This document shows, piece after piece, positions 1 to 32,000 of a stretch of DNA of 32,000 nt. The translations under genes and the position numbers were made by a program. The stretch is from positions 1,184,932 through 1,216,931 of the forward strand of contig MGBH01000001.1 in the NCBI GenBank assembly GCA_001790095.1. The letters are read 5' to 3'. This DNA comes from Candidatus Saccharimonadota bacterium (lineage in GTDB: Bacteria > Patescibacteriota > Microgenomatia > UBA1406 > GWC2-37-13). The first letter of the stretch is position 1. The number at the start of each line of letters is the position of its first letter. A model generated the notes under the pieces. That model did not search any database. It was given only the letters and a program-made list of their open reading frames with translations, and was not told where the DNA came from.

Positions 1-1172
1 CAGAAATTAATTGTTTTGATGAAGGTTGGATTTTTTTGACATGACTGGCATCGAATTCCTCCACTGGGGATACATTGGGAAAATCCGTATTGATAACTAC
101 AGGAAAACTCAACGAAGTCTTTTGGATTAGCTGACCCAACGACAAACAAACATTGCATTTGTGTACATATGTCTGAAGGTTTTCCTCGCAATGTCGTCCA
201 TGATCCGTTGGCATTTCTCAGATAATCACATCCAAACTGAGTTGCTTTTGTTGCTCCCCCCGCAGCAGATTCCTCAATCCACAGCGATATGACGAAAAGC
301 GGATTAAAGTTATATTGTTTTGCCTTTTCTTGAACAAGCTCCCAATGATCAAGAAGCTTAGTGGATGTGAAATAGGTAGGATAAAATGTCCTCATTTTCT
401 CATATGCTTTTTTGATGACTGTTTCATCGACAGTACAGTTTGGATTACGATAGGGGATGGAGTAGTTCTTTGTCCCTGTGAAGTCAAATATTTGATTATT
501 TGTACGAGGGGTGTCTAGGTAGGGGTTGGGATAATGAATATTATATTCGGCTAGCTTTTCATCAAGTTCACGGCAGTCAGACGGGGGCGGCGGAGTCGGT
601 TCCCCGGTCGTTGTCATCACCGGCGGACGGATCATAAGACCAAACAAGGTAAACAGATCGGTAAGACCTTGTTCAGGGCTCTTGGTGACATAGGGAGTCT
701 GTACTTCCTCCATGGTCTTATCCGAGATGATGGTGGTCTTGATATTGTCTACAAGGCGAGGATATCCTTGAGTCTTTGCCCACTTAGCAAATGAGGCATC
801 AGCCTGAGGAGTCTTCCGGGTGACAACAAGCTTAGAGAGGTTGGGAGCATAGTCAAGGATAAAGTCCTCTTCTTCAAGAGGAAGAGAGAGGGAAGATTGT
901 ACTTCCTTCAGTGTTTGTTGTGCTTCCTGTTCTGTTTTCTGTTCTGCCTCTTTCCTTGCCTTCTGTTCTCTATCCTCCTCTACAAAAGAGGAGTTAGAAG
1001 AAGAGGAGGAAGAGAGAGATGAGGAGTATCTCTTATCTACTTGTACAGCTGTTGGAAAGGGAGAGGTTATCGAGGAGGACTCAGGCTTACTCTTTAGTAA
1101 AGATTGAATAAAAAATATACCTATCACAAGGATAAAGAGTATGGAAAGTGCAATGACAAGGTATTTTTTCAT
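1..1172 (-). CDS. Membrane-anchored secreted modular protein, paralog A (3' end lies beyond the window edge): shared N-terminal module plus its own Cys-rich C-terminal domain (possibly lysozyme/lytic-transglycosylase-like)
   Basis: Absent from the ORF track because there is no stop inside the window. Hand translation from ATG 1172: MKKYLVIALSILFILVIGIFFIQ (TM anchor), Ser run, EQKARKEAEQKTEQEAQQ linker, small domain, ...MIRPPVM. The unique part follows: TTTGEPTPPPPSDCRELDEKLAEY...QYNFNPLFVISLWIEESAAGGATKATQFGCDYL...IRCQSCQKNPTFIKTINF, open to base 3. Apart from the start-proximal codons, the first ~185 codons are nucleotide-identical to the 5' part of 30828..32000. TATAAT (1182-1187, minus) lies 9 nt upstream of the ATG. 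Confidence 0.8.
   Translation of the reverse strand, partial: MKKYLVIALSILFILVIGIFFIQSLLKSKPESSSITSPFPTAVQVDKRYSSSLSSSSSSNSSFVEEDREQKARKEAEQKTEQEAQQTLKEVQSSLSLPLEEEDFILDYAPNLSKLVVTRKTPQADASFAKWAKTQGYPRLVDNIKTTIISDKTMEEVQTPYVTKSPEQGLTDLFTLFGLMIRPPVMTTTGEPTPPPPSDCRELDEKLAEYNIHYPNPYLDTPRTNNQIFDFTGTKNYSIPYRNPNCTVDETVIKKAYEKMRTFYPTYFTSTKLLDHWELVQEKAKQYNFNPLFVISLWIEESAAGGATKATQFGCDYLRNANGSWTTLRGKPSDICTQMQCLFVVGSANPKDFVEFSCSYQYGFSQCIPSGGIRCQSCQKNPTFIKTINF
615..1169 (-). repeat. Copy A of a 555-bp intragenic direct repeat (partner 31422..31988)
   Basis: Compared by eye base by base. The offset is 30807 up to about 1060. Copy B then carries an extra 12 bp (tandem ggaaagggagtt), and the offset is 30819 to the end. 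I noticed no substitutions. Identity stops sharply at both ends (codon after PPVM; a few codons after the ATG). Confidence 0.9.
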
Positions 1173-1202
1173 CCTTTTTTCATTATAGAGGAAGCCGCTA
1201 TC

Positions 1203-1817
1203 TTATGTGTTGGAAACTATATTTTCAAAACTTTTTTCAACTATGGCCCAGTTTACATTTTCAAAGAAAGCGTCAATATAACCCCCTCTATTTACTCCAT
1301 AGTCTGAAAAATATGCGTGTTCGTATGTGTCAAGAGCAAGTATGGGTGTAACCCCCCAAGCAAGATAGGTGTTTTGGGAATCTCCAATATAGTTGAAAAG
1401 CCTTTTTTCTCTTGTATTCCATGCTGTCCACACCCATCCACGAGCAGCGATACCTGATGCTCTTAAGTCTTTTTTATACATCTCAAAAGAACCAAAATCT
1501 TTTTCAATTTGTGTACGTAAAGCTTTTCTTGCCAGGTTTCCATCTCCACCAAGGTGGGTAAAATATATCTCATGATTTATAACTCCTCCCCACGCGAAAG
1601 ATAGCTCAACTTTTAACTCACGAAGCGTAGAAAAAACCTGATTTGCCTTACCATACTCGTCGTCCCCCAATGACGTTAGTTTTTCATTTATTTCATTGTA
1701 TTTATTTACATAGCCTTGGTAAAGCTTCAGGTGTTCTTCTACTGTTTTTTTGGATATACCATTCATGGAAAAGATAGCATCATCAAACTGTTTTTGAGCT
1801 ATAGGTGAATATATCAT
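1203..1817 (-). CDS. sod: Fe/Mn-family superoxide dismutase (divergent N-terminal half)
   Basis: C-terminal signature DTYEHAYF (family motif D-x-W-E-H-A-Y-Y, Asp and His ligands), GGVINHEIYF (NH ligand motif) and EEHLKLYQGYVNKYN in place of the usual H-x-x-K-H-H-x-x-Y-V. ATG start, 204 aa. Confidence 0.85.
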   Translation of the reverse strand: MIYSPIAQKQFDDAIFSMNGISKKTVEEHLKLYQGYVNKYNEINEKLTSLGDDEYGKANQVFSTLRELKVELSFAWGGVINHEIYFTHLGGDGNLARKALRTQIEKDFGSFEMYKKDLRASGIAARGWVWTAWNTREKRLFNYIGDSQNTYLAWGVTPILALDTYEHAYFSDYGVNRGGYIDAFFENVNWAIVEKSFENIVSNT

Positions 1818-1843
1818 ATTATTACTAAATTTGTAATAGTTTA

Positions 1844-1872
1844 ATTAAACTCCATCTTCTTGTGAAAGTCAA
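1844..1872 (-). promoter_or_regulatory. sigma70-like promoter for sod: TTGACT-17 nt-TTTAAT
   Basis: Minus strand -35 TTGACT (plus coordinates 1867-1872), 17-nt spacer, -10 TTTAAT (1844-1849), about 26 nt upstream of the sod ATG (1817). Confidence 0.45.
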
Positions 1873-1878
1873 GAGGGA

Positions 1879-2568
1879 TTAGAGAAGAAGATCTGGTCTT
1901 TTTTTCTTTGTTTGTTTGATGGCTTGTTGATGTCTCCATGTTTCGATCTTTTTGTGATCACCTGACAGAAGAAGAGAGGGGACTTTTTTTCCATCAAATT
2001 TTTCAGGACGCGTATACTGGGGATATTCCAAAAGAGTATATTTACCAATCTTTGAAAAACTCTCTTTTTGTACTGCCTCCTCTTTTTTTAAGACACCAGG
2101 AATAAGACGAGTGATCGAATCAGCGAGTATACAGGCTGGAAGTTCGCCACCGGTTAGAACATAATCTCCGATAGATATTTCCTCATCGACATAATTAAGT
2201 ATTCTTTCATCAACTCCCTCGTAATGTCCGGCAATGATGATGATATGATCAAATAGGCTATATTCCTGTGCCATTTTTTGATGGTATGTTTTTCCTCGAG
2301 CACTGGTAAGAATGGTTTTAAGTTTTAAGTCTTTAGATGTAGATTTGAGGTGTTCTAATGCTTTAAAAACAACATCAACACGCAAGACCATACCGGCTCC
2401 TCCGCCGTATGGTCGGTCATCTACGGTGCCGTAGTCATCTATGGCAAAGTTACGTAGATTAACAACTTCAATCTCAACTAGTTTTTTTTGCTGTGCACGA
2501 CGTAAAATGCTTTCATGCAAAAAGCCGCTAATCATGGAAGGGAATAGAGTGATAATAGATATCTTCAT
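1879..2568 (-). CDS. trmD: tRNA (guanine37-N1)-methyltransferase TrmD
   Basis: MKISIITLFP..., DDRPYGGGAGMVL, IIIAGHYEGVDERI, SIGDYVLTGGELPA, LEYPQYTRP...VPSLLLSGDHKKIETWR are classic TrmD motifs along the full length. Confidence 0.95.
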   Translation of the reverse strand: MKISIITLFPSMISGFLHESILRRAQQKKLVEIEVVNLRNFAIDDYGTVDDRPYGGGAGMVLRVDVVFKALEHLKSTSKDLKLKTILTSARGKTYHQKMAQEYSLFDHIIIIAGHYEGVDERILNYVDEEISIGDYVLTGGELPACILADSITRLIPGVLKKEEAVQKESFSKIGKYTLLEYPQYTRPEKFDGKKVPSLLLSGDHKKIETWRHQQAIKQTKKKRPDLLL

Positions 2569-2612
2569 ACTATGATAATATACAATATTGATATGTCTTA
2601 TTATAACAAGCT

Positions 2613-2852
2613 ATGATAAAAAGATTAATTCTCACTCTTATTCGTCTATATCAGAAAACTTCTTTTTTTCATGGATATATAGCTAGGGTTTTGTTTATGA
2701 CAGATAAAGTCTGTCGTTTTACTCCTACGTGCTCGGAGTATTCGTATAAAGCGATTGATACATACGGGTTAGGAAAGGGTATGTGGTTAAGTATAAGGCG
2801 TATAGTCCGATGCCACCCTTGGTCAAAGGGTGGACATGATCCTCTTCAATAG
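2613..2852 (+). CDS. yidD: Membrane protein insertion efficiency factor YidD
   Basis: LIRLYQK..., CRFTPTCSEYSYKAI, RCHPWSKGGHDP family motifs; 79 aa. Confidence 0.92.
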   Translation: MIKRLILTLIRLYQKTSFFHGYIARVLFMTDKVCRFTPTCSEYSYKAIDTYGLGKGMWLSIRRIVRCHPWSKGGHDPLQ

Positions 2853-2854
2853 TA

Positions 2855-2883
2855 TTGACTTTTTTTGGAATTGGATTTATAAT
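2855..2883 (+). promoter_or_regulatory. Near-consensus sigma70-like promoter for clpB: TTGACT-17 nt-TATAAT
   Basis: TTGACT 2855-2860, 17-nt spacer, TATAAT 2878-2883, 30 nt upstream of the clpB ATG (2914). Confidence 0.55.
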
Positions 2884-2913
2884 TAGCAGAATTACTACTT
2901 AAGTGCCAATATT

Positions 2914-5055
2914 ATGAATATGCAATATCAGTCACCTGAGGATGAAGGAAATGTACTGGAAAAGTACACCATCAATCTTACTTCAAAAGCAAGGGAGGGG
3001 AAGATAGATCCAGTAATTGGAAGAAATGAAGAGATCCGTCGTGTCATACAAATACTGTCGCGCCGAACAAAAAATAATCCAGTACTTTTAGGTGATCCAG
3101 GGGTGGGTAAAACTGCAATTGCTGAGGGGCTTGCACAACGCATTGTTGATGGTGATGTGCCAGATACATTGAAACATAAAGAGCTTTTGGTCTTGGATAT
3201 TGCTGGTATATTGGCAGGAGCTGCATATCGGGGAGAGTTTGAGAACAGATTTAAGAAAATCCTTGAAACGATAGAAAAAGGTGATGGAAAACACATCCTT
3301 TTCATTGACGAACTTCATACCATCGTTGGGGCAGGTGGAGCTGAGGGAGCAATAGATGCAGGCAATATGTTAAAACCTGCTTTAGCGCGTGGGCTTCTTC
3401 ATGCAATAGGTGCAACGACGGTCAGAGAATACCGTCAGTATATTGAAAAAGATGCCGCTCTTGAACGACGCTTTCAACCGGTTTATATCAATGAACCAAG
3501 CATTGAAGATACTGTTGCGATACTACGAGGGATTAAGGAAAAATATGAAGTGCATCACGGTATTAAAATATCAGATAACGCAGTGATTGCAGCGGTTAAT
3601 CTTTCGGTCAGATATATTACTGATAGATATCTTCCAGACAAGGCAATTGATCTTATTGATGAGGCGGCGGCATCGGCGAAGATAGAAATAGATTCATTAC
3701 CCGAGGAGCTTGATGAAATGAAGCGCAGAATCATTCAACTTGATATTGAGCTCGCAGCTTTAAAAAAAGAAAAAGGACTTGATGTTCGAAAAAAAGTCCT
3801 TGAACAAGAGAAAAATAGACTCAAAAGCACATTTGACAAACTTTACAAACAATGGAGTGAAGAAAAGCAAATCATAAGCGATCTACAGAAACATAGGTTA
3901 AAACTTGATGTTTTGAAGGGACAGTTTGAAAAAGCTGAACGCGAGATATTACTTGAAAAAGCAGCAGAACTTAAATATGGGAGCATTCCCCAGGAGGAAC
4001 AAAAAGTAAAGGACTTGGAAAAACAATGGAGAGCTATCTCATCTGATAAGCGCTTATTAAAAGAAGAGGTAAGGGAAGAAGATATTGCGACCATTGTTGC
4101 TCGCTGGTCCCATATACCAGTTACGCGTCTTTTAGAGACGGAATCTAGCAAGCTACAACATCTTGAAAAAGAATTGATGGCAAAAGTAGTCGGGCAAGAT
4201 CATGCATTGTCTCAAGTCGCAAGAGCTGTCAGGCGATCTCGTGCTGGACTTTCTGATGAAGACAGGCCTATTGGTTCTTTTTTATTTTTGGGACCAACGG
4301 GTGTTGGAAAGACTGAAACAGCAAAAGCTCTTGCATACAGCTTGTTCAATGATGAAAAAGCTCTTATTCGTATTGATATGAGTGAGTATCAAGAATCCCA
4401 TACGATAGCACGATTCATTGGTGCTCCTCCAGGCTATGTCGGATATGAAGAAGGTGGGCAGCTTACTGAAGCAGTGCGTAGAAAGCCATACTCTGTAATT
4501 CTATTTGATGAAGTGGAGAAAGCTCATCCTCAAGTTTTTAATGCCTTTTTGCAAATACTGGATGAAGGAAGACTGACTGACGGACGGGGGAGGACTGTTA
4601 ACTTTAAAAATACGATTCTGATCATGACCTCAAATATTGGTAGTGAGCTATTTCAATCTGGGAAAGAGACAGAGACAAGGAATAATAAGATTCTTGAAAG
4701 AGTGGGAGCGTTTTTCCGGCCGGAACTTATCAACAGACTTGATTCAATCATCATATTTCACAGTTTAAACAAAGAGATGATGAAACAAATTATTCGTATT
4801 CAAGAGAGTCATCTGAAAGAGCGCTTTCACAAACAGGGTCTCGCTCTGACTCTAAGTGAAAATATGGAAAATTATCTCTTATCAGTCGGTTTTGATCCAA
4901 TATATGGGGCAAGACCTTTAAAGCGGGTGATAAATGAGAGCATTGTTGATGAGATTGCTCTTCGAATAGTTGAGGGAAAGATTAAGTTAGGAGACAAGAT
5001 AATAATAGATCATAAACAGAACAAAGTACAGATCTCTATAAAAAAACCAAACTAA
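2914..5055 (+). CDS. clpB: ClpB-type AAA+ disaggregase lacking the N-terminal domain
   Basis: Walker A1 [13 protein letters not shown], Walker B1 ILFIDELH, Walker A2 [14 protein letters not shown], Walker B2 [11 protein letters not shown] long coiled-coil middle domain sits between the modules ([25 protein letters not shown]...). The protein begins directly at [19 protein letters not shown], so the ~140-aa N-domain is absent. Confidence 0.93.
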
Positions 5056-5438
5056 TTAAGCACAGTCTTTGGCGCAGTCTTTTTACGCCATAATAGTACT
5101 GAGACGATGAGACCAAGTATAAACCCGCTTATACCACTAAGAAGTATATATATGGGTACAATTTTTTGTTTTTCTTGAGCTTTTTTGATGGCGTCTTGAA
5201 AGATGGTGTTAGTCTGTTGACAATTCTTAAGAGATACATCTTTTTCTTCACTTTTTTTCTTACATGCATCGAGTTCTTTTGTATCTTTTATGGGAATAGT
5301 TTTTTGTGGTAGTGTGAAATCATAATTAAGCTGTCCCGGGACTGCATAAACATACTTAAAAGTACATAAAAAAGTTAAACTGCATAAGAAAACAACAGCA
5401 CCCCATTTACTACTACACAAAGTCTTTTGGATCAGCAT
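5052..5438 (-). CDS. Hypothetical secreted/membrane protein (N-terminal hydrophobic signal, C-terminal TM)
   Basis: 128 aa. N-terminal [15 protein letters not shown] hydrophobic stretch and C-terminal [25 protein letters not shown] helix followed by RKK. ATG start with TATAAT 8 nt upstream. The 3' end overlaps the clpB stop by 4 nt. No recognisable family. Confidence 0.55.
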
Positions 5439-5462
5439 ATATTATTATTATAAATAACAATT

Positions 5463-7175
5463 ATGGAAAAGGCTATGAAGTATGTGGCTATTTTTTTTCT
5501 CTTTCTTTTTATATTCAGTATTACCTTTACTAAAGGTAATGATTTTTCTCAAGATTTAGGTAGACATTTGAAGCTTGGAGAAATGATTGTAGCTCAAAAG
5601 GAGATCCCCAAAGTCAACCTCTTTTCATATACCCATTCATCATTTCCTTTTATCAATCATCATTGGCTGTCTGAGGTAATTTTCTATATGCTTGCCTCAT
5701 CCTATGGCTTATCATCTCTTGTAATACTTAGAGTTTTTCTTTTCTTGGTAACGATCGGGATCTGCGTGGATGGTGCATTTGAAAGAAAAAACCATATCAT
5801 CGTGCTTAGCATAACGCTTTTGTTTACACCTCTTTTTCTTGATCGGCTTGATATGCGGCCAGAATTATTTGGGTATGTCTTTTTTTCCTTTTTTCTTTAT
5901 ATGTTATTTTTAAAGCCAAGAAAAAAACTGATCACATATACAGCTCCCATTATTATGCTGTTGTGGGTCAACTTGCATGTATCGTTTGTATTTGGTTTAT
6001 TTTTGCTTCTGGTGTATTATATCCAGCAGGTTTTCCAATCAAAAAACATTTCTATTCTTCCTCTTGTTCTTTCATCTGTAGTTCTTTGTATAAATCCAAA
6101 CGGTATTTCTGGAGCGCTTTATCCATTTACTATTTTCAACAACTATGGCTATAGCATAGTAGAAAATCAAAACATCTTTTTTTTAAACTCGATGATATTT
6201 AATCCACTCATACATTACTTTTTCATTCTTACACCAATAGTGCTGTTTACTTTTATAGTTTTGTTAATAAACAGAAAGTTTATATGGTCATTCATACTTT
6301 TTGTTTTTTTCGTTTTATCTTTTTGGCAAATACGTCATCTGCCTTTTTTTGTGCTTGTCGTTATTCCAACGACTTCATATGCTTTCACGCAGACAGGTTA
6401 TCTTGTTTTTAAATCATTAAAAAACAAAAAGTATCATTTTACATATGGAATTTACTTTATTTTTTTTGTTATATGTATTTTTTTCACCTTTTTCTTTATA
6501 AACAACCGGTATTATCAGATATTTGATAAACAGCGATCTTTTGGATACGGGTTTATAGATAATTATAAAGAAGCTACAGATTTTATGTTAAGTTCAAAAC
6601 TTCCTCCTCATATGTTTAACAACTTTGATATTGGGGGATATCTGATCTATAAGCTATATCCGACATATCATGTTTTTGTAGATAACAGGCCAGAGGCATA
6701 TCCGGCATCATTTTTCCAAAACACGTATATCAAGCTCCAACAAGATCAAGAGGTGAGAAAAAAAGTATTTAAGCAAAACAACATTCATACCATTTTCTTT
6801 GCCCATACAGACATGACGCCGTGGGGGAGAGAGTTTTTGTCACAGATAGTGCAAGATCAGTCGTGGAAAATAGTATTTCTTAATGAGTCAATCGTCATCA
6901 TGACTGACGATAACCAATTTAAAGATATAAGACAGGATAAAGATAAAATAATGTCTCTTATTACTCATGAGGAAGACTACTTGGACCTTCTTCATCTGGC
7001 TTGGATTTTTTCAACATTAGGATATAAAGATTTAAATCAACAAGCAATGATAAAGGTACAAAAAATTAATCCTTCATCGTGTATTGTTCAAAGGATACGA
7101 TATGATACCTTCAAAGATTCCCCCCTTTTTTTTGCGGTTGACGATGTTAGAAAAAGCGCATGGTGGTGCTTTTGA
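5463..7175 (+). CDS. Polytopic membrane protein, possibly GT-C-type glycosyltransferase
   Basis: 570 aa with at least 10 hydrophobic helices in the first ~340 aa, then a soluble C-terminal domain. The first extracytoplasmic loop carries acidic residues (NDFSQDLGRHLKLGE), as in GT-C enzymes. The function call is an inference from architecture only. Confidence 0.6.
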   Translation: MEKAMKYVAIFFLFLFIFSITFTKGNDFSQDLGRHLKLGEMIVAQKEIPKVNLFSYTHSSFPFINHHWLSEVIFYMLASSYGLSSLVILRVFLFLVTIGICVDGAFERKNHIIVLSITLLFTPLFLDRLDMRPELFGYVFFSFFLYMLFLKPRKKLITYTAPIIMLLWVNLHVSFVFGLFLLLVYYIQQVFQSKNISILPLVLSSVVLCINPNGISGALYPFTIFNNYGYSIVENQNIFFLNSMIFNPLIHYFFILTPIVLFTFIVLLINRKFIWSFILFVFFVLSFWQIRHLPFFVLVVIPTTSYAFTQTGYLVFKSLKNKKYHFTYGIYFIFFVICIFFTFFFINNRYYQIFDKQRSFGYGFIDNYKEATDFMLSSKLPPHMFNNFDIGGYLIYKLYPTYHVFVDNRPEAYPASFFQNTYIKLQQDQEVRKKVFKQNNIHTIFFAHTDMTPWGREFLSQIVQDQSWKIVFLNESIVIMTDDNQFKDIRQDKDKIMSLITHEEDYLDLLHLAWIFSTLGYKDLNQQAMIKVQKINPSSCIVQRIRYDTFKDSPLFFAVDDVRKSAWWCF

Positions 7176-7265
7176 TAATTTTTTTCAGTCAAAACAAGCT
7201 GGAATAGGTATTTTGTAGCATACTGTCCCTTGCGAATTCTCCCCCCGGCTTTTAGCATGGATTGA

Positions 7266-8363
7266 ATGAATGAGCACACACTTTGCCATATCGGATTTTC
7301 TCACTTTTATGGAATTGGTCCGGTAAAATTCGCCGCATTAAAGAATAGATTTGAGTCAGTAAAACATGCATATTATGCCACTACTCATGAATTAGAAACG
7401 GTACTTGGATCATTATGGGCGAAGCGATTTGTTGATTTTCGAAATCACATTGATCTAAACAAAAAGTGGGAAGAGTTCAACAAGAAAAAAATAACTGTTT
7501 TGACGATTGATGATGAATTTTACCCAACTTCTCTCAAAAATATTTCCGACGCACCTATTTGTATATATGTAAAAGGGAATATCAAAACAGTTGATCTAAG
7601 AGAGGGGAAATTATTTGGCATTGTGGGTACTCGTAGACCAACTTCATATGGTTGTCAGATTGCTCATACTTTTTCCTCAGAACTTGCAGATGCAGGCTTT
7701 GTTATTGTCTCTGGCCTTGCAATTGGAGTTGATACTATAGCTCATAAAGCCGCACTTCATGCGGGAAGCAAGACCATCGCGGTGCTTGGATGTGGGGTAG
7801 ATATCATTTACCCTCAATCGAATAGTTTCTTATATGAGAAAATTGTAGACAACGGAGGTCTTGTTATGTCTGAGTTTCCACCTGGTCTTATGGTGAAAAG
7901 AGGTTTGTTTATAGCAAGAAATCGTATTATCTCAGGTCTTTCCATGGGTGTTCTTGTTGTTGAGGGTACAAAAGACTCTGGAGCGCTTATTACCGCACGT
8001 TTTGCAGCACAACAAGGTAGGGAAGTGTTTGCACCACCGGTCCCTCTTACATCTATCATGTCAGAGGCGCCAAACATATTGCTTAAACAGGGGGCAATAT
8101 TTGTTACCCAAACGGAGGATATTCTAGATGAATTTGGAATAAAAAAATGGAAAAAAAATGAAGCGATAATATCAACGCTTTCTCCTTCAGAAAAAATAGT
8201 TGTTGAGATACTTTCCCTTGAACCGAAGTCTGTTGACGAATTATTACTTGAGATAAAAACTCCTATATCTCATCTTTCCTATACTTTATCGATTCTTGAG
8301 ATGGAGGGTATCATAAAAAAAGATGCGCAAAGCAAGTATCAACTGGCATCAATGGGTAAGTGA
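7266..8363 (+). CDS. dprA: DNA-processing protein DprA (Smf)
   Basis: GIVGTRRPTSYG, SGLAIGVDTIAHKAAL, AVLGCGVDIIYP, ARNRIISGLS, GALITARFAAQQGREVFA are DprA Rossmann-core motifs. A C-terminal winged-helix-like tail is present. Confidence 0.94.
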   Translation: MNEHTLCHIGFSHFYGIGPVKFAALKNRFESVKHAYYATTHELETVLGSLWAKRFVDFRNHIDLNKKWEEFNKKKITVLTIDDEFYPTSLKNISDAPICIYVKGNIKTVDLREGKLFGIVGTRRPTSYGCQIAHTFSSELADAGFVIVSGLAIGVDTIAHKAALHAGSKTIAVLGCGVDIIYPQSNSFLYEKIVDNGGLVMSEFPPGLMVKRGLFIARNRIISGLSMGVLVVEGTKDSGALITARFAAQQGREVFAPPVPLTSIMSEAPNILLKQGAIFVTQTEDILDEFGIKKWKKNEAIISTLSPSEKIVVEILSLEPKSVDELLLEIKTPISHLSYTLSILEMEGIIKKDAQSKYQLASMGK

Positions 8364-8801
8364 CATAGTATCTAATTCTTCAATCCTTCTTTTGTACTTT
8401 TCTTCTTGTTTGGTTTGTGTCTGAAGAAATGCATCGATCAATTCTTTTGTTTCTTCGAAATTAATATAATCAGATGGTAATGCTAATACATTGACGTTAT
8501 CATTTTCTCTTGTGTGGACAACCTGTTCTTTTTGGAATCCAACAGCACATCTAATACCCGGGAATCGATTTGCTACGATAGATACTCCGACTCCAGACCC
8601 GCATATCACTATTCCTAAATACTCTGTTGTATTTTGCAATACTGCCTGAACTACTTTACGGGCAAAAATAGGGTAGTCATCTACGGGATCATACTGGTAG
8701 TTACCTAAATCCTCAATACGGATATTTTTTTCCTGAAGATATTCGATGATCTTATTTTTTAGCTCAAAGCCTCGGTGATCAGAGGCTATGAAAATAGTCA
8801 T
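8349..8801 (-). CDS. rpiB: Ribose-5-phosphate isomerase B (RpiB/LacAB family)
   Basis: IASDHRGFELK and ICGSGVGVSIVANRFPGIRCA motifs; 150 aa. The 3' end overlaps the dprA 3' end by 15 nt. TGcTATACT (8811-8819, minus) lies 9 nt upstream of the ATG. Confidence 0.9.
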   Translation of the reverse strand: MTIFIASDHRGFELKNKIIEYLQEKNIRIEDLGNYQYDPVDDYPIFARKVVQAVLQNTTEYLGIVICGSGVGVSIVANRFPGIRCAVGFQKEQVVHTRENDNVNVLALPSDYINFEETKELIDAFLQTQTKQEEKYKRRIEELDTMSLTH

Positions 8802-8843
8802 GTTGCAAATAGTATAGCAGATTAAACAAAATAGAGCTGTTTA

Positions 8844-8883
8844 CAAAAAAGCCCGTCCTCGATATGATCGGGACGGACTTTTT
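8844..8883 (-). terminator. Rho-independent terminator after hup (usable in both directions)
   Basis: Minus-strand RNA forms gu-ccgucc-cgau / loop cau / aucg-a-ggacgg-gc (about 12 bp with one bulge), followed by UUUUUU. On the plus strand the same hairpin is followed by TTTTT. Confidence 0.7.
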
Positions 8884-8892
8884 ATACAAAAA

Positions 8893-9165
8893 TCATTTCA
8901 CCAATCTTTTCAGGCTTTTTCCTGCTGTAAAACCTGGAGTTTTTGTTGCTGGGATTTGAATCTCTGCACCAGTTTGAGGATTTCTCCCTTTTCTTGATGC
9001 TCTTTTGCGTACCATAAAGGTACCAAAGCCAGTAACAACTACCTTCTCTCCTCTTTTGAGAGCATCAGTGACTGAACCAAATACTGCATTGACTGCATCT
9101 TTGGCTGCTTTTGCGGTAAGTCCTGCTTTTTTTGTTACTTGAGCGACGAGGTCTGCTTTTGTCAT
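8893..9165 (-). CDS. hup: HU-family DNA-binding protein
   Basis: MTKADLV..., GFGTFMVRKRASRKGRNPQTGAEIQIPATKTPGFTAGKSLK is the canonical HU arm. 90 aa. It is the only gene here with a clear SD-like AGGTGA, 7 nt upstream of the ATG. Confidence 0.95.
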   Translation of the reverse strand: MTKADLVAQVTKKAGLTAKAAKDAVNAVFGSVTDALKRGEKVVVTGFGTFMVRKRASRKGRNPQTGAEIQIPATKTPGFTAGKSLKRLVK

Positions 9166-9391
9166 ATGTTTTTCACCTACCTTTCGTGTTGACTAAAATG
9201 TTTAACGTATCCCGAGAGTGTCGGGACAATCAAACACCAATAGCTTAGTAAGTTTAAAGCCTCTTGTCAATCTATATTAAGAATATCTTATTATAACAAT
9301 CTATATCAAATTTAGATTGTTATGAAAGGACAACCGTTTTTTTATAAGGTCATTTATCTACTTCTTATTCTTTAATTTTCTCCAGATGAAT

Positions 9392-10843
9392 TTAAATTTT
9401 CGTGCGTTCCTCAGTCCTGAACTCGCGGATGACTGTAATCTTTATTTGTCCGGGGAATACTTCAAATTTTTCTTCAAGCTCTTGTTTGATTTTAGTTGCA
9501 AGCACTGTTGTATCTTCATCAGCTACTTCATCCGGTTTAACGATGACTCGAAGTTCGCGTCCCGCTTGAAGAGCATATGCTTCCCGCACGCCTTTTTTAG
9601 ACTTGGCGACATCTTCAATGGTTTTGATACGCTTTAGATATTCTTCAAGATCTTCATGACGGGCTCCAGGCCTTCCTCCTGATACTGCATCAGCGATGTA
9701 CACGATGATTCCCTCTATAGAAGTGAAAGGAGTATCTTCATGGTGTGAAGCAATACAGTCAATGACCTTTTGTGGAAAACGATATTTTTTTGCCAACTCA
9801 ACTCCTAGGTCAATATGTGAGCCTTCTTTTGTATCGATGACCTTCCCAATATCATGGAGGAGACATCCGAGTTTGACGACATTTACATCAGAGTTTAATT
9901 CATGTGCAAGCGCTACGCCAATTCGTGTTTCTTCAAGCGTATGGATAATCATATTTTGTCCATACGAATATCGATATTTAAATTTACCCAACAACTGTGT
10001 GATTTCTGCGGGAAGATTAAATACACCTACTTTATGTGCAAGCTCTTCACCCGCTTTAAAGATTACTTTTTCTATCTCTTCCCTTGTTTTTAATACGATT
10101 TCTTCTATTCGTGCTGGTTGGATGCGCCCATCTTTAATAAGCCGTTCAAGAGCAACCCGAGCGACTTCTCGTCGAACCGCATCAAATGAGGAGAGCTTAA
10201 TAACTCCTTCTTCTTCAAGATCAACGTCCACTCCTGTTGCAATCTCAAATGCACGGATATTTCTTCCTTCCTTTCCAATGATACGTCCTTTATACTCGTC
10301 GCTTGGAATATGTACTACAGATAGAGTATATTCGGCAACATAATCAGTAGCGCCATAGCGCATGGCATCAATAAGGATTTGTTTTGCTTTTTCGTCAGCA
10401 ACCTGTTTGATTTCCTCTTCAGACTGTTTGATACGTTTGGCAATGTCTGTTTTTAATTTTTCTTCCCATCCTTGAAGTAAGAGATTTCTTGCCTGATCTT
10501 TGGTAAGTTGTGCGATTTTTTCAAGCTTTTGCAAAACAGTATCACGTTTTTCTTCAAGATCCTTTTTTATGTCATTGAGACCCTGTTTATCTCTTTCGAT
10601 CTGTTGTTTTTCTTTGGTGAAAAATTGTTCTTTTTCAGTATACTGTTCTTCTTTTGAAGCCAGTTTTTTTTCCAACTCAAGAGCTTCAGCGAGAGTTTTT
10701 TGCGCTTCTTGTTTTATGCGAAGTGCCTCTTCATTAGCTTTAAAGGTTATTTCTTTTGCCTGTTGTTCTACTTTGGTGAGTTGAGCTGCCTCAGCTTCAC
10801 GTTGCTTTGTTCCAAACAAAAGATTTTTAATAAAATCAAACAT
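9392..10843 (-). CDS. rny: Ribonuclease Y
   Basis: Long N-terminal coiled coil, KH domain (IGKEGRNIRAFEIATGVDV) and HD domain (LLHDIGK ... ASHHED). The N-terminus MFDFIKNLLFGTKQ has no obvious hydrophobic membrane anchor. Confidence 0.92.
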   Translation of the reverse strand: MFDFIKNLLFGTKQREAEAAQLTKVEQQAKEITFKANEEALRIKQEAQKTLAEALELEKKLASKEEQYTEKEQFFTKEKQQIERDKQGLNDIKKDLEEKRDTVLQKLEKIAQLTKDQARNLLLQGWEEKLKTDIAKRIKQSEEEIKQVADEKAKQILIDAMRYGATDYVAEYTLSVVHIPSDEYKGRIIGKEGRNIRAFEIATGVDVDLEEEGVIKLSSFDAVRREVARVALERLIKDGRIQPARIEEIVLKTREEIEKVIFKAGEELAHKVGVFNLPAEITQLLGKFKYRYSYGQNMIIHTLEETRIGVALAHELNSDVNVVKLGCLLHDIGKVIDTKEGSHIDLGVELAKKYRFPQKVIDCIASHHEDTPFTSIEGIIVYIADAVSGGRPGARHEDLEEYLKRIKTIEDVAKSKKGVREAYALQAGRELRVIVKPDEVADEDTTVLATKIKQELEEKFEVFPGQIKITVIREFRTEERTKI

Positions 10844-10983
10844 ATGAACATCTCTTGTAGATGTTCGAGGAGCGTTATGAATACGCGAGATTAGATCCTT
10901 TTATATTTATATATCTCATGGTGACAATTAATAATACTTATTTGTTACCTTGATCTCCTCGAAACAATTGGTAATTGTTTTCT

Positions 10984-11012
10984 ATTATACTCCCTATTAT
11001 CTAGTCATTCAA
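10984..11012 (-). promoter_or_regulatory. sigma70-like promoter for rny: TTGAAT-17 nt-TATAAT
   Basis: Minus strand -35 TTGAAT (plus coordinates 11007-11012), 17-nt spacer, TATAAT (10984-10989). This implies a leader of about 130 nt before the rny ATG (10843). Confidence 0.45.
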
Positions 11013-11025
11013 TTGTTTTTTTTGA

Positions 11026-11502
11026 TTAAACTGTAAATACTGTCTGATACGCTTTTTTGGCAATATCGTATGAGAAGCCTCTTCTTAACAAAAATGATAC
11101 CGCTTTTTTAAAACGGGTTTTTGAATCAAGAGCAGCATATGTATTGATTCTACGACGAAGTACATCTTCTGCAAGGGTAAGATCCTCTGTTTGAGAGGTC
11201 GAAAAATATTCCTCAATAAGATCTTTTGCTATGCCAAGTTTTGCAAGTTCGTATCTCAAAAGAAATATACCCTTTGGTTTTAATAGGATACGGTTTTCTA
11301 CATACAATTCAACAAATTTTTTATCGTTGATAAATCCCTGTTCTTTTAGCGTTTCGATGGTCGTTTTTATGACGACCTCGCTAAAGTGAAAACGTATAGA
11401 TTTTTTTTCTAAATAACGAACAATTTCTTGTTCGGTACGGGGACGAAATTTGAGATAAAAATAGGCAAGACTCAAAGCTTTAGAAATCTGTTGTTGGTTC
11501 AT
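11026..11502 (-). CDS. recX: RecX-like regulatory protein
   Basis: Immediately follows recA with an ATGA stop/start overlap (11499-11502). 158-aa helical-repeat protein ([26 protein letters not shown]...), consistent with RecX. The call rests on family resemblance plus position. Confidence 0.8.
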
Positions 11503-12521
11503 TTCTTTACCGCGGTTTTTTCATGCACTGCTTTTGTGATATGATTTTTCAGTTTTTCATCAGATAAGAGTGTTTCTTTTACCTGTTCTTTACCCTGTCC
11601 AAGCATGCGGTCTTCAAAACGAATAAATGATCCACTTTTTGTAAGGACGCCGCTTGCGATAGCCGCATCGATTATTCCTTCTAATTTGTCAATTCCATCT
11701 CCGGTTATAGTAAACTCAGCGTCGCGAAATGGAGGAGCTATTTTATTTTTGACGATCTTTACCCGAACGCGTGTACCGTAGGGGATGTTGTTTTTTTTGA
11801 GTGTTTCAATTTTGCGGACATCCATTCGTACCGATGCATAGAATTTAAGAGCAAGTCCTCCTGAGGTTGTCTCAGGGTTGCCAAACATAATACCGATTTT
11901 CAGTCGAAGCTGATTGGTAAAAATGATGGTAGTTTTTGATTTAGAGACAATACCTGTTAATTTTCGAAGAGCTTGCGACATCAGTCTAGCTTGTAAACCC
12001 ATTTGGGCATCTCCCATCTCTCCCTCGATTTCAGCTTGTGGGACAAGGGCGGCGACTGAGTCTACAATGAGCAAATCTATTCCTCCTGAACGAATGAGTT
12101 GTTCAGTGATTTGAAGAGCCTGTTCACCCGTATCAGGCTGTGCAACAAGGAGATTCTCGACCTTTACTCCGATTTTACGTGCCCAAGCAGGATCAAGCGC
12201 GTGTTCGGCGTCAATGAACGCAACTACTCCATCATTTTTTTGTACTTCAGCAATAAGAGATAGACAAAGAGTTGTTTTTCCTGACGACTCTGGTCCGTAG
12301 ATCTCAATTATTCTTCCCTTCGGAATACCTCCGACACCAAGGGCAATATCAAGTGGTAAAATACCTGTCTTGATGACATCTATCGCGACTATGGGGTGAT
12401 CTCCCAGACGCATGATTGCTCCTTTTCCGAACTGTCTTTGTATTTGGTCAATCGCAAGATTAATTGCTTCGGTTTTTGGATTTTTTATATCTTTTGAATC
12501 GGTTTTTATATCTTTGCTCAT
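11499..12521 (-). CDS. recA: Recombinase RecA
   Basis: [12 protein letters not shown], Walker [20 protein letters not shown] and [23 protein letters not shown] motifs. The ORF track extends to a GTG at 12548. I prefer ATG 12521 (MSKDIKTD...) because a TACAAT -10-like box (12549-12554, minus) abuts the GTG. Confidence 0.95.
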
Positions 12522-12590
12522 ATAAAGTGATAATGAATTAATACCCACATTGTACTAGGTACTAAAGTAATGTCAATTGAAATATATACA

Positions 12591-14123
12591 TTAAAATTCT
12601 AACTCTTCTTTTATCCTATATTGTAATGCCTCCGCTATATGAGTTTGCTCGATGCTTTCTTGTTGAGCAAGATCTGATATGGTTTGGGCAACTTTTATTA
12701 TTTTAAAATATGACCTTGCAGATAAACATAGTTTAGATATAGCCTGTTTCAATAATTGAGTTGCTTCGTCTGTTAAGACACATAATTTTTTTATATCTCT
12801 TGGAGTCATCTCCCCATTCATCTTTATGCGTGGTGTTTGTAAAAACCGTTTTTTTTGCTGGAGGCGAGCTCTAAGTACACGATTTCGTATCGTCTCGCTT
12901 GACTCTCCGTTGATTTGAGACATGAGTTTTTCCTGTGACACAGGGGGAATATCTATATGGAGATCAATGCGGTCAAGAAGGGGGCCTGATAATTTTTTTT
13001 TGTATTTTAACACCGATCCAGGCATGCAACGACATTTTTTTGTCGGGTGTCCAAGGTATCCGCATTGACAAGGATTTGATGCAGCAAGAAGAAGAAATCG
13101 GCAAGGAAAAGTGAGGTTGCCTATTGCTCGCGATATTGAAATAGATCCATCCTCGAGCGGTTGTCGAAGTGACTCAAGCACTGATCTTGGGAATTCAGGA
13201 AATTCATCCAAAAAAAGAACTCCTCGGTGGGCAAGCGAGATTTCTCCTGGTCTTGGATTTGTTCCTCCTCCTATAAGCCCGATACGTGATGTTGTGTGGT
13301 GTGGACTCCTGAAGGGTCTTTGAACTATGAATCCGTGATTGCTTACAAGCCCAACGGCTGAGTACATCTTTGAGACATCCAGTATCTCATCTTTATCCAT
13401 AGGAGGAAGGATCGATGGGAATGCGCGAGAAAGCATAGTTTTACCGGCTCCGGGTACTCCTTTTAAATGGAGGTTGTGGAATCCAGCCGCAGCAATTTCA
13501 AGAACACGCTTAGCTTGATTTTGTCCTTTTATCTCTTCAAAATCAAACTCCCACATGGTTTGACACGTAAACGATTCAAGATCAACGTGAGGATGGGGGA
13601 GTATTGGTTTCTCCCCGCTTATATGCAGAACCAAATCTTCAATGTTTTTGAGCGGGAATACCGTAAGATTATCCATAATTGCGGCTTCTTTTGCATTTAG
13701 TGCGGGTACAAAAAGATGAGTGATCCCTTGCTTTTGTGCCATTGCAGCAATAGATATGATTCCAGATACTTCTCTTATTTTTCCTTCAAGAGATAGTTCG
13801 CCGATAAAAAGGGAATCTTTCAGAATATCTTTTTTAATCATACCCGATGCTGCTAATATGCCTACTGCGATTGGTAAGTCAAAACTCGCCCCTTCTTTTG
13901 GTATATCTGCTGGAGCCAAATTCACCGTAATACGTGAATCTGGCATCTCAAAGGAGGTATTAATTATTGCGGTTCTCACCCGGTCTTTTGCTTCTTCTAC
14001 GGCTTTATTTGGAAGACCGACCAAATTAAAAGTTGGGAATCCGCGGGAAGCTACGTCAACCTCAACTTCAATCAATACACCATCGAGTCCAATCGTAGTC
14101 CCTGACAATATTTTTGCGAGCAT
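12591..14123 (-). CDS. comM: YifB/ComM-family Mg-chelatase-like AAA+ ATPase
   Basis: N-terminal Lon/ChlI-like domain, Walker A GVPGAGKTML, Walker B VLFLDEFPEF, Cys cluster CQCGYLGHPTKKCRC and C-terminal Mg-chelatase tail; 510 aa. Confidence 0.92.
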   Translation of the reverse strand: MLAKILSGTTIGLDGVLIEVEVDVASRGFPTFNLVGLPNKAVEEAKDRVRTAIINTSFEMPDSRITVNLAPADIPKEGASFDLPIAVGILAASGMIKKDILKDSLFIGELSLEGKIREVSGIISIAAMAQKQGITHLFVPALNAKEAAIMDNLTVFPLKNIEDLVLHISGEKPILPHPHVDLESFTCQTMWEFDFEEIKGQNQAKRVLEIAAAGFHNLHLKGVPGAGKTMLSRAFPSILPPMDKDEILDVSKMYSAVGLVSNHGFIVQRPFRSPHHTTSRIGLIGGGTNPRPGEISLAHRGVLFLDEFPEFPRSVLESLRQPLEDGSISISRAIGNLTFPCRFLLLAASNPCQCGYLGHPTKKCRCMPGSVLKYKKKLSGPLLDRIDLHIDIPPVSQEKLMSQINGESSETIRNRVLRARLQQKKRFLQTPRIKMNGEMTPRDIKKLCVLTDEATQLLKQAISKLCLSARSYFKIIKVAQTISDLAQQESIEQTHIAEALQYRIKEELEF

Positions 14124-14232
14124 GCTTCTTCACTATATGTAAGTTTTCTCTTCAACACCATCGCATATATGCTACAAAAAAAGTAATTGGATTGTTATGA
14201 AAAAATAAACCAGCATATAGTACAATTAATAA

Positions 14233-15975
14233 ATGAAGTTTGTTGAATTGGCTGCTTATTTTGAAAAGATTGAACATGTCTCTTCGCGTTTGACTATTAC
14301 CTCTCTTCTTGCCGAACTTTTTAATAAACTGTCTCCTGAAGAACTGGAGAAGACTGTGTATTTATTACAAGGAAAGGTGGTGCCTTCCTTCCAAAAAATT
14401 GAGTTTGGAATGGCAGAAAAAACGGTTATTAAGGCGATAGTTTTAGCTCTCAACATCGATAAATCTTATTTTGAGAAAGAATCAAAAAAAATGGGTGATT
14501 TAGGAAAAGCGGTTGAGTTCTTTAAAAAACAATTTATTTCATTCGAAGAAAAAGCTCTTACTATTCTTGATACACACAAAGAGCTGTATAAAATCGCTGT
14601 GGCAGGTGGAGACAAATCACAGGAGTATAAAATAAACTCTCTCTCTTTCCTTATTCGTCAACTTGATCCATTATCAACAAGATATTTAGTGAGGATTCCG
14701 CTTGCTTTGATGCGGTTAGGTTTTTCAGATATGACTGTTCTTGATGCATATTCTTGGATGATTGGGGGTGATAAGACTTTAAGACCTTTGATAGAACATG
14801 CATATCACGTGAGGCCTGATTTAGGATATATAGGGCGAATTTTAAAAGAAAAAGGCATTAAAGAAATGCAAAAAATTCAACCTGTCATATGTACTCCGAT
14901 TATTATGATGAGGGCTGAGCGGTTATCATCAGGTAAGGAGATCATTGACCAGATTGGAGAGTGTGCTATCGAACCAAAATATGATGGTTTCAGACTCCAA
15001 ATCCACTATAAAAAAGAAAACAATAAAGCGGAGGTGAGGCTTTTTTCAAGAAGTCTAGAAGATGTAACCTATATGTATCCGGATGTCATTGAAGGGGTAA
15101 AAAAACAGATTATTGCAAAAGAAATAATATTTGAGGGGGAGGCTATTGGATTTGATCCGACAACCGGAAGTTTTTTACCTTTTCAAGAGACAGTACAACG
15201 GAAACGAAAATATGACATCATACAAAAAGCAAAAGAAATACCGCTAAAACTTTTTTCATTTGATCTGCTTTACCTTAACGGTATAAATTATATTCATGAA
15301 CCATTTGTTGAAAGAAGAAAGCAGCTGGAAACAGTTATTCAGGCAAAAGGAGACGTCTTAAAAGACATCGTTGTTCTTGCGCCACACATTCTGATGAAAG
15401 ACCCTGTAAAAATAGAAAAGAACTTCGATACGGCAATTGCACAAGGACTTGAGGGGATAATCGCCAAAAAATTAAATGGCACATATCAACCAGGAGCCCG
15501 TGGTTGGAATTGGATCAAATTTAAACGTAGTTATTCTTCCAAAATCAATGATACAATCGATTGTTTAGTCATGGGATATGATTTTGGAAAAGGAAAAAGA
15601 ACAGATTTTGGTATTGGGGCATTTTTGGTTGGGATATTTGACAAGAGGCAAGAAAAATATGCTACTGTTGCCAAGATAGGAACAGGTTTAACTGATGAAG
15701 AATGGAGAACACTAGAATTAAGAAGTAAGAAATTGGAATCAAAGATAAAACCAGACAATTATTATGTAGATAAACAGATGGTATGTGATGTATGGATAAG
15801 TCCGTCTATCGTCGTTGAGATACGCGCCGATGAAATAACGAAATCACCAGTTCATACGGCAGGTTTAGCCTTAAGATTTCCGCGACTTGAACGGTTTCGT
15901 GATGATAAAAGAGAGACTGATACTACTACTTTATCAGAACTGAAGAAGATGCTTATTGAGCAAGAAAAGGTGTGA
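14233..15975 (+). CDS. lig: ATP-dependent DNA ligase, three-domain (DBD + adenylation + OB) Lig1/archaeal-like type
   Basis: Motif I EPKYDGFRLQIH (adenylated Lys), motif III FEGEAI, motif IV EGIIAKK, motif V WIKFKRSY. About 240 aa of N-terminal DNA-binding-domain-sized sequence precede motif I. Confidence 0.92.
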   Translation: MKFVELAAYFEKIEHVSSRLTITSLLAELFNKLSPEELEKTVYLLQGKVVPSFQKIEFGMAEKTVIKAIVLALNIDKSYFEKESKKMGDLGKAVEFFKKQFISFEEKALTILDTHKELYKIAVAGGDKSQEYKINSLSFLIRQLDPLSTRYLVRIPLALMRLGFSDMTVLDAYSWMIGGDKTLRPLIEHAYHVRPDLGYIGRILKEKGIKEMQKIQPVICTPIIMMRAERLSSGKEIIDQIGECAIEPKYDGFRLQIHYKKENNKAEVRLFSRSLEDVTYMYPDVIEGVKKQIIAKEIIFEGEAIGFDPTTGSFLPFQETVQRKRKYDIIQKAKEIPLKLFSFDLLYLNGINYIHEPFVERRKQLETVIQAKGDVLKDIVVLAPHILMKDPVKIEKNFDTAIAQGLEGIIAKKLNGTYQPGARGWNWIKFKRSYSSKINDTIDCLVMGYDFGKGKRTDFGIGAFLVGIFDKRQEKYATVAKIGTGLTDEEWRTLELRSKKLESKIKPDNYYVDKQMVCDVWISPSIVVEIRADEITKSPVHTAGLALRFPRLERFRDDKRETDTTTLSELKKMLIEQEKV

Positions 15976-16663
15976 TGATATCTTTTTTGTGCCTTGCTAG
16001 CGTTTTGATAAAACGTAGCGGATATTCACCAAAAAAAGACATAGGATTTTTTCTTATCCGACGTCCTGAGACTTGGACAATAAGTTCATCATCTCTCATG
16101 ATGTGTCCCCCTAGATCGTTGATATGGATTGCTAAATCAATATCTTCGTGTACTTTTTTGTTATCAAGACACACATAGGGTTTTACTTTCTTCCACATTT
16201 TTTTAGTTATGGCCATATTGGGTCCAACAAGGACTTCATTACCGTTTAGAATTGGTTTAAATATGTCAAGATATGCTGTGGTAAAAAAAGTTGTTTTGAG
16301 TTTTAAATCATAAAAAATAAATGGACCAGTGAGAGCGTCTATTTCGTTTTCTTCAAAATCGTGTTTTATCCTATCAATCCAATGAGGCATTAAGTGCACA
16401 TCAGCATCACAACGAGCTATAATATCACCCTTAGCTTCATCAAAACCCCTATTCCGAGCCTGTATCATGCCTTGTTTTTTTTCTTGAACAATTCGCACAG
16501 GGAACTGTTTGGCGATGGAGATTGTTTTATCTGATGAATTGTTATCGACAATGATGATTTCATCAGGTTTACGTGTCTGGGTGACAGTGCTTATAAGACA
16601 GTTTTTTATGTACCGCTCTTCGTTATATGTAGGTATAATAAGCGATATTTTCACATTTTTCAT
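15953..16663 (-). CDS. Family 2 glycosyltransferase
   Basis: SLIIPTYNEERYI, IIIVDNNSSDKT and RCDADV (DxD) GT-A motifs; 236 aa. The 3' end overlaps the lig 3' end by 23 nt. Confidence 0.88.
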   Translation of the reverse strand: MKNVKISLIIPTYNEERYIKNCLISTVTQTRKPDEIIIVDNNSSDKTISIAKQFPVRIVQEKKQGMIQARNRGFDEAKGDIIARCDADVHLMPHWIDRIKHDFEENEIDALTGPFIFYDLKLKTTFFTTAYLDIFKPILNGNEVLVGPNMAITKKMWKKVKPYVCLDNKKVHEDIDLAIHINDLGGHIMRDDELIVQVSGRRIRKNPMSFFGEYPLRFIKTLARHKKDIITPFLAQ

Positions 16664-16680
16664 ACTTATATTTTATCAGA

Positions 16681-16689
16681 TGGTATAAT
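16681..16689 (+). promoter_or_regulatory. Extended -10 element TGgTATAAT for the GT2 gene at 16704
   Basis: TGG TATAAT at 16681-16689, 14 nt upstream of ATG 16704, inside the 40-bp divergent intergenic region. Confidence 0.45.
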
Positions 16690-16703
16690 CATAGGTACCG
16701 TAT

Positions 16704-17528
16704 ATGAAGCCATTTTTCTCAGTGGTGATACCAACATTAAATGAAGAGAGATTTCTTCCCATCATTCTTTCCCGTCTTGTCCGACAAAAGGCACATAACT
16801 TTGAGGTTATTGTCATTGACGGTACTTCAGAAGACAAAACAAAGCAGATTGCTCATCAATTCTCAGGCGTTTTGCCCTTGAGGTTTTATGAAGTAAAGAA
16901 GAGAAATGTTTCCTTTCAGAGGAACTTTGGTAGTCAAAAGGCAAAAGGACAGTATATTATCTTTCTTGATGCAGATGCTCAGATATCGATTACATTCACG
17001 CAAAAACTAATTTCTTATATCTCTCACACGAAGGGTTTGGTATTTATTCCTGCCATTTCACCGGTTGAGGTCAACTCACAGACAAAAGTGGTTTTTAACT
17101 TTGCCAATTTTATCGTTGAGATGTCTCAAAGCATTGGACGTCCTTTTTCATCCGGGGGATCGATGGTGTTTGAAAAGAGCTTTTTTCAACTCATTGGAGG
17201 TTTTTCAGAAAAAGTATATATGTCTGAAGATCATCAGATCATACAGACGGCTTTCAAATATGGAGTAAAGGCGCGTTTTATGCGTGGTATCAAGGTAAAG
17301 ATGTCACTGAGACGGATGAAAAAACAAGGAGAACTAAAGCTTTTTTATCAGTATCTTTTAACCGCTGCTCAGTATTTGATCAAAGGAAAAATTGACAAAA
17401 AGATTATTGAATATCAAATGGGGGGGCATATCTACTTCCAAAAAAAGCTAGATCAACCGCTTGAAGAAAAAATACAGGAGTATCTGCACGAAGCAAAGAG
17501 GTTCTTCAAGACGATCTTTCTCCAATAA
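16704..17528 (+). CDS. Family 2 glycosyltransferase
   Basis: FSVVIPTLNEERFL, VIVIDGTSEDKT and FLDADA (DxD) motifs; 274 aa. Divergent from the other GT2 gene. Confidence 0.88.
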   Translation: MKPFFSVVIPTLNEERFLPIILSRLVRQKAHNFEVIVIDGTSEDKTKQIAHQFSGVLPLRFYEVKKRNVSFQRNFGSQKAKGQYIIFLDADAQISITFTQKLISYISHTKGLVFIPAISPVEVNSQTKVVFNFANFIVEMSQSIGRPFSSGGSMVFEKSFFQLIGGFSEKVYMSEDHQIIQTAFKYGVKARFMRGIKVKMSLRRMKKQGELKLFYQYLLTAAQYLIKGKIDKKIIEYQMGGHIYFQKKLDQPLEEKIQEYLHEAKRFFKTIFLQ

Positions 17529-17649
17529 GACGATTAAGGAATAGTTATCCACAAATTATCTACTATTTTTTTATGGCTTTATATCAATCCATTCTAATAA
17601 TATAAAAATATAGGATATCTCATAATATATATGTATTTTTCTATAGGTC

Positions 17650-17678
17650 TTGACAATTCTTTTTTGTTGGTTTATATT
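17650..17678 (+). promoter_or_regulatory. Best sigma70-like promoter in the window: TTGACA-17 nt-TATATT
   Basis: TTGACA 17650-17655, 17-nt spacer, TATATT 17673-17678. An ATG (17686) follows 7 nt after the -10. Confidence 0.55.
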
Positions 17679-17685
17679 AGTACTC

Positions 17686-17838
17686 ATGAAGATCAATAAA
17701 TTCTTTTTTAACAAAGAGAAAACAATGTATAAGAGATCAGAAAGCAAGAAGTTAGAGTTTATTCAATTTGTTGGAGATCAGTTTAGAGAGCTTAGCCGTA
17801 AGAATCTTGGCTTACCTATGAAGCTTTATCATCTTTAA
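17686..17838 (+). CDS. Candidate leaderless small basic protein (50 aa), no recognisable family
   Basis: MKINKFFFNKEKTMYKRSESKKLEFIQFVGDQFRELSRKNLGLPMKLYHL. The ORF-track start (TTG 17650) is the -35 box itself. ATG 17686 fits the -10-to-ATG spacing seen at many genes here. Coding status is unproven. Confidence 0.4.
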   Translation: MKINKFFFNKEKTMYKRSESKKLEFIQFVGDQFRELSRKNLGLPMKLYHL

Positions 17839-17849
17839 ATCGCATTAAG

Positions 17850-17902
17850 AAAAAAAAAGAGCATCACTACCGCTCGTATAAGGGGACGACGAGTAGTAAT
17901 GC
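17850..17902 (-). terminator. Rho-independent terminator of the DUF2298 gene
   Basis: Minus-strand RNA forms gcauuacuacucgucg / loop / cgagcgguagugaugc (16 positions: 12 Watson-Crick, 2 G-U, 2 mismatches), followed by a run of nine U. It begins 42 nt after the stop at 17944. Confidence 0.65.
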
Positions 17903-17943
17903 CCTTTGCATACATTATCAGAAATAGTTTTTTTTGTCAAGAG

Positions 17944-20136
17944 CTACCGTTTTTTTATTTGATACAGAGCCCCAAATCCATTAGTTGAAGTAAAAATTTT
18001 ATTTCCTAGAGTTGTGAACTTCTCTTCATATAATTTTTTGTATTTATCGCGTTCCATACGAGAAATAACGACAAACTGTATGTCATATTTATCGATAAGT
18101 TCTCTTGTTTTTTGTATATCTCTTGATTCATAAAGATCAATTATGTCTGGAATACGTTTTCCAACGACATCTGATGATCCACGCCACAACCACTCATGTA
18201 CCCACCATCCCGCAACAGTTGGAAGCCCAGTATAAGAAGAGATTCTTTCAAAATCAGTATATGAGTCGCCCTGCGCCTCCAAAATAACTGGTTGATGTTT
18301 GATATTGTCATTCAGGAAATCGACAATCTCTTTATCTTCTGGATAGAATGCTTCAAGCCATCGTATCCCATTGAGCTGAGGTATTTTTTTGAGATTGCCG
18401 TAATAGGCGGGAAATGAATAAAATGGATATATAAAGATTAATGCGAAAAAAAACACAAATACGAGAGATAATATAAATCTGACATTTTTTCTTAAAAGCA
18501 AAATTCTCATAAAAGTATAGGAAGACGCAACACCCATAATCATGAAAGCTTGATAGCCAAGCTTGAACATCGTATTTGCTCGGAAGTGAGCAGGATAAAT
18601 ATCTTTGATATAGAAGAACTCAGGTATAAAAATAAGAAGTGTTCCAAAGGTGAAACAAACAAATACAAAATCATCAATGGCTGTTTGAAGAAGAGATGGT
18701 TTAAGAGTTTGTTTCTGTTGGAAGTACTTTAGAAGAAGAAACAAGGCAAAACATACCCAGAAAAACCCCCATAAAACAAAAAGCATCCAGATGGGATCCG
18801 GTTGACAATTACCTTTTTCAAATAAAAACGGACCAAATTTACCGATGGATACAAGAAAATCAGGACTGCAATTTACTCCAATCCCTGAGACAAAGGGAGA
18901 GAAATGAGAAGAGAAAGGAAATGAAAACAGCAGAAAAGATCCAACAACAACTCCCATGTATAAAAATAGATTCCGGCTGAAACCAAATATAACAATCAAG
19001 AAAAAACCAGTCAAGAGTATATAGATAGGCCCATCAAAGGCATTTGTCATATAATGGATTGCGGTCATGAAACCCAGGAAGATAGTAGAAAGGAGTAGGT
19101 AGTTAGTAGTAAGAGAGTGAAATATTGACTGCGGTTGGTGTTTGTGACTTAATGGGAGTGGTTTTTGATGCTGTGTATCTGTTTGAGACCGTCTGATAAA
19201 CATAATAAACAATATGGCGAGTGTCAGCAATACAAAGGGTATATCAAATACATGTCCATGTAAATCTGCCACCACATAGGAATAAGAAGGAAATTCATGG
19301 ATCGTGAGAGGAATAAATCTTGTTGCGTTAGGATACCAATATTTTGTTGGATTATACCCGGTTAGAATCTTCCAGAATGGGACAGGAGCATCTGCGTTAT
19401 AACCTGAGGTAAAAAGATAGATCGTATGAAGATTTCCTGCAAGATTGACGATAAAACTACCTATAATACCGCCCAAAACAGCATGTTTCATCGATTTATA
19501 AAACAAGTATATGATGTTTCCCGCAAGGGAAAAAACCATTGTGATTGCTTGCGCAAAGATGGTTGCAAGAATAAGGTTGTATCCTATAGAAGATGGGATG
19601 TCAGTAAGCTTTATAAGGACTGCTCCTGTCAAATGACCAAAGTAATAATAGTTGATGGGGTTATTTCCTGCCAACCACATATCAAGAGGAGGAAAAAACT
19701 TTGAACGTAGGATTGAGTTCATAAATCCATAATCCATAAACTTTTCTAAACCTCTGACAGAAGGTTCTTGACCCCTGACATAAGTAAGAAAAAAAAGAGC
19801 AGCAAGAAATAGGATTTCTTCAAACAAAAAGATAAAGAAGTTCTTGTTTATCGATATAGGCGGGAGCAAGTACCCTTTTTTCGTACGTACAACGTACAAA
19901 TAACCGATGAGAAAAACAGCCGCAATCAATATCAGATTGGCCTGCGTGAAGCTTAGTATTTTATATAATCCAAGAATAAAAACAACATAGCTTAAAAAAA
20001 GAATAGCTATGGTTTTTGCAAAAGGATACCCCTTGTCAAAAAAAGAACCAAATATACGCTTTGTAATAGGATACGCTAATATACCAAGAAAAAATAGATA
20101 GACATACCAATTTAAAGTCGTTAAAATCCACTCCAT
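17944..20136 (-). CDS. DUF2298 / 'Chlor_Arch_YYY' large polytopic membrane protein (GT-C-like)
   Basis: 730 aa with more than 15 hydrophobic helices. It has the family-defining NPINYYYFGH motif and a C-terminal soluble domain. TATAAT (20145-20150, minus) lies 8 nt upstream of the ATG. Confidence 0.8.
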   Translation of the reverse strand: MEWILTTLNWYVYLFFLGILAYPITKRIFGSFFDKGYPFAKTIAILFLSYVVFILGLYKILSFTQANLILIAAVFLIGYLYVVRTKKGYLLPPISINKNFFIFLFEEILFLAALFFLTYVRGQEPSVRGLEKFMDYGFMNSILRSKFFPPLDMWLAGNNPINYYYFGHLTGAVLIKLTDIPSSIGYNLILATIFAQAITMVFSLAGNIIYLFYKSMKHAVLGGIIGSFIVNLAGNLHTIYLFTSGYNADAPVPFWKILTGYNPTKYWYPNATRFIPLTIHEFPSYSYVVADLHGHVFDIPFVLLTLAILFIMFIRRSQTDTQHQKPLPLSHKHQPQSIFHSLTTNYLLLSTIFLGFMTAIHYMTNAFDGPIYILLTGFFLIVIFGFSRNLFLYMGVVVGSFLLFSFPFSSHFSPFVSGIGVNCSPDFLVSIGKFGPFLFEKGNCQPDPIWMLFVLWGFFWVCFALFLLLKYFQQKQTLKPSLLQTAIDDFVFVCFTFGTLLIFIPEFFYIKDIYPAHFRANTMFKLGYQAFMIMGVASSYTFMRILLLRKNVRFILSLVFVFFFALIFIYPFYSFPAYYGNLKKIPQLNGIRWLEAFYPEDKEIVDFLNDNIKHQPVILEAQGDSYTDFERISSYTGLPTVAGWWVHEWLWRGSSDVVGKRIPDIIDLYESRDIQKTRELIDKYDIQFVVISRMERDKYKKLYEEKFTTLGNKIFTSTNGFGALYQIKKR

Positions 20137-20225
20137 ATCTCATTATTATAACGGGTAATGGATTGCATGTAGTACAAAATACGACGCAGGTTGCTTTTTT
20201 AGCTTTGAAATGAGAGAATAATAAA

Positions 20226-22379
20226 ATGGACAGCAAGTTCATTCCGTCTTTACATGAGGCTCCTATTTATACATTTTGGGAAAATAGCGGCTTATTTAAA
20301 GCTTCACGTACAAACCCGGCAAAAAAACCGTTTTGTATAATTCTTCCTCCACCAAACGCAAACGGAAGCCTACACCTAGGACATGCGATGTTTACCTATG
20401 AAGACATCATGATACGCTTTCATAAGATGATGAAGGAAGAGACATTGTGGCTTTTGGGTTTAGACCATGCAGGGTTTGAAACACAGTATGTATTTGAGAA
20501 ACACCTTAAAAAACAAGGGAAAAGCCGTTTTGATTATCAAAGAGATGAGCTTTTTGGGATGATATTTGATTATGTAAATGAAAACAAGAAGAATATAAAA
20601 GGGCAGCTTCGGCGGCTAGGGTTTGCTCTTGATTGGAGTAGGGAAAAGTTTACTATGGATCCCGCAATCATAGAGATAGTGTATGGAACTTTCAAGAAAC
20701 TGTTTGACCGGGGATTGGTATATCGAGCAAACAGACTTATTAACTACTGTACTTTTTGCGGCACCTCACTTTCTGATTTAGAGGTAAATAATGTAGAAAA
20801 GGTAGGGGTTTTGCACTACATTAATTACCCCCTTAAAACGGGTGGTTTTATCCAAATTGCAACGACAAGACCTGAGACGATACTGGGAGATGTGGCTGTC
20901 ATGGTGAATCCAAAAGATAAAAGACATAGGGGGGTAATTGGAAAAACGGTCATTTTACCCGTTTCAGGGAGAGAGGTTCCCATAATCGCAGATACATATG
21001 TTGACACGGAATTTGGTACTGGCGCGGTCAAAGTAACACCAAATCATGACTTCAATGATTTCGAAATTGGCAAAAAAAACAATTTACAGTATCCGCCTAT
21101 CATAAACTTTGCTGGACGGATACAAAACACGAATACATCATATGATGGTTTGAAAGTGTTTGCTGCGCGGGAAAAAATCATTGAGGAACTGAAAGAAAAA
21201 GGATTATGGGTAAAAGAAGAAAAAAATAACATGGTGGTAAAAAGTTGCTACAAATGCGGACGAGTCCTTGAACCGCTACCTAAGGAACAATGGTTTATAA
21301 AAGTTAAACCTTTGGCTGATCGTGCAAAAGGATTGGTGAAGAAGAAAGAAATAACCCTGTTTCCTAAACGTTTTGAAAAACAACTCATTCGCATCCTTGA
21401 TGAATTTATCGATTGGAATATATCAAGACAGGTGGTGTGGGGGATACGAATACCGGCATATAGGTGTAAAAAAATGTCAAATGTCCCCACTTCGCTAAAG
21501 CTTCGAGGGGCAAGCAAAAGTCAAAAGTGGTTCGTGAGTATTGAAAAACCTAAGAAATGTCAGATTTGTGGTGAATGTGATTTCATACAGGATGAGGATA
21601 CGTTTGATACATGGTTTTCTTCATCACAATGGCCTTTTGCTACCCTTATGACTGAGGGAAAAAAAACATATGAATACTTTTATCCGACCGCAGTTATGGA
21701 GACGGGTCATGACATTTTACGAGCATGGGTGGCTCGGATGATGATGATAGGTGATTTCGTCACAAACAAACCTCCCTTTAAAACTGTTTTTCTTCACGGG
21801 ATGGTACGGGATGCTAAGGGTCAAAAAATGAGCAAAAGTAAAGGTAATGTAATGGATCCGATCCAATTGGTAGATAAATACGGCGCTGATGCATTACGCG
21901 CTGCACTCATTTTCGGTACAAAAGAAGGAGGAGATGTATCGCTATCAGAAGAAAAAGTAAAAGGCATGAGGAATTTTGCAAATAAAGTATGGAATGTAGG
22001 ACGATTTATTGAGCTAAACTCCAAATCCCAAAATCCAAATTCCAAACAAATTCCAAGCCCCCAATCAAAAATTATTGTTGAGCTAGAAAAAGAAGCGACT
22101 GAGTTGAAAAAGAAATACATGAATTATATGAAGAGATATCGTTTTTCACAGGCACTAAACGACCTACATGAGTTCATCTGGCACAGATTTGCTGATTATT
22201 ATATCGAGCAGTTGAAAGAAGAACTCAAAAATGGTAACATACAAGTTCTTGATACATTGAAATGTGTGTATCTTGATAACATTAAGATGCTTCATCCATT
22301 TATGCCTTTTATGACTGAGGCAGTGGGGCAGGTATTTTACGGCAAACAAACATCCTTGTTACAAATTGGATTTACTTAA
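20226..22379 (+). CDS. valS: Valyl-tRNA synthetase (compact, 717 aa)
   Basis: HIGH motif [24 protein letters not shown], editing-domain motifs [10 protein letters not shown] and [26 protein letters not shown], and KMSKS motif KMSKSKGN. There is no C-terminal coiled-coil extension. Confidence 0.92.
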
Positions 22380-22380
22380 T

Positions 22381-22524
22381 ATGGCAACCAAACGAACGTA
22401 TCAGCCTAAAAAAAAGAAGAGAATACGAAAGCACGGATTCATGAAGCGCATGAGCACTCATGATGGGCGAAATGTGTTAAAAAGAAGAAGACAAAAGGGA
22501 AGAAAAAAATTAATTGTTGTCTAA
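22381..22524 (+). CDS. rpmH: 50S ribosomal protein L34
   Basis: Hand translation: [47 protein letters not shown] (47 aa, below the ORF-track cutoff). It matches the L34 pattern K-R-T-[FY]-Q-P...HGF..RM.T..GR.VL..RR.KGRK.L. It starts 1 nt after the valS stop. Confidence 0.93.
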
Positions 22525-22548
22525 GCTTTTAGATTATTATTACTTAAT

Positions 22549-23379
22549 ATGGAATATATAAGCAGTGTTTTCAATGCTCTCTTCTTCAATCCGATTCTCA
22601 ATTTGTTAGTTGGTTTCTATAAACTATTTACTCTCATTAAACTACCCGGAGCTTTTGGATTCTCGATAATTGCTCTTACTTTATTTGTACGCCTTCTCCT
22701 TCATCCATTTTTTAAGCAACAAATGGATACGGCAAAAAAAATGCAAGATATTAAACCTCACCTTGACAAACTCAATGATAAACATAAGAAAGACCCCAAG
22801 AAATTACAGGAGGAACAGATGAAGCTTTATCAACAAGCAGGGATCAATCCAGCCTCAGGTTGTCTTTTTATGATTATCCAAATGCCAGTTTTTATCGCTT
22901 TATATCAAGTATTGGGTAAATTTTTAGAAGGTCATATGGTCAAAACGGTCCTGGAGATCAATAAGGCTCTTTATTTTTCTTTTTTAAAATTCAAAACGAT
23001 TGATCCTTGGTTTTTTGGAATAAATCTGGTGACTACTCCTGAAAAAGCCGGAAGCGTCTTTTATTATCTTGTACCTGTTATAACCGCACTATTACAATAT
23101 CTGCAGGTGCAAAGCTCAACGCCAATGGTTTCTCCAGTTAAAGTTGACGATTCAAAGGGATCCGCCTCCGCCAAGACTTCGGCTGATGAAGCAAAGAAAA
23201 ACGATGGGGGAGATTTCCAAAAAGCAATGAACACTCAGATGAAATATATATTTCCTCTTATGATTGGATGGTTTTCTATGAGAATGCCTATTGGTTTATC
23301 GCTTTACTGGAATATCTTTTCATTGTTTAGTATAATCCAGTACAAACAAATTAATAAGAAGAAGGCAAATAATAAATAG
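22549..23379 (+). CDS. yidC: YidC/Oxa1-family membrane insertase (short form)
   Basis: LHPFFKQQMDTAKKMQDIKPHLDKLNDKHKKDPKKLQEEQMKLYQQAGINP and GCLFMIIQMPVFIALYQVL core, then LSLYWNIFSLFSIIQ and a basic tail; 276 aa. Confidence 0.92.
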   Translation: MEYISSVFNALFFNPILNLLVGFYKLFTLIKLPGAFGFSIIALTLFVRLLLHPFFKQQMDTAKKMQDIKPHLDKLNDKHKKDPKKLQEEQMKLYQQAGINPASGCLFMIIQMPVFIALYQVLGKFLEGHMVKTVLEINKALYFSFLKFKTIDPWFFGINLVTTPEKAGSVFYYLVPVITALLQYLQVQSSTPMVSPVKVDDSKGSASAKTSADEAKKNDGGDFQKAMNTQMKYIFPLMIGWFSMRMPIGLSLYWNIFSLFSIIQYKQINKKKANNK

Positions 23380-23409
23380 AGTTTTTAATTTATCAATTAA
23401 TTCAAATAT

Positions 23410-23892
23410 ATGGATAAAACAACGGTGGTAAAAGCAGAGACAGAAGAACTATTAAAAAAATTAGTGGAAGCATACACTTTAGAAGTAAACGAACAGGAAG
23501 GCGCATTTCAGATCATTATCAAGACTGAAGAAGCTCCAACTATAATCGGACGCCACGGAGAGACCATACGAGCGATCCAAAAGATACTTGAAGTTATCTT
23601 ATATAAAAAACTTCAAGAATCAGTACATGTCCTTATCAATGTAAATGATTATCGTGAAAAACAGCAGGAAAGGCTTGAGTACATGGCTTCTCAATACGCA
23701 GATAAAGTCAACGAGTCCCGCCAACCTGAAAATGTGTTTCACCTTTCCTCATATGAAAGGCGGATTATTCACCAATATATAACTTCAAACTATCCTGATC
23801 TTGCAAGCTACTCAGTTGGAGAAGGACGTGACCGCAAACTTGTGATAGACTTGAAAGAGAATGCACCCAAAACAGAAAGCACAGAAGTTTAA
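23410..23892 (+). CDS. jag: Jag/KhpB-like RNA-binding protein (KH + R3H)
   Basis: KH-like IIGRHGETIRAIQKILE and R3H ERRIIHQYITSNYPDLASYSVGEGRDRKLVI. It sits in the classical position downstream of yidC. Confidence 0.88.
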   Translation: MDKTTVVKAETEELLKKLVEAYTLEVNEQEGAFQIIIKTEEAPTIIGRHGETIRAIQKILEVILYKKLQESVHVLINVNDYREKQQERLEYMASQYADKVNESRQPENVFHLSSYERRIIHQYITSNYPDLASYSVGEGRDRKLVIDLKENAPKTESTEV

Positions 23893-24095
23893 TCCGATAT
23901 TTATTCTTTTCCTTCCTGCGATATTTGTATTTGACGTTGTATATTATATGTATACTCGGTCTACCTGTTTTCAATGTGGAAATATGGGTGAATTTATCAA
24001 GACTTCTTCCCTCACTTTTTACACTTTAAATCAAACCGTACAGATGCTTTTCGCTAAAAAAGTCACAAAGTAGATGGTGTAATTCTGCTCAAGAA

Positions 24096-24104
24096 TGCTA
24101 CAAT
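24096..24104 (+). promoter_or_regulatory. Extended -10 element TGcTACAAT, 6 nt upstream of the ATG of the 1224-aa gene (leaderless-type arrangement)
   Basis: TGCTACAAT at 24096-24104, ATG at 24111. No purine-rich SD lies between them (atatacct). Confidence 0.45.
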
Positions 24105-24110
24105 ATACCT

Positions 24111-27100
24111 ATGGCAGCAACAAACCCGGAACATCATACAGGAGCACCGACAGAAAACGACACATTAAAAGCTGAGGTAGCAAGACAGTCCGCATCACAG
24201 CTCGTTGATGAAGTAAAGAAGATAGGAAAGATGGCCGGTGAAGTCAAACGCGCCGTGGATGCTTCAGTTGATGCTGCAAGAAAGGCTCCTGACACGTTTG
24301 AAGGAGACAAACAAGATAAAGATACTGCACGAGGTCGAGCTCACAGCGTGCAACGAACAGTAAAAAAAATCTTAATGGCAGCAAGATTCCCTGATAAATT
24401 AAAGCCAATCCCTGGAGAGGACGCACAAAGAGAAGTCGTGACACCGATCGCTTCTTCACTTCTCAAACAGTTAAGTAGTCGCATTGATCCGGAATATGAT
24501 GTATCAGAACAGACAGCCCCTTATCTACATCAAATCATAGATAAGGTACTTAGCGGAGGGATAGCAAACGCTGATGATCTGAAAATTGAGCTTGATAAGC
24601 TAAACAACCTTAAGCTTGTGAATCCGGACCTGTATAAAGAGGTACAGGAATCATTTGTTGAGGTCGCAAAAGATACAGGAGTGAGTGAAAAAGATGCAAA
24701 ACAGAAATTTAATGTTGAAGAGCCACCTGTAGAACAAACCCAACCCACGCCTGACAAACCAGCAGACCTGCCACCGCAAGAATTAACACCTGATCAACAA
24801 CGGGAACTTATGAATAAAGCAAGAGAAATGCAGGCGAGAGAGATGCATGGAGAAGGTAGAACTGAGTTTGATGCTTCATGGGGGCGTTATTTTTCTGATT
24901 ATTTTTCTGTATCAGACCAACCCCTTTTAAAAGCCATCTTTGACCCTGAAGAATTTAAATCATATGTTGAGACTGCTAAAGAAGAGGTTGCAAGACAGTT
25001 GGGATTGGCAAAAACCGATGATGATGTTGGAAAAAAGGTATCAAAAGATATAGAGCGGGGTGTGGTTGAACTATTTGGTAAGCTATATACACGACTTGAC
25101 CATGAACGGGCAAGTGAATTCTTTGAGCAGATAGAACAACAAGACGTAATGTCAGGTATCTTGCCTGCTAAAAATGCACTGAAGCGGCGACTGGAGAAGT
25201 TGGCAACAGCTCTTCACCATGATGGAGATTTGGGTTTATTTAAAGATGGAGAGATAAAGTCTGAGAATTCAGATATACCTTTTAAAGACAAAGAGGGGAA
25301 AGTAAGACTTAAACCACGACTTCTTATCCATCCATATCCTGAAGCAAAAAGGGCATCGACCTCAGACTTCATACACTATCTTGATTTAAAGATTGACACA
25401 TATATTGATACGCGCAAATATACTCACGATGCGCGAGCTATTTTTTTACATCCAGTTGATCCAGAAAAAGGTTTTTATTCACAACTTGCCCGTTTTGCCG
25501 AACAGATGACGACCGTTGATTTTGATCAAATGTTTCTGCTTCCTGATGCCGACATCTTTCAAAGCGCACTTCTGCTTTATGATAAACATGTTGATGAGAT
25601 GTTTGCAAAAAATGATTGGCGTCATGCTCCGACCATGTTTCAACCAAAATCAGGAAGTCATCGAAATCAGCTAGAAGAAGACGTATTGCATAGATTAAAA
25701 CAAATGTATGGAAAAGATGTGAGTGATGCTCGACTTGATGCCGCCGTCACCATGGCTGTTGGAGCATCAAGAGGAATGTTTTTGACAGAGATAGAAAAAG
25801 CGGCTTTTGCCGATCCGCATGTAAATGAAGATGGAAGCATAACGTATGCGAGCTATTACAATAATGACACTTCAGCTCTTAACGCTTTTAATCCTATGCA
25901 TACGTTTTTGCGCTTTCAGGGAGTCAGAAGCACAGATCCTATCTTATTTATGCCTGTTGAAGGAGATAAATTTCAAGGATCAGTCTTTACTGATCATCGA
26001 ACTATGTGGAAAAACATGATGGCATATAAGGATGCATTTATAAGCGGTCGGAAAGGTGCCGGTTTAAAAGAAGGAGAGGTATTGTTTGCAGACTACCTTA
26101 TGAATATCGGAAAAGTAGGAGGTCCTATGGAGCGGAAAGGTTGGAGAACTACCTACATATTACAACCTCTTTATTATAAGGATAAAAAGGGTATAACAGA
26201 GGGAGAACAAACAAGTGAAATTTTTGATCATGTACATACGTGGCAAAGATTTGAAAATATCGGTTATGAGATAGCACAAGACTTTGTTACAAAACTGAAG
26301 CCTGATTTTAAGGGGGCATATGCAGGAGGCGCGGGTTTAGCAAACGAACGATACGTAGACCAAAAAAAGGCACTTTTTAGCTACATATTTGACAGATATT
26401 TTACTGATCAGAAAGACACAACAACAGTAGATGCATATTTAAAAAACATTAGAAAAAACGCTGAGGCGGAAGTATGGAGAAGTATCAAGGAAGGCAAGGC
26501 GCCAGCTCCAAATGATGTAAGGGCAGAGATAGAGTCTCATGTCACTATGACATTTCTTAACCGGACTCTTTCTCGCTTGGTAGCTCAACGAATTCCCTCT
26601 AAAATCCTTCGGATAGATCGTGACCGGATGAGTGAAGCTGGAAAAAGCAGATGGCGTACCATCGCTGAGGAGATGTTTCCTGAAAAGGAGGTTGGAGATA
26701 AACAATCTGAGAAGTTTGACATGGTAATAAAAGATCTTCTTTTCGCTGAACAACTGCTTAGATCTGAAGTAAGCGCAAAGATGAGAGAGATAAAAAAACT
26801 ACCCGAAAGTGAACACTGGAAGTTTGGCCATATTTCATATGAACTAACCCAAGAGACTGCAAGAGCTTTGCTTGCTGCAAAAGGATTTGATCAGGCACAG
26901 ATAGATAAAGTATGTACTCTTCTTGGCAAGATCGAGACTCATTTTACCCATAATACGAATTTCTTGGATAAGACACTTCTTAAATTTGTACAAGCAGGGG
27001 ATACTATTGTTAAAGAATACAAATTTACATTTGGACTTGAAGAGCTTGATATGAGTTTTATCCCGTGGAGAGCTGCCGGAAACAGGATGTTACCGCGTGC

Positions 27101-27785
27101 AATAGGAGACATATCGGTTACAGAAAAAGCAGTCGCAGGAGAAATCATGAAGCTACCCGCGACTTTGAACAAGATAGCGATAGATGGTAAGCACGACTTT
27201 TCTCCTATCCTTGAAATCTGTGAAAAAGTGTACGGCTCCATGGAGGGTATCATCGGTCCTGATTATGCTCACAGACTAGTACATCACATAGCAGCAACTA
27301 CTATAAACTATTTTAAAAAAGATACGGTAGCCAGGTGGGCACATGGATTATTTGGTATAGGACGGAGAAACTCTCTTGCAGCGGAGCGAGCAGGAGGAAG
27401 TTCAAGAGTATGGGAATGGGATAGTACTGATATAGATCGTTTTTGTGTTGCACTTGAATCAAGAAGTGTTCTGCCAAATAGCAGTAGAAATCCATCGAAT
27501 CCAAAGCCTGAGTATGCTCCTATTTATATCAATCGGCACTTTTTTGGAAAACCAATCAAACTTCCCATGGAAATCAAAATGTTTGGAAGATCTATTCCAC
27601 TTTTTAGGAAGCGCAAACCTGACTTTGCATGGACTATAAAGAATTTACGTGATAAATTTGGAGGAAATTGGAAAGATATCGCTTTCGATATGGTAAACAA
27701 ATACATACCATTTGTTATTGCATGGCTATTATTAAAATATATAAAAGATGCACTCGATGAATCAGAAGGAAAAAAGAAAAAATAG
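24111..27785 (+). CDS. Giant orphan protein (1224 aa), no signal peptide, short hydrophobic segment near the C-terminus
   Basis: Uninterrupted 3.7-kb ORF with an ATG start. Charged, Ala-rich N-terminal ~200 aa, then a Pro-rich linker (EEPPVEQTQPTPDKPADLPPQELTPDQQ), then ~950 aa of aromatic-rich globular-looking sequence, ending in YIPFVIAWLLLKYI + DALDESEGKKKK. I found no Walker A or other motif I recognise. Confidence 0.8.
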   Translation: MAATNPEHHTGAPTENDTLKAEVARQSASQLVDEVKKIGKMAGEVKRAVDASVDAARKAPDTFEGDKQDKDTARGRAHSVQRTVKKILMAARFPDKLKPIPGEDAQREVVTPIASSLLKQLSSRIDPEYDVSEQTAPYLHQIIDKVLSGGIANADDLKIELDKLNNLKLVNPDLYKEVQESFVEVAKDTGVSEKDAKQKFNVEEPPVEQTQPTPDKPADLPPQELTPDQQRELMNKAREMQAREMHGEGRTEFDASWGRYFSDYFSVSDQPLLKAIFDPEEFKSYVETAKEEVARQLGLAKTDDDVGKKVSKDIERGVVELFGKLYTRLDHERASEFFEQIEQQDVMSGILPAKNALKRRLEKLATALHHDGDLGLFKDGEIKSENSDIPFKDKEGKVRLKPRLLIHPYPEAKRASTSDFIHYLDLKIDTYIDTRKYTHDARAIFLHPVDPEKGFYSQLARFAEQMTTVDFDQMFLLPDADIFQSALLLYDKHVDEMFAKNDWRHAPTMFQPKSGSHRNQLEEDVLHRLKQMYGKDVSDARLDAAVTMAVGASRGMFLTEIEKAAFADPHVNEDGSITYASYYNNDTSALNAFNPMHTFLRFQGVRSTDPILFMPVEGDKFQGSVFTDHRTMWKNMMAYKDAFISGRKGAGLKEGEVLFADYLMNIGKVGGPMERKGWRTTYILQPLYYKDKKGITEGEQTSEIFDHVHTWQRFENIGYEIAQDFVTKLKPDFKGAYAGGAGLANERYVDQKKALFSYIFDRYFTDQKDTTTVDAYLKNIRKNAEAEVWRSIKEGKAPAPNDVRAEIESHVTMTFLNRTLSRLVAQRIPSKILRIDRDRMSEAGKSRWRTIAEEMFPEKEVGDKQSEKFDMVIKDLLFAEQLLRSEVSAKMREIKKLPESEHWKFGHISYELTQETARALLAAKGFDQAQIDKVCTLLGKIETHFTHNTNFLDKTLLKFVQAGDTIVKEYKFTFGLEELDMSFIPWRAAGNRMLPRAIGDISVTEKAVAGEIMKLPATLNKIAIDGKHDFSPILEICEKVYGSMEGIIGPDYAHRLVHHIAATTINYFKKDTVARWAHGLFGIGRRNSLAAERAGGSSRVWEWDSTDIDRFCVALESRSVLPNSSRNPSNPKPEYAPIYINRHFFGKPIKLPMEIKMFGRSIPLFRKRKPDFAWTIKNLRDKFGGNWKDIAFDMVNKYIPFVIAWLLLKYIKDALDESEGKKKK

Positions 27786-27808
27786 TATTAATCCTGTATG
27801 ATATAAGT

Positions 27809-28588
27809 ATGATACGGAACATAACATTAATTAGCATTTTTTGTTTGTTTTTTCTTCTAAAATCAAACGTTTTAGCACAGTCTCCTACTTCAAGCTGTCC
27901 AGGGTTTAATGGAGGACCAGAACCACTGATGTTGGGTGTTAACTGTGGCGTAATAAACAGTAGTAATCCCTGTAGTGCGAAATGTTGTGCCGAACAACCC
28001 TTTTCAGTACACGCGTCAATACCTGGAATATTTAATGTTCTTCCTGGTGCTCAAGATGTTGTTGATGATTTTTTGAGAGACAAATTAAATCCAATACTTG
28101 AATATAAAAGGCAGGTTACTATGCAACCGTGTATCAATATGGGTAGTCCTACTACCCCCGGAGATCTTTCAAATGCAGCCTGTGTTTGTTTAGAACCTAC
28201 TCCAGCCACCTTATCTGCAATACTTAATTTGTGTCAGAATATAAAAAATACAAATGAGAGAGATGCATGTAATAATTGTTTGCAAGGAAATACTTCTGAC
28301 CGTAAGGTAGGTGTATGGACGGGTATCGGTTGTGTATATAGTGATATAAATGGATTTATTCAACATACTCTTTTAGGTTGGGGTATAGGGTTGGCTGGGG
28401 GAATATCTATGCTATGTATCCTCTATGCGGCTTTCATGATGCAAACATCCAGAGGTAATGCAGAGGTGGTAAAAAAAGCTCAACAACTCATGACTTCATG
28501 CATAACAGGTCTTATGCTTATTATATTTTCAGTATTCATACTCAGATTAATTGGAATCACAATCCTAAGAATACCCGGATTTAACTAA
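27809..28588 (+). CDS. Secreted Cys-rich protein ending in a VirB2/TrbC-like (T4SS-pilin-like) two-helix hairpin
   Basis: Signal peptide MIRNITLISIFCLFFLLKSNVLA|QS and an ectodomain with 12 Cys. The C-terminus is GWGIGLAGGISMLCILYAAFMMQTSRGNAEVVKKAQQLMTSCITGLMLIIFSVFILRLIGITILRIPGFN. That is, helix - short polar loop (S-R-G-N-x-E-x-V-K-K-A) - helix, the topology of TrbC/VirB2-type pilins. The family assignment comes from memory of that pattern, not from a search. Confidence 0.7.
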   Translation: MIRNITLISIFCLFFLLKSNVLAQSPTSSCPGFNGGPEPLMLGVNCGVINSSNPCSAKCCAEQPFSVHASIPGIFNVLPGAQDVVDDFLRDKLNPILEYKRQVTMQPCINMGSPTTPGDLSNAACVCLEPTPATLSAILNLCQNIKNTNERDACNNCLQGNTSDRKVGVWTGIGCVYSDINGFIQHTLLGWGIGLAGGISMLCILYAAFMMQTSRGNAEVVKKAQQLMTSCITGLMLIIFSVFILRLIGITILRIPGFN

Positions 28589-28596
28589 GTTGAAGT

Positions 28597-30333
28597 TTAT
28601 TTTTTCTCTCCTTGTTCAGTGGGATTATCCGATTTAGCTTTATATCGAGCCGTATCAGGCGCAGGCATTCCGCTTGTTCCTATCATCTGACCAATTGTTT
28701 TACCAGTAATCGCACTGAGACCCATACTTAAAGTACTTATTTGGCCAACCAAGCTCAGTCCTCCACCAGCCGCAGAACCTGCGCCTCCAAAGAATGTCCC
28801 TAAGCCAAGATTTATTGGAAGAGGCTTTATGCCGAGTGAATCCTTAACTAGTTTTACAAGATCAGGTATCATAAACATTATTCCTAACCCCAACAGTGTT
28901 GAAAATGCCAAAGGATCAATGCCTAGCAAAAAGGGTGGAAACCAGAAGTCGCCAGGATAGGCAAGAGAGTTCATAATGACGTTTCCAACAAGAAACACAG
29001 TAATAATCACAGGAAAAGTAAGTAATTCAGCGAGAAGATTCTTAAACCAAGTAGTAAAACCGGACTTTCCAGGTATTGCATCAATAAGAATAAAAAGTGG
29101 AGCGGTTACGATTAAAAATAATATTTGAAGATATGCACGAAACAACATAAAAAACACACGAAATACCAGAGCAATAATAGTAAAATAGATAACTAGTCCT
29201 ATGATGACTCCGGCACCATATAACATAAGATATGCAAATATTGCAGCAAAAAGAGTCGTTGAACCAACAGACAATAAAGTACTACCAACAAGTTTTCCTA
29301 AATTTATTCCAAATGTGGCAGCCTCAGCACCCATGTTATCAACTAATTCCATGACTTTAAAAGGATATGTGAGAAGTATTGAGAAATCTTTTATTAAAAA
29401 AAAGCCTGCAAATGCTCCACTCACTAATCTAAACACATTATTTACATATGTTGGAAATAGAGTCATAAAGGCAGTTCCAACATCAGTGATAGTTCCAAGA
29501 AATACATCACCTGAGATCCCAGTTAAGTTTTTTCTAATTGGTTGGAAAGAAAGATATATGTTCCAGGGCGTTGCTGATAAATATTCATTTTGCATACTAC
29601 CTACATCGTAATTGGCGCCTCCATTACTTAAAATTGATATTATTATTGCGATTAATATATACATTAGATCAATCAAGAACCCGGCAATTGCAAAGGAAAA
29701 AGTTATAAGCAGAAGTGAAGTTACGATCTTGGGAAGTGCATTCTCAACAGAAATGACTGTTTGAGGATTAATTTTCGTACGAAACATAATCATGAAACCA
29801 ATTGAAACAAGGATAATGACAAGGATAAGATATGCGATATCCCTAAATATTTTCCATACATTCATAAGAGGCTTTATTGCTCCAAATCCCATACCTTCAG
29901 ACGCATATGATTTGGGTACAAATCCAGCATCTTGAAGATTGGTATATACCCAGTATATGCCTGATGCAGGTGGGTTCGCAAAAGGTATAGTGATAAGTTT
30001 AGAGAGATATCCTGAAACACTTTTTGAGACGTTTTTATCACCATCACTAGGATTATCTGTACATGCTTCACCGCTAAAAAAACAGGTATGCATGCGATAG
30101 ATAAAAAGAGCGATTTTACCACTCTTCTTAGCATTAAGCTCCTTATTATTAAGCGCTTTATAAATCTGTTTTCTTGCCAGTTGAGTGACATTTTTTGGAT
30201 TGTATTGTGGTTTATTTTTAGAGAAAAATGAAGCAAAAATCCCAATAATAAAAGCGTAGACTATAAGTACAATTATAGCTTTTTTGCCAAAATTAAAACA
30301 TGAACGAAATAACTGTTTTACCATCGGTATCAT
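28597..30333 (-). CDS. Polytopic membrane protein with Gly-rich C-terminal tail, possibly VirB6/TrbL-like
   Basis: 578 aa. N-terminal anchor, ~110-aa extracytoplasmic segment, then at least 8 hydrophobic helices (e.g. IAYLILVIILVSIGFMIMF, SLLLITFSFAIAGFLIDLMYILIAIIISIL, VIIGLVIYFTIIALVFRVFFMLF). The tail is GLGTFFGGAGSAAGGGLSLVGQ... It is the last gene of the minus-strand operon, 13 nt after the 159-aa ORF. Confidence 0.65.
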   Translation of the reverse strand: MIPMVKQLFRSCFNFGKKAIIVLIVYAFIIGIFASFFSKNKPQYNPKNVTQLARKQIYKALNNKELNAKKSGKIALFIYRMHTCFFSGEACTDNPSDGDKNVSKSVSGYLSKLITIPFANPPASGIYWVYTNLQDAGFVPKSYASEGMGFGAIKPLMNVWKIFRDIAYLILVIILVSIGFMIMFRTKINPQTVISVENALPKIVTSLLLITFSFAIAGFLIDLMYILIAIIISILSNGGANYDVGSMQNEYLSATPWNIYLSFQPIRKNLTGISGDVFLGTITDVGTAFMTLFPTYVNNVFRLVSGAFAGFFLIKDFSILLTYPFKVMELVDNMGAEAATFGINLGKLVGSTLLSVGSTTLFAAIFAYLMLYGAGVIIGLVIYFTIIALVFRVFFMLFRAYLQILFLIVTAPLFILIDAIPGKSGFTTWFKNLLAELLTFPVIITVFLVGNVIMNSLAYPGDFWFPPFLLGIDPLAFSTLLGLGIMFMIPDLVKLVKDSLGIKPLPINLGLGTFFGGAGSAAGGGLSLVGQISTLSMGLSAITGKTIGQMIGTSGMPAPDTARYKAKSDNPTEQGEKK

Positions 30334-30346
30334 ATTTTATTCTACA

Positions 30347-30826
30347 TCATTTAAACCCAAATCTATCCAGCGGAATATTTGGGTAATTAGTATTAAGCCA
30401 CAGATCAAAGTCTTTTTTGTTAATATCCTTTGGCTCTTTAAGGGTAACGATAAAAATATCATTTGCATAGTCAAACGTAATGGTAAAAGAATCTTCGCTA
30501 AGGGGAGTTTTTTGTCGAAGCTCCCTTTTTTGGACAGCAAGATCAGTTTCTTCTTGAGGGATGTTTTGTTTTTCAAGTCCGCCGGTAAAGGTGGGGGCAA
30601 GGGGGGGAAGGGTTGGGAACGTATCGGGTCCCTGAGGTTCTTCATGAGGCGTAATATTAAGTTCTAACGGTTGTTTTGGTTCAATGAGTGTTGGAAGAGG
30701 AAGCTTAGTAGGTTTAGGTTGGGATGGAGTTTGTTTTTTTGTCTGTGGTATGAAAAGGATGATCACTATCAAAACAAGAAGAAATATAAAGGGAACGACG
30801 TAATAGAGTTTTATGTTTGAGTTCAT
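30347..30826 (-). CDS. Small anchored Pro-rich protein carrying the same ~45-aa domain as the shared module of the two paralogs
   Basis: 159 aa. TM anchor VVPFIFLLVLIVIILFI, a Pro-rich linker, then PLSEDSFTITFDYANDIFIVTLKEPKDINKKDFDLWLNTNYPNI. This aligns with PLEEEDFILDYAPNLSKLVVTRKTPQADASFAKWAKTQGYPRL of the 390-aa protein. It starts 1 nt after the upstream stop. Confidence 0.7.
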   Translation of the reverse strand: MNSNIKLYYVVPFIFLLVLIVIILFIPQTKKQTPSQPKPTKLPLPTLIEPKQPLELNITPHEEPQGPDTFPTLPPLAPTFTGGLEKQNIPQEETDLAVQKRELRQKTPLSEDSFTITFDYANDIFIVTLKEPKDINKKDFDLWLNTNYPNIPLDRFGFK

Positions 30827-30827
30827 A

Positions 30828-32000
30828 TTATTTTTTTACTCCAAAAGCTGCGATATATTTAGGAAATGGATAACGACTATTTTCATTTATGGGTGGAGTA
30901 GAGTTTTTACCATAGTAGGGGTCAAAAGCGTATATGTTGCCCTCCTCATCTATATCAGTGATCCAGAAATAATGTCCGCACCCGGCTTCACAATAACTTG
31001 CAAGTGCAAATATGGTCCACCCATTGTCTAAGTATGATCTAAAATCATCAATCACATCCTCCGCAATATATTTTGTAGCACTATAGGGGAGTATATAATC
31101 TGATGTTTTTACTCCATGACTACTTAAAGTTCCCTTAGCTACACCAAGACCTGTGCCACAACCTGCACCACCCACTGATTTATATATATCTACCACCTCA
31201 GGGGGAGTGTATTTTGTATCGATAAAGCTTGAAAGGATCATAGCAACAGTCGTTGGGCCACATCCGCCTCTGCAAATACTGCAGCTTTCAGTCAGCGGAT
31301 AATCATCATATGGTCCATCACATTGGGGATAGTAAATATATCCTCCATATGATTTAGGAGAAGAAGAACTGGAAGAACTTTTTGGTTTTTCCGTCACCCT
31401 CGGAGTCACTCCTCCCGTAACCATCACCGGCGGACGGATCATAAGACCAAACAAGGTAAACAGATCGGTAAGACCTTGTTCAGGGCTCTTGGTGACATAG
31501 GGAGTCTGTACTTCCTCCATGGTCTTATCCGAGATGATGGTGGTCTTGATATTGTCTACAAGGCGAGGATATCCTTGAGTCTTTGCCCACTTAGCAAATG
31601 AGGCATCAGCCTGAGGAGTCTTCCGGGTGACAACAAGCTTAGAGAGGTTGGGAGCATAGTCAAGGATAAAGTCCTCTTCTTCAAGAGGAAGAGAGAGGGA
31701 AGATTGTACTTCCTTCAGTGTTTGTTGTGCTTCCTGTTCTGTTTTCTGTTCTGCCTCTTTCCTTGCCTTCTGTTCTCTATCCTCCTCTACAAAAGAGGAG
31801 TTAGAAGAAGAGGAGGAAGAGAGAGATGAGGAGTATCTCTTATCTACTTGTACAGCTGTTGGAAAGGGAGTTGGAAAGGGAGAGGTTATCGAGGAGGACT
31901 CAGGCTTACTCTTTAGTAAAGATTGAATAAAAAATATACCTATCACAAGGATAAAGAGTATGGAAAGTGCAATGACAAGGTATTTTTTTGAGTTATTCAT
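30828..32000 (-). CDS. Membrane-anchored secreted modular protein, paralog B: shared N-terminal module + papain-fold Peptidase_C39-like cysteine peptidase domain
   Basis: 390 aa; the ATG is the last three bases of the window. The N-terminal ~190 aa are shared with paralog A. The C-terminal domain has CSICRGGCGPTTVAMILSSF (nucleophile Cys in a C-G-P-T context as in C39-like peptidases), CGHYFWITDID (His) and AFDPYYG (Asp/Asn candidate). Confidence 0.75.
   Translation of the reverse strand: MNNSKKYLVIALSILFILVIGIFFIQSLLKSKPESSSITSPFPTPFPTAVQVDKRYSSSLSSSSSSNSSFVEEDREQKARKEAEQKTEQEAQQTLKEVQSSLSLPLEEEDFILDYAPNLSKLVVTRKTPQADASFAKWAKTQGYPRLVDNIKTTIISDKTMEEVQTPYVTKSPEQGLTDLFTLFGLMIRPPVMVTGGVTPRVTEKPKSSSSSSSPKSYGGYIYYPQCDGPYDDYPLTESCSICRGGCGPTTVAMILSSFIDTKYTPPEVVDIYKSVGGAGCGTGLGVAKGTLSSHGVKTSDYILPYSATKYIAEDVIDDFRSYLDNGWTIFALASYCEAGCGHYFWITDIDEEGNIYAFDPYYGKNSTPPINENSRYPFPKYIAAFGVKK
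31422..31988 (-). repeat. Copy B of the intragenic direct repeat (partner 615..1169), 567 bp because of a 12-bp tandem duplication
   Basis: Identical by eye to copy A except for gttggaaagggagttggaaagggag (about 31858-31884) versus gttggaaagggag in copy A. This gives PFPTPFPT versus PFPT. Confidence 0.9.

Follow-up and report, generated by a model that had tools for sequence, protein, structure and literature searches.

The question raised by this locus was whether a cluster of envelope genes with T4SS-like parts, seemingly lacking a motor ATPase, forms a system of its own or belongs to a kind already described. The DNA analysed (32 kb, here called the window) was the terminal part of a 1.217-Mb contig of Candidatus Roizmanbacteria (class Microgenomatia), and the host, for which a CPR cell had been supposed in the first-pass annotation, is a CPR bacterium of this group. 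All five ORFs of that annotation (encoding, in map order, proteins of 1224, 259, 578, 159 and 390 aa) were found again at the same coordinates and on the same strands, and the same gaps between them (23, 8, 13 and 1 nt, respectively) were obtained from the ORF coordinates. They are regarded as real genes rather than chance ORFs, because dozens of species have conserved homologues of each, with the gene order kept. The signal, anchor or multi-TM segments assigned to four of the five products were borne out for the 259-, 578-, 159- and 390-aa proteins. The five genes stand but the count does not, as a 70-aa gene from the NCBI gene call (23861-24073, plus strand), which shares its start region with the end of jag and is separated by 37 nt from the 1224-aa gene downstream, is probably a sixth member. 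Its product spans the membrane once and carries an invariant CxxC; it belongs to a family of 35 ORFs across the fetched loci, for which a protein-like pattern (LP..FD..Y..TR..C..C..EF..SL) was seen in a 31-member alignment and no match in Pfam, PADLOC or PHROG.

For the comparison of gene neighbourhoods, which had been proposed in the first-pass annotation, 80 species-representative loci were used. The trio of the large protein, the pilin-like protein and the 578-aa membrane protein was kept in about 95% of them, and the cluster is a real one, conserved in one group of the ultra-small CPR bacteria. In 56 of 58 loci the 1224-aa gene had the pilin-like gene as its neighbour (median spacing 18.5 nt), and in 71 of 75 the pilin-like gene lay next to the 578-aa gene in convergent orientation (median of 15 nt across the convergent junction). 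In loci L048, L057 and L080 the trio was inverted as a single block, independently of jag. The cluster always lay beside rpmH-yidC-jag, at the same chromosomal position in the 80 species; the clade shares synteny over the whole 25-kb region (ligase, GT2, DUF2298, ValRS, YidC, Jag and the cluster), so that gene order by itself argues only weakly for the genes being linked in function.

The 259-aa protein (27809-28588, plus strand) is built of an N-terminal signal-like segment, a head of ~150 aa with 10 invariant cysteines and two C-terminal TM helices. For the assignment of the hairpin (residues 178-248; 28340-28552, plus strand), the 72-member long family was aligned with a 44-member family of short pilins by HHalign (probability 98.6%, E 7e-16), and the short family itself scored 33-36 bits on PF18895, over the threshold. 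The 259-aa protein alone stayed below that threshold (15.1 bits versus 26.6), and its match to the NCBIfam Mbov_0395 pilin-like family (NF045849) had an E of 0.004 and 16.8 bits versus a cut-off of 40. Judged by the profile comparison, the hairpin is of the genuine VirB2/T4SS_pilin type, in agreement with the VirB2/TrbC-like hairpin protein read earlier from the letters.

The 578-aa protein (28597-30333, minus strand) contains at least eight TM helices or hydrophobic segments, an extracytoplasmic region of ~125 aa in which the pair Cys84/Cys91 is invariant, and a C-terminal tail rich in Gly. Its homologues number more than 1,098, none with a Pfam domain. When its AF2 model (pLDDT 75.4, pTM 0.58) was searched against 350,542 PDB chains by Foldseek, ranks 1-4 were all R388 TrwI/VirB6 (probability up to 0.84, E 0.19-0.84, TM 0.3-0.36) and rank 5 was DotA, another T4SS protein, all of them non-significant. 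Pfam TrbL was detected in 0 of 43 family members, and no HHalign match of the family to Agrobacterium VirB6 was obtained. Of the VirB6/TrbL-like polytopic protein proposed previously, the polytopic part is confirmed, and for the likeness the fold ranking speaks weakly in favour and the sequence comparisons gave no support; the protein is put forward as a weak candidate for a divergent VirB6-like platform or channel.

The two remaining minus-strand genes encode N-anchored proteins. In the 159-aa protein (30347-30826), one N-terminal membrane anchor is followed by a Pro-rich linker and a small domain with the conserved residues F118-D119-Y120, W143 and N147-Y148-P149. The same anchor, linker and small-domain module makes up residues 1-145 of the 390-aa protein (30828-32000), where a Ser-rich linker and a C-terminal Peptidase_C39_2 head follow. 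By HHalign, the 159-aa protein matched the first ~145 aa of the 390-aa family with a probability of 99.0% (E 2.6e-18) and families f18 and f24 with 97.2% and 96.5%, respectively; it is the stand-alone form of the module that bears the hydrolase heads. The head of the 390-aa protein (residues 222-362; 30915-31337, minus strand) scored 29.4 bits on PF13529 (cut-off 24), its catalytic Q/C/H/D residues (Q226, C247, H343 and D360) are kept among 29 homologues, and in other species the slot of this gene is taken by M15_4 (52 bits) or SLT-type hydrolases with a homologous N-terminal module. The 390-aa protein is probably a papain-type peptidoglycan peptidase, plausibly in a VirB1-like wall-opening role, and the earlier suggestion to this effect is upheld. 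Base 32000 is both the contig end and exactly the ATG of the 390-aa gene; the contig stops there because the 5' half of this gene is repeated (~580 bp) at ~600-1172 of the window, and an alternative SOD-to-C39 join in contig L097 is due to the same repeat. The partial copy (600-1172, minus strand; 97% amino-acid identity over 190 residues by BLASTP) heads a paralogue, the C-terminal part of which differs, runs past the window start and gave no domain in a Pfam scan.

The 1224-aa protein (24111-27785, plus strand) has no signal peptide, and a weak C-terminal hydrophobic helix is its sole membrane feature. The N-terminal ~240 aa are charged and less conserved, and they are followed by a conserved, largely helical core, the hydrophobic helix and a conserved GKKK tail; many charged and His residues are invariant in the family, and a cytoplasmic, membrane-tethered location is predicted. 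The label of an orphan had to be dropped, as 21 close homologues and, by exhaustive profile search (hmmsearch), 263 representative clusters were found (172 at E<=1e-30, nearly all full length), but the statement that nothing recognisable is matched stood: searches of Pfam, NCBIfam, PDB sequences, PADLOC and PHROG were negative. No significant Foldseek match in PDB or BFVD was found for the confident AF2 model of residues 241-1224 (pLDDT 79.9, pTM 0.83), no HHalign match to VirB4 was found for the family, and the PDB-sequence, Foldseek and HHalign comparisons gave no tie to any T4SS component. On sequence grounds it is classed as a new, uncharacterised, lineage-restricted protein family.

The Walker A pattern [AG]xxxxGK[ST] was lacking in all five proteins, as reported before, and no P-loop motor is encoded by any of the five genes. 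The statement that there is no motor ATPase calls for revision, as it stems in part from where the window ends: a specialised Clp/Hsp100 AAA+ gene, divergently transcribed from the slot genes, lies directly beyond the 390-aa gene. In a near-identical strain the cluster goes on past this point with the Clp-type ATPase gene, genes for two small membrane proteins and a second pilin gene, and the products encoded just outside the edge include an HExxH membrane protein. The second pilin is a canonical PF18895 pilin, whose gene lies ~7 kb away and is conserved in the neighbourhood. In 38 of 44 loci the membrane gene had the Clp gene within reach, and the Clp gene is followed by f16, m222 and a pilin gene, mostly with -4 nt overlaps. 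The ATPase is marked by a Pro-rich N-terminal extension, a ~255-aa repeat insertion in D2 and a C-terminal CxxC..CxxC, and a second, plain Clp ATPase of 713 aa is encoded in the genome. The check for ATPases past the edge yielded a Clp-type AAA+ but no recognised VirB4 or VirD4: in none of the 80 loci was VirB4, VirD4, VirB3 or VirB8 recognised within ~10 kb, and the same was true of the 24 kb upstream within the window and of the 10 kb beyond recF in L101. Since a published survey scores the source assembly VirB4-positive (PMC12102498), the VirB4 motor is probably unlinked to the cluster rather than missing; in the published table, 9 of 13 cluster-bearing MAGs, which can be incomplete, are positive and 4 negative.

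We prefer, at about even chances, to read the locus as the origin-proximal half of a T4SS-like surface apparatus, monoderm-type and pilin-bearing, in the form that this Patescibacteria system takes in Roizmanbacteria, with VirB4 unlinked. By its parts it looks like the portion of that machine that belongs to the membrane and the cell wall. In the published survey, the T4SS genes of Patescibacteria group near the origin (rpmH, dnaA), and in Microgenomatia VirB2-like pilin arrays are abundant and VirB6 is 'scarce', which was put down to divergence by its authors (PMC12102498). The conserved core consists of the 1224-aa protein, predicted to be membrane-tethered, the Sec-exported Cys-rich pilin-hairpin protein and the polytopic protein that most resembles VirB6; beside it a variable slot, with wall opening as its supposed task, holds N-anchored proteins with one common adaptor module, alone or hydrolase-fused. 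In the scheme that we infer, physical interactions and energy source included, the wall would be opened locally by the anchored hydrolase, pilin-type subunits would be lodged on the 578-aa protein as a membrane platform and either presented or polymerised, and the 1224-aa protein may dock from the cytoplasmic side and serve as a scaffold or coupling factor. The energy would be supplied by the neighbouring Clp-type ATPase, by a VirB4 whose gene lies in another part of the genome, or by both. For a cell with an epibiotic lifestyle, a role in host contact or exchange is likely; epibiotic growth of Saccharibacteria requires their T4SS and its pilin array (PMC12857230).

Somewhat unlikely, yet to be reckoned with, is an envelope-biogenesis or surface-protein module unrelated to secretion, in which the hairpin would merely anchor a Cys-rich surface protein, the 578-aa protein would be its transporter or assembly factor, the 1224-aa protein a cytoplasmic enzyme or scaffold, and wall remodelling in growth or division the task of the hydrolases; the genes would stay together solely through the clade-wide synteny of the origin-proximal yidC-jag region. 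The constant place beside rpmH-yidC-jag in a syntenic 25-kb region agrees with this, as do the lack of a nearby VirB4, the 4 of 13 VirB4-negative MAGs and, the pilin hairpin aside, the lack of sequence-level T4SS signal by Pfam, NCBIfam and HHalign; the invariant charged and His residues of the 1224-aa family could mean an enzyme. However, the trio inverts as a block independently of jag, the best fold matches of the 578-aa protein are VirB6 and DotA specifically rather than transporters, a second, canonical T4SS pilin is kept in the same neighbourhood, and monoderm T4SS loci typically have modular anchored hydrolases placed next to a protein of the channel-like kind (PMC12102498).

An improbable reading is a VirB4-independent pilin-handling machine energised by the neighbouring Clp/Hsp100 AAA+, possibly with the 1224-aa protein. 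It draws on the operon that the Clp gene forms with the genes of a short pilin, a small TM protein and an HExxH membrane protease-like protein, on its place near the membrane gene and ahead of f16, m222 and the pilin gene, on its atypical build in a genome with a separate plain Clp, and on VirB4 being undetectable in some cluster-bearing MAGs. Yet the gene is divergent to the slot genes and could encode an ordinary chaperone in a syntenic block, VirB4 is present in 9 of 13 cluster-bearing genomes, and no case is known to us in which pilin extraction or secretion is powered by an unfoldase of the Clp type. T4SS-type pilins and VirB6-like proteins stem from conjugative elements, which counts for a mobile-element remnant (ICE, conjugative plasmid or prophage). 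The kinship of the Patescibacteria VirB4 clade to the monoderm MPF_FATA conjugation class (PMC12102498) points the same way, but such a remnant, or an anti-phage defence island, is largely refuted and highly improbable: the chromosomal position is identical in 80 species, the GC content resembles that of the flanks, Pfam scans brought up no relaxase, integrase or tRNA boundary, the window gave no Rfam match, no relatives were held by IMG/VR viral contigs, and PADLOC and PHROG searches were without match.

Among known systems, the cluster is a lineage-specific variant of the described Patescibacteria T4SS (PMC12102498, PMC12857230) and not a new class; the kind, with VirB2-like pilins near the origin, was already described. 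That system is known from the locus of Southlakia epibionticum (Wang et al. 2023) and from a survey (Quinonero-Coronel et al. 2025, PMC12102498). In both cases the host is a monoderm CPR bacterium, the chromosomal site is near the origin (rpmH, yidC), PF18895 pilins of the VirB2-like type occur together with a polytopic candidate for VirB6, wall hydrolases of the peptidase or lysozyme type stand in for a canonical VirB1, and a relaxase is lacking. The Roizmanbacteria cluster differs in having no VirB4, TrsD or PrgI/VirB3 in or near it, a VirB6 candidate unrecognisable by sequence, a Clp-type neighbour ATPase, one pilin with a 150-aa head and 10 cysteines, and 1224-aa and 70-aa families with no known counterpart. 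Like VirB6/TrbL (TrwI of R388, PDB 7O3V, 8RTD), the 578-aa protein is polytopic, alpha-helical and encoded beside a VirB2-type pilin gene, and TrwI/VirB6 is its top-ranked fold match (probability 0.84) but with a Foldseek E of 0.19 and a TM of ~0.36; it is twice as long, has no Pfam TrbL and no HHalign match, and is encoded with no adjacent VirB4, VirB5 or VirB8. The 259-aa hairpin weakly resembles (E 0.004) the Mycoplasma ICE pilin-like protein (NF045849, Mbov_0395) of a wall-less/monoderm lineage, whereas the Mbov_0395 proteins are ~80 aa and ICE-borne and the Roizmanbacteria protein is 259 aa and chromosomal. PrgK of pCF10, TcpG and CwlT are wall hydrolases from conjugation in monoderms and functional analogues of VirB1, in which cysteine-peptidase and/or lytic-transglycosylase heads are combined. 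The slot proteins resemble them as membrane-anchored, modular peptidoglycan hydrolases encoded in a secretion locus, but a single head is carried per protein, C39_2, M15_4 and SLT-like heads are swapped between species, and the adaptor module is clade-specific and also free-standing as the 159-aa protein.

The analysed sequence represents the last 32 kb of contig MGBF01000001.1 (1,216,931 bp; GCA_001790045.1) from Candidatus Roizmanbacteria (Microgenomatia, CPR). The five ORFs described in the first-pass annotation were recovered by ORF calling with the same ends and strands, i.e. the 1224-aa (24111-27785) and 259-aa (27809-28588) ORFs on the plus strand and the 578-aa (28597-30333), 159-aa (30347-30826) and 390-aa (30828-32000) ORFs on the minus strand, and the gaps recomputed from these coordinates were 23, 8, 13 and 1 nt, respectively. 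A 70-aa ORF (23861-24073) just upstream of the 1224-aa gene was added as a probable sixth gene of the cluster; its product, of which 31 family members were aligned, is a conserved single-pass membrane protein with a CxxC motif. The signal, anchor or multi-TM segments attributed to four of the five products were reproduced by a hydropathy script, with a single N-terminal anchor in each of the 159-aa and 390-aa proteins. A scan for promoters and terminators was uninformative (promoter-like sites were fewer than in shuffled sequence), and no Rfam family reached its gathering score anywhere in positions 1-32000.

Conservation of the cluster was estimated by scanning one genome per species, by which 80 loci were obtained, essentially all from Roizmanbacteria or Microgenomates. 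Many of the locus-bearing MAGs are titled 'uncultured Gammaproteobacteria bacterium' (L015, L018, L027, L028, L032, L033, L035 and many others, from binchicken and SRP co-assemblies), which suggests that these public records are mislabelled. The gene-neighbourhood comparison proposed in the first-pass annotation showed that gene order is kept: according to ORF and family analysis, the pilin-like (259-aa) gene abuts the membrane (578-aa) gene in 71 of the 75 loci with enough sequence, the 1224-aa gene comes next in order in 56/58 loci, and a Clp gene lies within reach in 38/44.

The 259-aa protein had been proposed as a VirB2-like hairpin protein, and this proposal was borne out by profile-profile comparison. 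Its direct match to Pfam PF18895 (T4SS_pilin) is below threshold (15.1 bits, with 26.6 required; E 0.025, over residues 188-247), and some of its orthologues carry a precomputed 'weak' match to the same family. The 105-aa pilin family encoded nearby passes the PF18895 gathering score with 33-36 bits, and HHalign of the 72-member 259-aa family (residues 178-248) against the 44-member 105-aa family gave a probability of 98.6% (E 7e-16). The hairpin is thus taken as a T4SS_pilin homologue because of this match to PF18895-positive short pilins. Hydrophobic segments at residues 1-19, 187-205 and 235-253 correspond to a signal-like N-terminus and two C-terminal transmembrane helices, respectively. 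Members of the VirB2-like T4SS_pilin family have about 70-120 aa and little beyond the hairpin, whereas the 259-aa protein exceeds that size and bears, between signal peptide and hairpin, a head of about 150 aa with 10 invariant cysteines; each hairpin helix contains one more invariant cysteine. The cysteine-rich head could be the part that makes contact with a host.

For the 578-aa protein, the proposed likeness to VirB6/TrbL held as far as polytopic topology is concerned but was not recovered by Pfam TrbL or HHalign. At least eight hydrophobic segments were counted by hydropathy, and the AF2 model (pLDDT 75) contains long helices. The family comprises more than 1,098 matches that are about 45% identical and lack any Pfam domain; it shares two invariant extracytoplasmic cysteines (C84 and C91) together with many invariant loop residues. 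Upon Foldseek-type comparison of the model with 350,542 PDB chains, ranks 1-4 were R388 TrwI/VirB6 and rank 5 was Legionella DotA, but E values were 0.19-0.95 and TM scores about 0.3, none of them significant. Nothing was found for the protein itself in Pfam or NCBIfam, and none of 43 family members matched Pfam TrbL (PF04610) even at E<=10. A tblastn search with Agrobacterium VirB6 retrieved only Rhizobiaceae-type homologues. A broad VirB6 profile could not be built from plasmids, and HHalign of the family was therefore run against the single Agrobacterium VirB6 sequence, a target of low sensitivity, giving a probability of 0.1%. Likeness to VirB6 is a reasonable hypothesis for the 578-aa protein, as distinct from membership of the VirB6 family.

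The description of the 1224-aa protein as an orphan did not hold, because exhaustive hmmsearch extended the family from 21 close homologues to 263 representative clusters at 50% identity, nearly all of 1150-1300 aa. A word-indexed alignment search returned the same 21 proteins and did not reach as far as the exhaustive one, probably because candidate selection was saturated by low-complexity words. Residues 241-1224 were modelled confidently by AF2 as a mostly helical structure (pLDDT 79.9, pTM 0.83), for which no significant match was obtained in the PDB (best E 0.17, TM about 0.1) or in BFVD. Searches of Pfam and NCBIfam with this protein, and of PDB-sequence profiles, PADLOC and PHROGs with both the 1224-aa and the 578-aa families, gave no match, nor did HHalign of the 1224-aa family against VirB4. 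There is no strong transmembrane segment, and a short C-terminal hydrophobic helix is followed by a conserved GKKK tail; since a signal peptide is absent, the simplest reading is that of a cytoplasmic protein tethered to the membrane.

A papain-fold peptidase in a VirB1-like role had been suggested for the 390-aa protein, and the fold was supported by Peptidase_C39_2 (Pfam PF13529) at 29.4 bits against a gathering score of 24 (residues 222-362; profile positions 4-143 of 143). The catalytic residues Q226, C247 (100%), H343 (100%) and D360 are conserved among 29 homologues. An SLT domain, the canonical lytic-transglycosylase fold of VirB1, was not detected by Pfam, and the protein is taken as a candidate functional analogue of VirB1. 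HHalign matched the 159-aa protein to roughly the first 145 residues of each of three families, namely the 390-aa family (99.0%), the SLT-like family f18 (97.2%) and f24 (96.5%). One module, composed of an anchor, a Pro-rich linker and a small domain, thus occurs alone or fused to varied heads. Between the 578-aa gene and Clp, the commonest content across species is C39_2 plus the 159-aa gene; in other species the place is taken by Peptidase_M15_4 (52 bits) or by SLT-like genes, one to four in number, which have a GPMQF motif and a sub-threshold Pfam match (E 1.4e-3). A hydrolase family was present there in 35/60 loci and the 159-aa module or f24 in 37/60. This swapping of heads is the best evidence that the slot may serve wall opening.

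A paralogue of the 390-aa gene lies beside SOD at 3-1172 on the minus strand and is cut by the start of the window. Over its first 190 residues it shares 97% amino-acid identity with the C39 protein; a divergent C-terminal part with no Pfam match follows. The arrangement looks as though the adaptor module had recently been copied onto another head by duplication or gene conversion. The corresponding repeat of about 580 bp (~600-1172, cf. 31430-32000) is the probable cause of the assembly stopping at base 32000, on the very ATG of the 390-aa gene, and of the other junction, SOD to C39, seen in the short metagenomic contig L097. Two ORFs of the window, of 128 aa (5052-5438, -) and 570 aa (5463-7175, +), both free of Pfam matches, are conserved beside the 713-aa Clp gene in L097.

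The continuation past base 32000 was read from L095, a 626-kb JGI contig of a near-identical strain. Divergent from the C39 gene there is a Clp/Hsp100 gene (4569-8291 of L095, -; homologues in L008, L012-L014 and L101) for a 1240-aa Clp_N/AAA/AAA_2/ClpB_D2-small protein, followed by genes for a 60-aa protein, a 227-aa protein (3705-4388, -), a canonical 105-aa PF18895 pilin (3391-3708, -), an AA_kinase-methyltransferase fusion and a 344-aa SMC_N/AAA_23 protein, the last of which is taken to be RecF on account of its size and Walker A motif. The Clp is atypical in having a Pro-rich N-terminal extension of about 120 aa, a C-terminal CxxC..CxxC motif and, within the D2 AAA module, an insertion of about 255 aa made of 3-4 tandem repeats of about 45 aa with the pattern F-SP-G-E...W...DYF; across species the protein measures about 900 to 1760 aa. 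An intein was considered as the cause of the length and rejected, the insertion consisting of tandem repeats without splice-junction features. This Clp is not an ordinary ClpC, and a plain 713-aa Clp is carried by the genome as well. The polytopic 227-aa protein carries an HExxH motif, matches Peptidase_M50B weakly and could be a pilin-processing protease. In most species its gene and the start of the pilin gene share 4 nt, and the f16, m222 (227-aa family) and pilin genes downstream of Clp are mostly joined by 4-nt overlaps.

The reported lack of a motor ATPase was correct for the five proteins themselves, in none of which (0/5) the Walker A motif [AG]xxxxGK[ST] was found by a motif script, but a Clp-type AAA+ gene stands just past the window edge. 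Upstream of the cluster, the window encodes housekeeping proteins (SOD, TrmD, the 713-aa Clp ATPase, DprA, RpiB, RNase Y, RecX, RecA, ComM, an ATP-dependent ligase, two GT2 proteins, DUF2298, ValRS, L34, YidC and Jag), with no VirB4, VirD4 or PilB among them. DNA-uptake and recombination genes are concentrated at 7266-14123, namely DprA (7266-8363), RecX (11026-11502), RecA (11499-12548) and a ComM/Mg-chelatase-like gene (12591-14123), after which comes the ATP-dependent DNA ligase (14233-15975). No VirB4-like ORF with a Walker A motif was detected within ~10 kb of the membrane gene in the 80 loci, in the 24 kb of the window that precede the cluster, or within 10 kb beyond recF in the related locus L101. 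GCA_001790045.1 is listed with 'Presence of VirB4: Yes' in Table S1 of PMC12102498, and among 13 cluster-bearing genomes cross-checked in that table nine were 'Yes' and four 'No', so that these genomes usually have a VirB4, though one unlinked to the cluster.

Taken together, the first-pass observation was confirmed and its T4SS-like interpretation supported in part. The best explanation, to which we give even odds, is that the cluster is the envelope half of a Roizmanbacteria T4SS-like apparatus whose motor is encoded elsewhere, and every functional step of this reading is one that we infer. The whole 25-kb region is syntenic in the clade, so that shared gene order by itself argues only weakly for a functional link, and an unrelated envelope module with its genes together by synteny is a possible, less probable account. 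In L048, L057 and L080 the trio of 1224-aa, 259-aa and 578-aa genes is flipped with respect to jag, with the 159-aa and C39 genes remaining beside Clp; because it inverts as a block in three species, the trio behaves as a unit. A mobile or defence element, to which only a very slight probability was given, was rejected, PADLOC and PHROGs having returned nothing and IMG/VR viral contigs no relatives.

A Clp-driven, VirB4-independent machine is unlikely, and a fuller version, in which the trio joins with the neighbouring Clp operon to assemble pilins or secrete without VirB4, is quite improbable. In such a machine the Clp/Hsp100 unfoldase, with its D2 repeat insertion and C-terminal zinc ribbon, and the 1224-aa protein of new fold would act as the cytoplasmic engine in place of VirB4 and VirB11, and the HExxH intramembrane protease would mature the pilins. 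The proximity of Clp in most loci and the 4-nt overlaps are compatible with it; the VirB4 entries for nine of the 13 genomes speak against it. If true, this would add a new class to the surface-filament or secretion systems.

The novel content comprises a VirB6 candidate unrecognisable by sequence, a pilin with a head, a modular slot for hydrolases, the uncharacterised 1224-aa and 70-aa families and the neighbouring Clp/HExxH-protein/pilin operon. The cluster adds a swappable wall-hydrolase cassette, and the 1224-aa and 70-aa families and the unusual Clp ATPase would escape profile-based T4SS surveys. If the links of the T4SS-like reading hold, the parts list of a system central to the life of a very large uncultivated bacterial group would be extended, with defined targets for structure prediction, metatranscriptomics and cryo-ET.

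In Southlakia epibionticum, the one species tested, epibiotic growth cannot proceed without the T4SS and its pilin array, and the function of the system is described as completely unknown (PMC12857230, PMC11665869), and the cluster offers specific, testable candidates for this important and poorly understood system. The T4SS of Patescibacteria is related to the monoderm MPF_FATA class, with VirB4, TrsD, PrgI/VirB3, VirB6 and arrays of VirB2-like pilins, and is often located near the origin (dnaA, rpmH), usually without a relaxase (PMC12102498). In Microgenomatia many components are not linked to virB4 (VirB3 is mostly unlinked), and VirB6 is 'scarce', which was put down to divergence by the authors (PMC12102498); the 578-aa protein is a concrete candidate for this missing VirB6. 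The present cluster fits into the Patescibacteria T4SS-like system as a lineage-specific, VirB4-unlinked module.

What the first reader, a model, noticed from the sequence alone, without database searches (positions are those of the whole stretch)
24111..27785. 1224-aa orphan protein, apparently cytoplasmic, with leaderless-type promoter and C-terminal hydrophobic patch
This is the largest gene in the window and has no motif I can name: no P-loop, no signal peptide, no repeats. The domain order is a charged Ala-rich N-terminal ~200 aa, a Pro-rich linker, about 950 aa rich in W/F/Y/H, then YIPFVIAWLLLKYI and an acidic/basic tail. The hydrophobic patch is too short (about 11-14 residues) for a confident TM helix. 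It could be an amphipathic membrane-association element. The gene sits 23 nt upstream of the pilin-like gene, so it is a candidate cytoplasmic base, assembly factor or cargo of the adjacent envelope proteins. An in-frame 12-bp tandem duplication (24888-24911, YFSD-YFSV) shows that local slippage is tolerated.
Basis: partly seen in the sequence, partly recalled or inferred. Interest (0 to 1): 0.6.

Follow-up and report, generated by a model that had tools for sequence, protein, structure and literature searches.

The report
Uncharacterised giant membrane-tethered Roizmanbacteria protein
This is a real gene for a 1224-residue, mostly helical cytoplasmic protein with a C-terminal membrane anchor; it belongs to a sizeable, undescribed family confined to Roizmanbacteria-type ultrasmall bacteria, matches no known family or solved structure, and its function is unknown, though it always sits next to fast-evolving pilin-like envelope genes.

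Summary
It is not an orphan. An exhaustive profile search found 266 cluster representatives, nearly all full-length, and the named source genomes are Roizmanbacteria or Microgenomates. Pfam, NCBIfam, PHROGs, PADLOC and PDB sequences gave no match, and Foldseek against PDB and viral models gave none for a fairly confident AlphaFold model (pLDDT 75, pTM 0.70).

The architecture has three parts:
- an optional N-terminal helical module, present in 0, 1 or 3 copies;
- an integrated core of about 940 residues with 54 near-invariant positions;
- a C-terminal hydrophobic helix, the only hydrophobic segment in the family. It is a canonical tail anchor in distant members and short (11-14 residues) in this protein.

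The gene has a conserved extended -10 box 6 nt before its ATG, but leaderless-type starts look normal for this genome. In all 20 species-level loci with sequence on both sides it lies between yidC-jag-small ORF and a Cys-rich VirB2-like pilin plus a polytopic membrane protein, and it evolves as fast as those envelope genes.

My best guess is a membrane-tethered cytoplasmic partner of that envelope module (about 0.4). No VirB4 or VirD4 lies nearby, and housekeeping genes are equally syntenic, so the link is inferred and not shown.

The parts
24096..24104 (+). Extended -10 promoter element TGCTACAAT, ending 6 nt before the ATG; no Shine-Dalgarno motif (leaderless-type start)
   Evidence: Read directly. 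TGnTAnAAT is conserved at the same distance (one nt closer in one locus) in 11 of 14 orthologous loci with a defined start, plus 3 more by eye. The simple -35/-10 scan did not list it, because there is no -35. The TSS has not been mapped.
24111..27785 (+). CDS of the 1224-aa protein (stop codon included)
   Evidence: It is 100% identical to NCBI hypothetical protein A2334_00025. Full-length homologues were found.
24111..24710 (+). N-terminal helical module (residues 1-200): charged, Ala-rich, weakly conserved, with variable copy number in the family
   Evidence: Helical in the AlphaFold model. Mean column identity is 0.2-0.3. An HMM of this module hits three tandem copies in P0129 and P0130. 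About 10 members start at profile position about 190-240 and so lack it. The only weak hits are to coiled-coil arms of tRNA synthetases.
24711..24860 (+). Pro-rich, hypervariable linker (residues 201-250)
   Evidence: 16% Pro. pLDDT is below 50. 60% of this stretch is gapped across 133 family members.
24861..27701 (+). Conserved core (residues 251-1197): mostly alpha-helical with two small beta elements; all 54 near-invariant positions fall between residues 282 and 1200
   Evidence: The AlphaFold model has pLDDT 75 and pTM 0.70. Conserved columns include H439, D472, D479, K492, E562, D568, R601, H629, R675, W678, R679, E715, R827, P829, R839, E880, R884, R996, D1071, S1088 and W1101-E-W1103. 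There are no internal repeats. Residues 420-760 fold poorly when modelled alone (pLDDT 59), so the core is one integrated unit.
24887..24909 (+). 12-bp direct repeat x1.9 encoding YFSD-YFS
   Evidence: Tandem Repeats Finder. There is no length difference from orthologues, which share Y-F-x-x-Y-[FL], so it is not evidence of a tolerated insertion.
27702..27743 (+). C-terminal hydrophobic helix Y1198-I1211 (YIPFVIAWLLLKYI), the putative membrane anchor
   Evidence: It is the only hydrophobic segment in 135 of 135 full-length family members; 70 of 135 reach KD19 >= 1.6. The uncharged run is 11 residues here and 22-25 in distant members. It lies within the terminal helix of the model, at pLDDT 63-70.
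27744..27782 (+). Charged tail KDALDESEGKKKK with a conserved G-K-K-K end
   Evidence...GKKK-type endings dominate the family. The tail has a median net charge of +2.
23861..24073 (+). Upstream neighbour: conserved 70-aa small membrane protein ORF (one TM helix plus a TRSTC[FW]xC motif) that overlaps the 3' end of jag and fills the 'intergenic' gap
   Evidence: Orthologues are present in 14 loci. The NCBI record calls it as a gene (L006).
27809..28588 (+). Downstream neighbour: 259-aa protein with a signal peptide, a Cys-rich ectodomain (10 invariant Cys) and a C-terminal two-TM VirB2-like pilin domain
   Evidence: Alignment. PF18895 T4SS_pilin is hit in 16 of 17 orthologues, best E 5.7e-8; the window copy scores 15.1 bits against a cut-off of 26.6. 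There is also a weak NCBIfam NF045849 hit.
28597..30333 (-). Neighbour: 578-aa polytopic membrane protein, always adjacent; no detectable relation to VirB6 or any other family
   Evidence: No Pfam or PDB-sequence hit with a profile of 18 orthologues.
30347..32000 (-). Neighbours: a 159-aa N-terminally anchored protein (30347-30826) and a 390-aa membrane-anchored Peptidase_C39_2-like protein (30828-32000); both are conserved in the block

Best explanation
The gene encodes a cytoplasmic, largely alpha-helical protein of about 1200 residues. It belongs to a previously undescribed family found in Roizmanbacteria-type Microgenomates (CPR/Patescibacteria).

It is probably transcribed from its own extended -10 promoter as a leaderless mRNA. 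It has no signal peptide. A conserved C-terminal hydrophobic helix holds it at the inner face of the cytoplasmic membrane. That helix is a true tail anchor in divergent members and a shorter, possibly shallow or partner-embedded anchor in this one.

I think it most likely works there as the cytoplasmic partner (platform, assembly or regulatory factor) of the fast-evolving envelope gene set that always follows it. That set comprises a Cys-rich VirB2-like pilin, a 578-aa polytopic membrane protein, a 159-aa anchored protein and a C39-like peptidase. In this picture the variable N-terminal module acts as an adaptor.

Shown: the gene, the family, the architecture, the conserved anchor, the fixed locus and the lack of known relatives. 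Inferred: the topology, the leaderless transcript and above all the functional link to the envelope genes.
For: - Real, conserved gene: 21 close homologues and 266 cluster representatives, nearly all full-length.
- Strong constraint: 54 columns are at least 85% identical across 133 representatives that fall to about 20% overall identity.
- Integrated fold: a confident single-chain model (pLDDT 75, pTM 0.70), while an excised central piece does not fold alone.
- Anchor: the C-terminal hydrophobic helix is the sole hydrophobic segment in 135 of 135 members. In distant members it has 22-25 uncharged residues, positive upstream flanks and 4-8-residue tails.
- Promoter: a conserved extended -10 box 6 nt from the ATG, with no terminator predicted before the next gene.
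- Locus: the order target, pilin-like gene, polytopic protein holds in every locus with enough flank (20 species-level genomes, including one where the target is only 23% identical). The pilin gene is on the same strand at 4-115 nt in all but one.
- Evolutionary rate: mean identity to the window is 42% for the target. The envelope genes score the same (pil259 44%, mem578 43%, p159 41%, C39 42%), while the housekeeping neighbours score higher (ValS 61%, YidC 65%, Jag 69%).
- The neighbour is a bona fide PF18895 T4SS_pilin family member. VirB2-like pilin arrays are a known feature of Microgenomates and lie near the origin and rpmH (10.1101/2025.01.22.634366).
Against: - The whole region is collinear in these genomes, housekeeping genes included, so adjacency does not discriminate.
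- All loci come from one lineage (ValS at least 50% identical). Co-occurrence outside conserved synteny could therefore not be tested.
- No VirB4, VirD4 or other T4SS component was found in the 24 kb of the window upstream of the target or in about 20 kb downstream of it.
- The polytopic neighbour shows no VirB6 signal.
- The pilin gene may have its own -10 box and is inverted in L026.
- In this clade the hydrophobic run is only 11-14 residues and the tail is net positive, which fits a C-out tail anchor poorly.
- Many invariant His, Asp, Glu and Arg residues suggest a specific activity, not a passive scaffold.
Confidence: 0.4

Rival explanations
1. It is a lineage-specific enzyme or housekeeping factor that acts at the cytoplasmic face of the membrane, for example in lipid or cell-wall precursor handling, cell division, or tethering of the chromosome origin. 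On this reading it sits beside the pilin-like genes only because the whole origin-proximal region is collinear.
For: - 54 near-invariant positions, rich in Arg (8), Asp (5), Glu (5) and His (2), are spread over 900 residues.
- It is single-copy at a fixed locus among housekeeping genes (valS, rpmH, yidC, jag upstream; recF downstream) in every genome seen.
- It has its own promoter.
- No T4SS ATPase lies nearby.
Against: - It diverges much faster than its housekeeping neighbours: 42% against 61-73% mean identity, and down to 23% where ValS is still 54%.
- The variable N-terminal module (0, 1 or 3 copies) is unusual for a core enzyme.
- No catalytic motif or known fold was recognised.
Confidence: 0.3
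2. It is a translocated cargo or effector: a large protein exported by a type IV-like apparatus, with the positively charged C-terminus as the secretion signal and the hydrophobic helix inserting into a host membrane.
For: - It evolves quickly.
- It has a conserved K-rich extreme C-terminus after a hydrophobic helix.
- It has a modular N-terminus.
- Pilin-like genes are adjacent.
- From general knowledge, T4SS substrates often carry positively charged C-terminal signals.
Against: - It is strictly single-copy with a large invariant core, which is not the usual pattern for effectors.
- No VirB4 or VirD4 lies nearby.
- In distant members the C-terminus is a plain 22-25-residue TM segment with a 4-8-residue tail and no K-rich end.
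- Nothing else marks it as a secreted protein.
Confidence: 0.1
3. The C-terminal helix is not a membrane element at all. It is a buried or partner-binding helix, and the protein is a soluble cytoplasmic alpha-helical assembly.
For: - In the window clade the uncharged run is only 11 residues, flanked by Lys, and the KD19 score of 1.56 is below the usual 1.6 threshold.
- The model shows one continuous 32-residue terminal helix.
Against: - The segment is the only hydrophobic stretch in every member, and it lengthens to 22-25 uncharged residues with KD up to 2.5 in other clades.
- Its lower pLDDT (63-70) than the core suggests that it does not pack against the body.
Confidence: 0.15

Closest known systems
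Bacterial tail-anchored membrane proteins (e.g. E. coli ElaB/YqjD, TssL/DotU; from general knowledge)
   Same: It has no signal peptide, a large cytoplasmic N-terminal body, and a single hydrophobic helix within the last ~30 residues. Distant family members have a 22-25-residue segment with a positive upstream flank and a very short tail.
   Different: There is no sequence or fold relation. This is a topological class, not a family. In the window clade the hydrophobic run is only 11-14 residues and is followed by a 13-residue charged, net-positive tail. The protein is 5-10 times larger than typical bacterial examples.
Patescibacterial / monoderm (MPF-FATA-like) type IV secretion loci with VirB2-like pilin arrays (Quinonero-Coronel et al. 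2025, 10.1101/2025.01.22.634366; Wang et al. 2023 as cited in PMC12857230)
   Same: It is origin-proximal (next to rpmH-yidC-jag). PF18895 pilin-like genes lie immediately downstream and again about 9 kb further on. A peptidase that could act on the cell wall is in the block.
   Different: The target matches no T4SS component model and has no P-loop. No VirB4, VirD4, VirB3 or VirB8 was seen in the 24 kb of the window upstream of the target or in about 20 kb downstream of it. The polytopic neighbour gives no VirB6 signal. The genome is listed as VirB4-positive, but the location is unknown.
Large alpha-solenoid scaffolds (exportins, FANCI, huntingtin, Nup188)
   Same: These were the top, non-significant Foldseek neighbours of the full model, and they are also long, irregular all-helical architectures.
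   Different: E-values are at least 0.037, probabilities at most 0.2 and TM-scores about 0.1. There are no sequence repeats. The many invariant polar residues are unlike solenoid scaffolds. This is a resemblance of general shape only.

Membership tests
VirB4/VirD4-type T4SS ATPases | Walker A P-loop and a match to the CagE_TrbE_VirB, AAA_10 or T4SS-DNA_transf profiles | tested here: not met
   There is no [AG]xxxxGK[ST] motif. Neither the window protein nor 36 diverse family members gave a Pfam or NCBIfam hit.
Any curated protein family (Pfam-A, NCBIfam, PHROGs, PADLOC) | A score above the curated or significance threshold | tested here: not met
   The only hit was a sub-threshold coiled-coil match (Phe_tRNA-synt_N, 16.8 bits against a 22.3 cut-off) in the N-terminal module.
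Any protein with a solved structure | Sequence-profile or fold similarity to a PDB chain | tested here: not met
Tail-anchored membrane proteins (topological class) | No N-terminal signal peptide, and a single hydrophobic segment that lies at the extreme C-terminus | tested here: met
   This holds in 135 of 135 full-length members.
Tail-anchored membrane proteins (topological class) | A hydrophobic segment long enough to span the bilayer (about 18-20 or more residues), with charges favouring the N-in orientation | tested here: inconclusive
   The window clade has an 11-residue uncharged run (14 with one Lys), a tail of net +2 and a neutral upstream flank. The distant clade has 22-25 residues, upstream flanks of +3 to +5 in three of the four members shown and -3 in the fourth, and 4-8-residue tails. 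No experiment is available.
HEAT/ARM-type alpha-solenoid repeat proteins | Tandem helical sequence repeats, or significant fold similarity to solenoids | tested here: not met
   hhalign between eight slices gave at most 10% probability. Foldseek hits to solenoids were non-significant.
Leaderless mRNA genes | A -10 element placed about 6-7 nt from the start codon, with no Shine-Dalgarno motif | tested here: met
   One search shows that this is typical of genes in the window.
Leaderless mRNA genes | A transcription start mapped at the A of the ATG | not testable with these tools
   This needs 5'-end mapping (dRNA-seq or metatranscriptome reads).
PF18895 T4SS_pilin (applies to the 259-aa neighbour, not the target) | A match to the profile over the two-TM hairpin | tested here: met
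   16 of 17 orthologues match, best E 5.7e-8. The window copy itself is sub-threshold (15.1 bits against 26.6).

The most novel reading that the evidence does not exclude
The family is the cytoplasmic, membrane-tethered core of a Roizmanbacteria-specific machine. This machine would assemble or operate VirB2-like pilins without a neighbouring VirB4-type ATPase. If so, it is a new kind of envelope apparatus component with a new fold, possibly central to how these ultrasmall bacteria contact their hosts.
Probability: 0.15. Interest if true: 0.8.

Novelty: categorically new. Interest (0 to 1): 0.45.

Why it matters
Patescibacteria make up a large share of bacterial diversity, and much of their proteome has no assigned function. 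Their VirB2-like pilins and T4SS genes are the best current leads to how they live on host cells; they are essential in the one genetically tractable species, according to literature cited.

This protein is about 1200 residues long, strongly constrained yet fast-evolving, and membrane-tethered. It has no detectable relatives and a fixed position beside such pilin genes, which makes it a concrete, testable candidate for lineage-specific envelope or host-interaction machinery. It also gives a ready-made family definition: 266 clusters, 54 signature positions and a domain map.

What is new here is a protein family and probably a fold, not a demonstrated mechanism. Unannotated lineage-specific families are common in CPR genomes, so the surprise value for a specialist is moderate.

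Tried and rejected
- **Divergent VirB4/VirD4 or another T4SS component:** rejected. There is no P-loop and no profile hit in 36 diverse members.
- **Defence-system protein:** no PADLOC hit for the target or its neighbours.
- **Phage or plasmid gene:** no tblastn hit in 50,697 phage and 72,556 plasmid records, no PHROG hit and no shift in composition.
- **Alpha-solenoid repeat protein:** no sequence repeats, and only non-significant Foldseek neighbours.
- **VirB6 identity of the 578-aa neighbour:** no support from Pfam on 18 orthologues or from a PDB-sequence profile.
- **VirB4 just outside the window:** I walked about 20 kb downstream through related contigs and found the ClpB-like gene, small ORFs, a second pilin, an AA-kinase/methyltransferase, RecF, RadC, DinB, LexA, EF-G, S7, S12 and RpoC, but no VirB4.
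- **Recent slippage duplication at 24887-24909:** rejected as an insertion, because there is no indel against orthologues.
- **Domain-level modelling:** residues 420-760 modelled alone gave pLDDT 59 and pTM 0.34. That is too poor to search with, so I did not use the last fold-search job.

Dead ends:
- Two of the three word-indexed homology searches, made with distant members, returned only the query.
- The GTDB scan with the broad alignment failed for lack of a conserved 7-mer.
- Literature searches for tail-anchored or leaderless features in CPR found nothing relevant.
Full report
**1. The observation**

The ORF at 24111-27785 (+) is the longest in the window and encodes 1224 residues.
- There is no Walker A motif and no N-terminal hydrophobic segment.
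- The single hydropathy peak is at residues 1190-1208 (Kyte-Doolittle 19-residue mean 1.56; next best 0.92).
- Residues 1-200 are charged and Ala-rich, residues 200-250 are Pro-rich, and the body of about 950 residues contains 14% W/F/Y/H.
- The sequence ends with YIPFVIAWLLLKYI and KDALDESEGKKKK.

The next gene starts 23 nt after the stop codon. Tandem Repeats Finder reports a 12-bp unit x1.9 at 24887-24909. Self-BLAST and profile-profile comparison of eight slices of the family alignment found no internal repeats.

**2. Source and family**

The protein is identical to a 'hypothetical protein' of a Candidatus Roizmanbacteria genome. The window is the last 32 kb of the 1.217-Mb contig MGBF01000001.1.

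It is not an orphan:
- The word-indexed search found 20 further full-length homologues at 40-64% identity.
- An exhaustive HMM search of 1.84 billion cluster representatives found 266 at E<0.001 and 173 at E<1e-30. Nearly all are 1150-1300 residues long and match end to end.
- A scan of GTDB species representatives returned 24 loci. Those with informative names are Roizmanbacteria, Microgenomates or Patescibacteria; many TPA records carry an implausible 'Gammaproteobacteria' title.

**3. No known relatives**

Sequence searches gave nothing:
- Pfam, NCBIfam, PHROGs and PADLOC have no hit beyond a sub-threshold coiled-coil match in the N-terminal module. This holds for the window protein and for 36 diverse members.
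- Profiles of 21 and 48 sequences found no PDB chain apart from coiled-coil noise.

An AlphaFold2 model of residues 25-1224 is reasonably confident (mean pLDDT 75.4, pTM 0.70). It is mostly helical, with small beta elements at model residues 352-391 and 1111-1144. Foldseek found nothing at E<=0.001 in the PDB. The top hits are large alpha-solenoids at E>=0.037 with TM about 0.1. The BFVD viral library also gave nothing.

**4. Anatomy from the family**

*(a) N-terminal module.* This module of about 190 residues is weakly conserved. About ten members lack it, and it is present in three tandem copies in P0129 and P0130. It is therefore a discrete accessory module.

*(b) Linker.* The Pro-rich linker is hypervariable, with 60% gaps.

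*(c) Core.* The core, residues about 251-1197, carries all 54 columns that are at least 85% identical across 133 representatives whose overall identity falls to about 20%. They are rich in Gly, Arg, Asp, Glu and Trp. Examples are H439, D472, D479, E562, D568, R601, H629, R675-x-G-W-R679, E715-x-x-G718, R827-x-P829, R839, E880-x-x-x-R884, R996, D1071, S1088 and W1101-E-W1103. Residues 420-760 modelled alone gave only pLDDT 59 and pTM 0.34. Together with the pTM of the full model, this suggests one integrated architecture and not a string of separate domains.

*(d) C-terminal helix.* This is the only hydrophobic segment in all 135 full-length members, and 70 of them reach KD19 >= 1.6 (maximum 2.54). 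In distant members (P0157, P0165, P0166, P0168) it is a 22-25-residue uncharged run with a 4-8-residue tail, and three of the four have a +3 to +5 upstream flank. That is a canonical tail anchor. In the window clade the run is 11 residues (14 with one Lys), followed by a 13-residue charged tail of net +2 that ends in GKKK(K).

Membrane association is thus a family trait. For this particular protein I cannot decide between a full transmembrane tail anchor and a shallower or partner-embedded helix.

**5. Promoter**

TGCTACAAT lies at 24096-24104, 6 nt before the ATG, with no Shine-Dalgarno motif. TGnTAnAAT sits at the same distance (one nt closer in L032) in 11 of 14 orthologous loci with a defined start, and in three more by eye. 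This is good comparative support for an own promoter and a leaderless mRNA.

It is not a peculiarity of this gene. Only 1 of 24 window genes has even a weak SD-like motif, and many have -10-like hexamers at -11 to -14, including the 259-aa and 578-aa neighbours.

The 218-nt 'gap' upstream is not empty. It holds a conserved 70-aa small membrane-protein ORF that overlaps the end of jag.

**6. Context**

Every locus with enough flank shows the same order:

DUF2298, valS, rpmH, yidC, jag, small ORF, TARGET, 259-aa pilin-like (+), 578-aa polytopic (-), 159-aa (-), C39-like peptidase (-), ClpB-like (+), small ORF, about 227 aa, 105-aa PF18895 pilin, AA-kinase/methyltransferase, recF.

Further points on the context:
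- The 259-aa family has a signal peptide, ten invariant cysteines and a two-TM hairpin. It hits PF18895 T4SS_pilin in 16 of 17 orthologues.
- The 578-aa family matches nothing, VirB6 included.
- No VirB4 or VirD4 lies in the 24 kb of the window upstream of the target or in about 20 kb downstream of it. The genome is listed as VirB4-positive in a published survey. That survey also reports origin-proximal T4SS genes and abundant VirB2-like arrays in Microgenomates.
- The most divergent locus (target 23% identical) keeps the same neighbours, but its ValS is still 54% identical. All examples are therefore from one lineage with general collinearity, and adjacency alone cannot establish a functional link.

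One piece of evidence does discriminate: evolutionary rate, measured as mean identity to the window proteins.

| Gene | Mean identity (%) |
|---|---|
| Target | 42 |
| Pilin-like 259 aa | 44 |
| Polytopic 578 aa | 43 |
| 159-aa protein | 41 |
| C39-like peptidase | 42 |
| 227-aa protein | 40 |
| DUF2298 | 60 |
| ValS | 61 |
| YidC | 65 |
| Jag | 69 |
| ClpB-like | 73 |

The target belongs to the fast-evolving envelope class and not to the housekeeping class.

**7. Interpretation**

I commit to a cytoplasmic protein tethered to the membrane by its C-terminus that works with the adjacent envelope module (confidence about 0.4). The rivals are:
- an unrelated membrane-proximal enzyme or housekeeping factor (0.3), favoured by the many invariant polar residues and the strictly single-copy, fixed locus;
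- a soluble protein whose terminal helix binds a partner (0.15);
- an exported cargo or effector with a positively charged C-terminal signal (0.1).

The '12-bp duplication shows slippage is tolerated' inference is not supported. Orthologues align through the site without an indel and share Y-F-x-x-Y-[FL].

**8. Novelty and score**

By every test available here the family and its fold have no known relatives, so I rate it categorically new as a protein family. The function is unresolved, such families are frequent in CPR genomes, and the structural search was limited to Foldseek against the PDB and BFVD. Interest is therefore moderate (0.45). The most novel reading not excluded is a new membrane-tethered core component of a VirB4-independent pilin apparatus; I give it about 0.15.

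Noticed in passing
window 23861-24073 (+): A conserved 70-aa ORF overlaps the 3' end of jag. It has one TM helix followed by a TRSTC[FW]xC motif. Orthologues are present in 14 related loci, but several records do not call it as a gene. It fills what looks like an intergenic gap before the target.
   Followed up: partly
whole window (24 genes checked): Almost no gene has a Shine-Dalgarno-like motif within 20 nt of its start. Many have TAnnnT hexamers 5-8 nt upstream, for example the ligase (TACAAT at -12), DUF2298 (TATAAT at -14) and the 578-aa gene (TAGAAT at -11). This suggests that leaderless or SD-independent initiation is the norm in this organism.
   Followed up: partly
window 27809-28588 (+): The pilin-like neighbour fuses a Cys-rich ectodomain of about 150 residues (10 invariant Cys) to a PF18895 VirB2-like two-TM hairpin. 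It is the only gene of the block found inverted, in one genome (L026 13625-14380, minus strand).
   Followed up: partly
L005 17924-21646 (just beyond the window end; same organism): The ClpB/ClpC-like ATPase is 1240 aa long. It has an N-terminal extension of about 200 residues and an insertion of about 280 residues between the AAA_2 core (645-788) and the D2-small domain (1071-1147). It is split into two ORFs in L002 and is only 956-986 aa long in L003, L031 and L034, which could reflect an intein or a mobile insertion. A second, shorter ClpB-like gene lies at window 2914-5055.
   Followed up: no
window 7266-15975: DNA-uptake and recombination genes are clustered here: DprA (7266-8363), RecX, RecA, a ComM/YifB-type Mg-chelatase-like helicase (12591-14123) and an ATP-dependent DNA ligase (14233-15975). 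RecF, RadC, DinB and LexA lie a further ~10 kb past the envelope block (L034).
   Followed up: no
window 5052-5438 (-) and 5463-7175 (+): Two more ORFs, of 128 aa and 570 aa, have no Pfam or PADLOC match. Only the 570-aa ORF was scanned against PADLOC.
   Followed up: no
window 22366-22524 (+): rpmH (ribosomal protein L34) lies directly before yidC, with no room for rnpA or yidD between them. The longest ORF starts at a TTG inside the end of valS, and the true start is probably the internal ATG (MATKRTYQ...).
   Followed up: no
P0129 (1700 aa) and P0130 (1648 aa), family members: These members carry three tandem copies of the N-terminal ~190-residue module (HMM i-E-values 1e-9 to 1e-4). About ten other members lack the module entirely.
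   Followed up: yes
records behind L006 and P0001: The identical protein is named after Roizmanbacteria RIFOXYB2_FULL_38_10 in one source, whereas assembly GCA_001790045.1, which holds this contig, is listed as RIFOXYA1_FULL_37_12. It is also found on 24 or more contigs from several samples. Many related TPA MAG records are titled 'uncultured Gammaproteobacteria', which is evidently a placeholder.
   Followed up: no

Follow-up and report, generated by a model that had tools for sequence, protein, structure and literature searches.

To our knowledge, the type IV secretion systems (T4SSs) of monoderm bacteria were long thought to be pilus-less. VirB2-type pilins are regarded as minimal helical hairpins; assembly in the VirB2, TrbC and TraA systems is presumed to draw on processed subunits pooled in the membrane, and in the known VirB2-type filaments the loop of the hairpin lines the lumen while the termini point outward. 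In the diderm T4SS, the VirB5-type minor pilin rests on the VirB6 platform and is finally found at the pilus tip (R388 structure 7o3v).

A cultivated member of the Patescibacteria possesses essential VirB2-like pilins (PMC10633639, PMC12857230). This recent finding is ranked among the most intriguing that the T4SS field has gained (PMC12857230). Southlakia epibionticum ML1 carries an essential pilin array in its T4SS locus, and arrays have also been reported from Microgenomatia (PMC10633639, PMC12102498, PMC12857230). The Patescibacterial arrays are hypervariable, with an identity of about 25% within arrays, and the T4SS genes of Microgenomatia are reported to be origin-proximal (PMC12102498).

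The protein described here resembles these Patescibacterial VirB2-like pilins (Pfam T4SS_pilin, PF18895) in its signal peptide, its two hydrophobic helices and its short loop with the S/Q-x-G-x-A-E-K-x-K motif; it comes from a tiny, uncultured bacterium (Roizmanbacteria) of the same phylum, and its gene is likewise origin-proximal. The differences are just as clear. The canonical pilins are about 100-150 aa long and have a short mature N-terminus, whereas here a domain of about 160 aa with 12 cysteines is found. They stand in hypervariable tandem arrays, whereas the present gene is mostly single-copy and its hairpin is 71% identical between relatives. Each helix here has an invariant cysteine that is lacking in the canonical small pilins examined, and the gene is not beside a recognisable virB4.

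The VirB2/TrbC/TraA pilins of diderm T4SSs (T-pilus, F-pilus, RP4; PF04956) are similar in their predicted helix-loop-helix, in the basic loop, in having both termini on the outer side and in the membrane pool of processed subunits that is the presumed assembly substrate. On the other hand there is no detectable sequence similarity, the host is a monoderm in our case, and the large, probably disulfide-rich head has no counterpart in known VirB2-type pilins.

The gene and its product

The gene is located at positions 27809..28588 (+ strand, stop codon included) of the window, i.e. of the whole 32-kb stretch of DNA that was analysed, and it encodes a pilin-like precursor with a Cys-rich head. 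The list of open reading frames and the sequence agree with the first-pass annotation in the ATG start and the length of 259 aa. In one public gene call (P0001, 219 aa) translation begins at Met41, which would remove the signal peptide; the 259-aa start is supported by sequence comparison with other public records and with homologues. A word-indexed search found 289 homologues of the 259-aa protein at E<=1e-3, and an exhaustive search at the same threshold gave 6448 homologous cluster representatives.

There are no paralogues in the window, as a hairpin HMM run against all six-frame ORFs matched only the gene itself. Rfam and tRNA scans of the window found no RNA genes, and a promoter and terminator scan gave a number of sites that was not above that of shuffled controls, with none in the 23-bp gap 5' of the pilin gene.

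The protein contains 15 cysteines (positions 12, 30, 46, 55, 59, 60, 108, 125, 127, 142, 154, 157, 175, 203 and 231). C12 is in the signal peptide, C203 and C231 are in hydrophobic helices, and the other 12, which is the number first proposed for the ectodomain, all follow the predicted cleavage site and precede the first membrane helix. The CC (59-60), CVC (125-127) and CNNC (154-157) spacings that had been pointed out are all present. Cysteine makes up 7.4% of the ectodomain vs 0.69% of the 22 other proteins of the window, an 11-fold enrichment (binomial P ~2e-9); in other words, the Cys richness of the ectodomain exceeds chance. Hydropathy analysis revealed hydrophobic segments at residues 4-24, 187-211 and 226-258.

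Signal peptide and location of the Cys-rich part

The first 24 residues (27809..27880, + strand) form a predicted signal peptide that contains the hydrophobic segment 4-24 and a predicted signal peptidase I site, VLA↓QS, so that the N-terminus reads MIRNITLISIFCLFFLLKSNVLA↓QS. A small-x-small motif, usually followed by Gln, is kept at the predicted cleavage position in the family alignment. Judged by its sequence, the leader is a classical Sec-type signal peptide and not a double-glycine leader.

The Cys-rich head is extracytoplasmic and very probably fully disulfide-bonded: ten ectodomain cysteines are invariant across the family, C30 and C55 are strictly co-gained or co-lost (both are present in 11 of 45 relatives and neither in the remaining 34), and the number of ectodomain cysteines is even in 224 of 229 relatives. 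The surface location put forward earlier is also in line with the preceding signal peptide and with the positive charges in the loop between the helices (R215, K222 and K223), which together with the cysteine pairing pattern place the Cys-rich part outside the cell and not in the cytoplasm.

Variability of the head, neck and hairpin

The conservation of the family follows a gradient along the sequence, with a mean pairwise identity that rises from 26% for the head to 71% for the hairpin. The variable distal head (aa 25-105; 27881..28123, + strand) contains C30, C46, C55, C59 and C60, and the confidence of its AlphaFold2 (AF2) model is moderate (pLDDT ~52-79). It is followed by a conserved Cys-rich 'neck' (aa 106-178; 28124..28342, + strand) that has a mean identity of 43% and carries the motifs PSTPGD and GVWTGxGC. 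The seven cysteines of the neck (C108, C125, C127, C142, C154, C157 and C175) are all invariant or nearly so in the family alignment. Its pLDDT values are ~74-95 and peak at residues 141-180, and a confidently modelled beta-hairpin attaches the bulky head directly to helix 1. No match to the head was found in Pfam, NCBIfam or the PDB.

A CxC..C..CxxC..C pattern followed by the two helix cysteines was found in 251 of the 259 fetched relatives, irrespective of their N-terminal part. Some relatives bear different and larger Cys-rich heads on the same neck and hairpin, with up to 35 cysteines in total, and the lineage-specific heads range from 10 to 32 ectodomain cysteines.

A hydrophobic polymerisation or anchor element combined with a disulfide-stabilised, exposed head is a design principle that is also seen in type IV pilins and in T2SS pseudopilins. 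These proteins are nevertheless unrelated to the present one, in which the hydrophobic part is a C-terminal hairpin instead of a single N-terminal helix and the class III signal peptide is absent. Pfam and NCBIfam scans gave no type IV pilin family, and there is no G↓F/M-x-x-x-E motif.

Homology of the C-terminal hairpin

Residues 179-259 (28343..28585, + strand) form a PF18895-type pilin hairpin according to Pfam, hhalign, NCBIfam and AF2. The hairpin is made up of helix 1 (TM1, ~187-211, containing C203), a loop (212-226, TSRGNAEVVKKAQQL), helix 2 (TM2, ~227-250, containing C231) and the tail LRIPGFN; the helices of the AF2 model span residues 180-213 and 218-247 (pLDDT 81-92). The first-pass annotation had described a terminal helix-loop-helix of ~65 aa. 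Its SRGNAEVVKKA loop (aa 214-224) and RIPGFN terminus were both found, as was the helical arrangement, but by the AF2 helices the hairpin is longer, ~80 aa. Within the hairpin the mean identity reaches 77% in the loop and 79% in TM2, and an invariant basic loop motif, Q-x-S-x-G-N-x-E-x-x-K-K-x-Q, is evident.

The query alone matches PF18895 over aa 188-247, which align with profile positions 12-70 of 71; at 15.1 bits (E=0.025) it stays under the gathering cut-off of 26.6 bits, and no Pfam match is listed in public records for the exact 259-aa protein. PF18895 is matched at E<=0.01 by 40 of 45 close relatives, the best of them at 4.5e-7, and of ten long relatives that were scanned six lie above the cut-off of 26.6 bits and one exactly on it, these seven having 26.6-34.7 bits. 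The hairpin profile was also compared, using hhalign, with two canonical 105-aa PF18895 pilins, which gave probabilities of 96.3% (E 1.6e-9) and 96.0% (E 4.8e-9). One of these pilins is encoded in a related genome within the same conserved neighbourhood, the other on a same-population contig which encodes an identical copy of the 578-aa neighbour protein described below; the 105-aa pilin of this contig has 33.1 bits against PF18895.

The second family with a pilin-like match is NCBIfam NF045849 (Mbov_0395 pilin-like conjugal transfer protein), with 16.8 bits (E=0.004, aa 187-247) for the query at a cut-off of 40, and with weak matches in 44 of 45 relatives (best E=1.2e-6). These scores indicate a distant sequence similarity, not membership. 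The Mbov_0395 family of Mycoplasma ICEs is comparable in its 80-position two-helix profile and in belonging to a monoderm conjugation system, but, as judged from this 80-position model, it apparently has no Cys-rich ectodomain.

By these sequence comparisons the hairpin is homologous to PF18895, i.e. to the VirB2-like pilins of Patescibacteria, and the earlier idea of a pilin-like hairpin holds at the level of family profiles. A sequence link to TrbC/VirB2 did not emerge: Pfam PF04956 gave no match for the query at E<=1, nor did any of 45 relatives match it at E<=0.01. When PDB sequences were searched with the profile of the hairpin or of the full family, none of the solved VirB2 or TraA pilins came up, and the sole structural echo given by Foldseek was the archaeal conjugation pilin 8dfu at a non-significant E=2. 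The 259-aa protein is a variant rather than a typical member of PF18895, because a Cys-rich domain of ~160 aa is placed between the signal peptide and the hairpin.

One may ask whether the pilin-profile matches are artefacts of hydrophobic bias and the protein is a holin-like or another small two-helix membrane protein. The single-sequence matches are indeed sub-threshold, and hydrophobic helices readily yield spurious matches, for instance the weak ones to NfeD_membrane and DUF4064. Such an artefact is however highly improbable, since the match goes beyond the hydrophobic helices and spans the polar loop motif S-x-G-x-A-E-K-x-K, two independent pilin profiles (Pfam and NCBIfam) are matched by nearly all members, and canonical PF18895 pilins are found in the same neighbourhood.

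Gene neighbourhood and distribution

Sequence comparison shows a core gene of Roizmanbacteria/Microgenomates. Such families are often multi-copy, as was pointed out at first, but the subfamily with Cys-rich heads mostly has one copy per genome. The pilin module lies beside yidC-jag, in an origin-proximal position next to rpmH-yidC-jag, and it is rigid in its order. It opens with the gene of a 1224-aa protein of no recognised family, followed by the pilin gene; next come the genes of a polytopic protein of 578 aa, convergent to the pilin gene, of a protein of 159 aa and of a C39_2-like protein. Synteny with these four other envelope or unknown genes is seen in up to 77 of 84 loci. A canonical 105-aa paralogue is found ~8 kb away from the Cys-rich-head pilin gene, and in related annotated loci a RecF-like gene and a canonical pilin are present within 10 kb.

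The gene of the 1224-aa protein (24111..27785, + strand) ends 23 bp 5' of the pilin gene and has the same direction; in 63 of 84 related loci it directly precedes the pilin gene. Its product has no Pfam, NCBIfam or meaningful PDB sequence match, member-wise scans included.

The 578-aa polytopic membrane protein is encoded on the opposite strand (28597..30333, − strand) and adjoins the pilin in 77 of 84 loci. It has 1098 homologues, not one of them with a Pfam domain. Its AF2 model is all-helical, and the best Foldseek matches in the PDB, none of them significant (E 0.4-2.4), are stalk chains of the R388 T4SS, including the TrwI/VirB6-TrwJ/VirB5 complex, and DotA. We take this model-based similarity as a weak hint that the protein is a candidate for a highly diverged VirB6-like platform; if so, it may answer why VirB6 seems to be 'missing' in Microgenomatia (PMC12102498).

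The 159-aa protein (30347..30826, − strand), whose gene is syntenic in 54 of 84 loci, combines a membrane helix at its N-terminus with a linker rich in Pro and Thr and a small, conserved domain at its C-terminus; no family or PDB match to it was informative. For the 578-aa and the 159-aa protein nothing came out of the Pfam and NCBIfam scans, member-wise scans included, and the profiles of both are without meaningful PDB relatives. The last gene of the module (30828..32000, − strand; syntenic in 53 of 84 loci) encodes a 390-aa membrane-anchored protein with a papain-like Peptidase_C39_2 domain (Pfam PF13529; E=1.3e-6, 29.4 bits at a cut-off of 24). This single-domain protein is not an ABC-transporter fusion, and it may be a cell-wall hydrolase of the module.

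We found neither VirB4 nor another recognisable T4SS ATPase in the window, nor within 10 kb in the three related loci that have an annotation. A truncated gene at positions 3-1172 of the window was suspected of encoding a lytic transglycosylase because of an 'ES' motif; Pfam gave no support, and the assignment was dropped.

A Peptidase_C39_2 protein and a large membrane protein that adjoin a small Cys-rich secreted protein could also suggest a secreted or membrane-active Cys-rich toxin or a bacteriocin-like factor, matured or exported with the help of the C39-type peptidase and the polytopic protein, and weak, scattered RiPP and AgrD matches in single family members go in the same direction. 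The leader is however of the Sec and not of the double-glycine type, the C39_2-like neighbour is an anchored single-domain protein without a fused ABC transporter, and the C-terminal hairpin is homologous to pilins. Moreover, toxin loci are usually variable, whereas this origin-proximal core gene is conserved vertically and keeps its synteny across the species representatives of Roizmanbacteria/Microgenomates. We regard a toxin as very unlikely; the bacteriocin and holin readings were set aside on leader type, synteny and loop-motif homology.

Possible role of the Cys-rich-head pilin

The reading that we prefer, and to which we give about even chances, is a specialised PF18895 pilin with a displayed disulfide head that is handled by a T4SS-like machine into a pilus-like stem. 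The precursor would be exported by Sec and cut after VLA, its ~160-aa N-terminal domain would fold outside the cell with six disulfides, and the helix-loop-helix would insert as a hairpin with both ends outside and the basic loop facing the cytoplasm. From the membrane pool the hairpin would then be taken over by the type IV secretion-like envelope machine of the lineage, with the 578-aa polytopic protein as the candidate VirB6-like assembly platform, and it would enter a pilus-like stem in such a way that the loop lines the lumen, the termini point outward and the head is displayed on the surface. This proposal starts from the family homology, the extracytoplasmic oxidised head and the conserved gene module; from there we infer that the protein polymerises, that it sits at the tip, that the 578-aa protein is its partner and that it has a binding function.

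In our view the protein is more likely to be a minor subunit, a tip or an initiator in contact with the host or the substrate than the bulk pilin, because the gene is single-copy, the hairpin is exceptionally conserved, the head is variable and a canonical small pilin is located nearby. The adhesin-like tip on a filament that the first-pass annotation had in mind is a tentative suggestion. We know of no filament seen in organisms that carry a Cys-rich-head pilin.

VirB5 offers a possible functional analogy, i.e. a single specialised subunit with an exposed domain whose gene is next to that of a candidate VirB6-like protein, even though VirB5 is soluble and helical and lacks a pilin hairpin, and no similarity of sequence or fold was detected. 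One can carry this analogy further and imagine a conserved surface organelle of Roizmanbacteria and related Microgenomates, encoded near the origin, in which the hairpin-head pilin does the job of VirB5, seeds the filament on the 578-aa platform and ends at the tip as a host-contact or adhesin element, the different heads tune the host range, and the 1224-aa, 159-aa and C39_2-like proteins are parts of the same machine. We consider this extended picture rather unlikely.

Several of the above observations can be read in another way, namely that the protein never polymerises. The PF18895-type hairpin would have been recruited as a two-helix anchor that stays in place for good, or it would belong as a fixed part to an envelope complex that also contains the 578-aa, 159-aa and C39_2-like proteins; close above the membrane or wall, the disulfide-rich domain would have a structural role, bind a receptor or act in gating. 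A static component of this kind would agree with the mostly single gene copy per genome, with a hairpin identity of 71%, far above the ~25% within Patescibacterial pilin arrays (PMC12102498), and with the invariant C203 and C231 in the helices, which are absent from the canonical small pilins. The rigid synteny with a polytopic membrane protein, the absence of VirB4 nearby and the bulky head that is joined straight to helix 1 by a confidently modelled beta-hairpin fit as well. Yet the full pilin signature is kept, including the loop motif common to the canonical pilins; a simple anchor would not need a cytoplasmic loop that is 77% identical; and the varied domains that relatives carry at either terminus of the hairpin fit a display scaffold. 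We hold the static component for a serious possibility, with somewhat less than even chances.

Whichever the role, the head-hairpin architecture is widespread in relatives and apparently not described so far: we found no description of a Cys-rich or disulfide-rich Patescibacterial pilin in the open-access literature, and current annotation (no Pfam match, 'hypothetical protein') overlooks the genes in question. If there is indeed a large and widely conserved subfamily in which the hairpin bears a folded, disulfide-rich domain, then a pilin stem can serve as a display scaffold, the uncultured ultrasmall epibionts would have a concrete candidate for a host-contact element, and the five-gene module of otherwise unannotated proteins would supply candidate partners.

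Several observations speak against the preferred reading of a specialised pilin in a pilus-like stem: the sub-threshold score of the query alone, the missing sequence link to TrbC/VirB2 and to solved conjugative pilins, the single and non-significant structural echo, the lack of a T4SS ATPase in the window and nearby in related loci, the statistically weak VirB6-like hint and the fact that no filament has been seen. Also, by a rough geometric estimate, a 17-kDa head on each subunit may hinder packing on a VirB2-type helical lattice. The high conservation of the hairpin and the single copy contrast with the hypervariable arrays, and they fit a static machine component equally well. In favour of display, on the other hand, two relatives have an extra domain C-terminal to the hairpin, and the predicted topology would put such a domain outside the cell, too.

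The gene and its protein

The open reading frame at 27809-28588 (+) is genuine, as judged from the ORF list and the sequence, and its product is a protein of 259 amino acids; both are as described in the first-pass annotation, which had claimed a pilin-like hairpin fused to a 12-cysteine ectodomain. The public records give the same length, except for the gene call P0001 (219 aa), which begins at Met41 (start codon at 27929 instead of 27809) and loses the signal peptide. No public record of the exact protein carries a Pfam annotation. Cysteines are found at positions 12, 30, 46, 55, 59, 60, 108, 125, 127, 142, 154, 157, 175, 203 and 231, i.e. there are indeed twelve in the ectodomain, and further ones in the signal peptide (one) and in each of the C-terminal hydrophobic helices (one each). 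The cysteine content of the ectodomain is 7.4%, versus 0.69% for the 22 other proteins of the window (binomial P ~2e-9). Hydropathy analysis gives three hydrophobic segments (4-24, 187-211 and 226-258). The AlphaFold2 model, built with an alignment of 45 sequences (mean pLDDT 79), contains helices at 180-213 and 218-247 (pLDDT 81-92), preceded by a small, confidently modelled "neck" made up of helical elements and a beta-hairpin.

From the signal peptide, the helix pair and the basic loop that links the helices (R215, K222, K223), the Cys-rich head lies outside the cell, as the first-pass annotation had proposed. Its suggestion of six potential disulfides is also supported by the distribution of the cysteines. 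Ten of the ectodomain cysteines are invariant or nearly so in the 45 sequences; the two extra ones, C30 and C55, are both present in 11 sequences and both absent from 34, without a single exception, a pattern that at the level of the alignment marks them as a disulfide pair acquired together. Among the 229 relatives whose ectodomain could be delimited, the number of ectodomain cysteines is even in 224, with values of 10, 12, 14, 16, 18, 22, 24, 28 and 32. Given this parity and the co-occurrence of C30 and C55, six disulfides are the most likely state of the protein, and we consider it established on sequence grounds that this domain is oxidised and lies outside the cytoplasm. The head has no match in Pfam, NCBIfam or the PDB, either by sequence or by Foldseek.

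Similarity of the hairpin to pilins

With the query alone, the Pfam T4SS_pilin model PF18895 is aligned over nearly its whole length but scores 15.1 bits (E=0.025), i.e. under the cut-off of 26.6 bits. At the family level the expected similarity to pilins is apparent: PF18895 is matched at E<=0.01 by 40 of the 45 relatives, and several longer relatives pass the cut-off. Moreover, the hairpin profile aligns with canonical 105-aa PF18895 pilins in hhalign (probability 96%, E 1.6e-9 and 4.8e-9), with the polar loop motif inside the aligned region (MMSQGSAEKMKSGKAKIT versus MMQTSRGNAEVVKKAQQLMT). One of these two partners, which itself scores 33.1 bits with PF18895, is encoded on a same-population contig at a distance of ~8 kb from the gene. 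The NCBIfam model of the Mbov_0395 pilin-like conjugal transfer protein (Mycoplasma ICEs), which is independent of Pfam, is weakly matched by 44 of the 45 members. The family-level link of the hairpin to PF18895 is thus solid.

The predicted similarity to TrbC/VirB2 did not materialise, as a search with the PF04956 profile detected none in the hairpin. Neither was sequence similarity to any solved conjugative pilin detectable in PDB-sequence profile searches with the hairpin and the full family, and the helical-hairpin matches found by Foldseek, one of them an archaeal conjugation pilin, are all non-significant. That PF18895 is "VirB2-like" is therefore taken from the literature (PMC12102498, PMC10633639, PMC12857230). 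From the profile comparisons we regard it as shown that the hairpin is homologous to the Patescibacterial T4SS pilins.

Variability and distribution of the family

Conservation climbs steadily toward the membrane: the mean pairwise identity is 24% in the signal peptide, 26% in the distal head (25-105), 43% in the neck (106-178) and 71% in the hairpin, with 77% in the loop and 79% in helix 2. The pattern CxC..C..CxxC..C, followed by one Cys in helix 1 and one in helix 2, is present in 251 of the 259 relatives fetched, and the N-terminal parts range from near nothing to ~400 aa, the maximum in one protein being 35 Cys. Two relatives, P0244 (654 aa) and P0250 (631 aa), have a further domain of ~210-270 aa past the hairpin, which in P0244 weakly matches beta/gamma-crystallins. 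The stem can thus bear domains at either end, and from the hairpin topology this further one would be outside as well. The alignments show the pattern of a family whose stem is conserved and whose displayed extracellular domains vary.

The helix cysteines C203 and C231 are invariant in the family, whereas the canonical small pilins examined have none. They lie 10 residues before and 13 after the turn and hence at a similar depth, so that the positions are compatible with a C203-C231 contact.

In VirB2-type pilins the loop faces the lumen and the termini are outside, and the subunits, drawn from a pool in the membrane, are put together on a VirB6 platform. By analogy, the hairpin would become part of a pilus-like stem that displays the head. 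A role as minor, tip or initiator subunit is likelier than that of a bulk subunit because of the single gene copy, the conserved hairpin, the variable head and the neighbouring canonical pilin. Taken as a whole, we put the chances of this reading at about even. Its chief competitor is a static component, anchored in the membrane and never polymerising; it would explain the high conservation and the helix cysteines equally well, and we hold it to be quite possible, though less likely than the pilus reading. A bacteriocin-like protein seems very improbable, and a holin-like one equally so.

A word-indexed search with the protein returned 289 homologues, and an exhaustive phmmer search of 1.84 billion cluster representatives gave 6448 matches at E<=1e-3, 3812 at E<=1e-10 and 176 at E<=1e-30. 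Homologues with a named source are nearly all from Roizmanbacteria, Microgenomates or "Patescibacteria group". Such families are often multi-copy, but the gene is single copy in most genomes, and an HMM of the hairpin found no paralogue among the six-frame ORFs of the window. The full Roizmanbacteria-type synteny at this gene also occurs in MAG records from binchicken co-assemblies (L006, L008-L010 and many more) that go by the title "uncultured Gammaproteobacteria bacterium", apparently a taxonomic mislabel.

VirB2-like pilins of Patescibacteria are already known and part of the present family is automatically annotated as such; one member carries the NCBI name "pilin". The surveys take these pilins to be small and say nothing of a Cys-rich ectodomain, and a text search of the open-access literature found no description of a Patescibacterial pilin of this kind. 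The protein would be of note chiefly as a candidate for the element that contacts the host, and because it opens the way to a conserved set of dark-matter envelope proteins.

Genomic neighbourhood

The gene order is nearly invariant in 84 loci, mostly from GTDB species representatives: DUF2298 (-), LeuRS (+), rpmH, YidC (+), Jag (+), 1224-aa protein (+), pilin (+), 578-aa protein (-), 159-aa protein (-) and C39_2-like protein (-). We consider it established that the pilin-like gene belongs to a conserved envelope module. The other genes of the window are of the housekeeping type (SOD, TrmD, ClpB-like, DprA, RpiB, RNase Y, RecX, RecA, ComM-like, ATP-dependent ligase, two GT2 glycosyltransferases, DUF2298, LeuRS, YidC and Jag). 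On related contigs the module is followed by a giant ClpB-like protein, two small unknown genes, a canonical 105-aa PF18895 pilin and a RecF-like gene. Judging from these neighbours, including the RecF-like gene, the locus is origin-proximal; T4SS genes of Microgenomatia are reported to be origin-proximal (PMC12102498). No VirB4-type ATPase was seen in the 32-kb window or within 10 kb at three annotated related loci. The long ClpB-like AAA+ protein that adjoins the module (4569-8291 (-) on contig L085, with equivalents on L001 and L003) has 1240-1397 aa, versus 713 aa for the window's own ClpB-like gene at 2914-5055.

The polytopic 578-aa membrane protein (28597-30333 (-); 1098 homologues) adjoins the pilin in 77 of the 84 loci. 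It is 100% identical to the one recorded for Candidatus Roizmanbacteria RIFOXYC2_FULL_38_9, a member of the Candidate Phyla Radiation; the window is chromosomal and maps to the end of contig MGBN01000001.1. The family of the 578-aa protein has no Pfam or NCBIfam match and contains an invariant Cys pair (C84, C91). The AlphaFold2 model is all-helical. Foldseek ranks R388 T4SS stalk chains (among them the TrwI/VirB6-TrwJ/VirB5 complex) and DotA highest for it, though with E-values of 0.4-2.4 none of these matches is significant. VirB6 is reported as scarce or "missing" in Microgenomatia (PMC12102498); the fold matches hint that the 578-aa protein could be this "missing", highly diverged VirB6. 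The 1224-aa protein (24111-27785 (+)), directly upstream of the pilin in 63 of the 84 loci, is nearly invariant at many His, Asp, Arg and Trp positions; it has no signal peptide, a short, hydrophobic, Lys-rich C-terminal tail and no match to Pfam, NCBIfam or PDB entries. The 159-aa family is wholly without annotation after family and PDB searches.

An exact direct repeat of 449 bp (615-1063 and 31422-31870) covers most of the N-terminal part, a linker region, that two paralogous minus-strand genes have in common. The C39_2-like gene (30828-32000) is the first of them; the second (3-1172) is truncated at its C-terminus by the start of the window, and its C-terminal domain differs from that of the first, contains Cys and has no Pfam match. 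Metagenome contig L087 joins across this repeat, so that SOD adjoins the C39_2-like gene; this reflects either a genuine rearrangement or an artefact of assembly. Finally, the ORF at 5052-5438 (-), of 128 aa with 5 Cys (3.9%), has no Pfam family and weak NCBIfam matches to membrane-protein models, and may be another small Cys-containing envelope protein.

Follow-up and report, generated by a model that had tools for sequence, protein, structure and literature searches.

The stretch of DNA analysed here (32,000 nt from a groundwater bacterium, Candidatus Roizmanbacteria; hereafter the window) carries a protein-coding gene at each of its ends, A and B, both on the minus strand. The two genes share an N-terminal coding part, which we call the head, and continue into different C-terminal parts, the tails. 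The features that are referred to below are the following.

1..1172, minus strand: gene A, truncated at the window boundary (390 of its 417 aa lie inside the window), 30 nt after the SOD gene
1..614, minus strand: A tail, a Pro-rich linker and a Cys-rich domain with the conserved motif WIEESAAGGAT
615..1169, minus strand: copy A of the head, 555 nt, 100% identical to copy B apart from the 12-nt insertion in B
1203..30827, no strand: segment between genes A and B, deletable by crossover between direct repeats
27809..28588, plus strand: 259-aa secreted Cys-rich protein, C-terminus weakly T4SS-pilin-like, conserved in L007 and L009
28597..30333, minus strand: 578-aa polytopic membrane protein, third gene of the B operon, with orthologues in L007 and L009
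30347..30826, minus strand: 159-aa gene just downstream of B, a membrane helix and a domain similar to the head's first half
30828..32000, minus strand: gene B, 390 aa, its ATG occupying the final three bases of both window and contig
30915..31337, minus strand: B tail, Peptidase_C39_2 domain (aa 222-362; Pfam PF13529) with invariant Cys, His and Asp
31422..31988, minus strand: copy B of the head, 567 nt in the NCBI version
31422..31691, minus strand: globular part of the head, B aa 104-193 (equivalent in copy A, 615-884)
31871..31882, minus strand: 12-nt in-frame tandem duplication, PFPT to PFPTPFPT, seen solely in copy B of the NCBI version
31917..31985, minus strand: single N-terminal transmembrane helix, B aa 6-28, preceded by KK (hydropathy scan)

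Local alignment of the two head copies (615-1169 and 31422-31988) showed 0 mismatches. The aligned blocks pair 1169-1064 with 31988-31883 (106 nt) and 1063-615 with 31870-31422 (449 nt), with 12 extra bases in copy B, as a first-pass annotation of this DNA had described (no substitutions and a 12-bp in-frame duplication in copy B). The 386-aa version of protein B (P0003, P0004), encoded on contigs from JGI, ENA and NCBI, is without the duplication, and in assembly L005 the two copies match at 555/555 nt, ungapped. Translations of both genes bear out that the identity begins at the KKYL codons (A: MKKYLV; B: MNNSKKYLV) and stops after ...MIRPPVM, and these sharp junctions are simply both ends of the homologous segment. 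An exact 449/555-nt match within 32 kb cannot be a chance event, though 'perfect' here may mean at least ~99%, as all assemblies used are short-read and a few true differences inside the repeat could be merged. The copies are in direct orientation at a spacing of 30,807 nt. Besides this pair, a repeat scan of the window (at least 40 nt) returned one weak inverted pair alone.

The head consists of the membrane helix (at about 1098-1166 in copy A), a Ser/Pro-rich spacer, a charged helix, a small beta-beta-alpha-beta domain and a hydrophobic helix; its globular part was delimited from alignments A1 and A5 and modelled by AF2 with a pLDDT of 75.6. The tails are unrelated to each other (BLASTP E 0.75; hhalign probability 1%), which upholds the earlier description of unrelated C-terminal domains. 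The continuation of B into a C39-like domain, also noted at first pass, is borne out by a match to Peptidase_C39_2 (PF13529) at E 1.3e-6 and 29.4 bits (cut-off 24). The same match is precomputed for many B homologues, and GCG, H150 and D167 (tail numbering) are invariant across 23 homologues of the tail, which is thus predicted to be a C39-like, papain-like Cys-His-Asp peptidase.

The full-length gene A encodes 417 aa (L002:10646-11899) and equals OGK63093 and related records. Its tail has 24 homologues, carries the invariant residues and was modelled with an AF2 pLDDT of 84. The tail has no Pfam match and no significant sequence or fold match; the fold search gave weak matches only, the best being GH73, SLT and phage peptidoglycan hydrolases. 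One A-tail homologue matches Glucosaminidase at E 0.043 (Pfam), and a sequence-profile search of the PDB with the A family gave low-complexity or chance matches only. The A tail is possibly a candidate lysozyme-like glycosidase. We read A and B as membrane-anchored, outward-facing enzymes that probably cut the cell wall, and both may act on peptidoglycan.

A profile search with the head identified 108 protein clusters (50% identity) that carry it at roughly aa 60-220. In Roizmanbacteria and related Patescibacteria the head precedes peptidoglycan hydrolases of many kinds, and it is also found as a stand-alone protein. The tails in these clusters include C39_2 (23), M74 (6), CHAP (5), SLT/SLT_3 (4), M15_4/VanY (2) and M23 (1), so the module with many catalytic tails that had been proposed from the window is true of the wider family (at least six catalytic domain families). 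The head itself matches nothing in Pfam or NCBIfam and has no significant fold match. From its associations, it looks like a recurrent partner of peptidoglycan hydrolases. Modular wall hydrolases that share a targeting module include the pneumococcal choline-binding hydrolases and phage endolysins, and the head family resembles them in combining one non-catalytic module with many unrelated peptidoglycan-hydrolase domains. Unlike in those proteins, the head is N-terminal, follows a membrane anchor and falls outside described families, and a role in binding the wall or a partner is putative.

The segment enclosed by the two genes encodes SOD, TrmD, a ClpB-like protein, DprA, RNase Y, RecX, RecA, a ComM-like protein, an ATP-dependent ligase, a ValS-type enzyme, RpmH, YidC and Jag. 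As the first-pass annotation had pointed out, recA (11499-12548), the Val-type class I tRNA synthetase gene (20226-22379), rpmH (22366-22524) and yidC (22549-23379) all lie between the direct repeats, and a crossover would remove them. Gene A is followed directly by the gene of an ABC-transporter ATPase, and the head-like 159-aa gene is conserved 3' of B in L007 and L009. The neighbouring proteins of 578, 1224 and 570 aa had no informative Pfam match even when the thresholds were relaxed. The 259-aa protein matched NCBIfam NF045849 (E 0.004) and Pfam PF18895 (E 0.025) over the same residues (187/188-247), both below cut-offs. PF18895 pilin genes lie ~5 kb from A and from B; neither the 10 kb upstream of B nor the 10 kb downstream of A contained a virB4.

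Base 32000 of the window (in B's ATG) is the final base of NCBI contig MGBF01000001.1, 12 nt past copy B, and the genuineness of the two copies was evaluated with independent assemblies. A 626-kb JGI contig (L005) spans the ClpB-like gene, a 45-nt spacer, the head and the B tail, and a 208-kb ENA contig (L002) spans SOD, the head, the A tail and the ABC transporter. These contigs (assemblies rather than reads) join each flank to the head and to the right tail, and confirm both head copies, each in its own context. The earlier statement that the promoters are unrelated stands in that L005 shows a region upstream of B unrelated to that of A; the window, which ends at B's ATG, cannot show it. Other assemblies break or cycle exactly at the head repeat, as is expected of a true two-copy repeat.

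It could be argued that one copy, or the perfect identity, arose from repeat collapse or from a chimeric join at a contig end, given that the NCBI contig stops 12 nt beyond copy B, that one Logan contig ends exactly at the 3' end of the repeat, and that a hybrid 383-aa protein (A start and B tail) is found on self-closing ~30.9-kb contigs. Two metagenome scans (B-specific 5' junction; head 5' end) also gave 0 matches, in a collection without this organism. We consider such an artefact very unlikely, because long contigs from other samples and assemblers link the unique flanks to the head and the correct tail, A and B orthologues of other species show the same head and tail architectures at the same loci, the contig topology has both an entry to and an exit from the 30.8-kb segment, which requires two copies, and the NCBI version retains the 12-nt difference between them. 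Could the hybrid gene instead be real, with crossover at the repeat releasing the 30.8-kb segment as a circle, or multiplying it in tandem, in part of the population? The hybrid protein (P0001) occurs on seven contigs, and the length of contig L003 (30,936 nt) equals by our arithmetic the repeat spacing of 30,807 nt plus a terminal overlap of ~129 nt. However, a collapsed repeat yields exactly such a cycle in a de Bruijn graph, assemblers routinely emit such cycles, ~129 nt is near the largest k-mer that assemblers typically use, and the segment holds normally single-copy housekeeping genes, all of which makes a real hybrid highly improbable.

Relatives provided the evidence on the history of the head. 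Orthologues of B with the MNNSKKYL start and the same operon were found in other Roizmanbacteria (L006-L009, P0012, P0038 and P0059, the last from another sample), with heads 43-70% identical to the window's, and this distribution indicates that the head of B is ancestral. L007 and L009 retain the B tail at the syntenic locus, and the A tail is likewise kept in L014 and L010/L011. The A locus varies among relatives between tail only, head only, and head with tail: the more distant, syntenic A orthologue P0013 (yidD-trmD-SOD-A) has no head and consists of a membrane helix, a Pro/Thr linker and the A domain, and in L018 the gene that separates SOD from the ABC transporter encodes a head alone. 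A sister species (L014), for which the comparison concerns the A gene, carries head and A tail with an MKKYL start, the head being 64%, the tail 71% and neighbouring genes 61-85% identical to those of the window. Since the sister's A gene already has a diverged head (64%) before a 71% tail, the fusion is most simply older than the split, and the head was probably in A before the two species separated. The nucleotide identity of 100% in the window would then reflect later homogenisation.

In a neighbour-joining tree of heads, the two copies of the window grouped at 100% bootstrap, and the A-type P0032 grouped with the B-type P0074 at 99%. The heads thus group by lineage, not by tail type. The P0032/P0074 grouping shows that heads were exchanged between gene types at some time; the two proteins come from different samples. 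Identity of the window's shared head is 64% with the A head of the sister and 68-70% with the B heads from L006-L008, but the tree places the shared head weakly with the former (68.5%). A search with a 4-sequence head alignment found one head locus per related genome, among genomes that do not include the window's own.

We interpret the head identity as probably the result of gene conversion between A and B. The head is 100% identical at the nucleotide level against unrelated tails and unrelated upstream regions, the pattern of concerted evolution; it was probably in both genes before the last speciation, judging from the sister's A head (64%) and the many B orthologues with a head; and head segments group by genome or lineage. 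In this process, the two heads would have become alike along all of their homologous part (KKYL codons through PPVM), likely by non-reciprocal homologous recombination (gene conversion), whereas a reciprocal crossover would delete normally essential genes and should not persist. RecA-type conversion may be the mechanism (recA sits between both head copies), and conversion may be recurrent rather than a single event. The preference for gene conversion over a mobile-element boundary, expressed at first pass, is thus strengthened by the diverged head of the sister and by the lineage grouping of heads. A mobile-element boundary was rejected: there is no transposase or integrase, and both copies of the repeat are internal to genes, with limits that coincide with those of the protein homology.

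Gene conversion between dispersed paralogues is known from tufA/tufB of Salmonella and E. coli and from rRNA operons, which resemble A/B in having distant, near-identical segments with differing flanks and crossover products that are selected against. Unlike in tufA/tufB, only one domain-encoding part of A and B is homogenised and the rest is non-homologous, and the genome is a 1.2-Mb Patescibacteria genome.

The identity could also date a single event, in which the head was newly duplicated onto the other gene and no conversion took place. Domain shuffling clearly happened at the A locus, as its varying architecture (tail only, head only, head with tail) attests. Nonetheless, we regard such one-off copying as unlikely, considering that the sister's syntenic A gene has a head with the MKKYL start whose 64% identity is in step with neighbours at 61-67%, and that the identical tract covers exactly the region that is homologous between A-type and B-type genes. 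Even less probable is the polymorphic toxin/effector reading of the first-pass annotation, in which a constant delivery module would carry swappable C-terminal toxin cassettes, each with an immunity gene. One head does occur with at least six catalytic domain families, peptidoglycan hydrolases can serve as antibacterial effectors, and a life on other bacteria has been proposed for these organisms (PMC12102498). A and B also resemble the CdiA, Rhs and LXG polymorphic toxins in their conserved N-terminal part, sharp junction and variable C-terminal enzymes. They differ from these systems in having no known trafficking domain, immunity gene, orphan cassettes or tail swapping at orthologous loci. 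The head, with no Pfam, NCBIfam or significant fold match, matches no known delivery domain; the proteins are membrane-anchored via an uncleaved-looking helix; and what follows A directly is the ABC transporter and what follows B the conserved head-like 159-aa gene, neither being immunity-like. Further head or tail copies and orphan tails were absent from the window, L002 and L005 (~50 kb); the first module search, in which B's own cluster was not among the matches, is silent on a third copy. At orthologous loci, where tail variation had been proposed as the thing to look for, the tails are stable, and only the presence or absence of head or tail varies, at the A locus. The tails are thus conserved orthologues at fixed loci in other species, and those found elsewhere with the head are peptidoglycan hydrolases, so that we do not retain the toxin reading.

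The shared head may target both enzymes to a common site or partner. For a cultivated relative, PMC12102498 reports that growth on the host requires a peptidase and a lysozyme homologue encoded beside virB4. TraG of pIP501 and PrgK of pCF10 (cited in PMC12102498) are bifunctional VirB1-type hydrolases from the T4SS of monoderms. A and B are similar to TraG/PrgK in that an N-terminal anchor would put a candidate glycan-cutting domain and a Cys-His peptidase domain outside the membrane. In contrast to TraG/PrgK, the activities would be split over two polypeptides with a shared head rather than joined in one chain (if A is a glycosidase), the B peptidase is C39-like and not CHAP, and there is no virB4 within 10 kb beyond each gene. 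An origin-proximal position is typical of Patescibacteria T4SS (PMC12102498), and a putative VirB2-like pilin gene lies near A and B in such a position, although the pilin matches are below cut-offs. We tentatively raise the possibility, which we rate as rather doubtful at present, that the head is an undescribed, Patescibacteria-specific docking module that places at least six hydrolase families and head-only proteins at one envelope machine, perhaps an origin-proximal T4SS/pilin apparatus.

Our results have a practical side, as the repeat breaks or cycles every short-read assembly examined. Through it, public databases have acquired a 383-aa protein that is probably a chimera, and 'circular' contigs of 30.9 kb that are rich in housekeeping genes, which users of these records should treat with caution. 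The locus appears to be a clean natural case of domain-limited gene conversion in a Patescibacteria genome, a group with tiny genomes, few repeats and a largely unknown envelope biology; no general principle is changed by it. The uncharacterised N-terminal domain family (108 clusters) marks candidate wall hydrolases, including an unannotated Cys-rich family. If the docking reading is true, selection for the same partner would account for identical heads being maintained by conversion on one enzyme that cuts glycan and another that cuts peptides, and A and B together would correspond to the bifunctional VirB1-type enzymes of monoderm conjugation systems, split in two but targeted jointly. Should the head target its enzymes to a T4SS-like machine, it would help to explain how these organisms remodel their own wall or that of their host.

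Local alignment of the minus-strand genes at the start (gene A) and end (gene B) of the window confirmed that they carry an identical N-terminal module, hereafter the head, with no substitutions, as the first-pass annotation had proposed. Bases 1169–1064 equal 31988–31883 (106 nt) and 1063–615 equal 31870–31422 (449 nt), both with zero mismatches. Copy B has 12 additional bases (31871–31882), the tandem duplication described earlier, which turns PFPT into PFPTPFPT. Identity starts at the KKYL codons (MKKYLV in A, MNNSKKYLV in B) and stops past MIRPPVM, beyond which the C-terminal domains (tails) are unrelated, also as claimed (BLASTP E 0.75; profile–profile probability 1%). The features discussed here are:

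615–1169, minus strand, head copy A (local alignment)
31422–31988, minus strand, head copy B (local alignment)
30347–30826, minus strand, 159-aa gene after B, a membrane helix and a C-terminal domain like the first half of the head
27809–28588, plus strand, 259-aa secreted Cys-rich protein, C-terminus weakly T4SS-pilin-like, below cut-offs

The heads are direct repeats at a spacing of 30.8 kb, and the segment between them carries SOD, trmD, a ClpB-like gene, dprA, RNase Y, recX and recA, as well as an ATP-dependent ligase, a Val-type tRNA synthetase (valS), rpmH, yidC and jag, which bears out the arrangement noted previously for recA, valS, rpmH and yidC. Within this segment, valS overlaps the start of rpmH (22366–22524) by 14 nt, and yidC follows after 25 nt (from 22549) with rnpA absent between them. 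Two plus-strand genes encode proteins without any family match, one of 1224 aa (24111–27785; hydrophilic, with a C-terminal hydrophobic segment) and one of 570 aa (5463–7175).

The ATG of B (31998–32000) is the last triplet of MGBF01000001.1 (GCA_001790045.1; 1,216,931 bp), so that the window stops where the contig does, 12 nt past the repeat. Because a contig end beside a repeat is suspicious, independent assemblies were examined, and these were 100% identical to the window across all overlaps. The host is a Candidatus Roizmanbacteria of the Rifle aquifer series, with identical A and B proteins in four sibling genomes (contigs of 1,216,967 and 1,217,580 bp), and it seems that a near-complete chromosome has been cut at the head repeat in several deposited assemblies. 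An ENA MEGAHIT contig (L002; 208 kb) shows the order SOD, head, A tail and ABC transporter, and in a JGI contig (L005; 626 kb) a 45-nt spacer separates head and B tail from a divergent ClpB-like gene of 1240 aa. The MNNS start of B and an upstream region unrelated to that of A, as the annotation had stated, are therefore real. The L005 copy of B lacks the 12-nt duplication and matches copy A at 555/555 nt. This indel, which the NCBI version has and the JGI/ENA version (proteins P0003 and P0004) lacks, may be a strain polymorphism or an assembler merge.

Among other public contigs, a Logan contig (L004) breaks off precisely where the head finishes on its 3' side (window 615). A 30,936-nt contig (L003; JGI 3300025121) runs SOD, head, B tail and onward, also holds recA, valS, rpmH and yidC, and by our arithmetic closes on itself with an overlap of ~129 nt. 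This cycle is most likely the pattern of a collapsed two-copy repeat in an assembly graph, and the seven public contigs with a hybrid 383-aa protein (P0001; A start and B tail) are probably chimeric database entries. It is also conceivable, if less likely, that the 30.8-kb segment is truly amplified or excised and the hybrid gene genuine. The assembly patterns are those of a true two-copy repeat, and two copies are required because the topology demands a way into the segment as well as a way out of it. It is possible that a few real differences within the head were merged by assemblers.

A gene with head and A tail was also found in the sister species (L014), which is fully syntenic (neighbouring proteins 61–85% identical) and whose head and tail are 64% and 71% identical to those of the window. 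The fusion therefore seems older than the split from this species, and two heads left to diverge freely since then could not match at all nucleotide positions. The two window heads paired with 100% bootstrap in a neighbour-joining head tree. The A-type protein P0032, with a tail 71% identical to that of A, carries a head with only 33% identity to that of the window, and this head is closest to the one in the B-type P0074 (99% bootstrap). Heads follow lineage, not tail type, the hallmark of heads being exchanged repeatedly between the two gene types. On the direction of the last event the signals differ: the shared head is slightly closer in identity to the B heads of other species (68–70%) than to the sister's A head (64%), but the tree places it weakly (68.5%) with the latter.

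Non-reciprocal homologous recombination between the two heads is the simplest account. The identical tract coincides exactly with the region of homology between A-type and B-type genes, and the sharp junctions are therefore limits of homology rather than cassette boundaries. Between the copies lies recA. With a reciprocal crossover the normally essential valS, rpmH and yidC would be lost, and conversion products alone should therefore persist. Since homologous recombination requires runs of identical sequence, one isolated event between heads that had already diverged by 30–40% would be unlikely, which favours conversion that we infer to be frequent and continuing. The gene conversion proposed earlier is thus well supported, both by the lineage grouping and by the probable presence of head and A tail before the sister split. 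It is the same in kind as conversion between dispersed paralogues such as the tuf genes but is limited to one domain-encoding segment.

B orthologues in other Roizmanbacteria (L006–L009, P0012, P0038, P0059) begin with MNNSKKYL or MNNGKKYL and retain both head and C39-like tail, with heads 43–70% and tails 59–71% identical to the window's; the head is thus an ancestral feature of the B lineage. Where flanking DNA exists (L007 and L009), the neighbourhood is kept, namely a divergent ClpB-like gene, B, a membrane protein of 148–159 aa with a domain like the head's first half, a polytopic membrane protein of ~580–600 aa and, in convergent orientation, a Cys-rich pilin-like protein of 250–285 aa. 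The C-terminal domain of the window's 159-aa protein is ~19% identical to the first half of the head (alignment A5), with the common pattern DF..Y...V...K and F..W...YP. The 578-aa polytopic protein (28597–30333, minus strand), kept in the relatives' B operon, is without a family match. A divergent ClpB-like AAA+ gene lies near each locus (713 aa near A, 2914–5055, plus strand; 1240 aa beside B, L005:6233–9955, minus strand). The two proteins are ~50% identical over 576 aa, the longer one having large extra regions, and the pair may be a remnant of an old segmental duplication or a coincidence.

The majority of A-family members have nothing but the A domain behind a membrane helix and a Pro/Thr-rich linker, including P0013 at the same yidD–trmD–SOD locus. 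Between SOD and the ABC transporter, one relative (L018; JGI 3300076802; 5805–6272) has a head-only gene of 155 aa with its own stop codon, and a similar 158-aa gene occurs on a 966-nt contig (L017:374–850). Head-less A- and B-family homologues retain a short hydrophobic motif just ahead of the Pro/Thr linker (LLDIFVNPG and LINLLFSG in B types; LPSLLSLKIWPT in A types).

Both proteins begin with a single strongly hydrophobic helix, with KK just before it. This is followed by a Ser/Pro-rich spacer, a charged stretch (predicted long helix), a small beta-beta-alpha-beta domain with a short hydrophobic helix (AF2 model, mean pLDDT 75.6) and, last, a flexible linker. The head had no match in Pfam or NCBIfam and no significant fold match. 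The B tail matches Peptidase_C39_2 above the Pfam threshold, in agreement with the earlier C39-like assignment, and its Cys (GCG), His and Asp are invariant in 23 homologues. The A tail, with 24 homologues detected, many conserved cysteines and the motif WIEESAAGGAT, had no sequence match in Pfam or PDB. Its predicted model is confident (pLDDT 84), and its best fold matches in PDB and BFVD were all non-significant (E >0.1). The top matches in both libraries include peptidoglycan glycosidases (SagB, Acp autolysin, MltD, phage glucosaminidase and an SLT protein); a lysozyme-like A tail is a lead, not a finding.

A head profile searched against 1.84 billion representative proteins recovered 108 clusters, whose named members are Roizmanbacteria or Patescibacteria. 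The head almost always occupies about residues 60–220, and some proteins have two copies; in P0058, P0063–P0068 and P0075, two tandem heads precede a C39_2, CHAP or M15_4 domain in proteins of up to 440–820 aa. Pfam matches included Peptidase_C39_2 (23 clusters), Peptidase_M74 (6), CHAP (5), SLT/SLT_3 (4), M15_4/VanY (2) and M23 (1), with a few isolated matches to unrelated families. One module with many catalytic tails is thus true across the head family, and the recognisable tails are overwhelmingly peptidoglycan hydrolases. These tails and the head-only proteins point to a role for the head in anchoring, targeting or regulating wall hydrolases.

The polymorphic-toxin or swappable-cassette architecture suggested at first was not borne out, and A and B do not match such toxins in kind. 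This reading was rejected because the head is without a known delivery domain and because tails stay fixed at orthologous loci rather than varying behind a constant module. No immunity-like gene directly follows A (an ABC transporter does) or B (the conserved head-like 159-aa gene does), and the ~50 kb of sequence available contained no orphan cassettes.

The TraG/PrgK hydrolases of monoderm T4SS, in which a glycan-cutting domain and a Cys-His peptidase are joined to a membrane anchor, offer a functional analogy to A and B. The rpmH–yidC–jag genes usually lie near the replication origin, and the B operon is a few kb from them. The operon adjoins the weakly pilin-like 259-aa gene (E 0.004 and 0.025, neither reaching its cut-off), and clear PF18895 T4SS_pilin genes occur ~5 kb from both A and B (L002:16655–17316; L005:5055–5372). 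According to a 2025 survey (PMC12102498), Patescibacteria T4SS genes are often near the origin, and Microgenomatia commonly carry VirB2-like pilin arrays, with VirB6 difficult to detect in them. The survey also reports that epibiotic growth of a cultivated Saccharibacterium requires a peptidase and a lysozyme homologue encoded next to virB4. Because no virB4 was found in the available flanks, a tie between these putative wall hydrolases and a T4SS is offered by analogy as a hypothesis only. The database chimeras arising from the head repeat merit a note, and follow-up would be best directed at the previously undescribed head family and the unannotated A domain.
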